From an uncultured delta proteobacterium (GTDB taxonomy: Bacteria; Desulfobacterota; Desulfobacteria; Desulfobacterales; Desulfosalsimonadaceae), in NCBI GenBank assembly GCA_963826785.1, contig CAWGYD010000006.1:544001-608000 (forward strand): DNA of 64,000 bases. The letters are read 5' to 3'. Of the stretch, positions 1 through 64,000 are shown in pieces. Both the position numbers and the translations under genes were made by a program. Every line of letters begins with the position of its first letter. Within the stretch, counting starts at the first letter, position 1. The notes under the pieces are model-generated. The model was not told where the DNA came from and did not search any database. It saw only the letters and a list, made by a program, of their open reading frames with translations.

Positions 1-550
1 GGTCTATCCCACCCGCAACCTCTATGGCCTCGGCGGGGATGCTTTTTCCCGCAAGGCTGTGCAGCGGGTGTTTGACATCAAGCGGCGTCCCGCGCATAAA
101 CCCGTTTCCCTGCTGATCAAGTCGCGCAATGTTTTATTTCAATTGGCAGACGATATCCCGACGCTGGCCAAACCATGGATGGACCGGTTCTGGCCGGGGC
201 ACCTGACCCTGGTGCTGCGGGCCAGGGGCGATGTGCCGGCATGGCTTACGGCCGGGACGGGCAAAATCGGCCTGCGCATCCCCGAACATCCGGTGGCCCG
301 GGCCCTGGTGGACGCACTGGATACCCCCCTCACCGGCACCAGCGCCAACCTGTCCGGCGGCCCCGGCTGTCATCGCATAGAGGACCTTGCCCCGCAGATT
401 TGCGCACGGGTCCAACTGATCATCGACGCCGGCCCCCTGCCCGAAGGCGCCGGTTCCACCGTGGCGGACATGACCACCGACCCGCCCGTGGTTATCCGGG
501 AAGGCGCCGTCCCCCGAAACGTCCTGTTTGACTCATTGGATCTTTTATAA
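1..550 (+). CDS. tsaC: L-threonylcarbamoyladenylate synthase (Sua5/YrdC family), 5' end outside window
   Basis: Frame 2 reads VYPTRNLYGLG from base 2, then KRRPAHKP, FWPGHLT, GLRIP, TSANLSG and STVADMT, all YrdC-domain motifs. Confidence 0.9.
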   Translation, partial: VYPTRNLYGLGGDAFSRKAVQRVFDIKRRPAHKPVSLLIKSRNVLFQLADDIPTLAKPWMDRFWPGHLTLVLRARGDVPAWLTAGTGKIGLRIPEHPVARALVDALDTPLTGTSANLSGGPGCHRIEDLAPQICARVQLIIDAGPLPEGAGSTVADMTTDPPVVIREGAVPRNVLFDSLDLL

Positions 551-873
551 AGATTTTCCCGCTCTTTCTCTCCCTTTCCCTCGTGCCCGTGCACGAAAGA
601 CTTGGAACGGTTTATCTCATCAGCGGCCAGCAAGATTGAGGGCCTTTTTTTCATTTCAACTTCCCCTTTTCTCACTCCATACTTGATCTATTCCTATATT
701 TTTATTATGCATATATTTTCACCTTGAATCTGCCATTAAAAAAAAATCAGGTTCATAAAACGGATGTTCTTCAGCATGTACCGGCTGAAGGCGTGAATGC
801 GGACAAACGACTTAAACCGGTCATATAAAATATTGTTTTTATTCAACTGTCTACCCAATGAAAGGAAAAGATC

Positions 874-2727
874 ATGGCGCAGCAGATTGCAGATCGCAGG
901 GATGTTGATTTCGTCATCTACGAGCAGTTTGAAAGCGAAAAGCTGACGAAGTATCCGCGCTACAGTGACATGAACCGGAAGATGTTCGATATGATCATCA
1001 CGGAAGCGCGCAATTTCGCGATTAAGGAGATTCTCCCGGTGAACGAGGAGGGGGACAAGGTGGGGCTCAAGTTTGAAAACAACCAGGTCACCGTCCCCGA
1101 GTGCTTTCACCGGCCTTACAAACTCCTGTGCGAAGGGGAATGGATCGCCATGACCGAGGACCCGGAGATCGGCGGCCAGGGGCTTCCCCATATTATCTCC
1201 CAGGCGACGGCGGAATACATCGTGGGGGCCGACTTTTCCTTCGGGGCCTTCGGGTTCGCCACCCACGGGGCGGCCAAGATGATCGAGGTATTCGGCACGG
1301 AAAAGCAGAAGGAGTTGTACCTGGGCAAGATGTATTCCGGCCAGTGGACCGGCACCATGGTGCTGACCGAACCCGAAGCCGGTTCCGACGTGGGGGCGCT
1401 GACCACCACCGCGGTGAAAAACGACGACGGCACCTATTCCATCTCCGGCAACAAGATCTTCATCACCTGCGGCGAGCACGACCTGGCGGAAAACATCATC
1501 CACCCCGTGCTGGCCCGCATCGAGGGCGCACCCGCCGGCACCAAGGGAATTTCCCTGTTCATCGTCCCCAAGATCTGGGTGAACGAGGACGGTTCCATGG
1601 GAGAGCCCAACGATGTGGTCTGCACCGGCATCGAGGAAAAACTGGGCCTGCATGCCAGTCCCACCTGCCAGATGACCTTCGGCGGAAAGGGAAACTGCCG
1701 GGGCGTACTGCTGGGCGAGGAAAACAAGGGGATGCGGGTGATGTTTCACATGATGAACGAAGCCCGTCTGGGCGTGGGGGCTCTGGGCCTGTTCAACGCC
1801 TCCTGCGCCTACCTGTACGCGATCAATTACGCCCGGGAGCGGGTCCAGGGCCGGGACCTGGCCGACATGCTCTCCAAGGATGCGCCTTCCGTCAACATCA
1901 TCCGGCACCCGGACGTGCGGCGGATGCTGCTGGGAATGAAAGCCTACACCGAAGGGATGCGCAGCCTGGTCTATTACATCTCCCATCTTTTCGACCGGCA
2001 GGTGCTGGCGGAAACCGAGGCGGAAAAAGCCGAACTGGAAGACTACATCAGCCTGCTGACCCCCATCGTCAAATCCTACTGCACGGACCGGGGGTTTGAA
2101 TGCACGGTCCAGGCCATGCAGGTTTACGGCGGCTACGGATACACCCGGGACTACCCGGTGGAGCGGCTGATGCGCGATTCCAAGATCAACTCCATCTATG
2201 AGGGGACCAACGGGATTCAGGCCATGGACCTGCTGGGCCGCAAGATGGGGATGAAAAAAGGGGCGGTGTTCATGAGTTTTCTGGGCGAAATCCAGAAGCA
2301 GATCGCCCAGGCCAAGGAAACCCCGAAACTGGCCGATCTGGCGGCACAGCTCGAAACCGTGATCAACCGCCTGGGGGAAGTGGCCATGCACCTGGGCAAG
2401 ACGGCCATGTCTCTTGATTTCAAGGTGGCCTTCGCCCACGCCCTGCCGTTTCTCGATGTCATGGGGGACGTGATCATGGCCTGGATGCTGCTGTGGCGGG
2501 CCAACGTGGCCGCGCCCCAGCTGGAGAAGCTCCTGGGCGACGCACAGGGAGAAGAGCGCCTGGAAAAGCTCAACAAGAACAAGAACGCCGCCTTCTACGA
2601 AGGGCAGATCAAATCGGCGGAATACTTCATCCAGACCGTCCTGCCCGTCACCATGGGCCGCATGGATTCCATCCAGGTCGGCAGCAAAGCCGCGGTGGAA
2701 ATCCCCGAAGTCTGCTTCGGCGGATAA
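874..2727 (+). CDS. Acyl-CoA dehydrogenase (long, ~600 aa type)
   Basis: MVLTEPEAGSDV, GNKIFIT, EEKLGLHASPTC, QVYGGYGY and IYEGTNGIQAMDL; RBS AAGGA upstream. Confidence 0.95.
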   Translation: MAQQIADRRDVDFVIYEQFESEKLTKYPRYSDMNRKMFDMIITEARNFAIKEILPVNEEGDKVGLKFENNQVTVPECFHRPYKLLCEGEWIAMTEDPEIGGQGLPHIISQATAEYIVGADFSFGAFGFATHGAAKMIEVFGTEKQKELYLGKMYSGQWTGTMVLTEPEAGSDVGALTTTAVKNDDGTYSISGNKIFITCGEHDLAENIIHPVLARIEGAPAGTKGISLFIVPKIWVNEDGSMGEPNDVVCTGIEEKLGLHASPTCQMTFGGKGNCRGVLLGEENKGMRVMFHMMNEARLGVGALGLFNASCAYLYAINYARERVQGRDLADMLSKDAPSVNIIRHPDVRRMLLGMKAYTEGMRSLVYYISHLFDRQVLAETEAEKAELEDYISLLTPIVKSYCTDRGFECTVQAMQVYGGYGYTRDYPVERLMRDSKINSIYEGTNGIQAMDLLGRKMGMKKGAVFMSFLGEIQKQIAQAKETPKLADLAAQLETVINRLGEVAMHLGKTAMSLDFKVAFAHALPFLDVMGDVIMAWMLLWRANVAAPQLEKLLGDAQGEERLEKLNKNKNAAFYEGQIKSAEYFIQTVLPVTMGRMDSIQVGSKAAVEIPEVCFGG

Positions 2728-2749
2728 GTATTTTTTTAAAGGCAATAAA

Positions 2750-2784
2750 GCAAAAAGGGCGGCTGATTCAGCCGCCCTTTTTGC
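2750..2784. terminator. Bidirectional intrinsic terminator
   Basis: GCAAAAAGGGCGGCTGA-T-TCAGCCGCCCTTTTTGC inverted repeat between convergent genes. Confidence 0.85.
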
Positions 2785-2900
2785 ATCTTTATAGGGTCAG
2801 AAAAAGATATGAAAAATCCAGGCACCGGAAATATTTTACAGGGGCAAAACCGCCGAGTTCTCCCGGTGAAAAGGGGGGCTGATTATTCCTCAAAATTTAA

Positions 2901-2930
2901 ATCCCCCCTTGAGGGGGGCAGGGGGGTGTC
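2901..2930. repeat. REP-like palindromic repeat, single copy
   Basis: ATCCCCCCTTGAGGGGGGCAGGGGGGTGTC; the same unit recurs at 30117-30396 and 37874-37917. Confidence 0.8.
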
Positions 2931-2944
2931 CTCCCCGAATTGCC

Positions 2945-3850
2945 TCAATCTCCCGCATCCGGAGCCGGGTGAAAGTAACGTGTCCGAATCCGGTAATAAT
3001 TGCGCAGCAGAAACATCATCGGCCGCCGGAAGGGGTAAATTTTTTTGGGAAAAAAGGTCAGCTTGTTCAACGATTCAAAGCCGTCGATCATGCGCTTTGC
3101 ATCCCACGCGATGGTCCTGCCGGACTGGTCAAATCCCCAGGTATTGAATCTGTCCGCCAGTTTCTGGCTGCGCATCTCCGCTTCAAAATGAAGCGGCCCC
3201 GGGATGACCAGCGGCTTCATATCGGATGCTTCACGGACGGCGGCGGCCGCCTCTTCCCGCAGTCTCTTGCGGCCCTCGGCCAGGTAAGCTGCCGTGTCTC
3301 TGCCGGCATTATAGGTTTGTTTCTTCTTGTCCACCACCACCGACCGGGCCCACGGCAGAACCGCAAGCGCCTGTTTCACCGCGATATCCTCACCGGAAAC
3401 AAAGCCCACGGGGATATTGAATTCCCCCAGGTAGCCGCCGTAAATATCCATTTCACAGGCGATCTTCCCGTTGATGCGCATCTCCGAGAAAATGCCGTAA
3501 TGGGTGTGGGGGAAAAACGCATCCGGCGTCCCGGCGGCTGCGTGAATGGCCACATAGAGCACCAGGTCATAAGTCGACACCGGCCCGTACAGGGTCGGCT
3601 TCACGTAATGTCCGCCCACGTACCGCGCCCGGCGGTCCAGCGCCTTGACGATGCAGTTGAACCCCATCTCGTGGGTGTCCTTGACGGTCACCGACGTGGC
3701 CCCGCCGTTAAACGCCCCGGCAATCACATGGTTGACGTCCTCGGTCAGGCACTCCCGGCCATACTGCCACTGGCGTGTCCCCACCCGGCACTGCCGCATT
3801 CGCCAGATGCCGAAACTCCCTTCAATGTCCGCAAAGACCGCAACGTTCAT
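2945..3850 (-). CDS. M55 family metallopeptidase (DppA-like D-aminopeptidase)
   Basis: N-terminal ADIEG, then DTH, HAAAG..FFPHT and VSGED motifs. Confidence 0.85.
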   Translation of the reverse strand: MNVAVFADIEGSFGIWRMRQCRVGTRQWQYGRECLTEDVNHVIAGAFNGGATSVTVKDTHEMGFNCIVKALDRRARYVGGHYVKPTLYGPVSTYDLVLYVAIHAAAGTPDAFFPHTHYGIFSEMRINGKIACEMDIYGGYLGEFNIPVGFVSGEDIAVKQALAVLPWARSVVVDKKKQTYNAGRDTAAYLAEGRKRLREEAAAAVREASDMKPLVIPGPLHFEAEMRSQKLADRFNTWGFDQSGRTIAWDAKRMIDGFESLNKLTFFPKKIYPFRRPMMFLLRNYYRIRTRYFHPAPDAGD

Positions 3851-3972
3851 AAAATGATTTCCAGATAAATATTGACATCAGGGGCAAGGCATATAAAGGT
3901 AAAAGTATCGATATGTTATAATAGAAATAGCAGCCTGAAGCAGACAAATCAAGGAGAAAGAATGGACACCCG

Positions 3973-4416
3973 GTGACCGCCTACCTCAGCCTGTTTGCCA
4001 CGGCCTTTCTGGCCGCCACCATCCTGCCCGCCTATTCCGAGGTGATGTTTGCGGGGATGCTGGCCGCCGGGTATGATCCGCTGGCCCTGTGGGGCTGGGC
4101 CACGGCCGGAAATACCCTGGGGGCGGCGGTCAACTGGCTGCTGGGGCGCTATCTTTTGCAATTCCAGGACCGGAAATGGTTTCCCTTCAAGACGGCTAAC
4201 CTGCACCGGGCCCAAGCCTGGTTTCAGCGGTTCGGGGTGTGGTCCCTGCTGTTTGCGTGGCTGCCTGTGGGGGGAGATGCCCTGACCTTTGTCGCCGGGA
4301 TCATGCGGGTGCGCTTTGCCGTCTTTTTTGCCCTCACCGGCATCGGCAAGGGGGTGCGCTATGCCATTCTGCTGGGGCTCATCCGGGGATTCGGACGAAT
4401 TTTCGGGATGGGATAA
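3973..4416 (+). CDS. YqaA/DedA (VTT domain) membrane protein
   Basis: AFLAATILPAYSE, GNTLG and LLFAWLPVGGDALTFVAG. Confidence 0.85.
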   Translation: MTAYLSLFATAFLAATILPAYSEVMFAGMLAAGYDPLALWGWATAGNTLGAAVNWLLGRYLLQFQDRKWFPFKTANLHRAQAWFQRFGVWSLLFAWLPVGGDALTFVAGIMRVRFAVFFALTGIGKGVRYAILLGLIRGFGRIFGMG

Positions 4417-4460
4417 AGAAGCAAAATTTTACAGGTCCATCATAAACTGAGAGAATTTCA

Positions 4461-4664
4461 ATGAGCACATGGACGTTGATATGGGGCGTGATTTTTGGGT
4501 CCATCGGCCTTGGCTTTTTTGTTTACGGCAAAAAACAAAAAGCGGTGATTCCGTTTTTCAGCGGCATCGGGCTGATGGTCTTTCCATATTTTATTTCAAA
4601 TAATTATATACTGGTCCTTTCCGGCGTCGTTCTGATGGCGCTGCCCTACTTCATCAGAATGTAA
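4461..4664 (+). CDS. Small membrane protein (67 aa), function unknown
   Basis: Three short hydrophobic segments; FGSIGLGFFVYGKKQ and LMVFPYF. Confidence 0.7.
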   Translation: MSTWTLIWGVIFGSIGLGFFVYGKKQKAVIPFFSGIGLMVFPYFISNNYILVLSGVVLMALPYFIRM

Positions 4665-5306
4665 TACCAATTTGCATTCAAGCGCCAGGGAGCCCGGAAG
4701 CGCCGCCCTACAAATTTGCGCCCAGGCCGCCTTTGCTTTTTCAATCAACGCGGCATCATTGCGGGCTGCGTTCCGGTCCACTTCGGCACCGTAGTGATGG
4801 ATGAATTCGATGTTTGCTGCGCCCAGCGACAGCGGGATGACGTGGAGCCACTCGTTTAAGTGGTCATAGAGTTGCGGGAGCATCTGCGGGGGGTCGGCAT
4901 CCCCCCGGGAAAGGACGATGATGAATTTCTTTCCGGCGGGAAATTCGAACCGGATAAATTCCTTTCCGGTCTGCGGGTCCGTGCCGGATTCCATGAAGCA
5001 GTAGAGGCGGTCCACCAGCATTTTAAACTGCGCGCTGACGTGAAACCAGTAGACCGGCGTTCCCAATACGATGGCGTCATAATCTTTGAGTTCGGACAAC
5101 AGCCCCGAAAGATCATCCTTTTGAACGCACCGGCCCGGATGCTTTTTGCATCCCTCGCACCCCCGGCATCCATGGATGTCATGCTCCCTTAAGTTGACCA
5201 TCCGCGTTTCGGCCCCCTTTGCGGCGGCCCCTTCCAATACCGATTCGACCAGCGTCTGGGTGTTGCCCCCTTTTCTGGGGCTGGCATTGATTCCAATGAC
5301 TTTCAT
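4596..5306 (-). CDS. Flavodoxin-like iron-sulfur flavoprotein (NADPH-dependent FMN reductase family)
   Basis: MKVIGINASPRKGGNT, CRGCEGC..C and GTPVYW; start placed at 5306 after a GGAGAG RBS. The 69-nt overlap with the opposite gene suggests the true end is the TAG at 4708-4710 (..LGANL*) after a small indel. Confidence 0.85.
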   Translation of the reverse strand: MKVIGINASPRKGGNTQTLVESVLEGAAAKGAETRMVNLREHDIHGCRGCEGCKKHPGRCVQKDDLSGLLSELKDYDAIVLGTPVYWFHVSAQFKMLVDRLYCFMESGTDPQTGKEFIRFEFPAGKKFIIVLSRGDADPPQMLPQLYDHLNEWLHVIPLSLGAANIEFIHHYGAEVDRNAARNDAALIEKAKAAWAQICRAALPGSLALECKLVLHSDEVGQRHQNDAGKDQYIII

Positions 5307-5720
5307 GTTTAAGTTCTCTCCTCTATTATTTCGTTTGTCGTTAAAGGCGTATGCGCACCATTCGTGTTTTTCAAATATACCATACATGGCCGCCTTCCGG
5401 CAGGGTTTTCCACTCAGGCACTCTGTTTTTTATGCATAGGCTTTAAAATATCTTGCAATTTATCGCAGATGCGTGTAATAAAATACGTTTATCAAAAGTG
5501 TAAGCGTCAAACCGTAACCCGATAATCCGAAACCCGGTCGATATCACCCTTCCCGGGTTCCTGACGGCAATCCCGCCTGTTTTTACTCCATACCGGCTGA
5601 AGGCCCGCACGAATTCGGAAAAAAAACAGTATCCGGAAAGCGCCGGCATTTGAGGCGGTATCACCGAAAAAATTTTACCGGCCGGACTTTACCCTCCCTT
5701 GTCCAAGCCGTATCCTAAAA

Positions 5721-7538
5721 ATGAAAGAAGAGATTTTGATGTCAACACATGAACATGAATCCATAGCATTTCGTGATTTTTCCCTGCCTCCCCAGCTGCT
5801 TGCGGCATTAAATGACGTGGGGTACGAAGTGCCCACCCCCATTCAGGAAAAGACGATCCCCATCGTGATGGCCGGGATCGATGTCATCGGGCAGGCCCAG
5901 ACGGGAACGGGAAAAACCGCCGCTTTTGCGCTGCCGATCCTCTCCCGGATCGACCTGGGCCGGCCCACGCCCCAGGCCCTGATCCTCACCCCCACGCGGG
6001 AACTGGCCATCCAGGTGTCCGAAGCCTTTCACCGGTATGCCGCCCATCTTGCCGATTTCCGGGTGCTGCCCATTTACGGCGGCCAGGATTACAGCGGCCA
6101 GCTTCGCCGCTTGAAGCGGGGGGTGCACGTGGTGGTGGGGACGCCCGGACGGGTGATGGATCACATGCGCCGGGGAACGCTTCGGCTCGATGCCGTCAAC
6201 TGCCTGGTGCTCGACGAGGCGGACGAAATGCTGCGCATGGGCTTTATCGATGATGTGGAGTGGATACTGGACCAGACGCCGGCCGGCCGGCAGATCGCCC
6301 TGTTTTCAGCGACCATTCCCGCTCCCATCCGGAAAATCGCCAAGAAGTATATGCGCGACCCGGAGCAGATCACCATCAAGGGCGAAACCATGACGGTTGC
6401 GGCCACCCGGCAGCGGTTCCGGGTGGTGGGCGAGCACCACAAACTCGATGCACTGACCCGTATCCTGGAGGTGGAGCCGTTCGAGGGGGTGCTCATTTTC
6501 GTGCGCACCAAAACCGCAACACTGGAGCTTTCGGAAAAACTGGAAGCCCGGGGGTATCCGTGTGCGGCGCTGAACGGGGATATCGTCCAGGTCCGGCGGG
6601 AGCAGATCATTTCCCAGTTGAAAGACGGCCGCCTCGATATCGTGGTGGCCACCGACGTGGCCGCCCGGGGGCTCGATGTCGATCGGGTCAGCCATGTGAT
6701 CAACTATGATGTGCCCAACGAGACCGAAGCCTATGTCCACCGGATCGGCCGCACGGGGCGTGCCGGGCGCAGCGGTGAGGCCATCCTGTTCGTCACTCCG
6801 CGGGAGCGGCGGATGCTGTCTGCCATCGAAAAGGTCACCCGGCAGAAGATCGAGGAACTGGAGCTGCCCACCAGTGAAATGATCAACGACACCCGGATCG
6901 CCCGGTTCAAGGAACAGATCACCGACACGCTGTCCAAAAACGACCTGGGGTTTTTTGTGGACATGATGGACCAATACCGGCAGGAGCATGATGTTCCGGC
7001 AATCAACATTGCCGCGGCCCTGGCCCGGATCGTCCAGGGGGACAACCCGCTGCTCATGCCGCCGGACACCCGGGAAAAACCCGCCGGCAAGAAGAGCCAA
7101 AGAGACGCAAAATCGGTATTTGTCGAGAAGAAGCCCCGGAAGGAAAAGCCGTTCCCGTCGACCCGGCGCCCGGGCCGGTCAGACGCGGATAAGGAGCCCT
7201 TCCGCATCGAAGTCGGCCATCTTCACGGGGTAAAGCCCGGCAACATCGTCGGGGCGATCGCCAACGAGGCGGGTCTCGATGCGGCCGACATCGGCCGGAT
7301 CAACATCGAAGACGAGTTTTCCACCGTGGAACTGCCCGCCGGCATGCCCGCCGAAATCTTTTCGCGTTTGAAAAAGGTGTGGGTGGTCGGCCGACAGCTC
7401 AATATCTCCAAGTCCGGGGCACCCGGCCCGGCCAGGAAGCCAAGGACCGCCGCCGGTGCACCGCAAAAGCCGGTCCGGACCGACCGCAAAGGGAAAAAAT
7501 CACGCGAAGCCAGGCGGCTGAGAAGACAGGGGGAGTAA
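5721..7538 (+). CDS. deaD: DEAD-box RNA helicase DeaD/CsdA with DbpA-type RNA-binding C-terminus
   Basis: AQTGTGKT, PTRELA, DEAD, SAT, HRIGRTGRAG and KPGNIVGAIANE; start may be 5739. Confidence 0.92.
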   Translation: MKEEILMSTHEHESIAFRDFSLPPQLLAALNDVGYEVPTPIQEKTIPIVMAGIDVIGQAQTGTGKTAAFALPILSRIDLGRPTPQALILTPTRELAIQVSEAFHRYAAHLADFRVLPIYGGQDYSGQLRRLKRGVHVVVGTPGRVMDHMRRGTLRLDAVNCLVLDEADEMLRMGFIDDVEWILDQTPAGRQIALFSATIPAPIRKIAKKYMRDPEQITIKGETMTVAATRQRFRVVGEHHKLDALTRILEVEPFEGVLIFVRTKTATLELSEKLEARGYPCAALNGDIVQVRREQIISQLKDGRLDIVVATDVAARGLDVDRVSHVINYDVPNETEAYVHRIGRTGRAGRSGEAILFVTPRERRMLSAIEKVTRQKIEELELPTSEMINDTRIARFKEQITDTLSKNDLGFFVDMMDQYRQEHDVPAINIAAALARIVQGDNPLLMPPDTREKPAGKKSQRDAKSVFVEKKPRKEKPFPSTRRPGRSDADKEPFRIEVGHLHGVKPGNIVGAIANEAGLDAADIGRINIEDEFSTVELPAGMPAEIFSRLKKVWVVGRQLNISKSGAPGPARKPRTAAGAPQKPVRTDRKGKKSREARRLRRQGE

Positions 7539-7569
7539 ACCCCGGATCTTGAGGGCACCATGAGCGCCC

Positions 7570-9126
7570 CTAAGGGGCGGCAACCGCGGATGAGGCGCTG
7601 ATCCAGTCCGGCGGGGCGGTCAGGTCGATGTGGAACACCGCTGTTCCCAGGTAGTAGAACAATAACGTGACCAGGACCGCGCCCACCAGGTTGATCAGTA
7701 TCCCGGCCCGGGCCATCTCGGAAATCCGCAGGCGGCCGCTTCCGAACACAATGGCATTGGGCGGGGTGGCCACCGGCATCATGAAAGCGCAGGATGCGGA
7801 AATGGTGGCCGGGACCATCAGCAGCAGCGGATGGACCTTGAGCCCCACGGCCACCGCTGCAAGGATGGGGAGCAGCATTTCCGTGGTGGCGGTGTTGGAG
7901 GTCAACTCCGTCAGGAAGGTGACCATCAGGCACAGGATGATGATCATCAAAAGGACCGGCACCCCCGACAGGCCGGCAAATTCCTGGCCGATAAGGGTGG
8001 ACAGCCCGGTGGACTGAAATCCTTTGGCCAGCGCAAACCCCCCGCCGAACAGCAGAACGATCCCCCAGGGCAAACGCAAGATCAGGCCGGCATCGGCCAG
8101 GGCGGCACTCTCCGCGTTTTTCGAGGCAGGCAGCAGAAACAGGATCAGGGCCATGGTCAGGGCCACGCTGCCGTCATCGATCATCTCCGGGTAGGGCATA
8201 AAGGCCGACCATCCGGGGATCGCCACCACCCCCAGTTCGATTTTTTCCCGAAATACCCATAAGAGCGCGGTCAGCGCAAATACGATCAGCACCATTTTTT
8301 CTTCATATCCGATGGGACCCAGCCGGCGGTAGGCCTGTTGTGTCAGATGCGGATCCATCCGGAGACCGGCGGCAGGGCGGTAGATGATCTTTGTGAGCAC
8401 CACCCAGATGATGAGCAGCATGGCCACTGTCAGCGGCAGCCCCATGATGATCCACTGCCCGAATGTGATCATCGGGGCCCGGGGAAAGGTGATCTGAAAG
8501 ATCCGCGCAAAAGAGAGGTTCGGCGGGGTCCCCACCAGGGTGGCGATGCCGCCCACCGAACACGCGTAGGCGATCCCCAGCATCAGCGCCACCGTAAAAT
8601 GGTGGGTGTCGTCTTTCCCGAACTCCTCCTCCATTTTATAGACGATGGCCAGTCCGATGGGCATCATCATCACCGCGGTGGCGGTATTGGAAATCCACAT
8701 GGACAGAAAACCGGCAGCAACCATGAATCCCAGCACGATGCGCGACGGCCCGCCGCCGATCATGCGGATGATCGAAAGGGCGATCCGCCGGTGGAGGTTC
8801 CATTTCTCCATGGTCAGGGCGATGATGAAACCGCCGATGAACAGGAAAATGGTGGAGTTGAAATAGACCGGGGCGGTGGACTTGGCCGGCATGATCCCCA
8901 GCAGCGGATAGAAGACCATGGGGACCAGGGCGGTGGCGGCCAGGGGGATGGCCTCTGTGATCCACCACAGGGCCATCAGTGTCGCCACCCCGGCCATCCG
9001 GGTCACCTCGGGATGGCCCGGTGAAAGATCGGTGAAGAGCATGAAGGCCGCACATATCAGCGGCCCCAAAAACAGGCCCGCAGTCTGGGTGCGTGTTCTT
9101 TTCCCGGGTCCGGGATGTTCAGCCAT
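7570..9126 (-). CDS. SLC13/DASS family sodium:dicarboxylate or sulfate symporter
   Basis: WWITEAIP, two SNTAT motifs, GTPPN and FMMPVATPPNAIVF. Confidence 0.92.
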   Translation of the reverse strand: MAEHPGPGKRTRTQTAGLFLGPLICAAFMLFTDLSPGHPEVTRMAGVATLMALWWITEAIPLAATALVPMVFYPLLGIMPAKSTAPVYFNSTIFLFIGGFIIALTMEKWNLHRRIALSIIRMIGGGPSRIVLGFMVAAGFLSMWISNTATAVMMMPIGLAIVYKMEEEFGKDDTHHFTVALMLGIAYACSVGGIATLVGTPPNLSFARIFQITFPRAPMITFGQWIIMGLPLTVAMLLIIWVVLTKIIYRPAAGLRMDPHLTQQAYRRLGPIGYEEKMVLIVFALTALLWVFREKIELGVVAIPGWSAFMPYPEMIDDGSVALTMALILFLLPASKNAESAALADAGLILRLPWGIVLLFGGGFALAKGFQSTGLSTLIGQEFAGLSGVPVLLMIIILCLMVTFLTELTSNTATTEMLLPILAAVAVGLKVHPLLLMVPATISASCAFMMPVATPPNAIVFGSGRLRISEMARAGILINLVGAVLVTLLFYYLGTAVFHIDLTAPPDWISASSAVAAP

Positions 9127-9325
9127 GAGATCACCTGATGATCAATAAAAATTCAAATGATTTCGAATTTGTGTAAAATATCACATGATGATACATTTTT
9201 GCAAACGGCATGTCGTTGCCTTTTGCATCCGGAAGCGGCCGGTGCCGGGTAAATGTTGCCGGCCGGCCGGATAGTGGCGATATTTTTGAACCTGCAATGG
9301 AAAAAAAAGGGCTGAAGGGAAAAAG

Positions 9326-11270
9326 ATGACGGTTTCCACCGGCGGGACGGACGGAAAAAATCAGAAAGGGGCTGCAGAAGACGAAGTCCCGGCCGTAATC
9401 GACAAGCGGCTGGCCCAGCTCTCACTGGCAGCCCTGGGCGTGGTTTTCGGGGATATTTCCACCAGTCCCATATATGCCCTCCGGGAGTGTTTTCATGGCG
9501 AATACGGAATTACCGTGAGCCCCGGAAATGTCATGGGAATCCTTTCTTTGATGTTCTGGGCGCTGGTGATGATCGTGGGCCTGAAATATCTCATATTCGT
9601 TTTCCGGGCGGAAAACCGGGGGGAAGGCGGGGTGATCGCCTTGACCGCCCTGATCCGGGGGCGGACCGGAATTTCCAGAAATCAGGGTCGGCGTGAGATT
9701 GGGGATCGTGGCCCTGGGGCTTTTTGCGGCATGCCTGCTTTACGGGGACGGAATGATCACCCCGGCCATATCCGTTTTGAGCGCCATAGAAGGCATCGGT
9801 ATCATCACCCCCGTATTCGATCCCTATATCATCCCCCTGACCATTGCCATTCTGCTGGGGCTGTTTCTGATCCAGAGACACGGCACGGCCCGGGTGGGCA
9901 GCCTTTTCGGACCGGTGATCCTGATCTGGCTGAGTTTTCTGGCGGTCACCGGTGCGCTGCAGATTGTTCGCTCTCCACAAGTTTTATCGGCGGTTTTCCC
10001 CTGGCATGCCGTCCGTTTTCTGATGTTCAACAAACTGCAGGGGTTCGTGGTACTGGGCGCTGTTTTTCTGGTGGTCACCGGAACCGAGGCCTTGTATGCG
10101 GATATGGGGCACTTCGGCACCCGGCCGATCCGCCTGACCTGGTTTGTGCTGGTTTTCCCGGCCCTGGTGCTGAACTATTTCGGCCAGGGCGCGCTGCTGC
10201 TGGTTCGCCCCGGGGCGTCATTCCATCCCTTCTATGCCATGGTGCCCGACTGGGCCATGATACCCACGGTCATTCTGGCCACCCTGGCCACCATCATCGC
10301 CTCCCAGGCCGTTATCAGCGGCGCCTTTTCACTGACCCGCCAGGCGATCCAGCTGGGCTATCTGCCGCGCCTGAAAGTCCGGCATACCTCTGTGGCGCAG
10401 ATGGGCCAGATTTACATCGGCCCGGTGAACTGGATGCTTGCGGTCTGCACGATCGCCCTGGTCATCGGCTTTCAGTCCTCCAGCAAGCTTGCCGCCGCAT
10501 ACGGGGTGGCCGTCACCTCCACCATGCTCATCACCTCGACGCTTTTTTTCATCGTGGCCCGCAAGCGGTGGAATTGGCCCCTGGTCTGGGCCGCTCCGCT
10601 GGTCGGCCTCTTTTATCTGGTGGATGCACCGTTCTTTGCCGCCAATATCCTCAAGATTCTTCACGGCGCCTGGTTCCCGCTGGTGATCGGCGCCATATTT
10701 TTCACCATGATGCTGACCTGGTCCAAGGGACGCGGCATACTTGCCGAAAATCTGCGGGTGATGACGCCGCCGGTCCATCAATTTATCGTGGATATCGGCA
10801 GTCACCCGCCCAATAAAATCGATGGAGATGCCGTGTTTCTGAGCGGAAGCCCGTTTGTGGTCCCCGCGGCCCTGGTCAAGAATGTCCGGCACAACCGGGT
10901 AATACACGGCCGAACGGTTCTGCTGCATTTCCGGGTGGAAGACGTTCCCCGGGTGCCGAATCTGGAAAAGATCAGGACCGAAAAACTCGGCGGCGGATTT
11001 CATCGAATGGAGGCCCGCTTCGGTTTTATGGAAAGCACCCAGATCGACACGGTACTGGCGCTGGCGAGGGGGCAGGGCCTGGACCTGAATCCCGAAAAAA
11101 CGAGTTTTTACATCGGCCGGGAGAAGCTGGTCATCGGTGAACCATCCAAAATGGCCCGGTGGCGGACCAACCTGTTTATTTTCATGTCCCGCAATGCCGC
11201 CGATGCCAGCTCCTTTTTCAACCTTCCGCCGGAACAGGTGATCGAAATCGGTGTCCGGATGACGGTCTGA
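9326..11270 (+). CDS. kup: Potassium transporter Kup, split by a frameshift near 9690
   Basis: The first frame has LGVVFGDISTSPIYA and ENRGEGG. The second continues LLYGDGMITPAISVLSA, GTEALYADMGHF and AYGVAV. Confidence 0.9.
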
Positions 11271-11305
11271 ACCGGTTTTATCTATTTTTTCAGGAAAATG
11301 CATCC

Positions 11306-11815
11306 ATGAGCGCCTCGCATTCAAACATGATTCTAATCGGCATGCCCGGATCGGGGAAGAGCACCGTCGGGGTGATTCTGGCCAAGCTGATTTCCTTTGA
11401 TTTCATCGACACGGACATCCTGATCCAGAAATCGAAGGGCCGACCCCTGCAGAAAATCGTGGACCGGGAAGGGCCCATGGTTCTGAGGCAAATCGAAGCC
11501 GGCGTGCTGCTGGATCTGAAATGCACCCGGAGCGTCATCTCAACCGGCGGCAGCGCCGTTTACAGCGAGGCGGCCATGGCGCATCTGAAAACGCTGGGCA
11601 CCATCGTCTACCTGAAAGTGGACCTGGATGTGCTCGCCTCGCGGATTCACGACTTTTTCACCCGGGGTCTGGCCCGGCGCCCCGGCCAGAGCCTTTCCGA
11701 CCTGTTTGCCGAACGCGCGCCCCTCTATGCGAAACATGCGGATATGACCATCGACTGCACGAATCTGACCCAGGAAGCGGTCTGCCGAAGCATCATCCTT
11801 CAGGCCGGTTTTTAA
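11306..11815 (+). CDS. aroK: Shikimate kinase
   Basis: LIGMPGSGKSTVG, DTD, STGGS and ERAPLY. Confidence 0.88.
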   Translation: MSASHSNMILIGMPGSGKSTVGVILAKLISFDFIDTDILIQKSKGRPLQKIVDREGPMVLRQIEAGVLLDLKCTRSVISTGGSAVYSEAAMAHLKTLGTIVYLKVDLDVLASRIHDFFTRGLARRPGQSLSDLFAERAPLYAKHADMTIDCTNLTQEAVCRSIILQAGF

Positions 11816-11923
11816 GACGGCTGCCATTATCATCCCTTTACGAACATGCCGGATGTATTATGTTCAAATATACACCTGTGCCAAAACAGGGCATGGGGAA
11901 CAACGGTAAAAGGAGGTGCTCTT

Positions 11924-12241
11924 ATGAACAAACTTCTTGTTTTTTTAATATTTGGCTTAGTCGTCGGGCTTGCCGCATCTTCGGCCTGGGCCGGCGCACT
12001 CAACACGGTTGCCCCTGAAGAACTTTCACCGGCCGTATTTTTTGGCTATACCCCCGCAGATCAAGCCAATGCAGCAGGTCATACGGCAGGTCCGTCTGCC
12101 CGAACCGATCAGCAGGCCGGCATGCGGGCGAAAATGAAAACACCGGCCTGTCCCCGGCCGCATTTTTCGGTTATGCGGACCGCAGCTTGGAAGCATTCGA
12201 TCAAGCGCAAGTTAATGATCATGCAGCCAACCTCGAGGTGA
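11924..12241 (+). CDS. Small putative secreted protein
   Basis: AGGAGG RBS; Sec-type signal peptide MNKLLVFLIFGLVVGLAASSAWA. Confidence 0.6.
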   Translation: MNKLLVFLIFGLVVGLAASSAWAGALNTVAPEELSPAVFFGYTPADQANAAGHTAGPSARTDQQAGMRAKMKTPACPRPHFSVMRTAAWKHSIKRKLMIMQPTSR

Positions 12242-12435
12242 AACGAGCCCAAACCAAGGCTCTGAGCTGGCGCCGTCCGCCTTTTTCTACGGATACCCGG
12301 CAGCCGAGGCCAATACCGTCTGCCAAAGCTGCTGATCCGGTCTAAATTTTTACAAAAACGAGAACCGGAACCGTCTGATAGAATGTGCGACGGATAGTTT
12401 TTTTTAATTGCCGGTTCAAAAAATTCGATACACAT

Positions 12436-12463
12436 CAAAAGGGAAGCCCATGCTTCCCTTTTG
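12436..12463. terminator. Intrinsic terminator-like hairpin
   Basis: CAAAAGGGAAGC-CCAT-GCTTCCCTTTTG. Confidence 0.7.
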
Positions 12464-12580
12464 TGTTATGCGCCCCATAATCACCAGGGAAGATATTTGC
12501 CCAAACGGAATCCGGTCCTTATCGGTTAATTTTGAGAAGAAGTTTTTGAAAAACCGAATCTACACAATGGGGGTGATCAG

Positions 12581-13096
12581 ATGACCGTCGATGAAAAACA
12601 GATCCGCCGGGAACTTGTCTCGCTGCTGGAAGGCGGAAACGCCCACATGGGGTTTGAAGAGGTGGCGGCGGACTTCCCCATGGACCGGATCAATGCCCGG
12701 ACGCCGGCCACACCTTACTCGGCCTGGCATTTTTTAGAACACATGCGGATCGCCCAGAGGGATATCCTTGATTTTATCCGTGACCCGGATTATCGTTCCC
12801 CGGACTACCCGGAAGGGTATCGGCCCCGGGCGGATGCCGTTGCGGGCGAAAAAGAATGGCATCAAACCCTGGATCGGTTCAGAAAAGACCTTTCGGACCT
12901 GGTGGAAATGGCCACAGACCCGAAGACGGATCTTTTCGCGCCGATTCCCCACGCCAAGAACTATACGATTTTCCGGGAACTGCTGGTGGTGGCCGACCAT
13001 AATGCCTATCACCTCGGCGAACTGGCCCTGCTGCGACAGGAACTCAATGCCTGGCCGGAGGACAACCCCTACCTGACCGGAGAAGGGCGTGTTTAA
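12581..13096 (+). CDS. DinB family protein
   Basis: GGNAH, WHFLEHMRIAQRDIL and DHNAYHLGE His triad. Confidence 0.85.
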   Translation: MTVDEKQIRRELVSLLEGGNAHMGFEEVAADFPMDRINARTPATPYSAWHFLEHMRIAQRDILDFIRDPDYRSPDYPEGYRPRADAVAGEKEWHQTLDRFRKDLSDLVEMATDPKTDLFAPIPHAKNYTIFRELLVVADHNAYHLGELALLRQELNAWPEDNPYLTGEGRV

Positions 13097-13695
13097 TGGA
13101 AGGGGAAGCTGACACGGAGGCAGCCGTTCATTTGAATGCGGATCAGGCCATATACAGGTATACGATTGACCGGGATGACCGGATCACCGGCGTCAGCGAC
13201 AACTGGCTGGCTTTTGCAGTCGACAATGACGGTGCGGACACCTGCCACCCGGACCGTATCGTGGGGCACCTGCTCTGGAAATTCATAAATGACATCGAAA
13301 CCCGGACCATTTACCGTATGATCCTGGAAACCGTGAGAGTAAAGCAACGCCGGGTTTCCTTCCCTTTCCGATGCGATTCGCCGGACAAGCGCCGCTATTT
13401 TGAAATGACCGTGGTTCCGGAAAAAGAAGCGCATGTTGAATTTTTAAGCCATTTACGAAAAACCAAACCCCGCCCCGCGCTTAAACTGTTTGATGCCAAG
13501 GCCGGCCGTTCGGACGAAAAAATCCGGATCTGCAGCATGTGCAGGAAGATCGAAGTGGCCGAGCATAAGTGGGTTGAAGCGGAAAAGGCGGTTTCATCGC
13601 TGAAGCTGTTGGCGCAGGATCATCTGCCGATCCTGTCCCACGGCATCTGTCTCCTCTGCTTTGATATGGTGCTGTTCCAACTGGATAATGAATGA
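13096..13695 (+). CDS. PAS-like domain protein with C-terminal CxxC...HGICxxC metal-binding module
   Basis: W..FA..N, VG..LW.FI and FPFRCDSP in the PAS-like part; ICSMCRKI...SHGICLLC at the C-terminus. Confidence 0.7.
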   Translation: MEGEADTEAAVHLNADQAIYRYTIDRDDRITGVSDNWLAFAVDNDGADTCHPDRIVGHLLWKFINDIETRTIYRMILETVRVKQRRVSFPFRCDSPDKRRYFEMTVVPEKEAHVEFLSHLRKTKPRPALKLFDAKAGRSDEKIRICSMCRKIEVAEHKWVEAEKAVSSLKLLAQDHLPILSHGICLLCFDMVLFQLDNE

Positions 13696-14006
13696 GGGCC
13701 AGATGCATCGCCATATTCGGCACCGCATCGGATGTGGCCTTGCTCAAGGTGATAACGCGCAACGGAAAATTCGTTGATGAAACAGACGGGAGCGTTTCAG
13801 GCCCTGAAAATGTGATGGGGACATACATGCATGGTTTTTTCGACACCCCCGCCATTCTCGAAAAGTGGCTCCTGCGTGTGGGCATTACAGATGTATCCGT
13901 TTCGGCTGTTTCCGGAATCGAAGCGCAAAACCGCCAGTACGATCGCCTGGCAACGCATATCAGGGAAAATATCGATCTGGCATTTCTTTTTCGAAAAGAA
14001 TCGTAA
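13692..14006 (+). pseudogene. cobQ: Cobyric acid synthase remnant with a large in-frame internal deletion
   Basis: The CobQ N-terminus (IAIFGTASDV) joins directly to the CobQ C-terminus (DG...VMGTYMHGFFD...YDRLA..IRENID); only 104 aa. Confidence 0.8.
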
Positions 14007-14012
14007 ACCCCG

Positions 14013-14360
14013 TCAGGCGGCCGGTATGTTCGCAGGTTGCTGCAGTGCCACATCGACCAGCAGCCGTTCCGCGCCTTTTGTCCTCAACAGCCATTTCACC
14101 AGGATCCCGTACGTTGCCACCTCGATTTCCCGGTGGGGATGAAGCGGCCACACCGCCCCCGGAGATAAGGTATCATCGTTGAAGACACGAAGCGTCGCGA
14201 ACTGCATGTACGGTGGATCATGGTTTTCGCCAGATGAAAAATGCCAGGAACCGTAAAAACTGCCCTTGACGATATGTCCCTCCGCCTGATATATGCTTTC
14301 CGGCGGTCTTATAATGATGATTTGATGCCCAGCCTCTGTTTCCTGAGGGGTCACGGGCAT
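14013..14360 (-). pseudogene. Pirin family remnant, internally deleted
   Basis: HFS....DP..MQFATLRVFNDD.LSPG..WPLHPHREIEVATY jumps to a C-terminal-like LLVDVAL; 115 aa. Confidence 0.7.
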
Positions 14361-14383
14361 GCGCCATTTATTCGAATTGCGGG

Positions 14384-14914
14384 TTATATCCTTTGCCCGG
14401 CGCCGAAGATGGAAAAGACCACCCCGATGATCAGGCCCTGAATGAGCCAGCCGATCAGGCAGACGCCCACGGCCCGCCAGGTGCTGCTGTAATCCAGTGC
14501 CTGGCGCACGGCGATGATCATGGCCGCAAGCATCCAGATGCCGGCGATGAAAAAGACGATCATCTGGAGCCCGGGTATGATGCCGATGATGCGGATGATC
14601 CCCGGAGAACTGGAAAATCCGATGGTGCGGAGCAGCTCCCCCACATCCGCCTTTGTCTGGGGTTCCGGAAGCAGTTTTGCACCGATCAGATAGGTGATGA
14701 TGGCCCATGCCAGCCATCCGATCAGCGCCGCGAAGAGGCCGATGCCGATACCGCTGCTGCCGGCGGCAGAAATGCTGCCGATGCCGGCGGCCAGACTGGA
14801 GAGCACCACCACCCCCATGGCCTGGCCCATGGAACCGGTGTCCGCCTCCACCTCTTCGTAGGTTTCGATGTCGAGTTTGGCCGCGCCGATCATCCGCTGA
14901 ATAAAATTTGCCAT
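14384..14914 (-). CDS. YIP1 family membrane protein
   Basis: RMIGAAKLD..TYEEVEAD, LLRTIGFSSSPG and AVRQALDY; about 5 TM segments. Confidence 0.8.
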   Translation of the reverse strand: MANFIQRMIGAAKLDIETYEEVEADTGSMGQAMGVVVLSSLAAGIGSISAAGSSGIGIGLFAALIGWLAWAIITYLIGAKLLPEPQTKADVGELLRTIGFSSSPGIIRIIGIIPGLQMIVFFIAGIWMLAAMIIAVRQALDYSSTWRAVGVCLIGWLIQGLIIGVVFSIFGAGQRI

Positions 14915-15047
14915 TGATTTTCCTTTCATACTGGGGTGAATATCAATAGATATAATGTAAGGCGTTGCGGTATCTTTTCAAATACCGGAACAGTGTTCGT
15001 GAACCTAAACCGGATTAGGGTAAATCCGGAAATCAGGAGGCTTTTTA

Positions 15048-16799
15048 ATGAAGAATGCGGAATTGTTCAAAAATGTGATGGCGATTAATGCTGTCAAAAA
15101 TCTAGAAGATCGGAGGGCGCAGGCGGAATCGTTCTTCCAGGAACTACGGAAGCATGATTTCGGGGACCGCTTCAACTGGGCGGAGGAAATCTTTGAAGAA
15201 CTCCACGTAAAGGAGAGAGGCGATAAGACGGCACTGATCTGGGCGGACATGGAAACGGGAGAGAACAAGACGTTTTCCTACCGGGAGTTGGCCGGAAACG
15301 GAAACCGGCTGCTCAATTTCATGCGGAAAAACGGCCTCGAAAAGGGGAACAACATCTATATGATGACCCCCATCGTGCCGGAAACCTGGTTTGCCACATT
15401 CGCCGGAATCAAAGGCGGGCTGATCGCCGTGCCCACGGCCACCTCCATGACCGTCCGGGAACTCAAGTTCCGGTTTGAAATCTATCCGCCGGATGCAGTC
15501 ATGATTTCGGAAGAATTTGCCGAAATTATGGATGAGGCCCTGGAAAGTGCGGGCATCGTGCCCAAGATCAAGCTGGTGCTCGGTCGGAAAGATGGATGGA
15601 AAACCTGGGCGGAGACGCAGGAACAGCCGGATACGGCGGATGCGGCCCCGACCCGGCCGGAGGATGTCCTGTTCTGCTTTTTCACCTCCGGAACCACCGG
15701 CCTGCCCAAGCGGGTGGGGCACAGTGCGGTTTCCTACCCGGTGGGGCACCTGTCCACTTCCGTGCTGATCGGGATCAAAGAAGACGATATCCATCACAAT
15801 CTCAGCGCCCCGGGATGGGCCAAGTGGGCCTGGAGCAGCTTTTTCGCACCGTTCAATGTCGGGGCCACCGCAGCCGGGTTCAATTTCAAGGCCCTCAACG
15901 GCGACACCTATCTGCGGCATGTTTCCGATCATCACGTGACGTCTTTCTGCGCGCCGCCGACGGCATGGCGGATGTTCGTGGGCCTGGACCTTAAATCGTA
16001 CGACTTTTCCGCATTGCGGCAGTCGGTCAGTGCGGGTGAGCCATTGAACCCGGAAACCATTGAAAAATGGAAAAAAGCCACCCAAAACGAAATCCGGGAT
16101 TTTTACGGGCAGACGGAATCGACGGCCATGATCGGAAACGCCCCCTGGATGGAAGGGAAGATGCGGTTCGGGTCGTTCGGCCGTCCATCCCCCATGTATG
16201 ACGTCACCCTGCTCGATGAAGAAGGAAAGGAAGTCACCCAGCCGCGGCAGAATGGACATATCGTCGTGCGCCTGGATAAGGGCGGGGCCATCGGGCTTTT
16301 TTCCGAATACATCGGCAACCCGGACAAGATGAAAGAAGTGGTGTTCGACAACTACTATTACACCGGGGACCGGGCTTCGTTCGACGAGGATGGGTACTGG
16401 TGGTTCGAAGGCCGGGCAGACGACGTGATCAAGTCTTCGGATTTCCGGGTGGGCCCTTTCGAGGTGGAAAGTGCCATGGTGGAGCATCCCGCGATCATGG
16501 AATCGGCCGTGGTGGGCACTCCCGATCCCAAACGGCACCAGCTGGTCAAGGCCTATGTCATTCTCAACCACGGGTACACGCCCTCAAGGGAACTGGCCCT
16601 GGACCTGTTTCAGCACAGCATCCGGATCCTGGCCAAATTCCGCATCCCCCGCATCATCCAGTTTGTGGATACCCTGCCCAAAACCATCAGCGGCAAAATC
16701 CGGCGGATCGAACTGCGGGATTTTGAAAAAGGCAAACAGGGCCGGCAGGAACATGAATACTTCTACACGGATTTTCCCGAGCTGAGTTCAAAGAAATAG
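15048..16799 (+). CDS. AMP-forming acyl-CoA synthetase (short/medium chain)
   Basis: FTSGTTGLPK, GWAKWAW, YGQTE, GRADD and PKTISGKIRR; AGGAGG RBS. Confidence 0.93.
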   Translation: MKNAELFKNVMAINAVKNLEDRRAQAESFFQELRKHDFGDRFNWAEEIFEELHVKERGDKTALIWADMETGENKTFSYRELAGNGNRLLNFMRKNGLEKGNNIYMMTPIVPETWFATFAGIKGGLIAVPTATSMTVRELKFRFEIYPPDAVMISEEFAEIMDEALESAGIVPKIKLVLGRKDGWKTWAETQEQPDTADAAPTRPEDVLFCFFTSGTTGLPKRVGHSAVSYPVGHLSTSVLIGIKEDDIHHNLSAPGWAKWAWSSFFAPFNVGATAAGFNFKALNGDTYLRHVSDHHVTSFCAPPTAWRMFVGLDLKSYDFSALRQSVSAGEPLNPETIEKWKKATQNEIRDFYGQTESTAMIGNAPWMEGKMRFGSFGRPSPMYDVTLLDEEGKEVTQPRQNGHIVVRLDKGGAIGLFSEYIGNPDKMKEVVFDNYYYTGDRASFDEDGYWWFEGRADDVIKSSDFRVGPFEVESAMVEHPAIMESAVVGTPDPKRHQLVKAYVILNHGYTPSRELALDLFQHSIRILAKFRIPRIIQFVDTLPKTISGKIRRIELRDFEKGKQGRQEHEYFYTDFPELSSKK

Positions 16800-16827
16800 A
16801 AATCCGTCCAAATGTGATGCTTCCTCA

Positions 16828-16854
16828 TGCGGGGGAGGACTTGTCCTCCCCCGC
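16828..16854 (+). terminator. Terminator-like hairpin
   Basis: TGCGGGGGAG...CTCCCCCGCA just after the synthetase stop codon. Confidence 0.55.
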
Positions 16855-17225
16855 ACCATTTCAAAAGCGCCATTCCCCTCCATTATTTTAAACCGGCAGA
16901 GACACACCTCATGATTCTTAACCTCCTCCCCTTTCTGACTGATGGGGGTTCATCAGAACCGGCCTTGTTTTCCTGCTTATCTTCTTCTCACCAGAAGATA
17001 CTGTCTGTTTGTCTCCAAAATGGGTTTTTCTGCTCATTGAAAGATAAATCCACATCGTTTTATGAATTGGTACAGAGATGAGCGGGTGATTGTAACTCCT
17101 TAAAAAGAACCGCGCCGCTCTCTGAATGTCCCGACTCCGGGTTCATCCACGGGCTGATCGACCGCTTTTCGCCCCCTGAAGTCGGAAAAATCCTTATCAG
17201 GCAATAGTCCAAAAGGAGAGGCAAA

Positions 17226-18536
17226 ATGAAAAAATGGATTCTGGTCATGATGGTTGCTTGTTTTCTGGGGACGCCCCTGTCGGCCGAGGAACTGTTTTCG
17301 GCGACGAAAGCGGGCGATTTGAGCGATATGACGCATTTGGGGGGTGCGCTGTACAGGGATCTGACGCTTTCCTTTAACGCAAATGAGGCCTGCATGACCT
17401 GCCATCATCCTTCCGCCGGGTTCGCGGATCAGGCAGACCGCATTGACCCGGTGAATCTGCCCGTTTCGGCAGGGTCGGTGGCGGGAATGTTCGGCGGGAG
17501 AAACGCGCCTTCATCGGCCTATGCCGGTTTTGCCCCTTGTTTTTATTATGATGCGGACGAAGGATTGTTTCTGGGCGGCGCCTTCTGGGATGGCCGGGCC
17601 ACGGGAAATCTTTCTCTGGGAGGCGCTCTTGCGGTTCATGATCCGCTGGCGGAACAGGCCATGGGACCGTTTTTAAATCCTGTGGAAATGGCTGTTCCGG
17701 ATGCGGAGATGCTGGTGGCGCTGGTCAAGAATTCAGCATATGCCGACCTTTTTCTCAAGGTTTTCGGACCGGAAGCCTTCGATGACACCCAACTGGCTTA
17801 TGAGTACATCGGGATCGCCATCGCGGATTTTGAGCATTCCCACTTTATTAACCGGTTTAGTTCCAAGTTCGACAAGTTTGTGGCCGAGCAGGGCGGGGAG
17901 GTCGATGATTTCGGAGTTGAGGTGGAGGACAGCGGATTTCGGAAATATGTCGGTCCGCCGAAAAAGTTTAAGTCCAAATACCTGACCTATGACGAGGCCG
18001 ACGGTCTGGCCCTGTTCAATGCCGATTCAGGCGTGCAGTTGGAAAATGACGGCAGCAGCGTGGGCGGCATGTGCTATCTGTGCCATCTGACGGAAAATGG
18101 TCCGGAGGCGAATGCGCCGCTGCTGACCGATTTTTCCTATGATAATCTTGGAATTCCCAAAAACGATAGAATCGAAGCGCTGGCCGGGTTTCAGGAGACG
18201 GATTACGGGCTGGGGGCCCGGGTGGAGCAGCTTGAAACCGCGTGTCCGGAATGTGCTTTCACCTACAATGAAAATGAGACGGTGATCGAGGAAGAAGCCG
18301 GCAAATTCAAGGTACCCACGCTTAGGAATGTCGAAAGATCAGCACCTTATGGACACAACGGCTATTTTCCGGACCTGCTTTCCATCGTTCATTTCTATAA
18401 TGTCAGAAATTCCATGACAGAAATAGCGGCCGAAGTTCCTTCCACCGTAAATGAGGAAGAACTCGGCAACCTGGGGCTCTCCCCGGACCAGGAGGCAAAA
18501 ATCGTACTGTTTTTGAAAACCCTGACCGACCGTTGA
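17226..18536 (+). CDS. Periplasmic di-heme cytochrome c peroxidase / MauG superfamily protein
   Basis: Signal peptide, CMTCH, RNAPS, FWDGRA, NPVEM, CYLCH and KFKVPTLRNV..APYGHNG. Confidence 0.9.
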   Translation: MKKWILVMMVACFLGTPLSAEELFSATKAGDLSDMTHLGGALYRDLTLSFNANEACMTCHHPSAGFADQADRIDPVNLPVSAGSVAGMFGGRNAPSSAYAGFAPCFYYDADEGLFLGGAFWDGRATGNLSLGGALAVHDPLAEQAMGPFLNPVEMAVPDAEMLVALVKNSAYADLFLKVFGPEAFDDTQLAYEYIGIAIADFEHSHFINRFSSKFDKFVAEQGGEVDDFGVEVEDSGFRKYVGPPKKFKSKYLTYDEADGLALFNADSGVQLENDGSSVGGMCYLCHLTENGPEANAPLLTDFSYDNLGIPKNDRIEALAGFQETDYGLGARVEQLETACPECAFTYNENETVIEEEAGKFKVPTLRNVERSAPYGHNGYFPDLLSIVHFYNVRNSMTEIAAEVPSTVNEEELGNLGLSPDQEAKIVLFLKTLTDR

Positions 18537-18594
18537 CCCAACCAATCGATTTTCGCATACGAACACCGCATGGGGCCAGGCTTCATGCGGTGTT

Positions 18595-19263
18595 CTATTT
18601 CAAAGCGGTTTGGGATTTTTCCAGAGAGTTTAACACCACCTCCACGTGGGCGGAGGCGAACTGTCGGAATGTGTCTGCGGCGGCATCCGGGTCATTGCGG
18701 GCGATGCTCTCATACCCCTTGCGCAGGTGGCTGACCACTTTTTTGAGCTGGTCCGGCATGTAGGTGATGGACATCCACTGGACCCGCTCCGCGGTGGGCA
18801 TGAGTTCCAGGGCGATGCGTTCGATGATGGGATTTCCGGACATTCTCAGAACTTTGTGGGCCATCCGGGTGACGTTGATCAGGTAGAGATCAAAGTCGTT
18901 TTCATCGATGCTCTTTTCCAGGTTGGCCAGCTCCGTTTTCAGATCGGCGATGTCATCAGGAGTGGCGTTTCTGGCGGCATTGGCGAAGGCATATTGATAG
19001 AGTACAATAGCCGTGTCATAGAGGTGGCCGATCAGTTCAACGGAAAGCTCGGTCACCTGGTATCCTTTGGGCGTTTTATCCACCAGCCGGATCTGCTCGA
19101 GCCGCAAAAGCGCATCCCGGACCGGGCTTCGGCTGACGCCCAGGTCCTTGGAGACCTGGGATTCATGGATCGGTTCGCCGGATTTCAGTTCATTTCGGAT
19201 GATCTTTTTTCCGATAATCTCGATGATCTGATCCGACAAATTGTTTCGTGCCAGCGCTTCCAT
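18595..19263 (-). CDS. GntR family regulator (FCD C-terminal domain)
   Basis: Winged helix-turn-helix LGVSRSPVRDAL; 222 aa. Confidence 0.9.
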   Translation of the reverse strand: MEALARNNLSDQIIEIIGKKIIRNELKSGEPIHESQVSKDLGVSRSPVRDALLRLEQIRLVDKTPKGYQVTELSVELIGHLYDTAIVLYQYAFANAARNATPDDIADLKTELANLEKSIDENDFDLYLINVTRMAHKVLRMSGNPIIERIALELMPTAERVQWMSITYMPDQLKKVVSHLRKGYESIARNDPDAAADTFRQFASAHVEVVLNSLEKSQTALK

Positions 19264-19269
19264 TCGATG

Positions 19270-19512
19270 CTAACCCTCTTGCGGCTCAAGTGCTGACATG
19301 GAAACGGCCCCCGCGAGGCACTCCTTCTCACAGGCATGGCAGCCGATGCATTTTTCAGGTGCGGCTAAAAACGGGTATCGCCGAAATCCCCGGGTGCTGT
19401 TGGCAATGTGGAGGTCTAAAGCGCCGGTGGGGCAGATCTCGGTGCACATGGAACAGGCCCAGCAGAGTTCCCGGTCAAAAAGGGGGGTCGATATATTCTT
19501 TTTTGCCTTCAT
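19270..19512 (-). CDS. 2x[4Fe-4S] ferredoxin
   Basis: CWACSMCTEICP and CIGCHACEKEC. Confidence 0.88.
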   Translation of the reverse strand: MKAKKNISTPLFDRELCWACSMCTEICPTGALDLHIANSTRGFRRYPFLAAPEKCIGCHACEKECLAGAVSMSALEPQEG

Positions 19513-19560
19513 GTCGTTGCGATCCTTTTCGGACTTGAATATCGTATTTGTCTTTTGATT

Positions 19561-20310
19561 TCAGTTAAATGGTTTCCACACGGTTTGGGCCCGGGTGATG
19601 ATTTTTCCGGTGTTTTTACTGAAAAGCGCATGGGCAAACTGCGGGGCCGGATTTTCATGCACCTGTTGGGCCCGGGAGATGATCCGGTCCCCATAGAGGG
19701 ATTCACCGATATAGTGGATATCGATCTCGCAGGGCCTATATCCCCGGATGACGGCTTCGGGAACGGTTTCCAGCGCCCAGACGATATAAACCGAATTGTT
19801 CACGTGGGTATTGAAATCCAGATCATGCATCCGGATGTTGAAGATGCGCTCCGCATCGGTATTTGCCGGTTCGGGTATGGCAGCGAAATTATCTTCAACC
19901 GGACGCTGGCATCCGGACAGCATGGCCTCCGGCAGGCCCTTGCTGAGGCGGACCGGCTTTTTGCCTGCCAGACTGACGACGATCCAGCAGCTTCTGGCGG
20001 CAATCAACAGCTTTTCATGGTCATCGTAGATTTCAAATTCCCTGAGCTCATATAGATTTTTATGGGGATACCGCCAGGTGACGGCCCGGAGGGAATCGTT
20101 CCAGCCCGGATAATGGTGTAAGGCGATGTGGTATTTCACCACCACCCAGGCAAATCCGTTCCGGAAAAGATCATTCGATGATGCCCCCATGCGCCCGCAG
20201 TGCCGGCTCATGATATCCTGGAAGATGTTTAAGGCCGCCACCGGCTTGATCATCCCCCTGACTCCGGTATCGGCATAGCGCACCCGGATGTTCTGTTCAT
20301 ATAAATCCAT
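19561..20310 (-). CDS. Acyl-ACP/acyl-CoA thioesterase (double hotdog)
   Basis: VRYADT, P.WND...VTW and DLDFNTHVNNSVY.WALE. Confidence 0.88.
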   Translation of the reverse strand: MDLYEQNIRVRYADTGVRGMIKPVAALNIFQDIMSRHCGRMGASSNDLFRNGFAWVVVKYHIALHHYPGWNDSLRAVTWRYPHKNLYELREFEIYDDHEKLLIAARSCWIVVSLAGKKPVRLSKGLPEAMLSGCQRPVEDNFAAIPEPANTDAERIFNIRMHDLDFNTHVNNSVYIVWALETVPEAVIRGYRPCEIDIHYIGESLYGDRIISRAQQVHENPAPQFAHALFSKNTGKIITRAQTVWKPFN

Positions 20311-20345
20311 GAGATTATCAGTTCCCCCGCCGGGGCCGGGGGGTG

Positions 20346-22286
20346 TCACGGTTCCACTTTTTCCGCAGGTTTTCCGGTTTCCTTGTCCCATCCGAACTGC
20401 TGCCAGTAGTCGGCCACCATCTTGTCGATGTTGACTTGCCGGTTTTTGTTGGCGCCTTTTTCCATGGGGGGGTAGCCCAGGGCCCGGGGGTTGGGCCGGA
20501 TCGATTTCGGGTCGATGCCGTGTTTGATATTAAAGGCCTGCTTTAAGGTCTGGAGTCGTTTGCCCATTTCCATGTATTCGGCCGGAGTCTTGTCCCATCC
20601 GGCGGCCGCATTGATCCATTCGAACACCGGCATCCGGTCGGCCCCCAGAAAAGCCCCGAAGGCGCATCCGCCCGCGCCGTTTAACACATTGACGAAGTTG
20701 CTGCAGGCCGCGGCCATTTTGGCCTTCTTCTGTGTGGCGCGGTACTTGCCCGCCTTGCGGTACATCAGCCACGGCTTGGGCAGGGTCTTGTCCTTTTTCC
20801 ACAGCCTGTACATCTCATAATACATCTGGGAGCCGATGGTGTGGCGCCCCGGAGTGGGCTCCACGGAATAGTGGACGGCAAATCCGGGATCAAACCGGCT
20901 GTCGTGCATGGGCAGTTCCTGGCCGCCGGAATGGATGGCGTACTGGTGAGCCCCTTTGCCGATGCGCTCGGCGGCCTTTTTCACCCCGTCGGCCAGGATG
21001 TCGCCAATCCCGTCCCGGGCGACCATCTTTTCTATCAGGGCGATCATGGCGTCGGTGTTCCCCCAGGTCAGCTCCAGTCCATCCGCGTCGGCTTTGGTCA
21101 GGATGCCCTTTTCATAACATTCCATGGCAAAGGCGATGGCGGTTCCCGCCGAAATGGTGTCCATTCCGGCCCGGTTGAGCATGTCGTTCATGAGGAAAAT
21201 AGCATCGAGATCATCGTTTAACACGAGGCCGGACAGGGCCAGCACCGTCTCGTACTCGGGCTTGTGCCCTTCGCCGGAAGGGAATTTGCCCGTGCAGATG
21301 CCGCCGCACCCCAGGGGACATGAGTAGCAGTGATACTTTGCGATCTCCTTTTCCAGAAACAGGTCCGGGTTGATGGCATTGGACTTTTCCTTGGGAAAGT
21401 CAAGGTTGGAGCCGCCCCAGTTCTTGATGGGGGAGTCTCCCATTTCGGTGGCGTACTGGTTGATGGCCACGGTACCCCATTTGCGCAGCATGATCTTCCA
21501 CAGCATGCCGTCCACGGCCGTCTGCATGGGCAGAAACCGGAGCAGGGCCCCGACAATCCGCAGGCCCTTGCCGGACAGGAACCAGGGCTGAAACTGCACC
21601 CACTTGTTGCACGCCTGGGACAGGGATTTGACCGCTTCGGGGTTGCTGGCCTCAATCTTTTTGTTGCCGTCGAGGACCACCGCTTTTAACTTCTTGGACC
21701 CCATGACCGCACCCAGGCCCGAACGGGCGGCCATGCGGCCCATGTCATTGGAGACCCCGGAGATCAGGGACAGCTTCTCCCCGGCCGGACCGATGCAGGC
21801 CACCCTTGGTTTTCGCCTGTCCCTGAGTTCGGCAATGAGCATCTCCTCGGTCTCTAAAGCATCTTTTCCCCACACATGAGCGGCGTCTTTGAGTTCGGCC
21901 TTGTTGTTTTTAATGTGCAGATAAACCGGTTTGTCGCTTGCGCCGGTAAAAAAAATGCCGTCATACCCGCAGCGTTTGATGGCCGGAGAAAACGTGCCGC
22001 CGCAGTTGGCCTCGCCATAGCCCCCGGTCAAGGGCGATTTGCCCACCACCATCCACCGGCCGGTAAAGAGACTGCCCGTTCCGGTGAGCAGCCCCGACAC
22101 AAACCCCAGCATGTTGTCCGGCCCCAGGGGATCGGCCCCTTCCGGGATGTCGTTGTAGAGCATAAACCCGCCCAGGCCGGATCCGGCCAGAAACTTCTCA
22201 TAAACGGAATCGGGTATCTGCTGCTCCTCCATGGTGCCGTCGGTGAGATTGACTTTCAGGACCTTGCCCATGTATCCGTTTGGCAT
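20346..22286 (-). CDS. Aldehyde:ferredoxin oxidoreductase family (W/Mo)
   Basis: GYMGKVLKVNL, KSPLTGG, IGPAGE, GLGAVMGSKKLKA, CYSCPLGC, PEYET and GMDTIS. Confidence 0.93.
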   Translation of the reverse strand: MPNGYMGKVLKVNLTDGTMEEQQIPDSVYEKFLAGSGLGGFMLYNDIPEGADPLGPDNMLGFVSGLLTGTGSLFTGRWMVVGKSPLTGGYGEANCGGTFSPAIKRCGYDGIFFTGASDKPVYLHIKNNKAELKDAAHVWGKDALETEEMLIAELRDRRKPRVACIGPAGEKLSLISGVSNDMGRMAARSGLGAVMGSKKLKAVVLDGNKKIEASNPEAVKSLSQACNKWVQFQPWFLSGKGLRIVGALLRFLPMQTAVDGMLWKIMLRKWGTVAINQYATEMGDSPIKNWGGSNLDFPKEKSNAINPDLFLEKEIAKYHCYSCPLGCGGICTGKFPSGEGHKPEYETVLALSGLVLNDDLDAIFLMNDMLNRAGMDTISAGTAIAFAMECYEKGILTKADADGLELTWGNTDAMIALIEKMVARDGIGDILADGVKKAAERIGKGAHQYAIHSGGQELPMHDSRFDPGFAVHYSVEPTPGRHTIGSQMYYEMYRLWKKDKTLPKPWLMYRKAGKYRATQKKAKMAAACSNFVNVLNGAGGCAFGAFLGADRMPVFEWINAAAGWDKTPAEYMEMGKRLQTLKQAFNIKHGIDPKSIRPNPRALGYPPMEKGANKNRQVNIDKMVADYWQQFGWDKETGKPAEKVEP

Positions 22287-22501
22287 ACCGACCTCCTTTT
22301 TCTAAGGGGGAACTTATATTCAAATTCCCATGAAAACGCTTCTATTGAAATGAGCTGGAGTTTTTCCAGATCAGCGGGAAAAAAGAATCCGGTAAAGAAC
22401 CCCGGATTCAGTTCTATTTTTCAAAAACCCCCAATGACGGGAGGCAATTCTTTTTACGCGTTCATCCGTATGGGATAAAAAGTGTGCATTTCGTTCAGGC
22501 G

Positions 22502-23680
22502 CTACACCTTGACCCGGACCTCCGACGGCTTCAGCAGGGGAAGAAACACCGTGCGGGGTTTGGATGTCATCTCGATGTTGTTTTTGGGGCACTGATAGGC
22601 GCATTGGCCGCAGCCGATGCACTTGTCGGCGTTGAGCGTCATTATTTTATCCTCGATGGAAACGGCGGTGGTGGGACAGAACCGCTCGCACAGGCCGCAC
22701 CCCTTGCAGTTCGCATCATTTTTCACCCGGGCCAGAAAGTGGCTCTCGTATTTCAGCGACACGGCCCCCATGTTGTATGCTTTGAGAATGCCGCAGCAGT
22801 CCCAGCAGCAGTTGCAGATCGCGAGCACCGGCAGACGAATATCGTCGCGCTCGTGAATGACCGTGTGAACCGCCCCCTTGTCCCGCACCGCCCTGAGGAT
22901 GGAAAGCGCTTCTTCCTGGTCGATGCTCCGCCCGTAGCCGAAATCCACCCAGGCTTTTGCCATTTCCCCGAAGGCCATGCAGGAATCCTCGGGCATCTTG
23001 TGGCTGCAGGATTTATCCAAAACATCGGCCGCCCGGCGGCATACGCAGGGGAAAATGGAGATCGCGTTTTTGCCGCCAAATTCCCGGACCAGGTTGTCCA
23101 CGTAGGCAGTGGGGTATACCTTTGATTCGGGTGCCGACAAGGACGCATCGATGGGGATGATTTTCTTCTTTTTGCCTGTCGAAGCCAGGGCGGGACTGAG
23201 GATGCCCACTCCCTGAGCGGGTTTAAAGAAGGGCTTCATGGCCATATTCTGGAGGGGCCGCAGCGGCACAAAATTAAATCGGGCAAAAAACTGGAAGAAT
23301 TCTTCCCATTTTTTTGAAAAGGCTTTGATTTCGGGTTTGCCGACCAGATAATGCATCATGGCCTCGTACCACCCCACTGCGATGGCATTCAGCCGGTACT
23401 GGCCATTTCCGCCTGCATCGATATCCCGATGCAACAGGCCCTTGCGGTTCAGCGTATCAAAAAAAGCGTCAAATTCATCTGAGGCCATGCCGCTTTGTTT
23501 GGCCGCGGCTGCATAGGACAGGTGGCCGGTCCCCAGTTTCAACAGGTAGTCGAGTTCCCGGTCGGTCACCGACATGTCCATCATCTCCACCAGGGGCGTG
23601 GCCACCGGGATGAACCGCTCGTTCTGCTTGTTCATTCGAGAAAGCAGCGCTTTGATTTTCTTCTTGCGTGTATTTGTCAT
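22502..23680 (-). CDS. Multi-cysteine Fe-S protein with C-terminal 2x[4Fe-4S] domain
   Basis: CVCR, SCMAFG, CNCCWDCCG, CKGCGLCERFCP and CIGCGQCAYQCP. Confidence 0.85.
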   Translation of the reverse strand: MTNTRKKKIKALLSRMNKQNERFIPVATPLVEMMDMSVTDRELDYLLKLGTGHLSYAAAAKQSGMASDEFDAFFDTLNRKGLLHRDIDAGGNGQYRLNAIAVGWYEAMMHYLVGKPEIKAFSKKWEEFFQFFARFNFVPLRPLQNMAMKPFFKPAQGVGILSPALASTGKKKKIIPIDASLSAPESKVYPTAYVDNLVREFGGKNAISIFPCVCRRAADVLDKSCSHKMPEDSCMAFGEMAKAWVDFGYGRSIDQEEALSILRAVRDKGAVHTVIHERDDIRLPVLAICNCCWDCCGILKAYNMGAVSLKYESHFLARVKNDANCKGCGLCERFCPTTAVSIEDKIMTLNADKCIGCGQCAYQCPKNNIEMTSKPRTVFLPLLKPSEVRVKV

Positions 23681-23717
23681 GAGGGTCCTCCTGCATTTGC
23701 ACTAAGTGAACAGCTGC

Positions 23718-24503
23718 TTAATTTGAATAACCCGGCAAGCCGAATTGCGCAAGACACTTTCGAATGGAACCAAGCGCCGGCGGGTCTTTGATATCGAGCA
23801 GGCTGGTTCCGGCCATGTCCGCGCGCCGGACCACATCATCTTCCGGGATCCAGCCCAGGCAATCAAGTCCGGGGACCATGTCGATGCCGCCCATTTCAAC
23901 TTCATCCCGGACCCGGTTTACGATGAGTCCGGCTGCCTCGTAATCGATGGTGCCATCCGATACGTCCTTGATGGTCCTGGCCACATTCAGCCCCCGGGCC
24001 GAAGCGTCCGAGACCAGGAGAAGGTGGGTGACCTTTTCCATGACCCGGCGGTTGACCTGCTCGATGCCGGCTTCCCCGTCGATGACCACCACGTCGAAGT
24101 TGCCGGAGAGATCGGCGATAATATCCTTTAAAATGTGGTTCACCTGGCAGTAGCACCCTTCCTTTTCGGGGCGGCCGATGGCCAGGAAGGCCAGGTTGTC
24201 CCGTTCCTTCAACGCGGAGAACAGCTCGTAATCGAGACGCGAGAGGATCGTCTGCCGGTCGGCGGATTTACCCTCCTGCACCCGGGCGATGAGGTCGTTG
24301 CGGATGTCGTCCACCGTCTTGTGTACGCTAACCCCCAGGGCCGATGCCAGCCCCACGGCCGGATCCGCATCGATGGCCAGCACCCGGCGGTCGGGGTTTT
24401 CCAAAGCCAGCCGCACGATCAGGGCGCTCAGGGAAGTCTTTCCCACGCCTCCCTTGCCGCAGACGGCAATCACAATTGGCCGTTTATATTTCATTTTATC
24501 CAT
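23718..24503 (-). CDS. cooC: CooC/AcsF-type nickel-insertion ATPase
   Basis: Deviant Walker A GKGGVGKT, IDADP, EGCYC (CxC metal site) and DGEAGIEQVNRR. Confidence 0.85.
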   Translation of the reverse strand: MDKMKYKRPIVIAVCGKGGVGKTSLSALIVRLALENPDRRVLAIDADPAVGLASALGVSVHKTVDDIRNDLIARVQEGKSADRQTILSRLDYELFSALKERDNLAFLAIGRPEKEGCYCQVNHILKDIIADLSGNFDVVVIDGEAGIEQVNRRVMEKVTHLLLVSDASARGLNVARTIKDVSDGTIDYEAAGLIVNRVRDEVEMGGIDMVPGLDCLGWIPEDDVVRRADMAGTSLLDIKDPPALGSIRKCLAQFGLPGYSN

Positions 24504-24576
24504 AATTTATCGATTTATTCGCACTTGTGTACTTGTGAGGTGCCAGCGTTTATTTCAGCAGTCGTTTAGGGCGTGG

Positions 24577-24742
24577 CTGACGGGCGCGCAAACAGGGATC
24601 CGGCCGCTCAGTGATATTTTTGCCGGACGGGAACAGGTTTCGAGCGGAATCGTACTTTGCGATAATCGGCGAATTCCCGTTTGATTTCCGATGCAAAAAT
24701 CTCAAATTTCGCTTGCCGGACCCCTGTTTACGTACCCGTCAG
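24577..24742. repeat. Long imperfect intergenic inverted repeat
   Basis: 28-bp arms at 24577-24604 and 24715-24742 match at 24 of 28 positions, with further nested inner stems. Confidence 0.75.
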
Positions 24743-24808
24743 GAGATTGGGCGCTGAAATTTCGTTCATGAGCATTTTGCAGGAACTTAAAGCAATAAGC
24801 AAACCGCA

Positions 24809-25540
24809 TCAATTCCCTTTTCCCTTCATTGCGCGATGCACCGCCCGCAGATCCGCAACATCCTCGCATATGGCATTGTACTCGCATTCGTCGCAGTCGA
24901 AGGTGAGGTCATCGGCCATTTTGTTCATGGCGCCGATGATGCTCGATACGCCGGAGGCGATCTGCTGCAGTTTGATCACATCGTCTTTGCCCGAAGTGAC
25001 GAAAAGCACTTCCGCGGCATGGACATAGTCGAGATTTAAAAATTGATCGATCAGGCCCCCGCCCAGGGTTTGGAACGAAAATCCACCAAAAAGCGCTTCT
25101 TTGCTCACCCGGCTCCATTCCCGGCCGTACTGGGAGACCGCCCGCATCATGTAGCCCTTCAGGTGAAGGTCGTAGCGTAAAAGCTCCATCTCCCGGTACC
25201 GGTCATAGCTGTTGTCCGCGTCAAAACCGGTGCCGCCCAGCAGGACCACCTTGCCGAAAGATGCCTGCCGGCCCGAAAGCGCCGCAAGATCAGGGCCGAT
25301 GAGGGTGATCCGGCCGTGCTTGATTTTTTCCGGGTCGTTGATCCAGATGAGAAAGGAGGCGGAGGCGTCTTTTGGATTTCCCAGTTCCACGGCGGTATCC
25401 TGGGCCATCACCAGGTTCCGGTTTCTGTCCGTGGGCCATGATATCTGTCCCCGGTGGACATGTTCGGAAAAATCCGCCCGGCCGCGGTTCGTATCCATGA
25501 AAGCCCGGATGTACTCAATTTGCTGTTCAAATAGTTCCAT
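24809..25540 (-). CDS. Stand-alone protein resembling the middle domain of acetyl-CoA synthase (AcsB/CdhC), with C-terminal CxxC-x4-C
   Basis: DTAVELG, GRITLIGPDL, EWSRVSKEA..GF and EVLFVT follow the order of ACS middle-domain motifs; ends in CDECEYNAIC. Confidence 0.7.
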   Translation of the reverse strand: MELFEQQIEYIRAFMDTNRGRADFSEHVHRGQISWPTDRNRNLVMAQDTAVELGNPKDASASFLIWINDPEKIKHGRITLIGPDLAALSGRQASFGKVVLLGGTGFDADNSYDRYREMELLRYDLHLKGYMMRAVSQYGREWSRVSKEALFGGFSFQTLGGGLIDQFLNLDYVHAAEVLFVTSGKDDVIKLQQIASGVSSIIGAMNKMADDLTFDCDECEYNAICEDVADLRAVHRAMKGKGN

Positions 25541-25545
25541 TCAGC

Positions 25546-26946
25546 CTACAGCAGCCCCCTTACCTGGAAGAACTCGTCCAGCCGGTCTTTCGTGGCTTCC
25601 CAGGATTCCACCCGGTCGTCAAAGGCATCGTCGTACATGATATGCACCGGAAAATTTTGTTTTTCGATCTCCCTGGCAAAGGGCTTGACCATCCCCCAGG
25701 TGTTGCGGCAGCCCGGGGTGCCGTTGTAGATCACGCAGTCCGCCTGGTAGAGCCTCGCGCAGGCGAGCGTCTCTTCCAGCCACTGGCCGTGCCGGTCATA
25801 GGGGCCCCGGATGGAGCGGACCATGGGCATCCGGGCGTTCATCTGGGCAATGGAATCCAGCATGGCCTCCGGAGAGGAGGTGTCGATGTCATAGGTGTTG
25901 TCCGGCAGGTCTTTGCTGTATTTGTTCCCCGCCCGGAAATTGCGGGTCAGGATGGAGCCGGTGTGGGCGATGCCCCGGGCTTCCAGGTAGTGATAGAAGT
26001 TCATGTCCACGGTGTAGTGATCGATATAGCACATGACCAGGCGCAGCTTCTCCTCTCCGCAGGAAAGCCCGGGCACGCCTCCGGCGATTCTGCGGCGGGC
26101 GGTATCCACCATCACTTCCAGCAGCTCGGTGTACTCCGGGTCCCCGGAAAAGCAGAACCGGCCCGCATAGATCATCAGTGAAAAGATGGGCGGGATGGGG
26201 GTGGGGACCAGCATGAGCATGTCCTCCATCTCCGCGGTCAGGGCATCCTGCTTCCCGATCTCGGCCAGAATCTTCGCCAGCCGGTCATAATCGAGTTTTT
26301 TGCCGGAATGCTTCTCAATGAAATCGATCATGGTCTTGTAGTCGTCGATGTGATACTGCTGGGAGCGCTCATCGCCGATGGTGCTGGGGTAGTTGAGCTG
26401 GTAAAAGGGCTTATCCAGGTATGTGGCGGCAAAGGCGAACGCGTTGGCGTTGGTGTCGCACACCCCGGGAGTGTCGCAGATGACAAAATCGATTTTTTCG
26501 CACAGCCCCGCCAGGTAAGCCCCCAGAAAGCCGCGCTGGGAAGAGCAGGAGGTTTCCGGCATCCCCACCTCCACGCAGAAATCCATGTAGTCGAACATCC
26601 CCCGCTTCCATACCATGGAGCCGATGGCGGTCAACACCTCAAAGGTGGCCGGCACGATGTCCATGGCATAGAGGATGGCCGGGGTGCTGCAGAAGGTGGT
26701 GGCGGCAATCGGCTTCCCCTGGGCTCTGGCGGTAAGGATGTTCTCGTAGTATTTTCCCAAAAGTTTTAGAAAGCGGATGCCCGGCGGACCGGCTTCGATG
26801 AAGGACCGGACCACGTCGCTGTAGTTGGGGATATACCGGTATGTGTTCTCGATTTCCTTGGATGTCCCGGCCGGCAGCAGGGCTGCGGTGGCCAAGGTCC
26901 TCCCCATCACCCAGTCGTAGGGGTATTCTTTGATTTCGGGTCTCAT
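25546..26946 (-). CDS. 2-hydroxyacyl-CoA dehydratase / benzoyl-CoA reductase (HgdB/BcrB) family subunit, paralog 2
   Basis: FCS.P, PETSCSSQ, GVCD, FIEKHSGKKLDYD and PGCR...D.FDDR. Confidence 0.85.
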   Translation of the reverse strand: MRPEIKEYPYDWVMGRTLATAALLPAGTSKEIENTYRYIPNYSDVVRSFIEAGPPGIRFLKLLGKYYENILTARAQGKPIAATTFCSTPAILYAMDIVPATFEVLTAIGSMVWKRGMFDYMDFCVEVGMPETSCSSQRGFLGAYLAGLCEKIDFVICDTPGVCDTNANAFAFAATYLDKPFYQLNYPSTIGDERSQQYHIDDYKTMIDFIEKHSGKKLDYDRLAKILAEIGKQDALTAEMEDMLMLVPTPIPPIFSLMIYAGRFCFSGDPEYTELLEVMVDTARRRIAGGVPGLSCGEEKLRLVMCYIDHYTVDMNFYHYLEARGIAHTGSILTRNFRAGNKYSKDLPDNTYDIDTSSPEAMLDSIAQMNARMPMVRSIRGPYDRHGQWLEETLACARLYQADCVIYNGTPGCRNTWGMVKPFAREIEKQNFPVHIMYDDAFDDRVESWEATKDRLDEFFQVRGLL

Positions 26947-26991
26947 TTTCCGCTTACTCCGTAAATGTTAATCGCCATGCTGTGGAAGTTC

Positions 26992-27774
26992 TTACCGCTT
27001 TGCCTTCTCCCGCGCATACAGCGCCGCGCCCAGCGCGCCCATGATCTGGGGATCGGCGCCGTTTAATGATTTCATGTGGATTTCAAGAGTTTCGCCCAGG
27101 GCGGCAAATACCCCCTGGTTTTTGGCCACTCCGCCGGTCATGACCACGTCGTGGGCCATATCGATGCTTTTGGCCAGAGAGGCCACCCGCCGGGCCAGGG
27201 CGTGGTGCAGGGCGTTGATGATGTCCGCGGTCTCCTTCCCTTCGTTGACCAGCGAGATCACCTCGGTTTCCGCAAAAATCACGCACTGGTTGGAAATGGA
27301 AAGCCTTTCCGTGGACTGGGCCCCGATTTCGCCCATCTTGTCCAGGGGAATTTCCAGGGCTTCGGCCATGACCTCTAAAAAGCGTCCGGTGCCCGAGGCG
27401 CATTTGTCGTTGTAGATGTATCGGGCCACCTTGCCGCTGTCGTCCAGCCGGGTCGCCTTGGCATCCTGGCCGCCGATGTCGATGATCATGCGTACAGAGG
27501 GCATGAGGTGAAAGGCGCCCTTGGCGTGGCAGGAGATTTCCGATTCCACGCTGTCCACGAAAGGGATCTGCTCACGGCCGTAGCCCGTGCCCACCATGCA
27601 TTGAATGTCTTCCATGGACAGGCCCGCCTTTTGGAGGGCCGCCCCCATCACCTCTATGGCAGATTCGGCCGGCCGCGTCCGGGCCCGCATCACCGCATCG
27701 GCGACAATTTTATCCCCCTCCAGGATGACCGCCTTGGCCGTCAGGGACCCGATATCACATCCTGCGACAATCAT
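26992..27774 (-). CDS. ATP-dependent CoA-substrate-specific enzyme activase (HgdC/BcrAD family)
   Basis: GCDIGS.TAK, TGYGR, EISCH, IDIGGQDAK, NDKCASGTGRF and QCVIFAE. Confidence 0.92.
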   Translation of the reverse strand: MIVAGCDIGSLTAKAVILEGDKIVADAVMRARTRPAESAIEVMGAALQKAGLSMEDIQCMVGTGYGREQIPFVDSVESEISCHAKGAFHLMPSVRMIIDIGGQDAKATRLDDSGKVARYIYNDKCASGTGRFLEVMAEALEIPLDKMGEIGAQSTERLSISNQCVIFAETEVISLVNEGKETADIINALHHALARRVASLAKSIDMAHDVVMTGGVAKNQGVFAALGETLEIHMKSLNGADPQIMGALGAALYAREKAKR

Positions 27775-27869
27775 TTAGTTTTCTCCTGTGTGCTTTTTTA
27801 AAATTCACAATTCACTATGGACAACCTCTTTAAAGCCCCCGCTCTCAAATGAATCGTGCATGGTCAATT

Positions 27870-28670
27870 TTATGAAGCTTTCCGCTGCCCGTTGACCTTC
27901 TCCCAGGATAGAAGCGCCGCGCCAATGGCGCCGGCGATCTGGGGGTCGGCCTTGCGGGTCTTTTTGATGGTTTTGCCCAGAAGCTTCTCCAGCGTGGAAA
28001 CCACCCCGATGTTCTTGGCCACGCCGCCGGACATGAAGATGTCGCCTTCGGGTTTTACCGCATTGACCAGGATGGCCACCCGGGCGGCCATGGCCGTGTT
28101 GATCCCCGCGCCGATGTCCTCGAGGGGCACCCCGGAATTGATGTACTTGATCACATCCGCCTGGGCCCACACCGTGCAGGTGGAGGCCAGGGTAATGGGG
28201 TTTTTGGCCGAAAGGGAGAGTTTGCCCAGCTCCTCCATGCTCACACCGAGGACCTTGGCCATGACCTCCAGAAACCGCCCCGTTCCCGAAGCGCACTTGT
28301 CGTTGGCCATGAATTTGACCACGTTGCCGTCTTCATCGATGCGCATGGTCTTGCAGTCCTGGCCGCCGATGTCGATGACCGTCTTGGCCGACGGCATCAG
28401 CCAGCGGGCGCCTCTGCCGTGGCAGGAGATTTCAGACACCGATTCATCCACAAACCCGATCCGGTCCCGGCCGTAGCCGGTGCCGATGCAGTATTTGATT
28501 TCGTCCCTGCCGATTCCGGCTTTTTCCAGCACCGCGGCCATGACCGCATCCGCAGAGTCCCCGGGCCGGGGTTTGGATTTGATGATGGCGCTGGCCACAA
28601 TCCGGTTGTTTTTCATGATCACGGCTTTTGAGGTCAGTGATCCGACATCGCAGCCTAAAACGTAATTCAT
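27870..28670 (-). CDS. ATP-dependent CoA-substrate-specific enzyme activase (HgdC/BcrAD family)
   Basis: GCDVGS, TGYGR, IDIGGQDCK, NDKCASGTGRF and TCTVWAQ. Confidence 0.92.
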   Translation of the reverse strand: MNYVLGCDVGSLTSKAVIMKNNRIVASAIIKSKPRPGDSADAVMAAVLEKAGIGRDEIKYCIGTGYGRDRIGFVDESVSEISCHGRGARWLMPSAKTVIDIGGQDCKTMRIDEDGNVVKFMANDKCASGTGRFLEVMAKVLGVSMEELGKLSLSAKNPITLASTCTVWAQADVIKYINSGVPLEDIGAGINTAMAARVAILVNAVKPEGDIFMSGGVAKNIGVVSTLEKLLGKTIKKTRKADPQIAGAIGAALLSWEKVNGQRKAS

Positions 28671-30067
28671 AACAGCCCCCTTACGTGAAAGAATTCATCC
28701 AGGCGGTCTTTGGTGGCATCCCATGACTCCACCCGGTCGTCGAATGCATCGTCGTACATGATGTGGGTGGGAAACCCGTTTTTCTCCATGTCCCTGGCAA
28801 AGGGCTTGACCATCCCCCAGGTGTTGCGGCATCCCGGCGTGCCGTTGTAGATCACGCAGTCGGCCTGGGTGAGTTTCGCCAGGGCCAGGGATTCCTCCAG
28901 CCACATACCTTTGCGATCGTAGGGGCCGCGGATGGAGCGGACCATGGGGAGCCGCGCGTTCATCTGGGCGATGGAGTCGAGCATGGCCTCCGGGGTGGAG
29001 ATGTCGATCCCGTAGGATGAACCCTCCATGCCCTTGACATATTCGTTGTTATCCGCAAAATTGCGGGTCAGGATGGAGCCGGTGTGCCCGATGCCCCGCT
29101 CCTCCAGGTAATTCCAGAACTTGAGATCCACCGTGTAGTGATCGATATAGCACATGAATACGCGCAGCTTTTCCTCCCCGGATGTCAGGCCGGAAAGCCC
29201 TGTCCTTGCCTTTTCCCGTGTGGCCGAAACCATGGTCTCAAGCAGGTCCGTGAATACTTTCTGGCCGGAGAACAGGAAACGGCCGGCATACAGCGCCAGG
29301 TTGTAGATGGGGGGAAAGGGGATGGGAACCAGAAGCTGCATGTCCTCCAGTTCGGAAATCAGCGCATCCTGCCTGTTCACCTCCCCAAGGGCTTCGGCCA
29401 GGCGGTCGTAGTCCAGCTTCCGCCCCGAATGTTCCTCGATGAAGGCGACCATGGCCTTGTAGTCGTCGATGTGATACTTCTGTGACCGGTCATCGCCGAT
29501 GGCGCTGGGGTAGTTGAGCTGGAAAAAGGGGATGTGCAGGTATTCCGAGGCAAAGGAAAAGGCGTTGGCATTGGTGTCGCACACGCCGGGGGTATCGCAG
29601 ATGACCATATCGATCTTTTCAGTCAGCCCGGAAAGGATCGCCCCCAGGGCGCCCCGCTGGGAAGAGCAGGAGGTCTCGGGCATGCCCGCTTCCACGCAGA
29701 AATCGAAATAATCGAACATGCCCCGTTTCCATATCAGCTGGGCCAGGCCCGTCCATATTTCGAAGGTGACCGGTACCAGGTCCATGGCATACAGGATCAC
29801 CGGCGAGTTGCAGAAGGTGGTGCCCACGATCTTTTTCCCCTTCGATCGGGCATTCAGCACGTTCTCGTAATAGAGTGCCAGCAGATTGAAGAGCTTGATC
29901 CCCACTTCCCCGGCATTGAAAATGGTACCGGCGCTATCCTTGTAAGCCGGGATATAGCGCAGGACCAGTTCGGTCTCCCTGGCGGTGCCCAGCGGCACCC
30001 GGGAAGCCGCCGAAAGCGTCTTTCCCATCAGCCAGTCGTAATTGTATTCGGTCATCTCGGGCCGCAT
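28667..30067 (-). CDS. HgdB/BcrB family subunit, paralog 1
   Basis: Start MRPEMTEY chosen by alignment to the paralog's MRPEIKEY; same Cys motifs and same length (466 aa). Confidence 0.85.
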   Translation of the reverse strand: MRPEMTEYNYDWLMGKTLSAASRVPLGTARETELVLRYIPAYKDSAGTIFNAGEVGIKLFNLLALYYENVLNARSKGKKIVGTTFCNSPVILYAMDLVPVTFEIWTGLAQLIWKRGMFDYFDFCVEAGMPETSCSSQRGALGAILSGLTEKIDMVICDTPGVCDTNANAFSFASEYLHIPFFQLNYPSAIGDDRSQKYHIDDYKAMVAFIEEHSGRKLDYDRLAEALGEVNRQDALISELEDMQLLVPIPFPPIYNLALYAGRFLFSGQKVFTDLLETMVSATREKARTGLSGLTSGEEKLRVFMCYIDHYTVDLKFWNYLEERGIGHTGSILTRNFADNNEYVKGMEGSSYGIDISTPEAMLDSIAQMNARLPMVRSIRGPYDRKGMWLEESLALAKLTQADCVIYNGTPGCRNTWGMVKPFARDMEKNGFPTHIMYDDAFDDRVESWDATKDRLDEFFHVRGLL

Positions 30068-30116
30068 ATGTTTGATCCTATTTGCTTTTGCGGGTTTAGG
30101 GGTTTCGTTCCGGCGA

Positions 30117-30396
30117 AACACCCCCCTGACCCCCCTCAAGGGGGGAATCTACAGGTGTTAATCCCCCTCAAGGGGAAACACCCCCCTAACCCCCCTCAAG
30201 GGGGGACTGTGAAAAGGGGGACTGTGAAAAACGGATTCCCCCCTTAGAGGGATGGCCATTATGCTTGTGGATTCCCCCCTTGAGGGGGGCGAAGGGGGGT
30301 GTTCCCACGCCGGTCACCACATCCATCTTTAAATCCATACACAAGGGGGAATCCACAATCGTAATAATCCCCCCTTGAGGGGGGTTGGGGGGTGTT
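30117..30396. repeat. Cluster of REP-like palindromic repeats
   Basis: Full copies at about 30117-30148, 30177-30206, 30271-30303 and 30366-30396 (two in each orientation), partial copies at 30161 and 30235, and a tandem GGGGGACTGTGAAAA x2. Confidence 0.85.
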
Positions 30397-31561
30397 CAAC
30401 CCGCTTTTTTCTGCTTCTCCCGGCCGGTCATCCGCTCCAGGAAGGCGTTGATCCGAAGCTTCATCCGGCCCGCGTCGATATGGGGGCCGTATTCGCGCTC
30501 CACCCGCAGGCAGGGGATGCCCATTTCCTCCAGGTCCCGCTCGAACAGCGCGTTTTCCGCGCCGTGCAGGTCGCAGAAGCGGATGTTCTGCATGATCACC
30601 CCGTCGGCCTTGGACCGGACGATCCGCTCCTTTAAGAAGGCTCAGCCGTTCCTTGTATTTGCCGAACATGCGGGGGCAGACCGACGACCCCAGGTAATGC
30701 TCGGCCAGAGCCGCAACCGGATCGCCGTCTTCGGCAATCTCTGTGCCCTCGTAGCGGATGCCGAAGCACAGGTTCTCCCCCACCACCAGGGCTTTTTCCG
30801 TGTTTTCGATCAGCTCGAACAGGTCGATCTCGTCGCTGACGCTCCCCACCACCAAAATCGCGCTTTTTGCCTGCGTTTAACGCTTTTTTCCGGCGTTTCA
30901 GGTTGGTGATCCAGGCTTTGAGTTCCCTGGTGTATTCGTCTCTGGGCATCACCGTGCCGGCCACGGTGGCGGCAAAGGCATCGGTGCCCGTGACCACCAC
31001 ATCATCCTGGGCCCGAAGGTCCTCCAGTTCCCGGAGCAGCCGGCGCCCCTGGTTGAATTCGGAAATGGCGGCGCTGAGCTTGTCAGGGGTGATGGAAACC
31101 TTGAAGTGGTCCTCCACGCTTTTGATCAGAAGCTTGATTTCCTCGATGTACCAGTCCATGCCGTGGGCTTCGGCCTTGTGGGGAACGTCGAAGTAATAGA
31201 AGTAATCGGGGACGATCCCTTCGTAGTCCTCGCCCGCTTTTCGCCAGCATTCATCCAGCCGCCGCATGCCGTCGCACCCCGGGGTGATGATGGCCCCGTC
31301 CAGAAAGGAAAACTTGCCTTTGCCCGCCAGCTGCAGGATGCACTTGGGAAAGGTGCAGATAAACGGCCCGAAATAGGTGTCCCCCACCTCGGTCCCCTCG
31401 GTTTCGATCCCCCGCAGGCGCACCGGCAGGATGTTTGCGGCATAAAAGATCTCACCCGGGGTGTAGGAGCAGGTATAGCCCACCACAGGCTTCCCTGACT
31501 GCTTCCAGGCCATAATGGACTGGCTGTTGACCTTTGTGGCCGCATCATAGAAGATATCCAT
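30396..31561 (-). CDS. HgdB/BcrC family Fe-S subunit, broken by two +1 indels (~30860, ~30642)
   Basis: Three frames join into GYTCSY, FICTFPK, GCDGMRR, GENLCFG, VCPRMF, KADGVIMQNIRFCDLHG and LRINAFLE. Confidence 0.85.
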
Positions 31562-31564
31562 CGC

Positions 31565-33025
31565 CTACACCTCCTGTTGGTTGAACAGTTCGCCCAGGGA
31601 CTGTCGGGCCGCCTGTGCATCGTCTTCATATTCGTCGTCTGCGGGTTTCAGGACCTGCACGATCCAGTTGACCAGTCCCGGCACCACGGCCCGGGCCGCA
31701 GGGGATGGCTGCGCCTGGCTGAAAATTTTGCGTGAAGCTTCGGCAAGCTCGTAATCGTCTATGGCCGACAGAAACTGGCCGATAAATCCGGAAATGGATT
31801 CGGGCTGCGCATCTCCCACCCGGTTGAACAGCCGCAGGGTCTGGTTGACCACCTCGGCCGCCTCCTGAACGTCATAGGCGTTAAGACTTCGCGATACCGA
31901 CCCGGCGGCCTCGGCGTCATCCAGTGCCTCCCAGAAGGAAAGCCGGCGGTTTACGGTTTTGACCCGGATGTTGGTGATTTCCGGCCCCTTGATCAGGGCG
32001 AGCTGCTTAAAGGCGGGACGGCTGTTCACCGCCTCGGCCATGGCCCGGTCGATGGATGCGCCGGTCTCGGCCAGGGCCATTTTGGCCTTCCACAGGGTGA
32101 TGGGGTCGACATTCTGGGCGATTTCATCGATCTTGGCAGAGAGCAGCTGGGGCATCTTCGGTACCCCGGGTTCGCCCAGAAGGGCCGATCCGGTGTGGAT
32201 TTTTCGGGCCAATTCGGTGAGTTGGTTGAATAATCCGGCGGCGGGGCGCGCGTCGATTTCTCTTATAAAGGAGAGGATAACGTCGGTTAAGAGATCCGGG
32301 GGCATCTCGTTTAGTTTTTCAAGGGAGATGTCCAGGGCGTCGGTGGCCATGTTGACCACCGAGGGGATAAGCGACAGCAGCAGGACCACCTTGGCCGGGT
32401 ACTGCCACATCACCTGGTTGGCCATTTTCACCAGTGCGCTGGCGTCTTTGGCCGAGTGGTCCACCATTTCCTTTAATTCCCCGAAATCGATGGTCTCGAT
32501 CCAGTTTTTAAAGCCCGGCGCAAGCGTCCGTGCAAAAAACTCGGGGTCATCCTTGTGGATATCGTTTAATATCCGGCATCCCCGGGTGATCAGGGTCCCG
32601 GTCTGACCGGTGGCCAACCGGGCCGCCAAATCGCCAAACAGTTCCTTTTTTTCCCCGGTCTCCATCTGTTCAATGGTTTGGGCGGCGGTGTTGACCAGGT
32701 CGAACAGCCCATTGACCAACTCCGGCAGGGGGCCGGTGATGTCGCGGATGAAGTGCCCGTCTTTAAAAAGGTACTGAAGCTCCGGATTTTCAAGCACGTC
32801 ATCGGGGCGGGAGAGGCTCTTTTCGAGATACCTGCCCACCATCTTCAAAATGAATTTCTTGATTTTCTTGTCCCCGGCCACCACGGCCAGGACATCGGGC
32901 AAAACGGCGGCCAGGCTCTGCCGGATTTCCCGGGTGGCAAGGAGCCGGGCGATGGCCGTATTCGTTTCTGTTTCCGAGACCCGCTCGATGCCCGGCGGCA
33001 ATTCTGTGGGATGGATGGATTTCAT
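31565..33025 (-). CDS. Hypothetical alpha-helical protein (~486 aa)
   Basis: Long ORF with a GAGGGA RBS, packed into the operon; no motif recognised. Confidence 0.75.
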   Translation of the reverse strand: MKSIHPTELPPGIERVSETETNTAIARLLATREIRQSLAAVLPDVLAVVAGDKKIKKFILKMVGRYLEKSLSRPDDVLENPELQYLFKDGHFIRDITGPLPELVNGLFDLVNTAAQTIEQMETGEKKELFGDLAARLATGQTGTLITRGCRILNDIHKDDPEFFARTLAPGFKNWIETIDFGELKEMVDHSAKDASALVKMANQVMWQYPAKVVLLLSLIPSVVNMATDALDISLEKLNEMPPDLLTDVILSFIREIDARPAAGLFNQLTELARKIHTGSALLGEPGVPKMPQLLSAKIDEIAQNVDPITLWKAKMALAETGASIDRAMAEAVNSRPAFKQLALIKGPEITNIRVKTVNRRLSFWEALDDAEAAGSVSRSLNAYDVQEAAEVVNQTLRLFNRVGDAQPESISGFIGQFLSAIDDYELAEASRKIFSQAQPSPAARAVVPGLVNWIVQVLKPADDEYEDDAQAARQSLGELFNQQEV

Positions 33026-33068
33026 GATAGTTCCCTCTTTTAAGGAAAAATATTTCTTTTGCGTTCTT

Positions 33069-34448
33069 CTAAAGCGCCGCGGCCGCTTTGGGCATCTCCG
33101 GGGAGAGTCGATGTGCGGCATCGTTTATCTCGGGCTTTTTCCCGGCCTGATCCAGCTGATCCAGGGCCAGCAGATGTTTGGATAATCGGCGGCCCAGAGA
33201 CAATATGGTGGCGGTGGGCGGCAAGCCCCATTCCTGGGGGATGACCGAGGCATCGCACACATAGAGGTTGTCGAATTTCGTTTTAAGATCCGTATCCACG
33301 TGCTCGCCGATCTTGACCGTCCCGCCGGGGTGGGCGGCAAACATCCAGCCCCGGTAAATATCCGTGGCGCCGGCATGGGCAAGAATCCGCCGGGCGTGGT
33401 CGGCCCCCTTGTTCAGCTTTGCCTTGTCTTCTTTCGTCACGGATTTGGCCACCCATCCGTTTTTCGTGATCCGGCCGCCCAGGTCGTCTCTGATCTTGAT
33501 CATGATGGGAAGCACGTTTCTGTAGGCAAAGGCCTGTTTGATCTTGAACACCTCCAGGTCAAACAGGATCTTCATGAGATGCGGCATGTTGAAGTCGGTC
33601 ATGACGATGCCGTCATCGGCAAAATGGACCCCGGCGCTCATGGGGACGGCCCTGCCGTTGCCCAGCCCCCTGATCTTCCCGTAAACAAAGATCAGCGGAT
33701 CATAGAAGAAATCGTATCCCGTACCCTGCATGCCGGATTTGCGCAGGATCAAGGGAGATCCGATGCCGCCGGCGGCGATGATCGTCTTCGGCGCATAGGC
33801 CCGGTATTTTTCCTTGCCGCGGGTGTATTCGACCCCGACGGCGGCCTTGTTTTCGATGATCACCTTTTCCACCCGGGCATGGTTGATCATGGTGGCGCCG
33901 CTTCCCAGTGCATCGTCGATGAAATGCCGGGCGTTCCACTTGGCCCCGTAGGGGCATCCGTAGCTGCAGAGCTGGCATTTCACCCGGCATTTGTCCTGGT
34001 AGATGAACTTGTTGAGTTTGTGGGCGTCATATCCCAGGTCCTGTGCGCTTTCCAGAAATCGCCGCGGCCCCGCGGCCATCAGTTCATCGGCCAGAGGCGC
34101 CATGGGGATTTGATTCTTCATTTCCGAGGCTTCGGCCGAGACGTCCACGCCGTAGGTGTTGAGCATTTCCACCGGGGGATCAAAGGCGGTGCCGCAGTAA
34201 ATCAGGGAGCTGCCGCCGGTAGTGATGGCGCGGATCATCCCCAGCATTTGATTGGTGATCAACAGGCTTTTTCCGGGGATAAACGCCTGGGGCAGGACCT
34301 GGGTGAACTTGCCCCGGATGGGGTCGTTGTCCCCCCATTCCAGGATCAGCACTTTTTTGCCGTTTGCGGACAGGTCCTTTGCCACGGTGGCGCCGCCGGG
34401 GCCGCTGCCCACCACGATGGCGTCAAATTCGGTATTGGGGGATTTCAT
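33069..34448 (-). CDS. GMC family FAD oxidoreductase
   Basis: IVVGSGPGG...LEWG, CxxC(x2)CxxGC, AAGGIGSP, HPGGT and YVCDAS. Confidence 0.9.
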   Translation of the reverse strand: MKSPNTEFDAIVVGSGPGGATVAKDLSANGKKVLILEWGDNDPIRGKFTQVLPQAFIPGKSLLITNQMLGMIRAITTGGSSLIYCGTAFDPPVEMLNTYGVDVSAEASEMKNQIPMAPLADELMAAGPRRFLESAQDLGYDAHKLNKFIYQDKCRVKCQLCSYGCPYGAKWNARHFIDDALGSGATMINHARVEKVIIENKAAVGVEYTRGKEKYRAYAPKTIIAAGGIGSPLILRKSGMQGTGYDFFYDPLIFVYGKIRGLGNGRAVPMSAGVHFADDGIVMTDFNMPHLMKILFDLEVFKIKQAFAYRNVLPIMIKIRDDLGGRITKNGWVAKSVTKEDKAKLNKGADHARRILAHAGATDIYRGWMFAAHPGGTVKIGEHVDTDLKTKFDNLYVCDASVIPQEWGLPPTATILSLGRRLSKHLLALDQLDQAGKKPEINDAAHRLSPEMPKAAAAL

Positions 34449-34593
34449 GGCATGTGCCTCCTCATGGATGTGTGGATCGGATGAAATGAAAAACCTTCAG
34501 CAGGCGTTATCCCGCCCGGGTATTTTTGTTCGCACTCGCTCAACCGCTTTGGGAAAATCGTAACCATGATGCGCACCGTGAACAATGTTTGGA

Positions 34594-34617
34594 ATGTCGA
34601 CTGTCGACCGTCGACAT
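34594..34617. promoter_or_regulatory. Candidate GntR operator (GTCGAC x3)
   Basis: ATGTCGACTGTCGACCGTCGACAT is near-palindromic and lies just downstream of the -10 box. Confidence 0.65.
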
Positions 34618-34619
34618 GA

Positions 34620-34648
34620 ATACTAATTTTTAAAATATCCGGTGTCAA
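34620..34648 (-). promoter_or_regulatory. Sigma70 promoter for the minus-strand operon
   Basis: TTGACA-N17-TAGTAT on the minus strand. Confidence 0.75.
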
Positions 34649-34757
34649 GAAATTAAATGACCCGATTGAAATCCTTTGAAATCATATGTATGATTACCGG
34701 GTATATCCGTGATGACGGCAGGAATTAATTTTAACCGAATACGCGCAAGAGGGGAGT

Positions 34758-35147
34758 ATGGCTTCAGCAGGTGACGACAGGCTCAAAGGGATTTTAGATG
34801 ATGTTTATCGCAGCCGGGAGGCAAAGGAGAAGACGTACCGGGATCGGGCCTTAAAAATGTTTCCGCACGTCTGCGGCCGCTGCGGCCGGGAGTTTGAAGG
34901 AAAACGCCTCCGGGAACTCACCGTGCATCACAGGGACCACAACCACGACAACAATCCGCCCGATGGCAGCAACTGGGAGCTGTTGTGCCTTTACTGCCAT
35001 GACAACGAGCATGACCGGGATTCGGTGGCGCAATCCTATGACAGGGAGTCCCCGAATCGCGAAGCGGCTGTCGATTCAGATTTCAAGCCGTTTGCCGGAT
35101 TGGCGGACCTGCTTCGAAAAAAACAGTCGGAAACGAAAAAAAAATAA
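34758..35147 (+). CDS. yajD: YajD family HNH nuclease
   Basis: YRDRALK, CGRCGREF and LTVHHRDHNHDNNPPDGSNWELLCLYCHDNEH. Confidence 0.88.
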   Translation: MASAGDDRLKGILDDVYRSREAKEKTYRDRALKMFPHVCGRCGREFEGKRLRELTVHHRDHNHDNNPPDGSNWELLCLYCHDNEHDRDSVAQSYDRESPNREAAVDSDFKPFAGLADLLRKKQSETKKK

Positions 35148-35155
35148 GGGCCGAC

Positions 35156-36517
35156 CTAAGAAGCCGCCATCACCTTCTGTTCCGGTCTGGGTGCGGCCAC
35201 CGCCGCAAGCTTTCTTTTCCCGGGGGCTTCGGCTGCCGTGAGATGCCGGGCCAGCCGCTTGCCCAGGGCCAGGATGGACCAGGTGGGGGGCAGGCCCCAT
35301 TCTTCCGGCATGACCGAGCAGTCGCACACGTAGAGGTTCTCAAATCTGGTCTGCAGGTTGGCGTCCAGCTGCTCGCCCAGTTTTACCGTTCCGCCCGGGT
35401 GGGCCGCGATCGTCCAGCTCTTGTAAATTTCTTTGGCGCCGGCATTGGACAGGATCCGCCGGGCATGGGCGGCCCCCTTTTCCAGCTTGAGGTTGTCCTC
35501 CCGGGTCAGGGGCTTTCTCACCCAGCCGCCCCGGGTGATCTCTCCGGACAGATCGTCGCGGACCTTGATCATGATGGGAATCACGTCGGCATAGGCAAAC
35601 GACTGCTTCACCTTGAGAATTTCCAGATCAAAGGCGATTTTCATCAGGCGGGGCATGTTGAAATCGGTCATGACGATGCCGTCGTCGGCAAAATGGACGC
35701 CGGTGCTCATGGGGATGGCCCTGCCGCCGCCGGTCCCCTTGACCTTGCCGTAGACGAAAACCAGCGGATCGAAGAAGAAGTCAAACCCGGTGCCGCGCAT
35801 CCCGCTGTTTCGAAGGATCATGGGGGAGCCGATGCCGCCGGCTGCCACGATAATTTTTTCCCCAAAGACCTGTGTTTTTTTCTTGTTGTGGGTGTATTCG
35901 ACGCCGACCGCTTTCTTGTTTTCGATGATGACCCTGTTTACCCGGGCCTTGTTGATCATGGTCGCGCCGCTGGCCTGCGCTTCGTCCACGAAATGGCGGG
36001 CGTTCCATTTGGCGCCGTGGGGGCAGCCGTACATGCACCGCTGGCAATCGGCCCGGCATTTGGAAGCATCGATGAACTTTTCCAGCTTGTGGGCGTCGTA
36101 TCCCAGGTCCAGCGCGCTGTCCAGGAAACGCCGGGGCCCGGGCCCATGAGTTCGTCGGGAAGTTGGGCAATGGGCACGTCTTTTCTGACCGCCTCGGCTT
36201 CCCCGGATGATGTCCACGCCGTATTTTTTGAGCATTTCCACGGGCGGGGCAAATGCCGTGCCGCAGTAGATCAGGGAGCTTCCCCCGGTGGTGGTGGCGC
36301 GGACAATGGGGACCGCCTGGGAGGTCATGACCACGCTTTTACCGGGTACGAATGCCCGGGGAAATGCATTGAATATCGTGCCCTTGATGGGGTCGTTGTC
36401 ACCCCATTCCAGGATGAGCACCTTTTTGCCGGCCAGGGAAAGATCTCTGGCGACGGTGGCCCCTCCCGGCCCGCTGCCCACCACGATGGCATCATAATCG
36501 GTTTTCATTGATTCCAT
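35156..36517 (-). CDS. GMC family FAD oxidoreductase (paralog), with two compensating indels
   Basis: Same motifs as 33069-34448; about 36140-36210 reads out of frame relative to the paralog. Confidence 0.88.
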   Translation of the reverse strand: MESMKTDYDAIVVGSGPGGATVARDLSLAGKKVLILEWGDNDPIKGTIFNAFPRAFVPGKSVVMTSQAVPIVRATTTGGSSLIYCGTAFAPPVEMLKKYGVDIIRGSRGGQKRRAHCPTSRRTHGPGPRRFLDSALDLGYDAHKLEKFIDASKCRADCQRCMYGCPHGAKWNARHFVDEAQASGATMINKARVNRVIIENKKAVGVEYTHNKKKTQVFGEKIIVAAGGIGSPMILRNSGMRGTGFDFFFDPLVFVYGKVKGTGGGRAIPMSTGVHFADDGIVMTDFNMPRLMKIAFDLEILKVKQSFAYADVIPIMIKVRDDLSGEITRGGWVRKPLTREDNLKLEKGAAHARRILSNAGAKEIYKSWTIAAHPGGTVKLGEQLDANLQTRFENLYVCDCSVMPEEWGLPPTWSILALGKRLARHLTAAEAPGKRKLAAVAAPRPEQKVMAAS

Positions 36518-36761
36518 GGCAACCTCCTTCTTTGTTTTTCATGTGGGGCCTGGGCGGCAGAGGTGGTGAGGGATCCGGCCTTGATTAAAAAGCTTCCTGC
36601 GGCCGGGTTGCGGCAGGCGTTTGCCGAGGCCAATTACCCTTTTACGGGAAACCCTTTTTTATATATAAGTAATTTTCAAATACATTGTCAACACATGCGA
36701 TCCGTGTTCACCCGATACCGGCCCGGTGGGTCGGCGTGAAGATCAGCCCGGAGAATAATCC

Positions 36762-37838
36762 ATGAATGAACAGATTCGAGATTTGATGGAGGCCCATGTC
36801 GCGCATGAGCTTGACCGGTTCAAGGAAGAAAACTTCAGAAAAGCCGTGGCCGCAGAGGTGGATGCCTTTTTCGATTGGAGTGCGGCGATCCGGCTCAGGG
36901 ATGCGGCAGATTCCGAACGCATACTGGCGATCGTAAAAAGATCCGTGGTGGAAATCCAATTCGACCCTGAGGCGGCGCACCTGGTGGGCGAATGGATCCG
37001 GGTGGTGCTCGATCTGCCGGAAAACCGGACCACCCCGGTAAAGGAAGTGGTCGCTCGCGGCCCCTATGCCGAGGCGGTTCAAAAGATCGCAACCCTGGAA
37101 GGGGCCAGAAAGCGCCTGATCCGGCGGTTTGTCGTCAGTCGGGTCTATTCGCGGCAGATCGCGGATGTCCTGTATGCGGGTATCCGGGATTTTCTCATGG
37201 AGGAAAATTTGATCACCCGGAAGATTCCCGGAATGGCCTCCCTGATCAAGTTCGGCCGGCTGGCCGTAAACAAGACCATGCCGCCCCTGGAGTCGCTCAT
37301 AGAAGCCACCGTGAAGCGATATATCGAAATCAACCTGACACGGATGCTTCGCCGGAGCGAGCGTTCCTTAAATGACTATTTCACCGCAGACCGGATCATA
37401 AATGCGGGAAACCGGATGTGGGAATCAGCCGAAAACAGACCTCTTTGCGAATACGCGGACCGGATCGATCCCGGGCAGACGGAGGAATTCAGGCGCCTGG
37501 GAAAAGATTTCTGGCGTCACTTCCGGCAAACCCCCTTTTTTGAAGCCGTCTGCCGGGGCCTGGCCGGTTACGTGTTTGCCGAGTACGGGGATCGAAAGCT
37601 AAATGAAATATGGCAAGCCGCGGGCATAACGCCTGAACTGGTGACGGACAATATCCTGGATGCACTTACCCCCGCCATTGAAACGGGGCTTGCCACCGGT
37701 TTTCTGGCCGCACGCATCCGTGCCCGCCTGGAATCATTTTACCTGTCGGATGCGGCAGGACAGGCATTAAGCGAGAAACCGGCTGTTGAAACCGGTCAGC
37801 AAAAGAAAGGCCGGAAAAGAAAAATCAACGAGGGCTGA
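36762..37838 (+). CDS. Hypothetical alpha-helical protein
   Basis: 358-aa ORF with a GGAG RBS; no motif recognised. Confidence 0.7.
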   Translation: MNEQIRDLMEAHVAHELDRFKEENFRKAVAAEVDAFFDWSAAIRLRDAADSERILAIVKRSVVEIQFDPEAAHLVGEWIRVVLDLPENRTTPVKEVVARGPYAEAVQKIATLEGARKRLIRRFVVSRVYSRQIADVLYAGIRDFLMEENLITRKIPGMASLIKFGRLAVNKTMPPLESLIEATVKRYIEINLTRMLRRSERSLNDYFTADRIINAGNRMWESAENRPLCEYADRIDPGQTEEFRRLGKDFWRHFRQTPFFEAVCRGLAGYVFAEYGDRKLNEIWQAAGITPELVTDNILDALTPAIETGLATGFLAARIRARLESFYLSDAAGQALSEKPAVETGQQKKGRKRKINEG

Positions 37839-37873
37839 TTTTTCAGATCGCAACGAAATATGTCCGGATGCTC

Positions 37874-37917
37874 AACCTCCCATAACCCTCTCAAGGGGGG
37901 TAATCCCCTTGAGAGGG
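37874..37917. repeat. Degenerate REP-like doublet
   Basis: CCCTCTCAAGGGG-GGTAAT-CCCCTTGAGAGGG between convergent genes. Confidence 0.65.
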
Positions 37918-37957
37918 CACAGAAAATCCAAACTCCCGGCTTTTTTTGATCAAAAGG

Positions 37958-39302
37958 TTACTTGAACTGGGCCGATTCCGTGGAATCCTCCATGGCGCCC
38001 ACCGAGCTTTTGCCGCCGGTGATGGTGTTCATCACCCGGTCGAAATAGCCGGTTCCCACAAAGGCCTGGTGGGTGATGGCCCGGTATCCGCCCTTCTTCC
38101 CGTCGTCGAACTCCTTTTGCTGGAATTTTGAATAGGCCATCATCCCCTCGTCCTTATAGCTTGACGGCCAGGTCGAACATGCCCAGGTTCAGCGTATGGA
38201 ACCCGGCCAGGGTGACGAACTGGAACTTGTATCCCATGGCCCCCAGCTCCCGCTGGAATTTGGCGATGTCGGCATCGTCCATGTGGGCCTGCCAGTTGAA
38301 GGAGGGAGAGCAGTTGTAGGACAGCAGCTTGTCCGGGTATTCCCGGCGGATGCCTTCGGCGAATTTTTTGGCCTGCTCGAGATCCGGTTTGGAGGTCTCG
38401 CACCAGATCATGTCCGCATAGGGGGCATAGGAGAGTCCCCGGGCGATGGCGGATTCCACCCCGGGCTGGATATAGTAGAATCCCTCGTCGGTGCGCTGGG
38501 AGCTGGTGATGAAGGGGAGGTCCCGTTCATCGATGTCGGAGGTGAGCAGCTTGGCGGCGTCCGCGTCCGTGCGGGCGACCAGGATGGTGGGCACGTCGCA
38601 GATGTCGGCGGCCAGGCGCGCGGCGGCCAGCTTGGTGATGAATTCCCGGGTGGGGACCAGGACTTTTCCGCCCAGGTGTCCGCATTTTTTCGCCGAAGCC
38701 AGCTGGTCCTCGAAATGGACGCCTGCAGCACCCGCTTCGATCATGGATTTCATCAGCTCAAAGGCATTCAGCGGCCCCCCGAATCCGGCTTCGGCATCGG
38801 CCACAATGGGGGCGAACCAGTAAGGTCCGTCCAGCCGGCAGTCGAGCACCTGGATCTGGTCGGCCCGGCGGAAGGCGTTGTTGATGCGCCGCACCACGTT
38901 GGGGACGCTGTTGGAGGGATACAGGCTCTGGTCGGGGTACATCTCGCCTGCCAGATTGGCATCCGCCGCCACCTGCCAGCCGCTGACATAAATCGCCTTG
39001 AGACCCGCCTCCACCTGCTGGACGGCCTGGTTGCCGGTCAGTGCCCCCAGGGCGGGAATGAACGCTTCCTTGTGCAGCAGCCCCCACAGGCGGATGGCGC
39101 CGGCCGTGGCAAATGTATACTCCGTTTTCATGGTGCCCCTGAGGTTGAGCACATCCTCTGCGGTATAGGGGCGCACAATCCCCTTCCAGCGCGGATCGGT
39201 TTTCCATGAATTTTCCAGGGCGCTGTGCTCTTCCGGATCGATCTGGTGACAGGAATGCCGCTTCTCGAGTTCAATCAATTTTTCATCAATGGTCTTGGTC
39301 AT
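37958..39302 (-). CDS. aceA: Isocitrate lyase, +1 frameshift near 38160
   Basis: [17 protein letters not shown] and YNCSPSFNW; the C-terminal [11 protein letters not shown]...STE..QF is in the next frame. Confidence 0.95.
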
Positions 39303-39314
39303 TTCACTCTTCCT

Positions 39315-40916
<1,602 letters not shown>

Positions 40917-41103
40917 CTCCTCCCATCTGTTCGTTGTTCGGTTTTCTTAAGATGGCAAATGGTGAATCTGATTTGACTTGCCGGAATTCATATTATTATC
41001 ATAGTTTATAATAACAACTCGTTTTGGATTTGTCACAGATCGTTTTATCATCACCAAAAGCAAATGGCGGATTCGGCTGGAGTCAGGGCCGCAGGAATGT
41101 TTA

Positions 41104-42885
41104 ATGGGGAAAAATATGACGTTATCGGCTGAAAAACCCGCCCGGTCCATCCTGGATGCCTTCGATGATTATCATGAGCGGTTCAGGCGCATTACCCTGC
41201 GGGCGGAAAAACGGTTCAGGGAAGAAGACTGGACCGGGTTCCGGAATGATGCGGCCGAACGCCTGGATGTGTATGGCCAGCGGGTGGATCAGGCGGTGTC
41301 TGAAACCACCGGCGCAATCCGGGACATTGATCCGCCGGAGCCGTTCTGGCGGGAAATCAAGGCGCGCTTTGCCGACATCACCGAAAAAAGGGACGACCGC
41401 CTCCTGGCCGAAACGTTTTTTAATTCCGTGACCCGCCGGGTTTTTGCCGTTGTGGGCGTAAACCCGGACATCGAATTTTCAGTGGCGGATTTTGAAGTGC
41501 CCGCGGCCGCAGACACCATCTGCCCGGAGTGCAGCGCATATGTCCACGGCGCGTCCGGGCCGGATACCCTAAAGATGGTGCGCGACATTCTTCTGGCTTT
41601 TCACGGCCGGATTCCCCTCTATGATATGGACGCGGATGCCGGGCGGATGGCGGTGACCATAGAAGCGCACCTGGCCCGCCTCGGCCTGGCGGGGGAGCGG
41701 ATGCGGGTGGAAATGGCGGACCCCGTATTCTACCGGGACAAGATCGCCTACCTGCTGGGGCGCATGCTCATTGCCGGGGCGGTGGTCCCGCTGGTGGTAT
41801 GCATCCTGCACATGGATGGCCGGTGCTTCGTGGATGCCGTGCTGATGGATGAAGACGACGTGAGCATCCTGTTTTCCTTCGCACGTTCGTATTTTCATGT
41901 CATCATCGATTATCCGGAGGAGCTGGCCGGGTTCATCAAGACCATCATTCCCCAGAAGCGCCTTTCCGAAATCTATACTTCCCTGGGATATCACAAGCAC
42001 GGCAAGGCCGAGCTTTTCCGGGAGCTGACGCGCAGCCTGGAACATTCCGGGGACCGGTTTGAAATCGCCCGGGGGGAGGCGGGGATGGTGATGTTCGTGT
42101 TTACCATCCCTTCCTTCGACGTGGTGTTCAAGATCATCCGGGACGCCTTCGATTACCCCAAGCACACCACTGCCGATGCCATCAAGGAGCGCTACCGGCT
42201 GGTGTTCAGGCACGACCGGGCCGGCCGCCTGGTGGATGCCCAGGAATTCGATCACCTCGAATTCGACCGCGCCCTGTTTCCCGAAGCGTTCTTAAAAGAG
42301 TTGACCCGCAAGGCGGGCAAAAACATCGTCGTCACCCGAAAAAACCTGGTCATCCGGCACCTGTACACGGAGCGGCGGCTGACTCCTCTGAACCTGTATA
42401 TCCAGGAGAATCCGCCGGAAGCGGCCACCCGGGCGCTCATCGATTACGGCTGGGCGGTAAAGGAGCTGGCGGCGAGCAACATCTTTCCGGGCGACCTGTT
42501 CTTCAAGAATTTCGGGGTGACCCGGCACGGCCGGGTGGTATTCTATGATTATGACGAGTTGAAGCTTTTGTCCGAATGCCGATTCCGGAAAAAGCCGGAA
42601 GCCCGGAGCATGGACGAGGTCATGTCCGATGAACCCTGGTTTGCCGTGTATGAAAACGACGTGTTTCCGGAGGAGTTCAAAACCTTCATTCATTTTCCCG
42701 ACTACGCGAAAGTCCCCTTCGAGTCCCTGCATCAGGACCTGTTTGACGTCGATTTCTGGCAGAATATGCAAAAGCGTGTGGAATCCGAAACGGCCGTCTA
42801 CATTCTTCCCTATGACAGCCGCCGCCGCATCAGCAGCGGTTTTTTGCGCGCATCCTCCGATCATTTCTTTTTCAACCGGAAATAA
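41104..42885 (+). CDS. aceK: Isocitrate dehydrogenase kinase/phosphatase
   Basis: AETFFNSVTRR, FSFARSYF, HDRAGRLVDAQEF and NIFPGDLFFKNFGVTRHGRVVFYDYDE. Confidence 0.93.
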   Translation: MGKNMTLSAEKPARSILDAFDDYHERFRRITLRAEKRFREEDWTGFRNDAAERLDVYGQRVDQAVSETTGAIRDIDPPEPFWREIKARFADITEKRDDRLLAETFFNSVTRRVFAVVGVNPDIEFSVADFEVPAAADTICPECSAYVHGASGPDTLKMVRDILLAFHGRIPLYDMDADAGRMAVTIEAHLARLGLAGERMRVEMADPVFYRDKIAYLLGRMLIAGAVVPLVVCILHMDGRCFVDAVLMDEDDVSILFSFARSYFHVIIDYPEELAGFIKTIIPQKRLSEIYTSLGYHKHGKAELFRELTRSLEHSGDRFEIARGEAGMVMFVFTIPSFDVVFKIIRDAFDYPKHTTADAIKERYRLVFRHDRAGRLVDAQEFDHLEFDRALFPEAFLKELTRKAGKNIVVTRKNLVIRHLYTERRLTPLNLYIQENPPEAATRALIDYGWAVKELAASNIFPGDLFFKNFGVTRHGRVVFYDYDELKLLSECRFRKKPEARSMDEVMSDEPWFAVYENDVFPEEFKTFIHFPDYAKVPFESLHQDLFDVDFWQNMQKRVESETAVYILPYDSRRRISSGFLRASSDHFFFNRK

Positions 42886-43066
42886 TTACACTTCCTGAAG
42901 CAGCAAGACTCGGCAAGGGGGGCCTGCGGCGGTTCTGGTCCCCATTTTTTCATTATGGCGTGGGTTGTTGAACCGCATTGATTTCATGCATGACATGCGG
43001 TATGAAAGGGAACCGGAGCGGGGCCGATCAAACCGGCCGCCATCGATCCGATCATATCTGTAAAGG

Positions 43067-45007
43067 TTGATAAATTTGAACGAAAACAATTCATTATTTA
43101 AAAATAACCGCAAAGTTTCATCCGCATACACCGCCGCCTCCGTCGAGGTTCTGGAGGGGCTGGACCCGGTGCGGCGGCGCCCCGGCATGTACACGGACAC
43201 CCAGCGGCCCAACCACCTGGTCCAGGAGGTGGTGGACAACAGCGTGGACGAGGCCATCGCCGGCTATGCCGACAAGATGGACGTGATCCTGTTTGAAGAC
43301 GGTTCCGTTCAGGTCTCCGACAACGGACGCGGCATGCCGGTGGACGAGCATCCCACGGAAAAGGTTTCCGGGGTGGAGGTCATCATGACCCGGCTCCATG
43401 CCGGGGCCAAGTTTTCCAACAAGGATTACCGGTTTTCGGGGGGGCTCCACGGGGTGGGGGTGTCGGTGGTCAACGCCCTTTCAAAGCGCCTGGAGATGGA
43501 GATCTGCCGGGACGGCCAGAAATTTGAGATCTCCTTTGCGGGGGGCGAAAAGGTGAGCGACCTGACGCCCACCGGCACTGTGGGGCAGCGCCGCACCGGC
43601 ACCACCATTCGGTTCTGGCCCGATCCCCAGTATTTTGACAGCATCTCCTTTGCCGTCTCCCGGCTCAAGCACAATCTGAGGGCCAAGGCGGTGCTCTGCC
43701 CGGGCCTGTCCGTGGGGTTCACCGACAAAAACACCGGGGAGACGGAAACCTGGCATTTCACCACCGGCCTGGGCGAATACCTGGCCGACCGGCTGGAAGG
43801 GGCGGAAATCGTCCCCCCGGCCCCCTTTACGGGAGAATTCGAGGGGCCGGAAGAATACGTGTCCTGGGCCGCCGTATGGCTGGCGGACGGCGGGGAAACC
43901 GTGGATGAAAGCTACGTCAACCTGATTCCCACCATCCAGGGGGGCACCCACGTCAACGGATTCCGGCAGGGGCTGCTCACCGCCCTGAGGGATTTCTGCG
44001 ACCTGCGCCGGCTGCTCCCCCGGGGCATCAAGCTGGCCCCCGATGACGTATGGGAAAAATGCGCCTACGTGCTTTCCGTGAAAATGACCGATCCCCGCTT
44101 TTCCGGCCAGACCAAGGAGCGCCTGGCCTCGCGCCAGTCCGCCGCCTTTGTTTCAACCGCGGTCAAGGACGCCTTTTCCATCTGGCTGAACCACCACCCG
44201 GACATCGGGGAAAAGATCGCGGAGATCGCCATTGATTCGGCCCGCCTGCGGATCCGGGCGGGCAAGAAGGTGGTCCGCAAGAAGAGTGTCAGCGGGCCCA
44301 CCCTTCCGGGAAAGCTGGCCGACTGCGTCAGCCAGGAATTCGAAGAATGCGAACTGTTCCTGGTGGAAGGCGATTCCGCCGGCGGATCGGCCAAGCAGGC
44401 GAGAAACCGCAACACCCAGGCCATCCTTCCCCTGCGGGGAAAGATTTTAAACACCTGGGATCTCGAGTCCGATTCCATCCTGTCTTCAAACGAGGTTCAC
44501 GACATCGCCGTGGCCATGGGGGTGGATCCGGGGTCTTCGGAGATCAACGGGCTGCGCTACGGAAAAACCATCATCATGACCGATGCCGATTCCGACGGCC
44601 TGCATATCGGAACGCTGCTGTGCGCGCTGTTTCTGAAGCATTTCAAACCCCTGGTGGCCGCCGGACGGATTTTTGCGGCCCTGCCGCCGCTATACCGCAT
44701 CGATATCGGCAAACAGGTCTTCTATGCCTTGGACGAGTCCGAAAAAGAGGCGGTTTTGAAGAAAGCCGAGGCCAAAAAACAGAAAGCCGCGGTTCAGCGG
44801 TTCAAAGGCCTGGGGGAGATGAACCCGGTGCAGCTGCGCGAAACCACCATGGACCCGGACACCCGCCGCCTGGTGCGGCTGACCATTGACGACGAAAACA
44901 CGGAATTTATTTATTCCCTCATGGACATGATGCTGGGCAAGAAGCATGTGGCCGGTCGGAAGCGCTGGCTGGAGGAGAAGGGAAACCTGGTGGAACTTAC
45001 CGATTAG
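43067..45007 (+). CDS. parE: DNA topoisomerase IV subunit B
   Basis: VRRRPGMYTDT, EVVDNSVDE, VEGDSAGGSAKQAR, PLRGKILN and QRFKGLGEM; exact start uncertain. Confidence 0.92.
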   Translation: MINLNENNSLFKNNRKVSSAYTAASVEVLEGLDPVRRRPGMYTDTQRPNHLVQEVVDNSVDEAIAGYADKMDVILFEDGSVQVSDNGRGMPVDEHPTEKVSGVEVIMTRLHAGAKFSNKDYRFSGGLHGVGVSVVNALSKRLEMEICRDGQKFEISFAGGEKVSDLTPTGTVGQRRTGTTIRFWPDPQYFDSISFAVSRLKHNLRAKAVLCPGLSVGFTDKNTGETETWHFTTGLGEYLADRLEGAEIVPPAPFTGEFEGPEEYVSWAAVWLADGGETVDESYVNLIPTIQGGTHVNGFRQGLLTALRDFCDLRRLLPRGIKLAPDDVWEKCAYVLSVKMTDPRFSGQTKERLASRQSAAFVSTAVKDAFSIWLNHHPDIGEKIAEIAIDSARLRIRAGKKVVRKKSVSGPTLPGKLADCVSQEFEECELFLVEGDSAGGSAKQARNRNTQAILPLRGKILNTWDLESDSILSSNEVHDIAVAMGVDPGSSEINGLRYGKTIIMTDADSDGLHIGTLLCALFLKHFKPLVAAGRIFAALPPLYRIDIGKQVFYALDESEKEAVLKKAEAKKQKAAVQRFKGLGEMNPVQLRETTMDPDTRRLVRLTIDDENTEFIYSLMDMMLGKKHVAGRKRWLEEKGNLVELTD

Positions 45008-45100
45008 TTCTTTTATCCACCATTCCATTATTCCAGTATGCTTACTTTTTGTCGGCAATAACAAATAATCTCAACAATTCATCATCAAGAATGCTGCTTT

Positions 45101-47413
<2,313 letters not shown>

Positions 47414-47474
47414 AGATCTGATGGGTGTTAAAATTCACAGTGGGTTAGAAACACAGAAAAATGCGCTTTTTTGA

Positions 47475-48916
<1,442 letters not shown>

Positions 48917-48920
<4 letters not shown>

Positions 48921-51487
48921 CCTATACCGTTTTCCTGCCGCCGGGCAGGCAATTGAATATTAAATTCCGTGTATTCTCCGATTTCCGTTTCCACGGTCAG
49001 TTCGCCCCCGTGATCCTTGATGATGCCGTAGCTCACGGACAGGCCCAGGCCGGTTCCCTCTCCAGTCTGCTTGGTGCTGAAGAAGGGATCGAATATTTTG
49101 CCGATGATCTCCGGCGCAATTCCCGATCCGTTGTCCCGGATGGCGATCTCGATGACAGACCGGTTTTTGTCGAAGCGGGTGCACACCCGCACCTGCCCGG
49201 GAGGCTCAACAATGGCCTGGTTGGCATTCATGAGCAGGTTTAAGAAAACCTGTTTCATTTTATCCACATCCATGGAGAGGACCGGCAGGTTTTGGTCGAG
49301 CTCGGTTTCGATCTCCGTTCCGCTCTTCTGGAATTGATGCCTTAGCATCTCGATGACTTCGGACAGGGCCGTGTTGATGTTGGCGGGCTGGGACCGGGTT
49401 TTCCGGCGCCTGGAAAAATTGAGCAGATCGGAAACGATGCGCCGGCAGTTTCCGGCCTGCTTTTCCACGATTTCAATGTCCTGAACGGCCTGTTCGTCGC
49501 CTTTGATCTGCCGTTTGAGCAGGTCCGTGTAACACAGGATGATGCCCATGGGATTGTTGATTTCATGGGCAACGCCCGCGGCCAGCTGACCCAGGGCAGC
49601 CATTTTTTCCGTCTGCTGGATGCGGTTCTCCACCTGTTTTTCCAGGGTGATGTCCCTTGCGTAGCGCAGGATTCCCCATATTTTATCGGCTTCATCGAGT
49701 ATGGGATAATAATAGACCATGAATATTTCGCCGGAAGCGGTGGTGATTTCTTCCTTGGCCGGTTGATGCGTGGACATGGCCTGGGAAAGCTGCCTTCCGG
49801 CCAGGGGCCATTCGCAGCCGTTTTCCAGTGGCCGGCATTTCTGGTTCAGCGCCTCCTCCAGGGTGATTGAGTGCCGTTTCAGATAGGCGCGGTTGGCCAT
49901 GCGGATGTCGAGATCGGGGCTCAGCAGGACCATCATGTCCGGTATGCCGTCAAACACGCTCTGGAGAAGCTCCTTGCTCTGCAGAAGCGCGGCAAAGTTG
50001 TTCAAGCTGTCAATGGTGATGCCGATCTGCTGGCCGATGGACATGAGCAGGGACTGCATTTCCGAAGACCGGTCTTTCAGGTCGATGCCCACGAAGGTCA
50101 TCACCCCCAGCACCCGTTCCCGGCAGACCAGGGGCACATTGAGACAGGTCTGGTTCTGCATGCAGGCAAAGTGGCTCATTTCCCCGTGTGCCGCCGTCCA
50201 GATGGATTCCTTCAAAGTGGAGGGCACCTGCCCGGATGCGGGCCTGTCCCCGGCTTTTATGGTGGGTGAAAGCTTATCGGCATTGCGCTGGTATTCCATG
50301 GCCAGGGCCGGGTTGTTCTTATCGCCGGAAAAGAGGTAGATGGCGGCCCCCCTGGCCGGAATGAGCGACAGGGTCTGCTCCAGCACCCCCGGAAAGATGT
50401 CCGTCAGGCGAAAGGAGCGTGTGGTGAGTTCGGCAATGCGGTTCAAGGTCAGCAGTTCCAGATCCCGGGCAGCCACTTTTTCTTTCAGCCGGGCGCGTGA
50501 AGATTCCAGGTCCCGGGTCCGATTATTGACGCGGACCTCCAGGTCCTCGGCATATCGGACCAGGTCCCGGCGGGCTTTTTGAAGATGGGCGGTCAGTTCC
50601 CGGGCGGCTTCGGACAGTTCGTGAATTTCATTCTTGCTGGAGGCTTCGGTTAAAAGCGCGATCTCCCGGTCATCCATCAACCCCCGCCGGAATATCCCCA
50701 GAAGGTCACGCAGGCTGTGAACCACCATGCGGTTGAACAAAAAACTGATGAGAACGTACATGAATATCAACATGACCAGCGTGGCACAGAAGACGGAAAA
50801 AGCCTTGCCTCGAATTTTGGCCAGCGCATCCTGGACGGGAATGCTCACCACGGTGATCCCGGCCAGCTGGTTTTCCCGGTAGCCGAACCCGCGTTTATCG
50901 CCGTACATCCTGATCAGCGACGGGGGCGCATCTTCGGGCCTTCCGTGGCAGTTCAGACACGAAGCGGTCATGAACACCGGCTGGGCATCCAGAAATCCAC
51001 TCGTGCCGCCGATCTCCCGTATGCCCTGCCAGTGCTTTTCCAGGGGATGTTTTTGGAAATATTCGATCATCTCCCGTTCCACGGGCGTGGGCGCCGATAC
51101 CGGGTTGCGGGCTTTTAAGGCCACCCTGCGGTACCGGTACATGGGCATGGATTCGTGAAATTTGTCCATTACCGCCCGGGATACGAAAGAGGTGGACATG
51201 GCTTCCATGATAAACGCATCCCGGCCGACCACTTCATACATCTTCGGACGCAGAATGCCCTGCACATAGGCCTGGGTGGATTCCACCGCCGCCAGAACGA
51301 TACGGGATTTGTTTAAGGCCTCCTGCTCGATGTGGTTTTTTTCGTGTGCATAGATCAGCCAGGCGGTCAGTCCGCAGAACAGCAGAAAAATCGTTCCCAG
51401 GGCGATCTGGAACTGGACCTGCAGTCCGCTACGTCGCCGTCCGCCGCGCTTCGGGTGATGCCCGTCGGCATCCGCTTGTTCATTCAT
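48917..51487 (-). CDS. Sensor histidine kinase with periplasmic heme-c (DUF3365/Tll0287-like), GAF and PAS domains
   Basis: CLNCH between two TM helices; HEINNP, DNGSGI and FFSTK..GEGTGLGL. Start taken at MNEQ (uncertain). Confidence 0.88.
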
Positions 51488-51738
51488 GCAAATAAATCCG
51501 ATCTGAATTCCATTTTCACATTCATGCGCTGCCTGCGCCGCCGTCTCCCCTTTTGTTGTCCGGATATCATCTTGAATGCGAAATGGAATAAGAATATAGG
51601 CCAGTGCGATTAAAACCAGGTTCCTTAGCAAAAGATGTACCACATGAACAGAATAAATGATCAGGAGTGCCGGATAAAAGCCCGGCACGCGCAGGAAATC
51701 GAATTGATTTTGTTTTATCGAGGCGCCCTCTGGTGAAG

Positions 51739-51764
51739 ACAATGCCTCCATGAGGAGGCATTGT
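51739..51764. promoter_or_regulatory. Candidate upstream activator sequence
   Basis: Perfect inverted repeat ACAATGCCTCC-ATGA-GGAGGCATTGT about 105-130 bp upstream of the -24 box. Confidence 0.55.
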
Positions 51765-51868
51765 TCCCTGTCTTTTTCATCCCCGCCTGTGCGTCGAAAC
51801 GGCTTTGCAAGATTGTTTTTAGGTTTAATATAAGCAGGTTGTAAAAAGAATCAATGGCCGGGGGAATC

Positions 51869-51884
51869 TGGCATGCCATTTGCT
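51869..51884 (+). promoter_or_regulatory. Sigma54 -24/-12 promoter
   Basis: TGGCATGCCATTTGCT (GG-N10-GC). Confidence 0.8.
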
Positions 51885-51988
51885 ATCCCTTGCTGATCTG
51901 TAACCAGAATGCAACGGACATGTCAATCCGCATGCCCGGCTTTATTGACACAACAGATGTTAAAAAATTTGTACATCAGGAGGATCAG

Positions 51989-53419
51989 ATGACATTGAAA
52001 AAGAGAACAAGTGACACGGATTATTGCGAAACCGTGCAGTGCGCCGAGGAAGCGCCGGCAACACCGTCCCGCATGGGATGGAAGGAGCTGTACCTCAAGG
52101 AGGACTGGTGGGCCATCTGGCTGGGAATGGGGATTGTCCTTGCCGCCTATCTGTTTTTCGCGGGCGGTTCCAGCATGAAGTGGATCGCCATCTCCCCGGC
52201 AAAATGGTCCACCCTGGGGGAACTGGGCGGTCATTTCGCCACCCATATCACACAATACATCGCCCAGTTTATCCTGTGGGGGGTGATTTTTACGGTCAGC
52301 CTGAAGACACTGGGATTCAAACTCTCCGAGTTTCTGCCCTCCTTTGTCTTCATCTACTTGTTTTCGGTGCTCATTTTTTCCATCGGCGCCTGGGACCAGG
52401 CCCATCATTACAACCTGGAGCCGCCGCTGGTGGCGCTGGCCCTGGGCATGCTCATCTCGAACCTGATCGGGCTGCCCAAGTGGATGGACGCCGGTTTCCG
52501 GGTCGAATATTACGTCAAGACCGGTATCGTGCTGCTGGGCGCGACGCTACCCTTCACCCTGGTCATGTGGGCCGGGCCCATCGCCATTTTTCAGGCCTCC
52601 ATCGTTTCCATCTCCACCTTCATGGTGATCTTCTTTATCGGAAAGAAACTCGGTCTGGACAGGCGGCTGTGCGCGGTGCTGGGCGCCGGCGGGGCGGTCT
52701 GCGGGGTCTCGGGATCGATTGCCATCGCCGGTGCGGTGGGCGCGAAAAAAGAGCATGCCCCCATCGCCATCACCATGGTGATTCTGTGGGCCATCGTCAT
52801 GATTTTCTTTTTGCCGCTCGTTTCGCGTGTCCTTCACCTGCACACCGGGGTCGTGGGGGCGTGGGTCGGTACGTCCGAATTCGCCGATGCCGCCGGTTTT
52901 GCAGCCGCCCAGGCCTATGGAAACCTGGCCGGCAAGGTCCCGGGCATCCATGGAACGCCCGATTCCGCCGTATGGGCATTCACCCTGATGAAGGTGGTGG
53001 GGCGCGACATCTGGATCGGCATCTGGGCCTTTGTCCTGGCCATCATCGCCACCACCAAATGGGAAACCAAGGCGGGATCGAAGCCGCAGGCCGCGGAAAT
53101 CTGGTGGCGCTTTCCCAAATTCGTGATCGGGTTCGCCCTGGCCTCCATCTTCATCACTGCGGTGGCCAGCCAGTATTCCTTCAGCGATTACAACGACATC
53201 ATCAAGCCCATGCTGGTGGCCCCCATCAAGACCCTGCGGACCTGGGCCTTTATCTTCTGCTTCTTCAGCATCGGCCTGACCACGCGGTTCCGCGAACTCG
53301 CCAGCACGGGCTCCAAGCCCTTCCTGGCATTCACCGGCGGGGTGGTCGTCAACGTGGTCATCGGGTTTATCCTGTCGGCCATCGTATTCAGCACCTACTG
53401 GATCAATCTGGCGCGATAA
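51989..53419 (+). CDS. YeiH / putative sulfate exporter (PSE) family transporter
   Basis: EDWWAIWLG, EYYVKTGIVLLG, AVCGVSGSIA, GAWVGTS and WWRFPKFV; AGGAGG RBS. Confidence 0.85.
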   Translation: MTLKKRTSDTDYCETVQCAEEAPATPSRMGWKELYLKEDWWAIWLGMGIVLAAYLFFAGGSSMKWIAISPAKWSTLGELGGHFATHITQYIAQFILWGVIFTVSLKTLGFKLSEFLPSFVFIYLFSVLIFSIGAWDQAHHYNLEPPLVALALGMLISNLIGLPKWMDAGFRVEYYVKTGIVLLGATLPFTLVMWAGPIAIFQASIVSISTFMVIFFIGKKLGLDRRLCAVLGAGGAVCGVSGSIAIAGAVGAKKEHAPIAITMVILWAIVMIFFLPLVSRVLHLHTGVVGAWVGTSEFADAAGFAAAQAYGNLAGKVPGIHGTPDSAVWAFTLMKVVGRDIWIGIWAFVLAIIATTKWETKAGSKPQAAEIWWRFPKFVIGFALASIFITAVASQYSFSDYNDIIKPMLVAPIKTLRTWAFIFCFFSIGLTTRFRELASTGSKPFLAFTGGVVVNVVIGFILSAIVFSTYWINLAR

Positions 53420-53540
53420 GCGCTTTTGTCTCCCCCGCACCACCGCGCGGGGGAAAGGGGTTGTTCAATTTTTTACTGATCCGGGCGCGTGCGGCCAAGT
53501 TTCGCCGGCCGCAGCCCGGAATTTTTCCGAAGGAGAACAT

Positions 53541-53768
53541 ATGGGCCGCAAGGCAAGCGATCAAAGTTGCTTACACTGCAAGCATTTCCGGAATTCCCCG
53601 AAGTTCCTGGAGTCGGTTTTCAAAGGGCTGACCGCCCTGAGTTCCGCCTATGGGTCCGTCCGGTGCCAGGACGGGATTTGCCTGCTCAATGACCTGTACC
53701 TAGCCGCAAACCGATGCTGCGATCAGTTTGAGTCGGGTTCACCGGCAGCCGGGAGGCTGAACGAATAA
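53541..53768 (+). CDS. Small Cys-rich protein (75 aa)
   Basis: AAGGAG RBS; CLHCKHF...GIC...CCDQF. Confidence 0.7.
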   Translation: MGRKASDQSCLHCKHFRNSPKFLESVFKGLTALSSAYGSVRCQDGICLLNDLYLAANRCCDQFESGSPAAGRLNE

Positions 53769-53931
53769 CCGGAACGGGTGCGAACAGGTGCTTCATTCAG
53801 GAGGCACTGCCACCTTGTGGATACATGATGTGCAGCGATACCACACTCCGGTCCGCAGGAGATTAACCAGTATCATTTTGGGTGGAAGACACACCCTGTC
53901 GATAATTTAAATCCAATGTAAGGAGGATCAG

Positions 53932-54795
53932 ATGAGTTATCCGGAAGAACCCAAAGGGAAGTTGATCCTTCCCAGGCGCTCATTTTTCAGAAGTGCCGGC
54001 ACGTTCATGGCCGGCGCGGCCATGACGGCCGCGGGCTGCTCCGCTTTGATGACGAAAAAGCAGGACAAAGACGCCCAGGCGGCTGCAGCCACCTGGCCCC
54101 TGCCGTACAAAACACTCGATGTGGAAGATGTTCGCGGCCGGGCACATGCCGGCTATTACAAAGGCAAGTGAGGCTACGGAGCCTTTAGCGCGCTGGTCAG
54201 CGCGCTTGCAGAAGAAGTCGGTCATCCATACAACGTCATTCCTTATGAAACCATGTCATTTCTCACCGGAGGCGGTTTCGGGTGGACCGGGACCTGCGGA
54301 TCGATCATTGCGTCGAGCGCTGTGGTCAATATGGTGACCCCGATGGATGATGCCAAGAAGATCATCGGTGAAATTTACGCCTGGTATGAACAAACACCGT
54401 TTCCGTCCGACATGGCCAACCAGTTGGCGCACAACAGGCAGTTTCAGGTGAAAAAATACAAGTCATCCGATATTCTGGTCCAGACAGTCGCGAATTCTCC
54501 CCTGTGCCATATATCCGTAACCCGGTGGTGCAAGGCATCCGGGTATGCTTCCAAATCCCCGCAACGATCTGAACGGTGTGCCCGTCTGACCTCGGATGTG
54601 GTCGCCTTCACCGCAACCAAGCTCAACAGCTATTTCGCCCAAACCTATAAGAGTGAATACGCCATGTCCGCCTCGGCCCAGGAATGCACCCAATGCCATG
54701 AATCCGGCAAGCCGTTTGAAACCGGCGGCTGGACCCGCGGCAAGATGCAGTGCGATACCTGCCATGATGTGGAACCGGATCATTTTGTGAAATAA
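53932..54795 (+). CDS. Selenocysteine-containing split-Soret-cytochrome-like (C-GCAxxG-C-C family) Tat lipoprotein, 287 aa
   Basis: ORFs 53932-54171 and 54253-54795 are in one frame with only the TGA at 54169-54171 between them. Motifs: RRSFF, AAGC, YKGK-U-GYGAF, GWTGTCG, CHISVTRWC, ERCARLT, CTQCH and CDTCH. Confidence 0.85.
54187..54206 (+). promoter_or_regulatory. Bacterial SECIS-like hairpin
   Basis: AGCGCGCT-GGTC-AGCGCGCT; the loop starts 24 nt after the UGA. Confidence 0.8.
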
Positions 54796-54806
54796 AGAAT
54801 CAGTTG

Positions 54807-54848
54807 AACCGGCGGTGGAACCCGGAAACGAAAACCGCCGCCGGTTTT
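54807..54848 (+). terminator. Intercistronic hairpin (attenuator or mRNA stabiliser)
   Basis: AACCGGCGGTGG...CCGCCGCCGGTT followed by T residues. Confidence 0.5.
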
Positions 54849-54890
54849 CGATAATTTTTGCCATTCAAAACTGTTTCAGAAAGGAGAATT

Positions 54891-56162
54891 ATGAAAACAT
54901 TCACGAAAATACCGGCGGTGCTCTGTCTGGCGCTGTCGGCGGTATTCCTAACCGCCTGGCTGATGCCGGCACCGGCTGATGCGGCTTATGTCATCGAACA
55001 GAAACTGGGCAACTATGATGCCAAGGTCAAACTGTACGGCTTTTCCCAACTGGAAGGCCGATTCGGAGAGGGCTTTTCCATCCGTTCGGATAAAAGCGAT
55101 GACGGACTTCGGTTCACCGCCCAGCGGATCCGGCTGGGCACCAACTACTATTACGGCAACATGTTCGGCAAACTGTTTCTCGATTTCAATCAGCCCCATG
55201 ACAAGAAGGGCGGCGGCCTGCCGGAAATGATCAAGGATGCCTTCATCGGCTACCGGTTCAACAACGCGGCATTTGTCCGCCTGGGCATGATCAAGACGCC
55301 GGTGGGCATGATGTTCACCACCCCGGGCTGGAACCTGGATATCGTGGAGCGCAACAAGCTGGACAAGGGCCTGGTCCTGGAGCGGGACATGGGTGTACTG
55401 CTTTCAGGCCGTTATATCGGATTCGGCGGCGAGAATGAAAAGACCGACGGCACTGAAATGGGTCACGAGCATGTGGGATATGGTTTCGGCTACGACATCG
55501 GTGTCTTCAACCCGGCGGGCCGGAGTGCGGCGGTGAAGCGTCAGGAGGAATTAAAAACAAGCAAAACCACCTACAGCATCGAAGACGGTGAAATCATATC
55601 GACCACGGAGAAAATCGACAACACCGTCACCGGTGATGCGCTGGCCTATGCCGCCCGCATCCACTTCGATTATGGCGAACCGCTGCATTTCGAAGCGGGC
55701 TACGGGGTCAGCGAGGAAGCTGGCGGCCGGGGCACCGAAGATTACAGTGTTTTCTCCACCGGCATCGATTCTTTGATCACGCCCCAGTGGAATGTCAAAC
55801 TGGACTATACCCGGGGATGGAATATTCTCGGCGTTAAAGATGATGACCAGACCACGGTGACCGCCATGGTGGGATACATGATCAATCCCAAATTCGAGGT
55901 GGTGGCCAAGCATTATCAGTCCCATGCCGACCCGGCTGCCGGAGAGAAAAGCGATCTGGGGAACACTTATGTCGGCCTCAATTTCTTCCTGACCGACCTG
56001 GGCAAGCCCATGGCTGATTTCAGCCGCGGCGACCGGCGCAAACTGCAGAACAACCGCATCCAGGTGAACTATATTTTTGCCAGCGGCGATACGGATGACT
56101 GGACCGGGCATTGGGGATACACCGATGACGCCGTTGCGGTTCAGTGGCAGTACAAGTTCTGA
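54891..56162 (+). CDS. Outer-membrane beta-barrel porin (OprO/OprP-like anion porin)
   Basis: Signal peptide, IKDAFIGY, RLGMIKTP, RDMGV and the C-terminal beta signal QWQYKF. Confidence 0.8.
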   Translation: MKTFTKIPAVLCLALSAVFLTAWLMPAPADAAYVIEQKLGNYDAKVKLYGFSQLEGRFGEGFSIRSDKSDDGLRFTAQRIRLGTNYYYGNMFGKLFLDFNQPHDKKGGGLPEMIKDAFIGYRFNNAAFVRLGMIKTPVGMMFTTPGWNLDIVERNKLDKGLVLERDMGVLLSGRYIGFGGENEKTDGTEMGHEHVGYGFGYDIGVFNPAGRSAAVKRQEELKTSKTTYSIEDGEIISTTEKIDNTVTGDALAYAARIHFDYGEPLHFEAGYGVSEEAGGRGTEDYSVFSTGIDSLITPQWNVKLDYTRGWNILGVKDDDQTTVTAMVGYMINPKFEVVAKHYQSHADPAAGEKSDLGNTYVGLNFFLTDLGKPMADFSRGDRRKLQNNRIQVNYIFASGDTDDWTGHWGYTDDAVAVQWQYKF

Positions 56163-56236
56163 TTTCGACCGGGAAAATATTGCTGGACTGAAAACATGAT
56201 CCTGTGACTGCGGATCCGGTCGGTCCGTCACCATAG

Positions 56237-56283
56237 GAAATCCCCTTCGTCCCATTTATGAAAGATGGGCTGAAGGGGATTTC
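56237..56283. terminator. Terminator between convergent genes
   Basis: GAAATCCCCTTC..CCCAT / ATGGG..GAAGGGGATTTC. Confidence 0.7.
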
Positions 56284-56304
56284 TGTTTTACGGCGGGGCG
56301 CTGG

Positions 56305-57420
56305 TCAGATCCGGCAGCCATCCGGCCGCGGGGCGCCGGTGCGGGTCATGGCGATCTGCCACAGCTGGATGAAACGTGCGCGGAACAGGCCCGCGCAGGA
56401 CAGCAGGTAAAAGCGCCACATCCGGTAAAACCGGGAGCCGTATTTTTTTTCCAGCAGGGGCCAGTTCTGATTGAAATTGATAAACCAGGCCATCAGGGTT
56501 CGGTCGTAATCTGTTCCCAGATTGTGCCAGTCCTCCATGACGAACCGGCCTTCCATGGCTTTTCCCAACTGGGCGATGGAGGGAAGCATGCTGTTGGGAA
56601 AGATGTAGCGGGAAATCCAGGGGTCGGTAAACCGGTTGCTTTTATTGCCGCCGATGGTCTGGATGAAGGCGATGCCGCCGTCGGAGAGGTTCTGCGCGGT
56701 TGTATCCATGTAGCATTCGTAATTTTTATATCCCACGTGCTCGATCATGCCGATGGAGACTACCCGGTCGAACTGCTGCCCCACTTTGCGGTAATCCTGC
56801 AGACGGATTTCCACCGGCAGCCCCCTGCAGATCTCGCGTGCCAGCGCCGCCTGGTTTTTGGATATGGTCACGCCGGTGACCCGGGCGCCGTATCTTTCGG
56901 CGGCAAATTTTGCAAACCCTCCCCAGCCGCAGCCGATGTCGAGCACACGCATTCCCTCTTTCAGGCCGATCTTGCGGCAAATCAGGTCCAGCTTGGCTTC
57001 CTGGGCAGCATCCAGGTCGGATGCTTTTTTCCAGTAAGCGCAGGAGTATACCATCCGCCGGTCGAGCATGGCCGCATAGAGGTCGTTTCCCGCATCATAA
57101 TGCTGCTTTCCCACTTTTAAGGCCCGCATGGGATTCTGCAGGTTCATCAGCCGGGCCTTTATCCCTGCCGCAATCAGGCTCAGGTGGGATCTGATTTTCT
57201 CGTCCAGTCGGGTCCGGTATACCCTGTCGATGAACTGGTCCAGGGCCGGGCATCCCCACCACCCGTCCATGTAGGATTCTCCGACAGCCAGGGATCCACC
57301 CGACAGGATGCGGTCGTAGAACCCGTCATGGTTCACCTTGATATCAAATGGCTTGCTGCCGTTGATGGTGATCCCGGCGGTGCCGAGAAGCTCCTCTATC
57401 AGCTGAATATGAGTTTTCAT
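56305..57420 (-). CDS. cfa: Cyclopropane-fatty-acyl-phospholipid synthase
   Basis: GESYMDGWW, HYDAGND, YSCAYW, LDIGCGWG and RMWRFYLLSC. Confidence 0.93.
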   Translation of the reverse strand: MKTHIQLIEELLGTAGITINGSKPFDIKVNHDGFYDRILSGGSLAVGESYMDGWWGCPALDQFIDRVYRTRLDEKIRSHLSLIAAGIKARLMNLQNPMRALKVGKQHYDAGNDLYAAMLDRRMVYSCAYWKKASDLDAAQEAKLDLICRKIGLKEGMRVLDIGCGWGGFAKFAAERYGARVTGVTISKNQAALAREICRGLPVEIRLQDYRKVGQQFDRVVSIGMIEHVGYKNYECYMDTTAQNLSDGGIAFIQTIGGNKSNRFTDPWISRYIFPNSMLPSIAQLGKAMEGRFVMEDWHNLGTDYDRTLMAWFINFNQNWPLLEKKYGSRFYRMWRFYLLSCAGLFRARFIQLWQIAMTRTGAPRPDGCRI

Positions 57421-57784
57421 GGCGCCTGGTATCCTGAATTTGAGATCATGTGAAACAACAGAAGATCTGCAGATAGAAATTTATCTTTCGTCATTTGGAA
57501 AATAAATGGGGTCTGCCATGTATTGTTTCTCCTAAACCCCGGTACGACGGCGGCCGATTCACCATCCTTTTACTAAAAATAAACTTGTAAAAACGGTTCC
57601 TTTCCGGTACTTCCAGAGTATCTGCTGCTGATATTTGAAGCTGAACGGAAACTCGCATCGTTTGGCCCATAGCTTCTTTTCAGGGTATGAACCATATTGC
57701 AGCTGCAATGCGCCTGCAGCGGAATCTGCATTTTCAGCGCAGATACGACTGACCATCAATTCTTGCGGAAAGATCCAACCTTCC

Positions 57785-58726
57785 ATGGCCAATGCATCCC
57801 CGATTGTGGGCAACAGCAGGGTTTTAAGACAGATGCTGAAAAAGGCGGCGGCGTTTGCGCCCGTGCCCCGTCCGCTGCTGATTGCGGGGGAGCGGGGTAC
57901 GGGAAAGGAACTCCTGGCGGCCTATATTCATGAAAAAAGTCCCTTTTCCGCCGGCCCCTTCATCGGGATCAACTGCGCCGTATTCAATGAAGAACTCCTG
58001 GGAAGCGAGCTGTTCGGCCATGAAAAAGGCGCCTTTACCGGGGCCTCCGCCCGGCGGCGGGGCTGCCTGGAGCGGGCTGGCGGCGGTACCCTGTTTTTCG
58101 ACGAAGTGGGCAACATGTCCATGCGCTTTCAGGAAAGCCTGCTGCGGGTGATCGAAACCCGGAGGTTCGAGCGCCTGGGGGGGCGTGAAACCCTCGAGGC
58201 CTCCGCCCGGTTCATCTTCGCCACAAATGCGGATCTGTTGCGGATGGCGGAAAAAAACGAATTCCGCAAAGACCTCTATGACCGGATCGCTTTTGAAGTG
58301 ATCACCTTGCCGCCCCTTCGTCAGCGGCGGGAGGACATCGGCCTGCTCATCGGCCACTTCACGGCCATGCTGGAAAAGGAAATCCCCAATTTCGAGCCCC
58401 GCTCCTTTTCCGCCGAAGCCATCCGGCAGATGACCGACTACTACTGGCCGGGCAACGTTCGGGAACTCAAGAACGTGGTGGAGCGCCTGCTGCTGCAGCC
58501 GGGCGATGACGTGGTGAGAACGGCGGACCTGCCGCTGGAGATCACGGCGGCCGCCCCGCCGGGGATCACGTTTACCGAAAAAGTGGAAGCCTACAAAAAG
58601 CACCTGATCTTGAGCGCCTGGCTGGAATCCGGCAGACGCCAGAAAAAAGCCGCCGATGCCCTGGGTGTCACCTATGACCAGTTCCGTCATTTTTTCCGGA
58701 AGTATGAACTGGGGGGGCTGGAATGA
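57785..58726 (+). CDS. pspF: PspF-like sigma54 activator (no N-terminal regulatory domain)
   Basis: GERGTGKEL, ELFGHEKGAFTGA, WPGNVRELKNVVER and LGVTYDQFR; directly upstream of pspA. Confidence 0.85.
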   Translation: MANASPIVGNSRVLRQMLKKAAAFAPVPRPLLIAGERGTGKELLAAYIHEKSPFSAGPFIGINCAVFNEELLGSELFGHEKGAFTGASARRRGCLERAGGGTLFFDEVGNMSMRFQESLLRVIETRRFERLGGRETLEASARFIFATNADLLRMAEKNEFRKDLYDRIAFEVITLPPLRQRREDIGLLIGHFTAMLEKEIPNFEPRSFSAEAIRQMTDYYWPGNVRELKNVVERLLLQPGDDVVRTADLPLEITAAAPPGITFTEKVEAYKKHLILSAWLESGRRQKKAADALGVTYDQFRHFFRKYELGGLE

Positions 58727-58736
58727 CTTCGTAATA

Positions 58737-58772
58737 TGGTGTTTTTCGCCATTTTAAAGGTGAAAAACACCA
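58737..58772. promoter_or_regulatory. Twin PspF-type upstream activator sequences
   Basis: TGGTGTTTTTCGCCA and AGGTGAAAAACACCA, 21 bp apart centre to centre. Confidence 0.7.
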
Positions 58773-58838
58773 TGAAACGGCAGTCCATATTTTGCTAAGA
58801 TAAAATTAATTGTAAGTAAATAAATTGCTTAAGTCTTT

Positions 58839-58854
58839 TGGCATAAAAGTTGTA
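58839..58854 (+). promoter_or_regulatory. Sigma54 promoter of pspA
   Basis: TGGCATAAAAGTTGTA (GG-N10-GT), preceded by an AT-rich tract. Confidence 0.75.
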
Positions 58855-58901
58855 TTTTCAGGAGTAAAACTGGAGCAAATGCCAAAAGAGAGGAAACGAC
58901 C

Positions 58902-59606
58902 ATGGTCATTATCAGCAGAATCAAACGAATCATATCGGCAAATTTAAACAGCCTGGTGGAAAAGGCGGAAGACCCGGAATCCTTGATCCGGGAGCTCATC
59001 CGGGAGATGGATGCCAGCATCATCCGCTTGCGGGGCGAGGTGACCCGGTCCATTGCCGCAGAGAAGCGGCTGGCCCGGCAACTGGAAGGGGCGGAAAAAA
59101 AAGTCCGGCTGTGGCAGGAAAACAGCGAAAAAGCGGTTTCTGACAAAGACGATGACCTGGCCCGAAAAGCCCTGGCCCGCAAACTCCAGGAGGAGCGCAA
59201 GTGTGCGGACCTCGAAGAAGGGCATGTCCGGGCGAAGGAATCGTGCGCGCAGCTCAAAGCGCAATTGTGCCAGCTGGAGGACAAGGTGCAGGAGGCCCGG
59301 CGCAAGAAGGAGTTGCTGATTTCACGCAAGCGCAGCGCCGAAAGCCGCAAGGCCATGTTAAACGCCACCCGGGATTTTGCCTCCGCGGCCCGAAGGAGCG
59401 ATGAACTTCTGGCCGACAGCGGCCTGTCCGCATCCGATGCCTGCCGGTCCCTGGAAGACCAGGTGGTCACCATGGAAACAGAAGCCGAGGCCATGGGGGA
59501 ACTGGTGATCCGGGAGCCGTCCCTGGAAGCGGTCTTTGAAAAATCAAAAATGGAAACCGAAATCGAGCGGCAGCTTGCGGCACTCAAAGACAAACTGAAA
59601 AAATGA
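58902..59606 (+). CDS. pspA: PspA/IM30 family protein
   Basis: SRIKRIISANLNSLVEKAEDPE, DDLARKAL and a coiled coil. Confidence 0.9.
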   Translation: MVIISRIKRIISANLNSLVEKAEDPESLIRELIREMDASIIRLRGEVTRSIAAEKRLARQLEGAEKKVRLWQENSEKAVSDKDDDLARKALARKLQEERKCADLEEGHVRAKESCAQLKAQLCQLEDKVQEARRKKELLISRKRSAESRKAMLNATRDFASAARRSDELLADSGLSASDACRSLEDQVVTMETEAEAMGELVIREPSLEAVFEKSKMETEIERQLAALKDKLKK

Positions 59607-59619
59607 TGGAATTGATGCC

Positions 59620-60195
59620 ATGCAGGAATATTACGATGCACTGAGTCCGATCCAGAAATTCTTCCTGTTCTCCGCCATTCTGGGCGGGACCATCTTCATA
59701 CTCCGGATGGTGCTCATGCTGGTCGGACTTTCGGACCATGACATCCATGACGGGGGGTTCGACAATGCGGACGTTCATCCGGATTCGGATGCCAGCTTCA
59801 AGCTCTTTTCCCTTCACGGCCTGACCGGGTTTTTCATGATGTTCGGCCTGGTGGGGCTGGCCCTGTCCAAGCAATTCTGGATTCCGGACCTGATGGCAGC
59901 GGCCGCCGGCATCGCCGCCGGGCTGGCCACGGTCTGGATGCTTGGAAAGCTGTCGGTCTCCATGATGAAGCTTCAGTCCGATGGCACTGTGAACGTCTGC
60001 AGCGCCATCGGCCAGGAGGGGAGAGTCTACCTGAAAATTCCCGCTGCCGGCACCGGGCAGGTCCAGGTCCCCTGCCAGGGTCGCCTGATGATCTATGACG
60101 CCGTATCGGCCGACAAGAATGAAATCCGGACCGGGGATCCGGTCATCGTCATCGATGTCACCGGCGGCAACGTGCTCGTCGTCGAAAAAGCATAA
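59620..60195 (+). CDS. NfeD-like membrane protein with C-terminal OB fold
   Basis: Three TM segments, a His/Asp-rich loop, GRVYLKIP...GQVQV and I.TG..V.V. Confidence 0.8.
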   Translation: MQEYYDALSPIQKFFLFSAILGGTIFILRMVLMLVGLSDHDIHDGGFDNADVHPDSDASFKLFSLHGLTGFFMMFGLVGLALSKQFWIPDLMAAAAGIAAGLATVWMLGKLSVSMMKLQSDGTVNVCSAIGQEGRVYLKIPAAGTGQVQVPCQGRLMIYDAVSADKNEIRTGDPVIVIDVTGGNVLVVEKA

Positions 60196-60207
60196 AAATG
60201 ATCTCTC

Positions 60208-60290
60208 TGGAATATGGAATGGTGGAATAATGGAGTTACGGCCGAAACAGGACGCCTTTAAACCCATCATTGCCTCATTCCATGATTCCA
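60208..60290. repeat. Octamer-based (TGGAATRR) inverted repeat element
   Basis: TGGAATATGGAATGGTGGAATAATGG ... CCCATCATTGCCTCATTCCATGATTCCA; a related half element is at 45016-45035. Confidence 0.6.
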
Positions 60291-60351
60291 CCCGACCGTT
60301 GATTTTCAAAGCGTTGTCATGAATTTATAATCCATCTTAGAGGAGGACGGC

Positions 60352-61947
60352 ATGGTTTACTTTTCACTGGCCATCGGCGCGTTTGTTTTCATTTTCATCT
60401 CCACGGTGCTCATTCTGGCCTCGCGTTACAAGCGCTGCCCGTCGGACCAGATCCTGGTCATCTACGGCCGGGTGGCAGAAGGCCGCTCCAGCCGGTGCGT
60501 GCACGGTGGCGGCACCTTTGTCTGGCCCCTGATCCAGGATTACGCCTACCTCAGCCTCACCCCCATCACCATCAGCATCCCGCTCCAGAACGCCTTGTCC
60601 TTTCAGAATATCCGGATCAATGTGCCCAGCACTTTCACCGTGGGGATCAGCACCGATCCCAACATCATGACCAATGCCGCCGAACGCCTCCTTGGGATCG
60701 GCGCGCAGAAGATCGAGGACATGGCCAAGGAGATCATCTTCGGGCAGCTGCGTCTCACCGTGGCCTCGCTCACCATCGAGCAGATCAACCAGGACCGGGA
60801 AAGCTTTCTGGAAGCCATCCGCAAAAACGTGGAACCCGAGCTCAACAAGATCGGGCTCTACCTGATCAACGTGAACATCACCGACATCACCGATGAATCG
60901 GACTACATCGAGAGCATCGGCAAGAAGGCGGCTTCCGAAGCCCTGAACAAGGCCAAGGTGGATGTGGCCGAGCAGGTGAAGCTGGGCTCCATCGGAGAAG
61001 CCGAAGCGGTGAAGGTCAAAGAGGTCCGGGTCGCCGAAAACGTGGCCGAATCGGAAAAAGGAAAGAAAAAAGCCCAGGCCGATCAGCGCATCTATGTCCA
61101 GGGCCAGGAGGCCGAGGCGGTTACCGGCGAAAACAGGGCCAAAGCGGATATCGCGACTTCCGAGGCGGAGCTGGAAATCAGGCGGGCCCAGGCCATGGCC
61201 GAATCCGAGAAAGGAAAGAAAAAGGCGCTTGCCGACCAGCGGATATTCGTTCAGGGCCAGGAAGCCGATGCGGTGGCCGGTGAAAACAAAGCCAAGGCCA
61301 ATATCGCGGATTCGGATGCCGAACTGGCCGTGAAACAGGCCGCGGCCCAGCAGCGGGGGGAAGTGGCCAAGCGCGAGGCCCAGGTGGAGATCCAGAAGGC
61401 CCAGTACCGGGCCGAACAGGAGCGGTTAAACGCGGAGGAGATCGTCATAGAGGAGATCGAAAAGCGCAAGATCGAAATCGCCGCCGATGCCGAAGCCGAA
61501 CGGATCAGACGCCGCGCCCGGGGCGAGGCCGACGGCATCCTTCTCAAATACGAGGCCGAAGCCAAAGGCCTCCAGAAGCTGCTCGACGGCAAGGCCGCGG
61601 GGTATGCCTCCCTGGTCACCAGCTGCGGCGGCGACGCCAAGGCCGCGGCCACCCTGCTGATGATCGAAAAACTCGAAGAGATCGTCAAACGGCAGGTGGA
61701 GGCGGTCAGCAACCTCAAGATCGACAAGATCACCGTCTGGGACAGCGCCAATGGCAACGGCAAAGGCTCATCCACCTCCAACTTCATCTCCAGCCTCATC
61801 AAAAGCGTCCCGCCCCTTCAGGATATCGCCTCCATGGCCGGCGTGGAACTGCCCGAATACCTGGGCAAGATGGCCGATGTGGAAGTTCCCGCGCCGGTGG
61901 CAATGAATTCGGCTGCGGCCGCTCAAAAGGACCGGGACAAGAATTAA
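60352..61947 (+). CDS. Flotillin / SPFH domain protein
   Basis: N-terminal TM, GGGTFVWP, GQLR...LTIEQINQDR, an EA-rich coiled coil and IDKITVWD. Confidence 0.9.
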   Translation: MVYFSLAIGAFVFIFISTVLILASRYKRCPSDQILVIYGRVAEGRSSRCVHGGGTFVWPLIQDYAYLSLTPITISIPLQNALSFQNIRINVPSTFTVGISTDPNIMTNAAERLLGIGAQKIEDMAKEIIFGQLRLTVASLTIEQINQDRESFLEAIRKNVEPELNKIGLYLINVNITDITDESDYIESIGKKAASEALNKAKVDVAEQVKLGSIGEAEAVKVKEVRVAENVAESEKGKKKAQADQRIYVQGQEAEAVTGENRAKADIATSEAELEIRRAQAMAESEKGKKKALADQRIFVQGQEADAVAGENKAKANIADSDAELAVKQAAAQQRGEVAKREAQVEIQKAQYRAEQERLNAEEIVIEEIEKRKIEIAADAEAERIRRRARGEADGILLKYEAEAKGLQKLLDGKAAGYASLVTSCGGDAKAAATLLMIEKLEEIVKRQVEAVSNLKIDKITVWDSANGNGKGSSTSNFISSLIKSVPPLQDIASMAGVELPEYLGKMADVEVPAPVAMNSAAAAQKDRDKN

Positions 61948-62032
61948 AGGAGCTGACGCGGCAGTAATCGCTTTGGAATGAAAAAAAACATGCGGCAACC
62001 TGCTTGATCAGAATGAGAAACAGCGCGCATGC

Positions 62033-64000
62033 TTATTCAATTGATTTCCATTTCGCTTGAAGGCAAGTTCCTTCGCCGATGTTGGATTTGATACTAAATT
62101 GACCGCCGGAAATTTCAACACGCTCCTGCATGCTGGTGAGCCCCAGACCATTTGCGCGATTTTGCAGATTGAAACCGACTCCGTTATCAATGATGCTCAG
62201 CGCGATTGAAGCGGCGGTTTTCGAAATCGATACATGAACCTGGTCGGCCCGGCTGTATTTGGCGATGTTGTTTAACGCCTCCTGGCTCACACGAAAGATG
62301 ACAATCTTAAGTTCCTCGGCAATTTCATTTTCAGAGACATTGAATTCAGTCACCAGCTGATGCAGGGGGTAGATGGTCTGGAAATTCTGACAAAACCAGT
62401 TCATTGTGGCGATGATGCCTTCTGAATCCAAAATAGGCGGGCGAAGCCCGGTGTGGATGGTTCTTGCCTCTTGAATGGCATCCTTGATCAGCGATCCCAG
62501 GAACTCAATGGCCTGAAATGCTTCATCCGGATCATTTCGCGTTGTATCGCGAAGGGCTTTATCGACGCTGAACTTCATCGCCACGAGGGTCTGTCCGATG
62601 CTGTCATGGATCTCGCCTGCAATCCGTTTCCGTTCTTCCTCCTGGGCGGAAAGCAGCCTGGCAGAAAGCTTCCTGAGTTGTTTTTCTGATTGGCCGAGCG
62701 ATCTGGCCACCATCTCCTGTTCAGTAATATCGATGCCCATCTTGAGTACAAGTAGTTTGCCGTCAAAATCCTCAAATGGACGATCATATACCTGATAAAT
62801 TCGGCAGTTCGGGCTGTACCACTTCCAATCTTGAATTATTCCGAAATCAAGGGGCATATTGACCGTGCAATCAGAACAGGGCTGTTTTTCACCCCTGAGG
62901 ATTTCATAGCAGTGCTTCCCTTCGGGGGCGCCGAAAGTCTCCCGGAATGTCCGGTTGGCATAATTAATCGAGTAATCCGGCGCCTGAATATAGACGAAAG
63001 CTGGTATTGCTTCCAATAGCGTGAACAGGCGCAGACGAGCGGAATCCAATTTTTTTTCACGTTTTGAAATTTCCTCCGTCATCTGGTTGAATGCAAATGC
63101 CAGATCCTGTATTTCAGTCGACCCCCGAATGGTCAGCTTTGAATAGGTTGAATTCTGTCCAAATGCCAAGGCCTGTTTTTGCAGCTTCTTCAGTGGCGAT
63201 ACAATTTTTTGTGAAATGAACATGGCGATGGCAAAGACAAAAATCACAAGGATCACCAAAATGCCCGCCTGTCGAACAGATCCGGAGATAATGGGTTGAA
63301 AGACTTGATGAACCGAACGGCTGGAACTGACGATCCATCCATTGAATTCGATTGGCGTCAACGCCACCATCTGATTTTCACCACCCAAAAAATGGGGAAT
63401 CACCGCAGTGACTTCTTTTCCATTCAGCGCAGCCCGGATTGCAGGGTTGGCCTTCAATGCACCCCGGTCTTTCCATTCCCGATGCTTTACCGGATATTCA
63501 AAAATGATGTTCCCTTCCCGGTCAAAAACAGAAATGGTCCGCGTATGATCTTTCTTCTTGCTGAGTAGTTTTCCCAGTTTATCCGGGTATATTGCGGCGA
63601 TTACAACACCGGCAGGCACACCCTTTTGGTCATTGATCCTCCGGCTGACTGCAATGACGGGTTCTTTTGTAATCTTGCAGATGGTCAGGCTGCTGATCGA
63701 CCATTCCTTTCCAGTGAGCGTTTCGTGCAAGTCCGCATGATCCGCAAAATCAATCCCGATCATTGAATCCATGCTCGATGCAACAATGCGGCATTGCGGA
63801 TCTACCCAGGCAAAATTGCGAACTTCGGGGTGATGCCTCAAATTGTCCTTCAGGATTTGATTCATTTGCGAGGGGGTTGGCGGATGCGGAAAGGTCAAGT
63901 GGAGGCCGATGTCGAATTCATGGTGCAGGATGTTGCGCAAATATTCATCAAACGTAGTGCTTACCGCACGCGCCACTTCCAGATTGGCTTGGTATTCATT
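62033..64000 (-). CDS. NarX/HisKA_3-type sensor kinase with Cache, HAMP and PAS domains; 5' end outside window
   Basis: QEEERKRIAGEIHDSIGQ, QEALNNIAKYS, DNGVGF and GLGLTSMQER. Confidence 0.9.
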   Translation of the reverse strand, partial: NEYQANLEVARAVSTTFDEYLRNILHHEFDIGLHLTFPHPPTPSQMNQILKDNLRHHPEVRNFAWVDPQCRIVASSMDSMIGIDFADHADLHETLTGKEWSISSLTICKITKEPVIAVSRRINDQKGVPAGVVIAAIYPDKLGKLLSKKKDHTRTISVFDREGNIIFEYPVKHREWKDRGALKANPAIRAALNGKEVTAVIPHFLGGENQMVALTPIEFNGWIVSSSRSVHQVFQPIISGSVRQAGILVILVIFVFAIAMFISQKIVSPLKKLQKQALAFGQNSTYSKLTIRGSTEIQDLAFAFNQMTEEISKREKKLDSARLRLFTLLEAIPAFVYIQAPDYSINYANRTFRETFGAPEGKHCYEILRGEKQPCSDCTVNMPLDFGIIQDWKWYSPNCRIYQVYDRPFEDFDGKLLVLKMGIDITEQEMVARSLGQSEKQLRKLSARLLSAQEEERKRIAGEIHDSIGQTLVAMKFSVDKALRDTTRNDPDEAFQAIEFLGSLIKDAIQEARTIHTGLRPPILDSEGIIATMNWFCQNFQTIYPLHQLVTEFNVSENEIAEELKIVIFRVSQEALNNIAKYSRADQVHVSISKTAASIALSIIDNGVGFNLQNRANGLGLTSMQERVEISGGQFSIKSNIGEGTCLQAKWKSIE

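Follow-up and report, generated by a model that had tools for sequence, protein, structure and literature searches.

The Bzd-type class I benzoyl-CoA reductase (BCR; BzdNOPQ of Aromatoleum sp. CIB, PDB 8S02) combines two catalytic-module subunits with two ATPase subunits, the N subunit carrying six double-cubane cysteines and the O subunit three cysteines plus a glutamate, and class I reductases are heterotetramers (PMC11971306). The 2-hydroxyacyl-CoA dehydratases (HadBC/HadI, PDB 3O3M and 4EHT; HgdAB/C) have lost both double-cubane clusters (PMC11971306), and their activators are homodimers (PMC11574389). The six-cysteine motif is also present in the double-cubane cluster protein DCCP (PDB 6ENO, 7YYL), which consists of one type of subunit with six cysteines each (PMC7317905). 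In the literature searched, solved structures of double-cubane proteins are limited to DCCP, the function of which is not known, and BzdN, and the range of reactions supported by the double-cubane cofactor is an open question (PMC7317905). A further point of comparison is acetyl-CoA synthase (ACS), AcsB/CdhC, with the CooC/AcsF ATPase (PDB 7ZKJ, 1OAO, 3KJE).

The cluster described here lies in a window, the whole 64,000-nt stretch of DNA that was analysed, and shares features with each of these systems. The gene list and gene order of the first-pass annotation were confirmed, with 14 genes in one orientation on the minus strand (the strand of all cluster genes given below) and gaps of 328, 305 and 215 nt within the cluster. 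The conserved core is smaller, comprising a helical orphan, one B subunit, one A subunit, two different activases, a mini-ACS and CooC; in a synteny comparison it recurs in 31 named genomes, in line with the expectation that the gene set is conserved, and the catalytic subunit A is found in 35 of 58 genomes of the same family. We consider the chances about even that the core encodes an uncharacterised member of the BCR/dehydratase family with a predicted [8Fe-9S] cluster, which likely uses ATP to drive the two-electron reduction of a CoA thioester that is hydrophobic and not benzoyl-CoA, within a catabolic route that is itself likely inducible. The reductase reading is based on the six cysteines of B, the two different activases, the cluster cysteines and Glu103 of A, the absence of Oah, the acyl-related neighbours and an alkane-degrading carrier; sequence-level support covers the subunit set, the cluster ligands, the synteny and a conserved promoter site, from which we infer how the system works. 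The earlier interpretation, an undescribed anaerobic alcohol/aldehyde/acyl-CoA pathway, is partly supported overall. It had not mentioned the double-cubane signature, by which reductases are told from dehydratases, nor the operator, the duplication of A or the frameshifts.

The B subunit (30396..31561) is BzdN-like, and its six double-cubane cysteines align one to one with Cys36, Cys73, Cys100, Cys263, Cys293 and Cys327 of BzdN (ligand numbering from PMC11971306). All six are kept in the 21 intact relatives aligned as well as in the pieces of B in the window, while HadC, aligned with B, is without them, so that B retains ligands lost in the dehydratases and its architecture is reductase-like. 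The B profile scored 195 bits with BzdN and 187 bits with HadC. Against the NCBIfam cut-offs, an intact B relative (L001) reached 144 of 454 bits for BzdN, 163 of 421 for BcrC and 137 of 700 for HadC, and intact B also missed the cut-off of the DCCP model NF040772 (184 of 350 bits); unlike DCCP, moreover, the cluster has two different subunits. The suggestion that the subunits match no characterised enzyme thus holds, as the Bcr, Bzd, Had and DCCP models all stay far below cut-off, placement here meaning HMM cut-offs and PDB alignments, with a family tree in a quick version only.

In the window, B is split over three frames: compared with four of four aligned relatives, it has one extra base near 30860 and another near 30633. 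The insertions are probably assembly errors, as frameshifts are also seen in isocitrate lyase, another activase, the second GMC and a potassium transporter, which suggests an assembly prone to indels. Alternatively, and rather doubtfully, this genome carries a recent pseudo-operon in which the insertions are genuine and the enzyme no longer works, irrespective of its role in relatives. Both insertions fall within one gene, one of them outside any clear homopolymer, and a repeat cluster lies directly 3' of B; however, the three pieces of B are 77-88% identical to close relatives, similar to the intact neighbour genes, and promoter and operator are intact. Among the sequencing runs listed, none of RNA contained this genome, and contigs of one run with a small share of it reach neither frameshift. 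The repeat cluster itself (30112..30395, without assigned strand) is a REP-like palindromic, genome-wide element outside the system, its pattern having 235 matches across the genome.

The catalytic subunit is present in two copies of 466 aa, A1 (28667..30067) and A2 (25546..26946), which are 68% identical. The three genes first described as HgdB-type are indeed HGD-D genes, but they comprise one B (BzdN/HadC-like) and two copies of A; a set of three distinct HGD-D subunits was rejected, since of the 22 named loci that extend from B as far as mini-ACS, 19 have a single A. Invariant in all 118 full-length relatives of A are the three cluster cysteines (C134, C163 and C413), E103, which aligns with Glu55 of HadB, and C86, N166, D309 and H310. 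Compared with the Bzd-type BCR, A shares the three cysteines and the glutamate but has Asn166 in place of His131 of BzdO, an Asp-His in place of the Pro-Pro loop, the extra Cys86, and serine (103/118) or alanine (15/118) at residue 136, two after the first cluster cysteine, in place of Tyr97. In BzdO the tyrosine at that position binds the thioester oxygen, so in A the CoA-ester substrate itself can only be inferred, which counts against the reductase reading. Scores against the NCBIfam cut-offs were 42 of 750 bits for HadB, 26 of 449 for BzdO, 28 of 487 for BcrB and 39 of 350 for NF040772. The PDB matches of A are all weak, with DCCP and HadB slightly above BzdO, which likewise counts against a reductase, and the top single-sequence match is DCCP (E 8e-11). 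At two distal double-cubane positions A is without a cysteine.

Activase 1 (27870..28670, BcrAD/BadFG ATPase family) and activase 2 (26992..27774) are 47% identical, and two different activases lie side by side in nearly every locus; the NDKC motif was found in 71 of 71, and a match to the second cysteine motif in 60 of 71. The pair is conserved, but each activase could form homodimers. The NCBIfam score for BzdQ is below cut-off (186 of 380). In the PDB, activase 1 comes closest to HadI, an activator of a dehydratase (225 bits), with MbdQ behind it (208 bits), a further point against the reductase reading. These similarities fit an unlikely alternative, in which the enzyme would be a 2-hydroxyacyl-CoA dehydratase of the radical type, acting on 2-hydroxy fatty acids with long or branched chains. 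It would deliver enoyl-CoA to beta-oxidation, and the double cubane would be no more than an ancestral electron store. Like the characterised dehydratases, the cluster has the fold family, a similar activase and the catalytic glutamate aligned with that of HadB, the B profile scores HadC close to BzdN, and the database names of these proteins are dehydratases. In contrast to those enzymes, however, it keeps the double-cubane ligands in B and has two different activases, its HadB (42/750) and HadC (137/700) scores are far below cut-off, and no CoA-transferase is seen among the loci annotated.

A benzoyl-CoA route is not the context of the cluster, as had been suspected from the lack of its canonical partners: dch/had/oah and a CoA-transferase were absent from the annotations of the window ORFs scanned, and 0/58 family genomes (among them the window genome, 88% complete) and 0/5 distant carriers had Oah, the enzyme of ring opening, in a search whose positive control was detected in genome G288. 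One carrier genome does encode Oah, which counts against the preferred reading. A reductase that dearomatises an aryl-CoA, be it substituted, polycyclic or heteroaromatic, and for which GMC and AOR would oxidise the aryl alcohol and aldehyde upstream, appears quite improbable, even though the four-subunit plan with a double cubane is that of the Bzd/Thn-type reductases. Since His131 is specific to the Bzd/Thn types and is missing in Bcr- and Mbr-type enzymes too, Asn166 is compatible with ring reduction. Against it stand the absence of Oah from the family, the scores of A for BzdO and BcrB (26/449 and 28/487 bits), and the absence of a ring-opening hydratase or hydrolase among the annotated neighbour families. 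The cluster further departs from the Bzd-type BCR in that its hosts are strict anaerobes and in that it is accompanied by the helical orphan, the mini-ACS and CooC. A CoA ligase or transferase is not a regular cluster member, a ligase lying inside the cluster in one of the 31 named loci; in the window, an acyl-CoA synthetase (15048-16799) is encoded on the strand opposite to the cluster. TPP enzymes were rejected as pathway members, having been seen in two of the 31 named loci, one of them as sulfoacetaldehyde acetyltransferase.

The mini-ACS (24809..25540, 243 aa) has the ACS middle domain together with C216-x2-C219-x5-C225. Its middle-domain fold, shared with AcsB/CdhC, was confirmed (TM 0.6-0.65), and it retains the first two of the cluster cysteines, but in contrast to AcsB/CdhC it is without the N-terminal and the nickel-binding C-terminal domain, has only three cysteines against four cubane cysteines in ACS, and its alignment to the genome's own ACS stops at residue 531 of 744. 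It was rejected as the ACS of the cell, as a separate full-length ACS is encoded in the genome. CooC (23718..24503) is a P-loop ATPase that shares its P-loop and CxC motif with its described counterparts (best PDB match CooC 3KJE, E 2.4e-14), with a deviant Walker A and with the CxC in 27 of 27 sequences; it follows the mini-ACS in 23/23 named loci. Together, mini-ACS and CooC likely help to build or recharge the reductase, although two carrier genomes are without a close mini-ACS, which counts against the preferred reading. We regard as very improbable that A holds a second metal (nickel) next to its cubane through Cys86, Asp309 and His310, loaded by CooC through the mini-ACS, with a chemistry beyond that of reductases and dehydratases. 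Cys86 shares, by eye, a T-F-C motif with the distal-subcluster ligand of DCCP and B, the three residues are invariant in the 118 close relatives, and CooC keeps both its CxC and its place after the mini-ACS. Yet an Asp-His is present in 0/17 A-type subunits of other mini-ACS-linked sets, in which Cys86 does not hold its register either, Cys86 is absent in two distant family members that retain mini-ACS and CooC, two carriers have no close mini-ACS, and CooC is found in just 7/19 other mini-ACS loci. Cys86 with Asp-His as the general reason for CooC is likewise unsupported by those 17 subunits.

The all-helical orphan (31565..33025, 486 aa, with repeated amphipathic modules) belongs to the core, immediately preceding B in 27/27 and 69/69 loci of two locus sets. 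It has no Pfam or NCBIfam match; its predicted model has a pLDDT of 78, a fold search gave generic helices at best (Z 5.8), and Atlas matches were below 0.9 and to unnamed proteins. The GMC-family flavoprotein (33069..34448) is accessory, preceding the orphan in 18/20 named and 42/67 metagenome loci, and carries a possible Fe-S site, C-x3-C-x2-C-x3-CP, found in 16 of 16; in another lineage an acyl-CoA-dehydrogenase-like pair takes its place (16/67 loci). The Fe-S protein (22502..23680, 392 aa, C-terminal 2x[4Fe-4S] domain) shows no more than 22-30% identity to the Fe-S gene that relatives carry. The variable tail consists of an AOR (aldehyde:ferredoxin oxidoreductase) family protein (20346..22286), an acyl-ACP-type thioesterase (19561..20391, likely start near 20310) and a 2x[4Fe-4S] ferredoxin (19270..19512), and is complete in 3/18 regions, many of which end at contig edges. 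Acyl chemistry is suggested by the thioesterase, the acyl-CoA-dehydrogenase-like pair and AOR, and a hydrophobic (fatty or cyclic) non-benzoyl acyl-CoA is the best reading of the substrate.

The single strong promoter proposed earlier, a sigma-70-type TTGACA-17-TAGTAT (34620..34648, minus strand), is not above chance when taken alone (7 sites against 8.9 expected) but is conserved, TTGAC preceding the operator in each of the 17 contexts listed. Just 3' of the -10 box lies a self-complementary (GTCGACN)3 site (34596..34615, strandless), which occurs once in the 4.43-Mb genome and in 0 of 100 shuffles, and which is present as a single copy in 18/34 same-family genomes, with GMC directly downstream in 16 of these 18. 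It is likely the operator of the GntR/FCD regulator of the cluster (18595..19263), which is itself likely a repressor of the cluster. A wider regulon hinting at the substrate was ruled out, as the operator occurs once per genome.

For the reductase, ferredoxin would pass electrons to a [4Fe-4S] cluster bridging the two activases. ATP hydrolysis would drive them singly into B, where the double cubane would store them before they move on to the [4Fe-4S] cluster that three cysteines hold in A. Glu103 would protonate the thioester radical, and the subfamily-specific Cys86 and Asp309-His310 would quench it, so that the outcome would not be dehydration but a net reduction, in which either an oxygen substituent is lost from the alpha position or a conjugated bond becomes saturated. 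GMC and AOR would supply the route through oxidation of an alcohol to the acid, AOR also serving as a source of reduced ferredoxin, and the helical orphan would handle a lipid-like substrate or be a scaffold for the complex. The role of mini-ACS and CooC would be to assemble a metal cluster or to recharge it, and GntR would keep the operon repressed until substrate is present.

A cultured carrier is available in Desulfosudis oleivorans DSM 6200, an alkane degrader (PMC3653055), in which five core genes lie in direct succession. With regard to alkane activation in this host, an 837-aa glycyl-radical enzyme, the one scanned out of five such genes, fell below every named family cut-off, and no DMSO-reductase type II gene was above cut-off. 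No earlier description of the subfamily, its operator or its cultured host was found in the openly accessible literature searched, nor any publication there on the cluster or its D. oleivorans accessions ABW68571-78. With a conserved likely operator and a carrier in culture, the cluster is open to direct experiment, and the same host allows the role of mini-ACS and CooC to be tested. There is a slim chance that a new cofactor is involved, in which nickel or another metal would sit beside the catalytic cubane, in the pocket of the lost sub-cluster, with Cys86, Asp309 and His310 as ligands. It would be loaded by CooC through the mini-ACS, be fed by the double cubane and catalyse a novel C-O cleavage or carbon addition in anaerobic lipid and alkane breakdown; if so, this would possibly be one of the open steps in D. 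oleivorans. The cluster defines a well-bounded subfamily with an active site of its own, common in one anaerobic Desulfobacterota family that is without the benzoyl-CoA ring-opening enzyme, and a strict anaerobe would here spend ATP per electron on a so far unnamed reaction.

Fourteen genes on the minus strand (34448..18595) make up the cluster, and gene calls and annotation of the window bear out the order given in the first-pass annotation. The three genes labelled HgdB-type there fall into two kinds within the 2-hydroxyacyl-CoA dehydratase family, namely a BzdN-like subunit, B (31561-30396; profile scores of 195 bits for BzdN, 187 for HadC and 167 for MbdN), and two 466-aa paralogues of the catalytic subunit, A1 and A2 (68% identity). 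B is spread over three frames in the window. A DNA alignment with four relatives shows an additional base at each of two places, near 30860 and near 30633, neither of which is covered by public reads; in 21 aligned relatives the gene is a single uninterrupted ORF (377-410 aa). Its pieces match the intact neighbour genes in conservation, isocitrate lyase, a second GMC-family flavoprotein (GMC), a potassium transporter and, on contig C11, an activase are frameshifted too, and the two insertions in B are probably an assembly error. The second GMC gene (35156-36517, minus strand) is 66% identical to the first and has a short out-of-frame stretch between two compensating frameshifts. The glyoxylate bypass genes (38154-42885) comprise malate synthase, an isocitrate lyase frameshifted near its end, and AceK.

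The gene set proved to be conserved across Desulfobacterota, as a synteny search with A2 returned 31 named loci with recurring order (60-79% identity), nearly all from Desulfobacterota MAGs; no description of the cluster was found in the literature searched. Counting only named loci with enough sequence to judge the given neighbour, the orphan, a 486-aa all-helical protein, directly precedes B (27/27), a CdhC-like mini-ACS follows the activases (18/18), a CooC-type P-loop ATPase (CooC) follows the mini-ACS (23/23), GMC stands at the head in 18 of 20, and A is present as a single copy in 19 of 22. The orphan also served as anchor for 93 metagenome loci. In the best 80 of these, B is adjacent in 69/69, the mini-ACS lies downstream in 21/24 as counted by script and in 22 after inspection of L200, and upstream are found GMC (42/67), a pair of acyl-CoA-dehydrogenase-like proteins accompanied by two small helical ones (16/67) or other genes (9/67). 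The proteins of this pair (L208:6891-9427 and kin) are divergent, and the second has Met-Gly-Gly in place of the canonical catalytic Glu-Gly-Thr. Across 401 genomes sampled evenly from the phylum, A (E < 1e-100) is present in 13, the orphan in the same 13 and one more, and a close mini-ACS in 11 of the 13 (not found in carriers G040 and G366), while A occurs in 35/58 genomes and 13/13 genera of the window's family; these counts are not independent, because the genome sets overlap and share kinship.

The tail of AOR, thioesterase, ferredoxin and GntR is complete in 3 of 18 fetched regions (L261, L262, L266) and incomplete in others; a second B'-A'-activase set often stands ahead of it. This set, with a single activase, follows the conserved core in many relatives (L001:16096-19594, L174:16705-20233 and kin). 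A quick tree places the duplicated A with those of L004, L012 and L161, with separate duplications in G040 and G322. Two loci (L005:11411-14888, L010) carry SDR, TetR, sulfoacetaldehyde acetyltransferase and a second TPP enzyme after GntR, and L174:3299-8562, upstream of the cluster, encodes a pair of large paralogues (786 and 895 aa) that are rich in repeats and look secreted.

The BzdNO study assigns the double cubane of BzdN to Cys36/73/100/263/293/327, finds in BzdO a cluster held by three cysteines together with Glu65 and His131, and describes the double cubane as lost in dehydratases (PMC11971306). All six BzdN cysteines are matched in B and conserved among 21 aligned relatives, whereas several are missing in HadC and MbdN; B' also has all six. 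A retains three cluster cysteines and Glu103 in 118/118 full-length relatives, but differs from BzdO in having Asn at the His131 position, Ser or Ala at the Tyr97 position, an invariant Asp309-His310 in place of Pro-Pro, and an additional invariant Cys86. His131 is confined to Bzd and Thn types in the published alignment, as far as its machine-read, partly scrambled text can be followed (PMC11971306), hence its absence from A does not exclude a reductase. No subunit reaches a Bcr, Bzd, Had or DCCP cut-off, which places them outside the characterised enzymes, and the A-B enzyme would work like a Bzd-type reductase without being a member of the Bzd family. That it is a dehydratase is the less favoured but still credible reading: activase 1 is nearer HadI than MbdQ and A slightly nearer DCCP and HadB than BzdO, both of which count against a reductase, whereas two different activases are conserved in the cluster and dehydratase activators are homodimers (PMC11574389). 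Cys86 of A aligns, one residue off, in the loop of HadB Ser37. This serine takes the beta proton in HadB.

The mini-ACS (243 aa) corresponds to the middle domain of acetyl-CoA synthase. The genome also encodes a full-length ACS, whose first two cubane ligands line up with the C-x2-C of the mini-ACS. Unlike that ACS, the mini-ACS stops before the nickel domain, with three C-terminal cysteines in 105/126 and four in 18/126 full-length representatives. At 19 of 40 listed mini-ACS places surveyed, dehydratase/reductase-type or activase genes, mostly of other subfamilies, lie in the stretch at 18 and CooC at 7; separate B-type subunits there have six cysteines in 12/12 and the A subunits lack the Asp-His pair, thus mini-ACS and CooC track double-cubane enzymes in general. 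This favours a role in cluster assembly or recharging over a nickel site in A, and new nickel chemistry is improbable. BzdNO acquired its double cubane in E. coli (PMC11971306), so help of this kind is not required in every case.

A scan for the promoter alone gave chance level, and one transcript over the whole 16-kb cluster would have to span gaps of 328, 305 and 215 nt. The -10 box is directly followed by a (GTCGACN)3 site that occurs nowhere else in the genome; allowing one mismatch, it is present as a single copy in 18/34 same-family genomes and in 3/316 others, and the reversed-motif control matched 6 listed genomes, 0 of the family. It precedes the GMC gene at 16/18 sites (the remaining two are near contig ends), one site outside the family precedes a GntR gene, and 0/8 TetR-type loci have it. 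We infer that the cluster's GntR may bind this predicted operator. Unlike the single operator, GTCGAC-like units of 7 bp form tandem arrays at several sites in the one genome that carries L258 (G409:C2; 17 matches). A YajD-family HNH gene (34758-35147, plus strand) diverges from the promoter, and a di-haem cytochrome c peroxidase-like gene (17226-18536, plus strand) converges on GntR.

Elsewhere, a 358-aa helical protein (36762-37838, plus strand) has no family match and a 43% paralogue on contig C1. A REP-like palindromic repeat (30112-30395) occurs genome-wide (235 pattern matches); it is concentrated in parts of C3, C5 and C8, whereas C7 and C11 have none. The genome (G000) has five glycyl-radical enzyme genes, one of which (837 aa, with activase; L278:2961-5474 on C6) falls below every named family cut-off, and a candidate 1277-aa molybdoenzyme frame of nitrate-reductase size (C1:521700-525300).

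Regarding the substrate, the ring-opening enzyme of the benzoyl-CoA route (Oah) was found in 0/58 genomes of the window's family and 0/5 distant carriers; the positive control matched 1/5 genomes, G288, itself a carrier. Benzoyl-CoA is therefore unlikely as a general substrate, and an aryl-CoA reductase, in spite of the Bzd-like ligands, is a rather doubtful reading. No CoA ligase or transferase is a regular member of the cluster. The orphan is helical and amphipathic, and its repeat is paralogous to the small proteins found in the dehydrogenase lineage (probability 97%). At 90% clustering, proteins of Desulfosudis oleivorans DSM 6200 group with the orphan, B, A, both activases, B' and A' (ABW68571-75 and ABW68577-78); ABW68576, the expected mini-ACS, was not among the proteins of this organism in those clusters. 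It is an alkane degrader, and PMC3653055 leaves the later steps of its pathway unresolved. The thioesterase, the dehydrogenase-like pair, the repeated duplication of A, the amphipathic orphan and the alkane-degrading host are indirect pointers to a hydrophobic acyl substrate. The cluster enzyme represents a genuine and conserved subfamily, as yet uncharacterised, within a known kind of enzyme, and we give about even chances that it would act as a reductase on a hydrophobic, non-benzoyl CoA ester.

Follow-up and report, generated by a model that had tools for sequence, protein, structure and literature searches.

The window, by which we mean the whole 64,000-nucleotide stretch of DNA analysed here, carries a gene that is likely an overlooked selenoprotein. 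The gene encodes a split-Soret cytochrome c-like protein in which an in-frame TGA at codon 80 (TGA80) is very likely read as selenocysteine (Sec), because relatives have only cysteine at this position, or UGA together with a matching hairpin. We rate it somewhat better than even that the product is a Tat-exported, lipid-anchored cytochrome with two haems, in which the selenium serves as a ligand of an Fe-S centre that exchanges electrons with the haems. The features of the gene and its surroundings are listed in Table 1.

Table 1. Features of the cytochrome gene and its neighbourhood in the window, and other Sec sites of the host assembly (contig:position).
Feature	Position	Strand	Basis or remark
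Divergent two-component pair: histidine kinase with Tll0287-like sensor domain and sigma-54 response regulator	47475..51751	-	
Second sigma-54-like promoter	51627-51642	-	motif scan
Sigma-54 (-24/-12)-like promoter ahead of yeiH-like gene	51869..51884	+	motif scan
YeiH/PSE-family transporter (PF03601)	51989..53419	+	start inferred from SD; ORF listed from 51854
75-aa Cys-rich ORF (CxxC ... C ... CC)	53541..53768	+	no Pfam/NCBIfam family found
SD-like AAGGAGG ahead of ATG	53920..53926	+	sequence
Split-Soret cytochrome c-like gene	53932..54795	+	287 aa; PF09719 domain and two c-type haem motifs, with TGA80 read through
Predicted Tat signal, RRxF at residues 15-18, ending in lipobox-like T-A-A-G|C36	53932..54039	+	sequence, by eye
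In-frame TGA, likely Sec80, first of four invariant family Cys	54169..54171	+	alignment to homologues
Bacterial SECIS-type hairpin, 8-bp stem, GGUC loop 54195-54198	54187..54206	+	folding, homologues, consensus model of PMC13188914 (consulted part)
Other invariant residues, putative metal site: C122 (54295), C192-H193 (54505-54510), C216 (54577)	54295..54579	+	
Two CxxCH haem-binding motifs (54685-54699 and 54751-54765) and conserved H284 (54781)	54685..54783	+	sequence, homologues
Predicted outer-membrane porin	54891..56162	+	weak Porin_O_P match
Other host Sec TGA sites	C4:350226, C8:41782, C6:660732, C1:61886, C1:514891, C3:221128		four MvhD/FlpD, two formate dehydrogenase-type

An in-frame TGA at a conserved cysteine position

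Translation of the frame gives 287 codons followed by TAA, and the sole internal stop is the TGA at codon 80, in the context YYKGK-*-GYGAF, just as the initial annotation had read it. The translation start GGAGGATCAG-ATG is common to the cytochrome gene (53920-53934) and yeiH (51977-51991).

The alignment of homologues for Cys/UGA pairs proposed in that annotation covered 165 loci, including the locus itself and duplicates. At column 80 the codon is TGC in 95 loci and TGT in 54 (Cys in 149), TGA in 16 (12 distinct sequences) and no other, which agrees with the earlier placement of residue 80 at the first conserved Cys of the family. Only this first of the four Cys was found as TGA among the homologue loci. 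Protein matches numbered 112; column 80 is covered in 96, with Cys in all 96, and the 16 others start downstream, several of them probably being mis-called Sec genes. The nearest other TGA sequence has 80% identity. Two further column-80 TGA forms (L253 and L254) were found in a sample of 401 genomes of the phylum, 41 of which gave matches; in both, the GGUC loop lies one codon nearer the TGA, and the hairpin is strong in L253 and weak in L254. On the side of the protein, pN is smaller than pS both upstream and downstream of TGA80 in five of five comparisons and, as judged from these comparisons, purifying selection acts on both sides of the codon.

Gene callers and databases give only a 180-aa piece (P0002) that starts at M108. 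This separate listing, together with the indel errors that the assembly contains, might suggest that TGA80 is due to a sequencing error or a nonsense mutation, or that it separates two genes (of 79 and 180 aa). Such readings are refuted by conservation, as 11 other distinct sequences, taken from independent genomes and metagenomes, share this TGA and its hairpin; in addition, M108 is without an SD, the 180-aa piece has no signal peptide, and the Cys orthologues P0003 and P0004 are single 287-aa proteins. We leave them only a very slight probability. A genome-wide reassignment of TGA to Trp or Gly (code 4 or 25) would account for the open frame and nothing more. TGA is the commonest ordinary stop of the host, terminating 717 of 1,480 frames of at least 400 codons, and column 80 is never Trp or Gly; a global change of code is thereby refuted and its probability is practically nil. 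Reading through TGA80 repairs a mis-annotation, turning the 180-aa database piece into a protein of 287 aa.

A conserved SECIS-type hairpin behind TGA80

The perfect 8-bp stem and GGUC loop described earlier stand where they had been placed: the stem arms occupy 54187-54194 and 54199-54206, and the loop begins at the 24th base past TGA80 (23-nt spacing). The consulted part of PMC13188914 describes bacterial SECIS elements by a loop of 3-9 nt with G in the first two loop positions, a stem of 4-16 bp, a distance of 16-37 nt from the UGA and an MFE <= -7.5. The hairpin agrees with these four published criteria, having a 4-nt GGUC loop, 8 bp, 23-nt spacing and an energy of -13.4 kcal/mol.

For the isolated hairpin this energy corresponds to a z of -3.3, with 1 of 200 shuffles equally good. 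Longer stretches that include TGA80 have ordinary folding energies relative to shuffles (z -0.6 to -1.4), and folding energy by itself is weak evidence for a SECIS. Over the whole genome and in any frame, an 8-bp hairpin with a G-started loop stands behind 4,797 of 157,192 TGA triplets (3.1%), so that a hairpin of this kind needs comparative support. An 8-bp hairpin with an RGUY loop, a pattern taken post hoc from the homologues, stands behind 18 genomic TGA triplets (0.011%).

The decisive evidence for the predicted SECIS is its conservation, not its folding energy. All 12 distinct TGA forms keep 7-8 of the 8 pairs in the same register, with the loop AGUU or GGUC (RGUY), and comparable pairing is found in 2 of 124 distinct Cys forms. 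Compensatory changes have altered both sides at four of the eight pairs (11 cells), a level reached by none of 500 shuffles, although these counts come from kin sequences and from a stretch that overlaps protein-coding sequence. In slid-register controls, at most 51% of positions were paired.

Selenocysteine machinery in the host assembly and its relatives

The search for selA, selB, selC and selD that the initial annotation had suggested gave a mixed result. The host tRNA-Sec (selC) is intact. The selA gene is split over two frames at about C3:45850 (G000:C3:45209-46668), beside a short G run, and selB and selD were not found in the assembly (G000), which is 87.8% complete, by HMM search or by tblastn with the proteins of relatives. 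This formally triggers one of the refuting conditions named in the initial annotation, and we ascribe it to an assembly that is incomplete and prone to indels. We consider an assembly gap likelier than loss, because flanking housekeeping genes are likewise missing, frameshifts affect other genes, and six further Sec codons have remained intact. More specifically, the genes that flank selB in the relative G002 (tsaD, purM, mltG) and those that flank selD there (gmk, yicC, rlmB, uvrA, pdxA) have no match in G000, nor has hom, which flanks selB or selD in relatives. It appears that a segment of the chromosome carrying selB, selD, tsaD, gmk, purM, uvrA, pdxA, rlmB, yicC and hom was left unassembled. 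Among 90 orthologue queries, seven are frame-split in G000 (~7%, a rate that refers to G000 alone), including purD and a penicillin-binding protein, and six of them resemble single indels; the selA frameshift is probably an assembly indel as well. The six other in-frame TGA codons (Table 1), which we take to be known Sec sites of MvhD/FlpD and formate dehydrogenase-type genes, are intact and each has a G-loop hairpin. The gene at C3:221128 is seemingly frameshifted further on.

The broken selA and the missing selB and selD, set beside the presence of selB in 46 of 47 high-quality genomes in the samples of relatives (selD in 32 of 33), could instead mean that this strain has lost Sec decoding, that UGA80 now terminates and that the gene is a fresh selenoprotein relic. 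The same missing flanking genes, the completeness value and the indel-like frame splits speak against such a loss, as do the intact tRNA-Sec, the six other Sec codons and the SECIS behind TGA80, and we regard it as highly improbable.

Other TGA-bearing genomes have the machinery: selB was present in all seven tested (G001, G010, G061-G063, G275 and G386) and selA in four of five. In G001, the Sec-form gene (L028) shares its contig with selD, which is ~5 kb away. Taken together, the Cys/UGA column, the covarying SECIS, the purifying selection and the selB genes of the TGA-bearing genomes strongly support the Sec read-through put forward in the initial annotation. The case also calls for caution, in that an incomplete assembly can be without selB and selD and yet encode real selenoproteins.

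Predicted export signal, haem motifs and a putative metal site

The protein matches PF09719 (C_GCAxxG_C_C) with 38.8 bits against a gathering cut-off of 27, U80, C122, C192 and C216 being aligned to its conserved Cys, and it has a fold match to split-Soret cytochrome c (1h21), which confirms the family assignment (C-GCAxxG-C-C / split-Soret) made from the sequence earlier. Against the NF047622 equivalog it scores 159.1 bits for a cut-off of 400, as a homologue outside the equivalog. Split-Soret cytochrome c is a homodimer with stacked bis-His haems, a split Soret band and a non-haem iron centre. The title of PDB entry 1h21 speaks of 'a novel iron centre', and this centre was reportedly assigned in 2003 by Abreu as Fe-S, possibly [2Fe-2S].

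Motifs that suit the Tat-exported di-haem lipoprotein of the initial annotation are present in the sequence, the CxxCH motifs lying at residues 252-256 and 274-278. The motifs of the predicted Tat signal were identified by eye, and its lipobox is non-canonical at -3. Cys36 is kept in 8 of the 11 distinct Sec forms with the N-terminus covered, and the other 3 are without it. TatC is present in the host. As c-type cytochromes normally leave the cytoplasm unfolded, the predicted Tat signal implies a cofactor besides the haems. His stands at position 193 in all 113 alignment rows and is lacking there from each of 10 haem-less proteins of full length; this distribution of H193 suggests a haem ligand.

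Relation to known split-Soret proteins and selenoproteins

The split-Soret cytochrome Ssc of Desulfovibrio desulfuricans ATCC 27774 (1h21, NF047622) shares the fold and the two CxxCH motifs with the host protein. The host protein differs in having Sec at the first Cys and the lipobox-like Cys36, and in quick trees it falls in a clade apart from the Desulfovibrio-like split-Soret proteins.

Sec variants of the family are indeed known, as had been noted, with two C-GCAxxG-C-C selenoprotein forms listed in the consulted parts of two reviews (PMC13188914, PMC9312934). Form 2, represented by WP_012158890.1 (PF09719) in the portion of PMC12013277 consulted, resembles the host protein in its Sec at the same aligned position, its Tat motif, lipobox-like Cys and N-terminal domain, at 30-36% identity. 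In contrast to the host protein, it has CxxCH in 0 of 11 loci, stops at the onset of the haem domain and is without H193, and its SECIS has another sequence and another register. Although haem-less, form 2 has preserved the Tat motif along with all four Cys/Sec residues. Form 1, the 'putative redox protein' of a deltaproteobacterial Olavius symbiont, belongs to the same Pfam family and is known here by its description in part of PMC1976440. NCBI names some family members '(seleno)protein'.

Sec at this site is therefore already published for the haem-less form 2, and the new part is the two-haem split-Soret Sec architecture, of which we found no description in the literature searched, key subscription papers lying outside it. 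The Sec forms listed for the family are either haem-less or undescribed, and the present gene adds this architecture to them.

Probable switches between cysteine and selenocysteine

On quick trees (71/140 distinct proteins), the Sec label needs 4-5 changes, with or without the SECIS-coded peptide, and the three SECIS registers suggest several Sec origins. The Cys form L112 nests within the Sec clade of the host (support of 100 for the clade and 87-94 for its own branch), and the Cys form L139 retains the full 8-bp stem with its loop changed to GAUC; both findings suggest Sec-to-Cys reversion. Intact or decayed SECIS-like hairpins are seen in the Cys forms L139, L034 and L112, and reversion is likely for all three. 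The natural Cys orthologue P0003/L112, at 59-60% identity, makes a clean comparison of Sec with Cys possible. Moreover, the residue taken by Sec here is the only one of the four to be exchanged in evolution, which offers a direct handle on what split-Soret cytochromes do, a question that goes back to the 1990s.

A proposed role for selenium beside the haems

For the synthesis of the protein, SelB would very probably bind the GGUC loop and deliver Sec-tRNA, with the selB and selD genes lying in sequence that the assembly does not cover. The folded N-terminal domain would then be exported by Tat, Cys36 lipidated and the haems attached outside, a course that we propose with good confidence. On balance, U80, C122, C192 and C216 may bind an Fe-S centre that is loaded in the cytoplasm, which would be the reason for Tat export, while H193 would ligate a haem and, adjoining C192, couple the centre to the haems.

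The main alternative, less likely though it deserves weight, is that Sec80 is no ligand and acts as a free catalytic selenolate, in S-S/S-O bond chemistry or a persulfide/perselenide relay that involves the other Cys, with the haems as electron wire. The model for this is MccSep/ExtKL of Geobacter sulfurreducens, which according to the consulted part of PMC13510729 has five haems, a Cys-ligated active-site haem and a Sec that is catalytic by experiment, in polysulfide reduction. Like the host protein, MccSep is, on that account, a periplasmic c-type cytochrome with one Sec, and it sets a precedent for selenium chemistry beside haem. The restriction of TGA to the first Cys, as expected of a reactive nucleophile, and the sulfur-transport-type neighbours YeiH, YeeE and dsrAB fit such a catalyst as well. 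However, even the haem-less form has retained Tat export, a route that points to cofactor loading in the cytoplasm; the four invariant Cys suit a cluster, and an iron centre is reported under 1h21. Furthermore, our comparisons found no link in sequence or fold between the host protein and MccSep. The ligand and the catalytic reading can be compatible if selenium is a labile ligand.

Gene neighbourhood and possible substrate

Behind the sigma-54-like promoter, the gene order is yeiH, the small Cys-rich ORF, the cytochrome gene and the porin gene. The two sigma-54-like sites are the only matches in the window with at most one mismatch to what we take to be the -24/-12 consensus, and a similar motif lies at the same distance in L110. 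The Cys-rich ORF, for which Atlas clusters of unnamed proteins score 0.94-0.95, adjoins only one other locus. The Sec clade of the Desulfobacterota has nine members, eight of which have a porin (of two unrelated types) nearby, the ninth locus being 1 kb long. YeiH is near 5 of these 9 loci versus 6 of 124 Cys loci, the loci being kin rather than independent. In the consulted part of PMC11582611, YeiH is a candidate sulfite exporter that is strongly induced by thiosulfate. Four Cys-form loci (L040, L058, L061 and L123), three of them in Chloroflexota MAGs, lie directly beside dsrAB, with yeiH nearby in three of the four by cluster count and in all four by BLAST.

The census of neighbours over 156 distinct loci, of which only 69 have 2.5 kb on both sides, also includes cytochrome b, haem-maturation, MtrB and molybdopterin/formate dehydrogenase-type genes. 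From neighbourhoods as mixed as these across the family, no single substrate follows. In the consulted part of bioRxiv 005694, ssc mutants of D. alaskensis G20 have little phenotype. A role of the Cys/Sec site in detoxification, by binding or reducing a periplasmic metalloid (As(III), selenite), would fit the genes for ArsR (13), ArsP (9), Acr3-type (7) and ArsC-type (3) proteins within at most 3.5 kb of the 156 loci. Arsenic contexts are absent from the TGA loci, however, and the Sec clade stands beside porin, YeiH and two-component genes, which leaves this role improbable.

A hint of sulfur oxyanions as the substrate comes from the cassette of porin and YeiH. We treat this role as a tentative lead, in which the cytochrome might act with the co-encoded porin and YeiH on a sulfur oxyanion, speculatively under sigma-54 two-component control. 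More doubtful still is the wider proposal that split-Soret cytochromes are periplasmic sulfur-oxyanion enzymes (for sulfite, thiosulfate or polysulfide) rather than passive electron carriers. Their Fe-S active site would be wired to the stacked haems via the Cys-His pair, and the enzyme of the present clade would be of a Se-ligated Fe-S/dihaem type, supplied through a porin and a YeiH transporter dedicated to it. Within this wider proposal, the repeated Cys/Sec swaps, with three SECIS registers and leftover hairpins in Cys forms, would mark residue 80 as chemically decisive.

Other members of the family

Several further variants were observed among the homologues. A Cys form stands in arsenic-resistance-type operons (ArsR, Acr3, ArsP, ArsC, small thioredoxins) at L270, L271, L065, L055, L084 and L144. 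One subgroup (L241-L252, L262-L267) has the first CxxCH only, and is thus of a one-haem type, yet retains H193 and the four Cys. The genome G275 encodes four paralogues, one of them with TGA. The proteins of another subgroup (P0032-P0068, 370 aa) carry C-terminal PF18962/PF13860 domains of the type IX secretion sorting type, which suggests that they are displayed on the surface.
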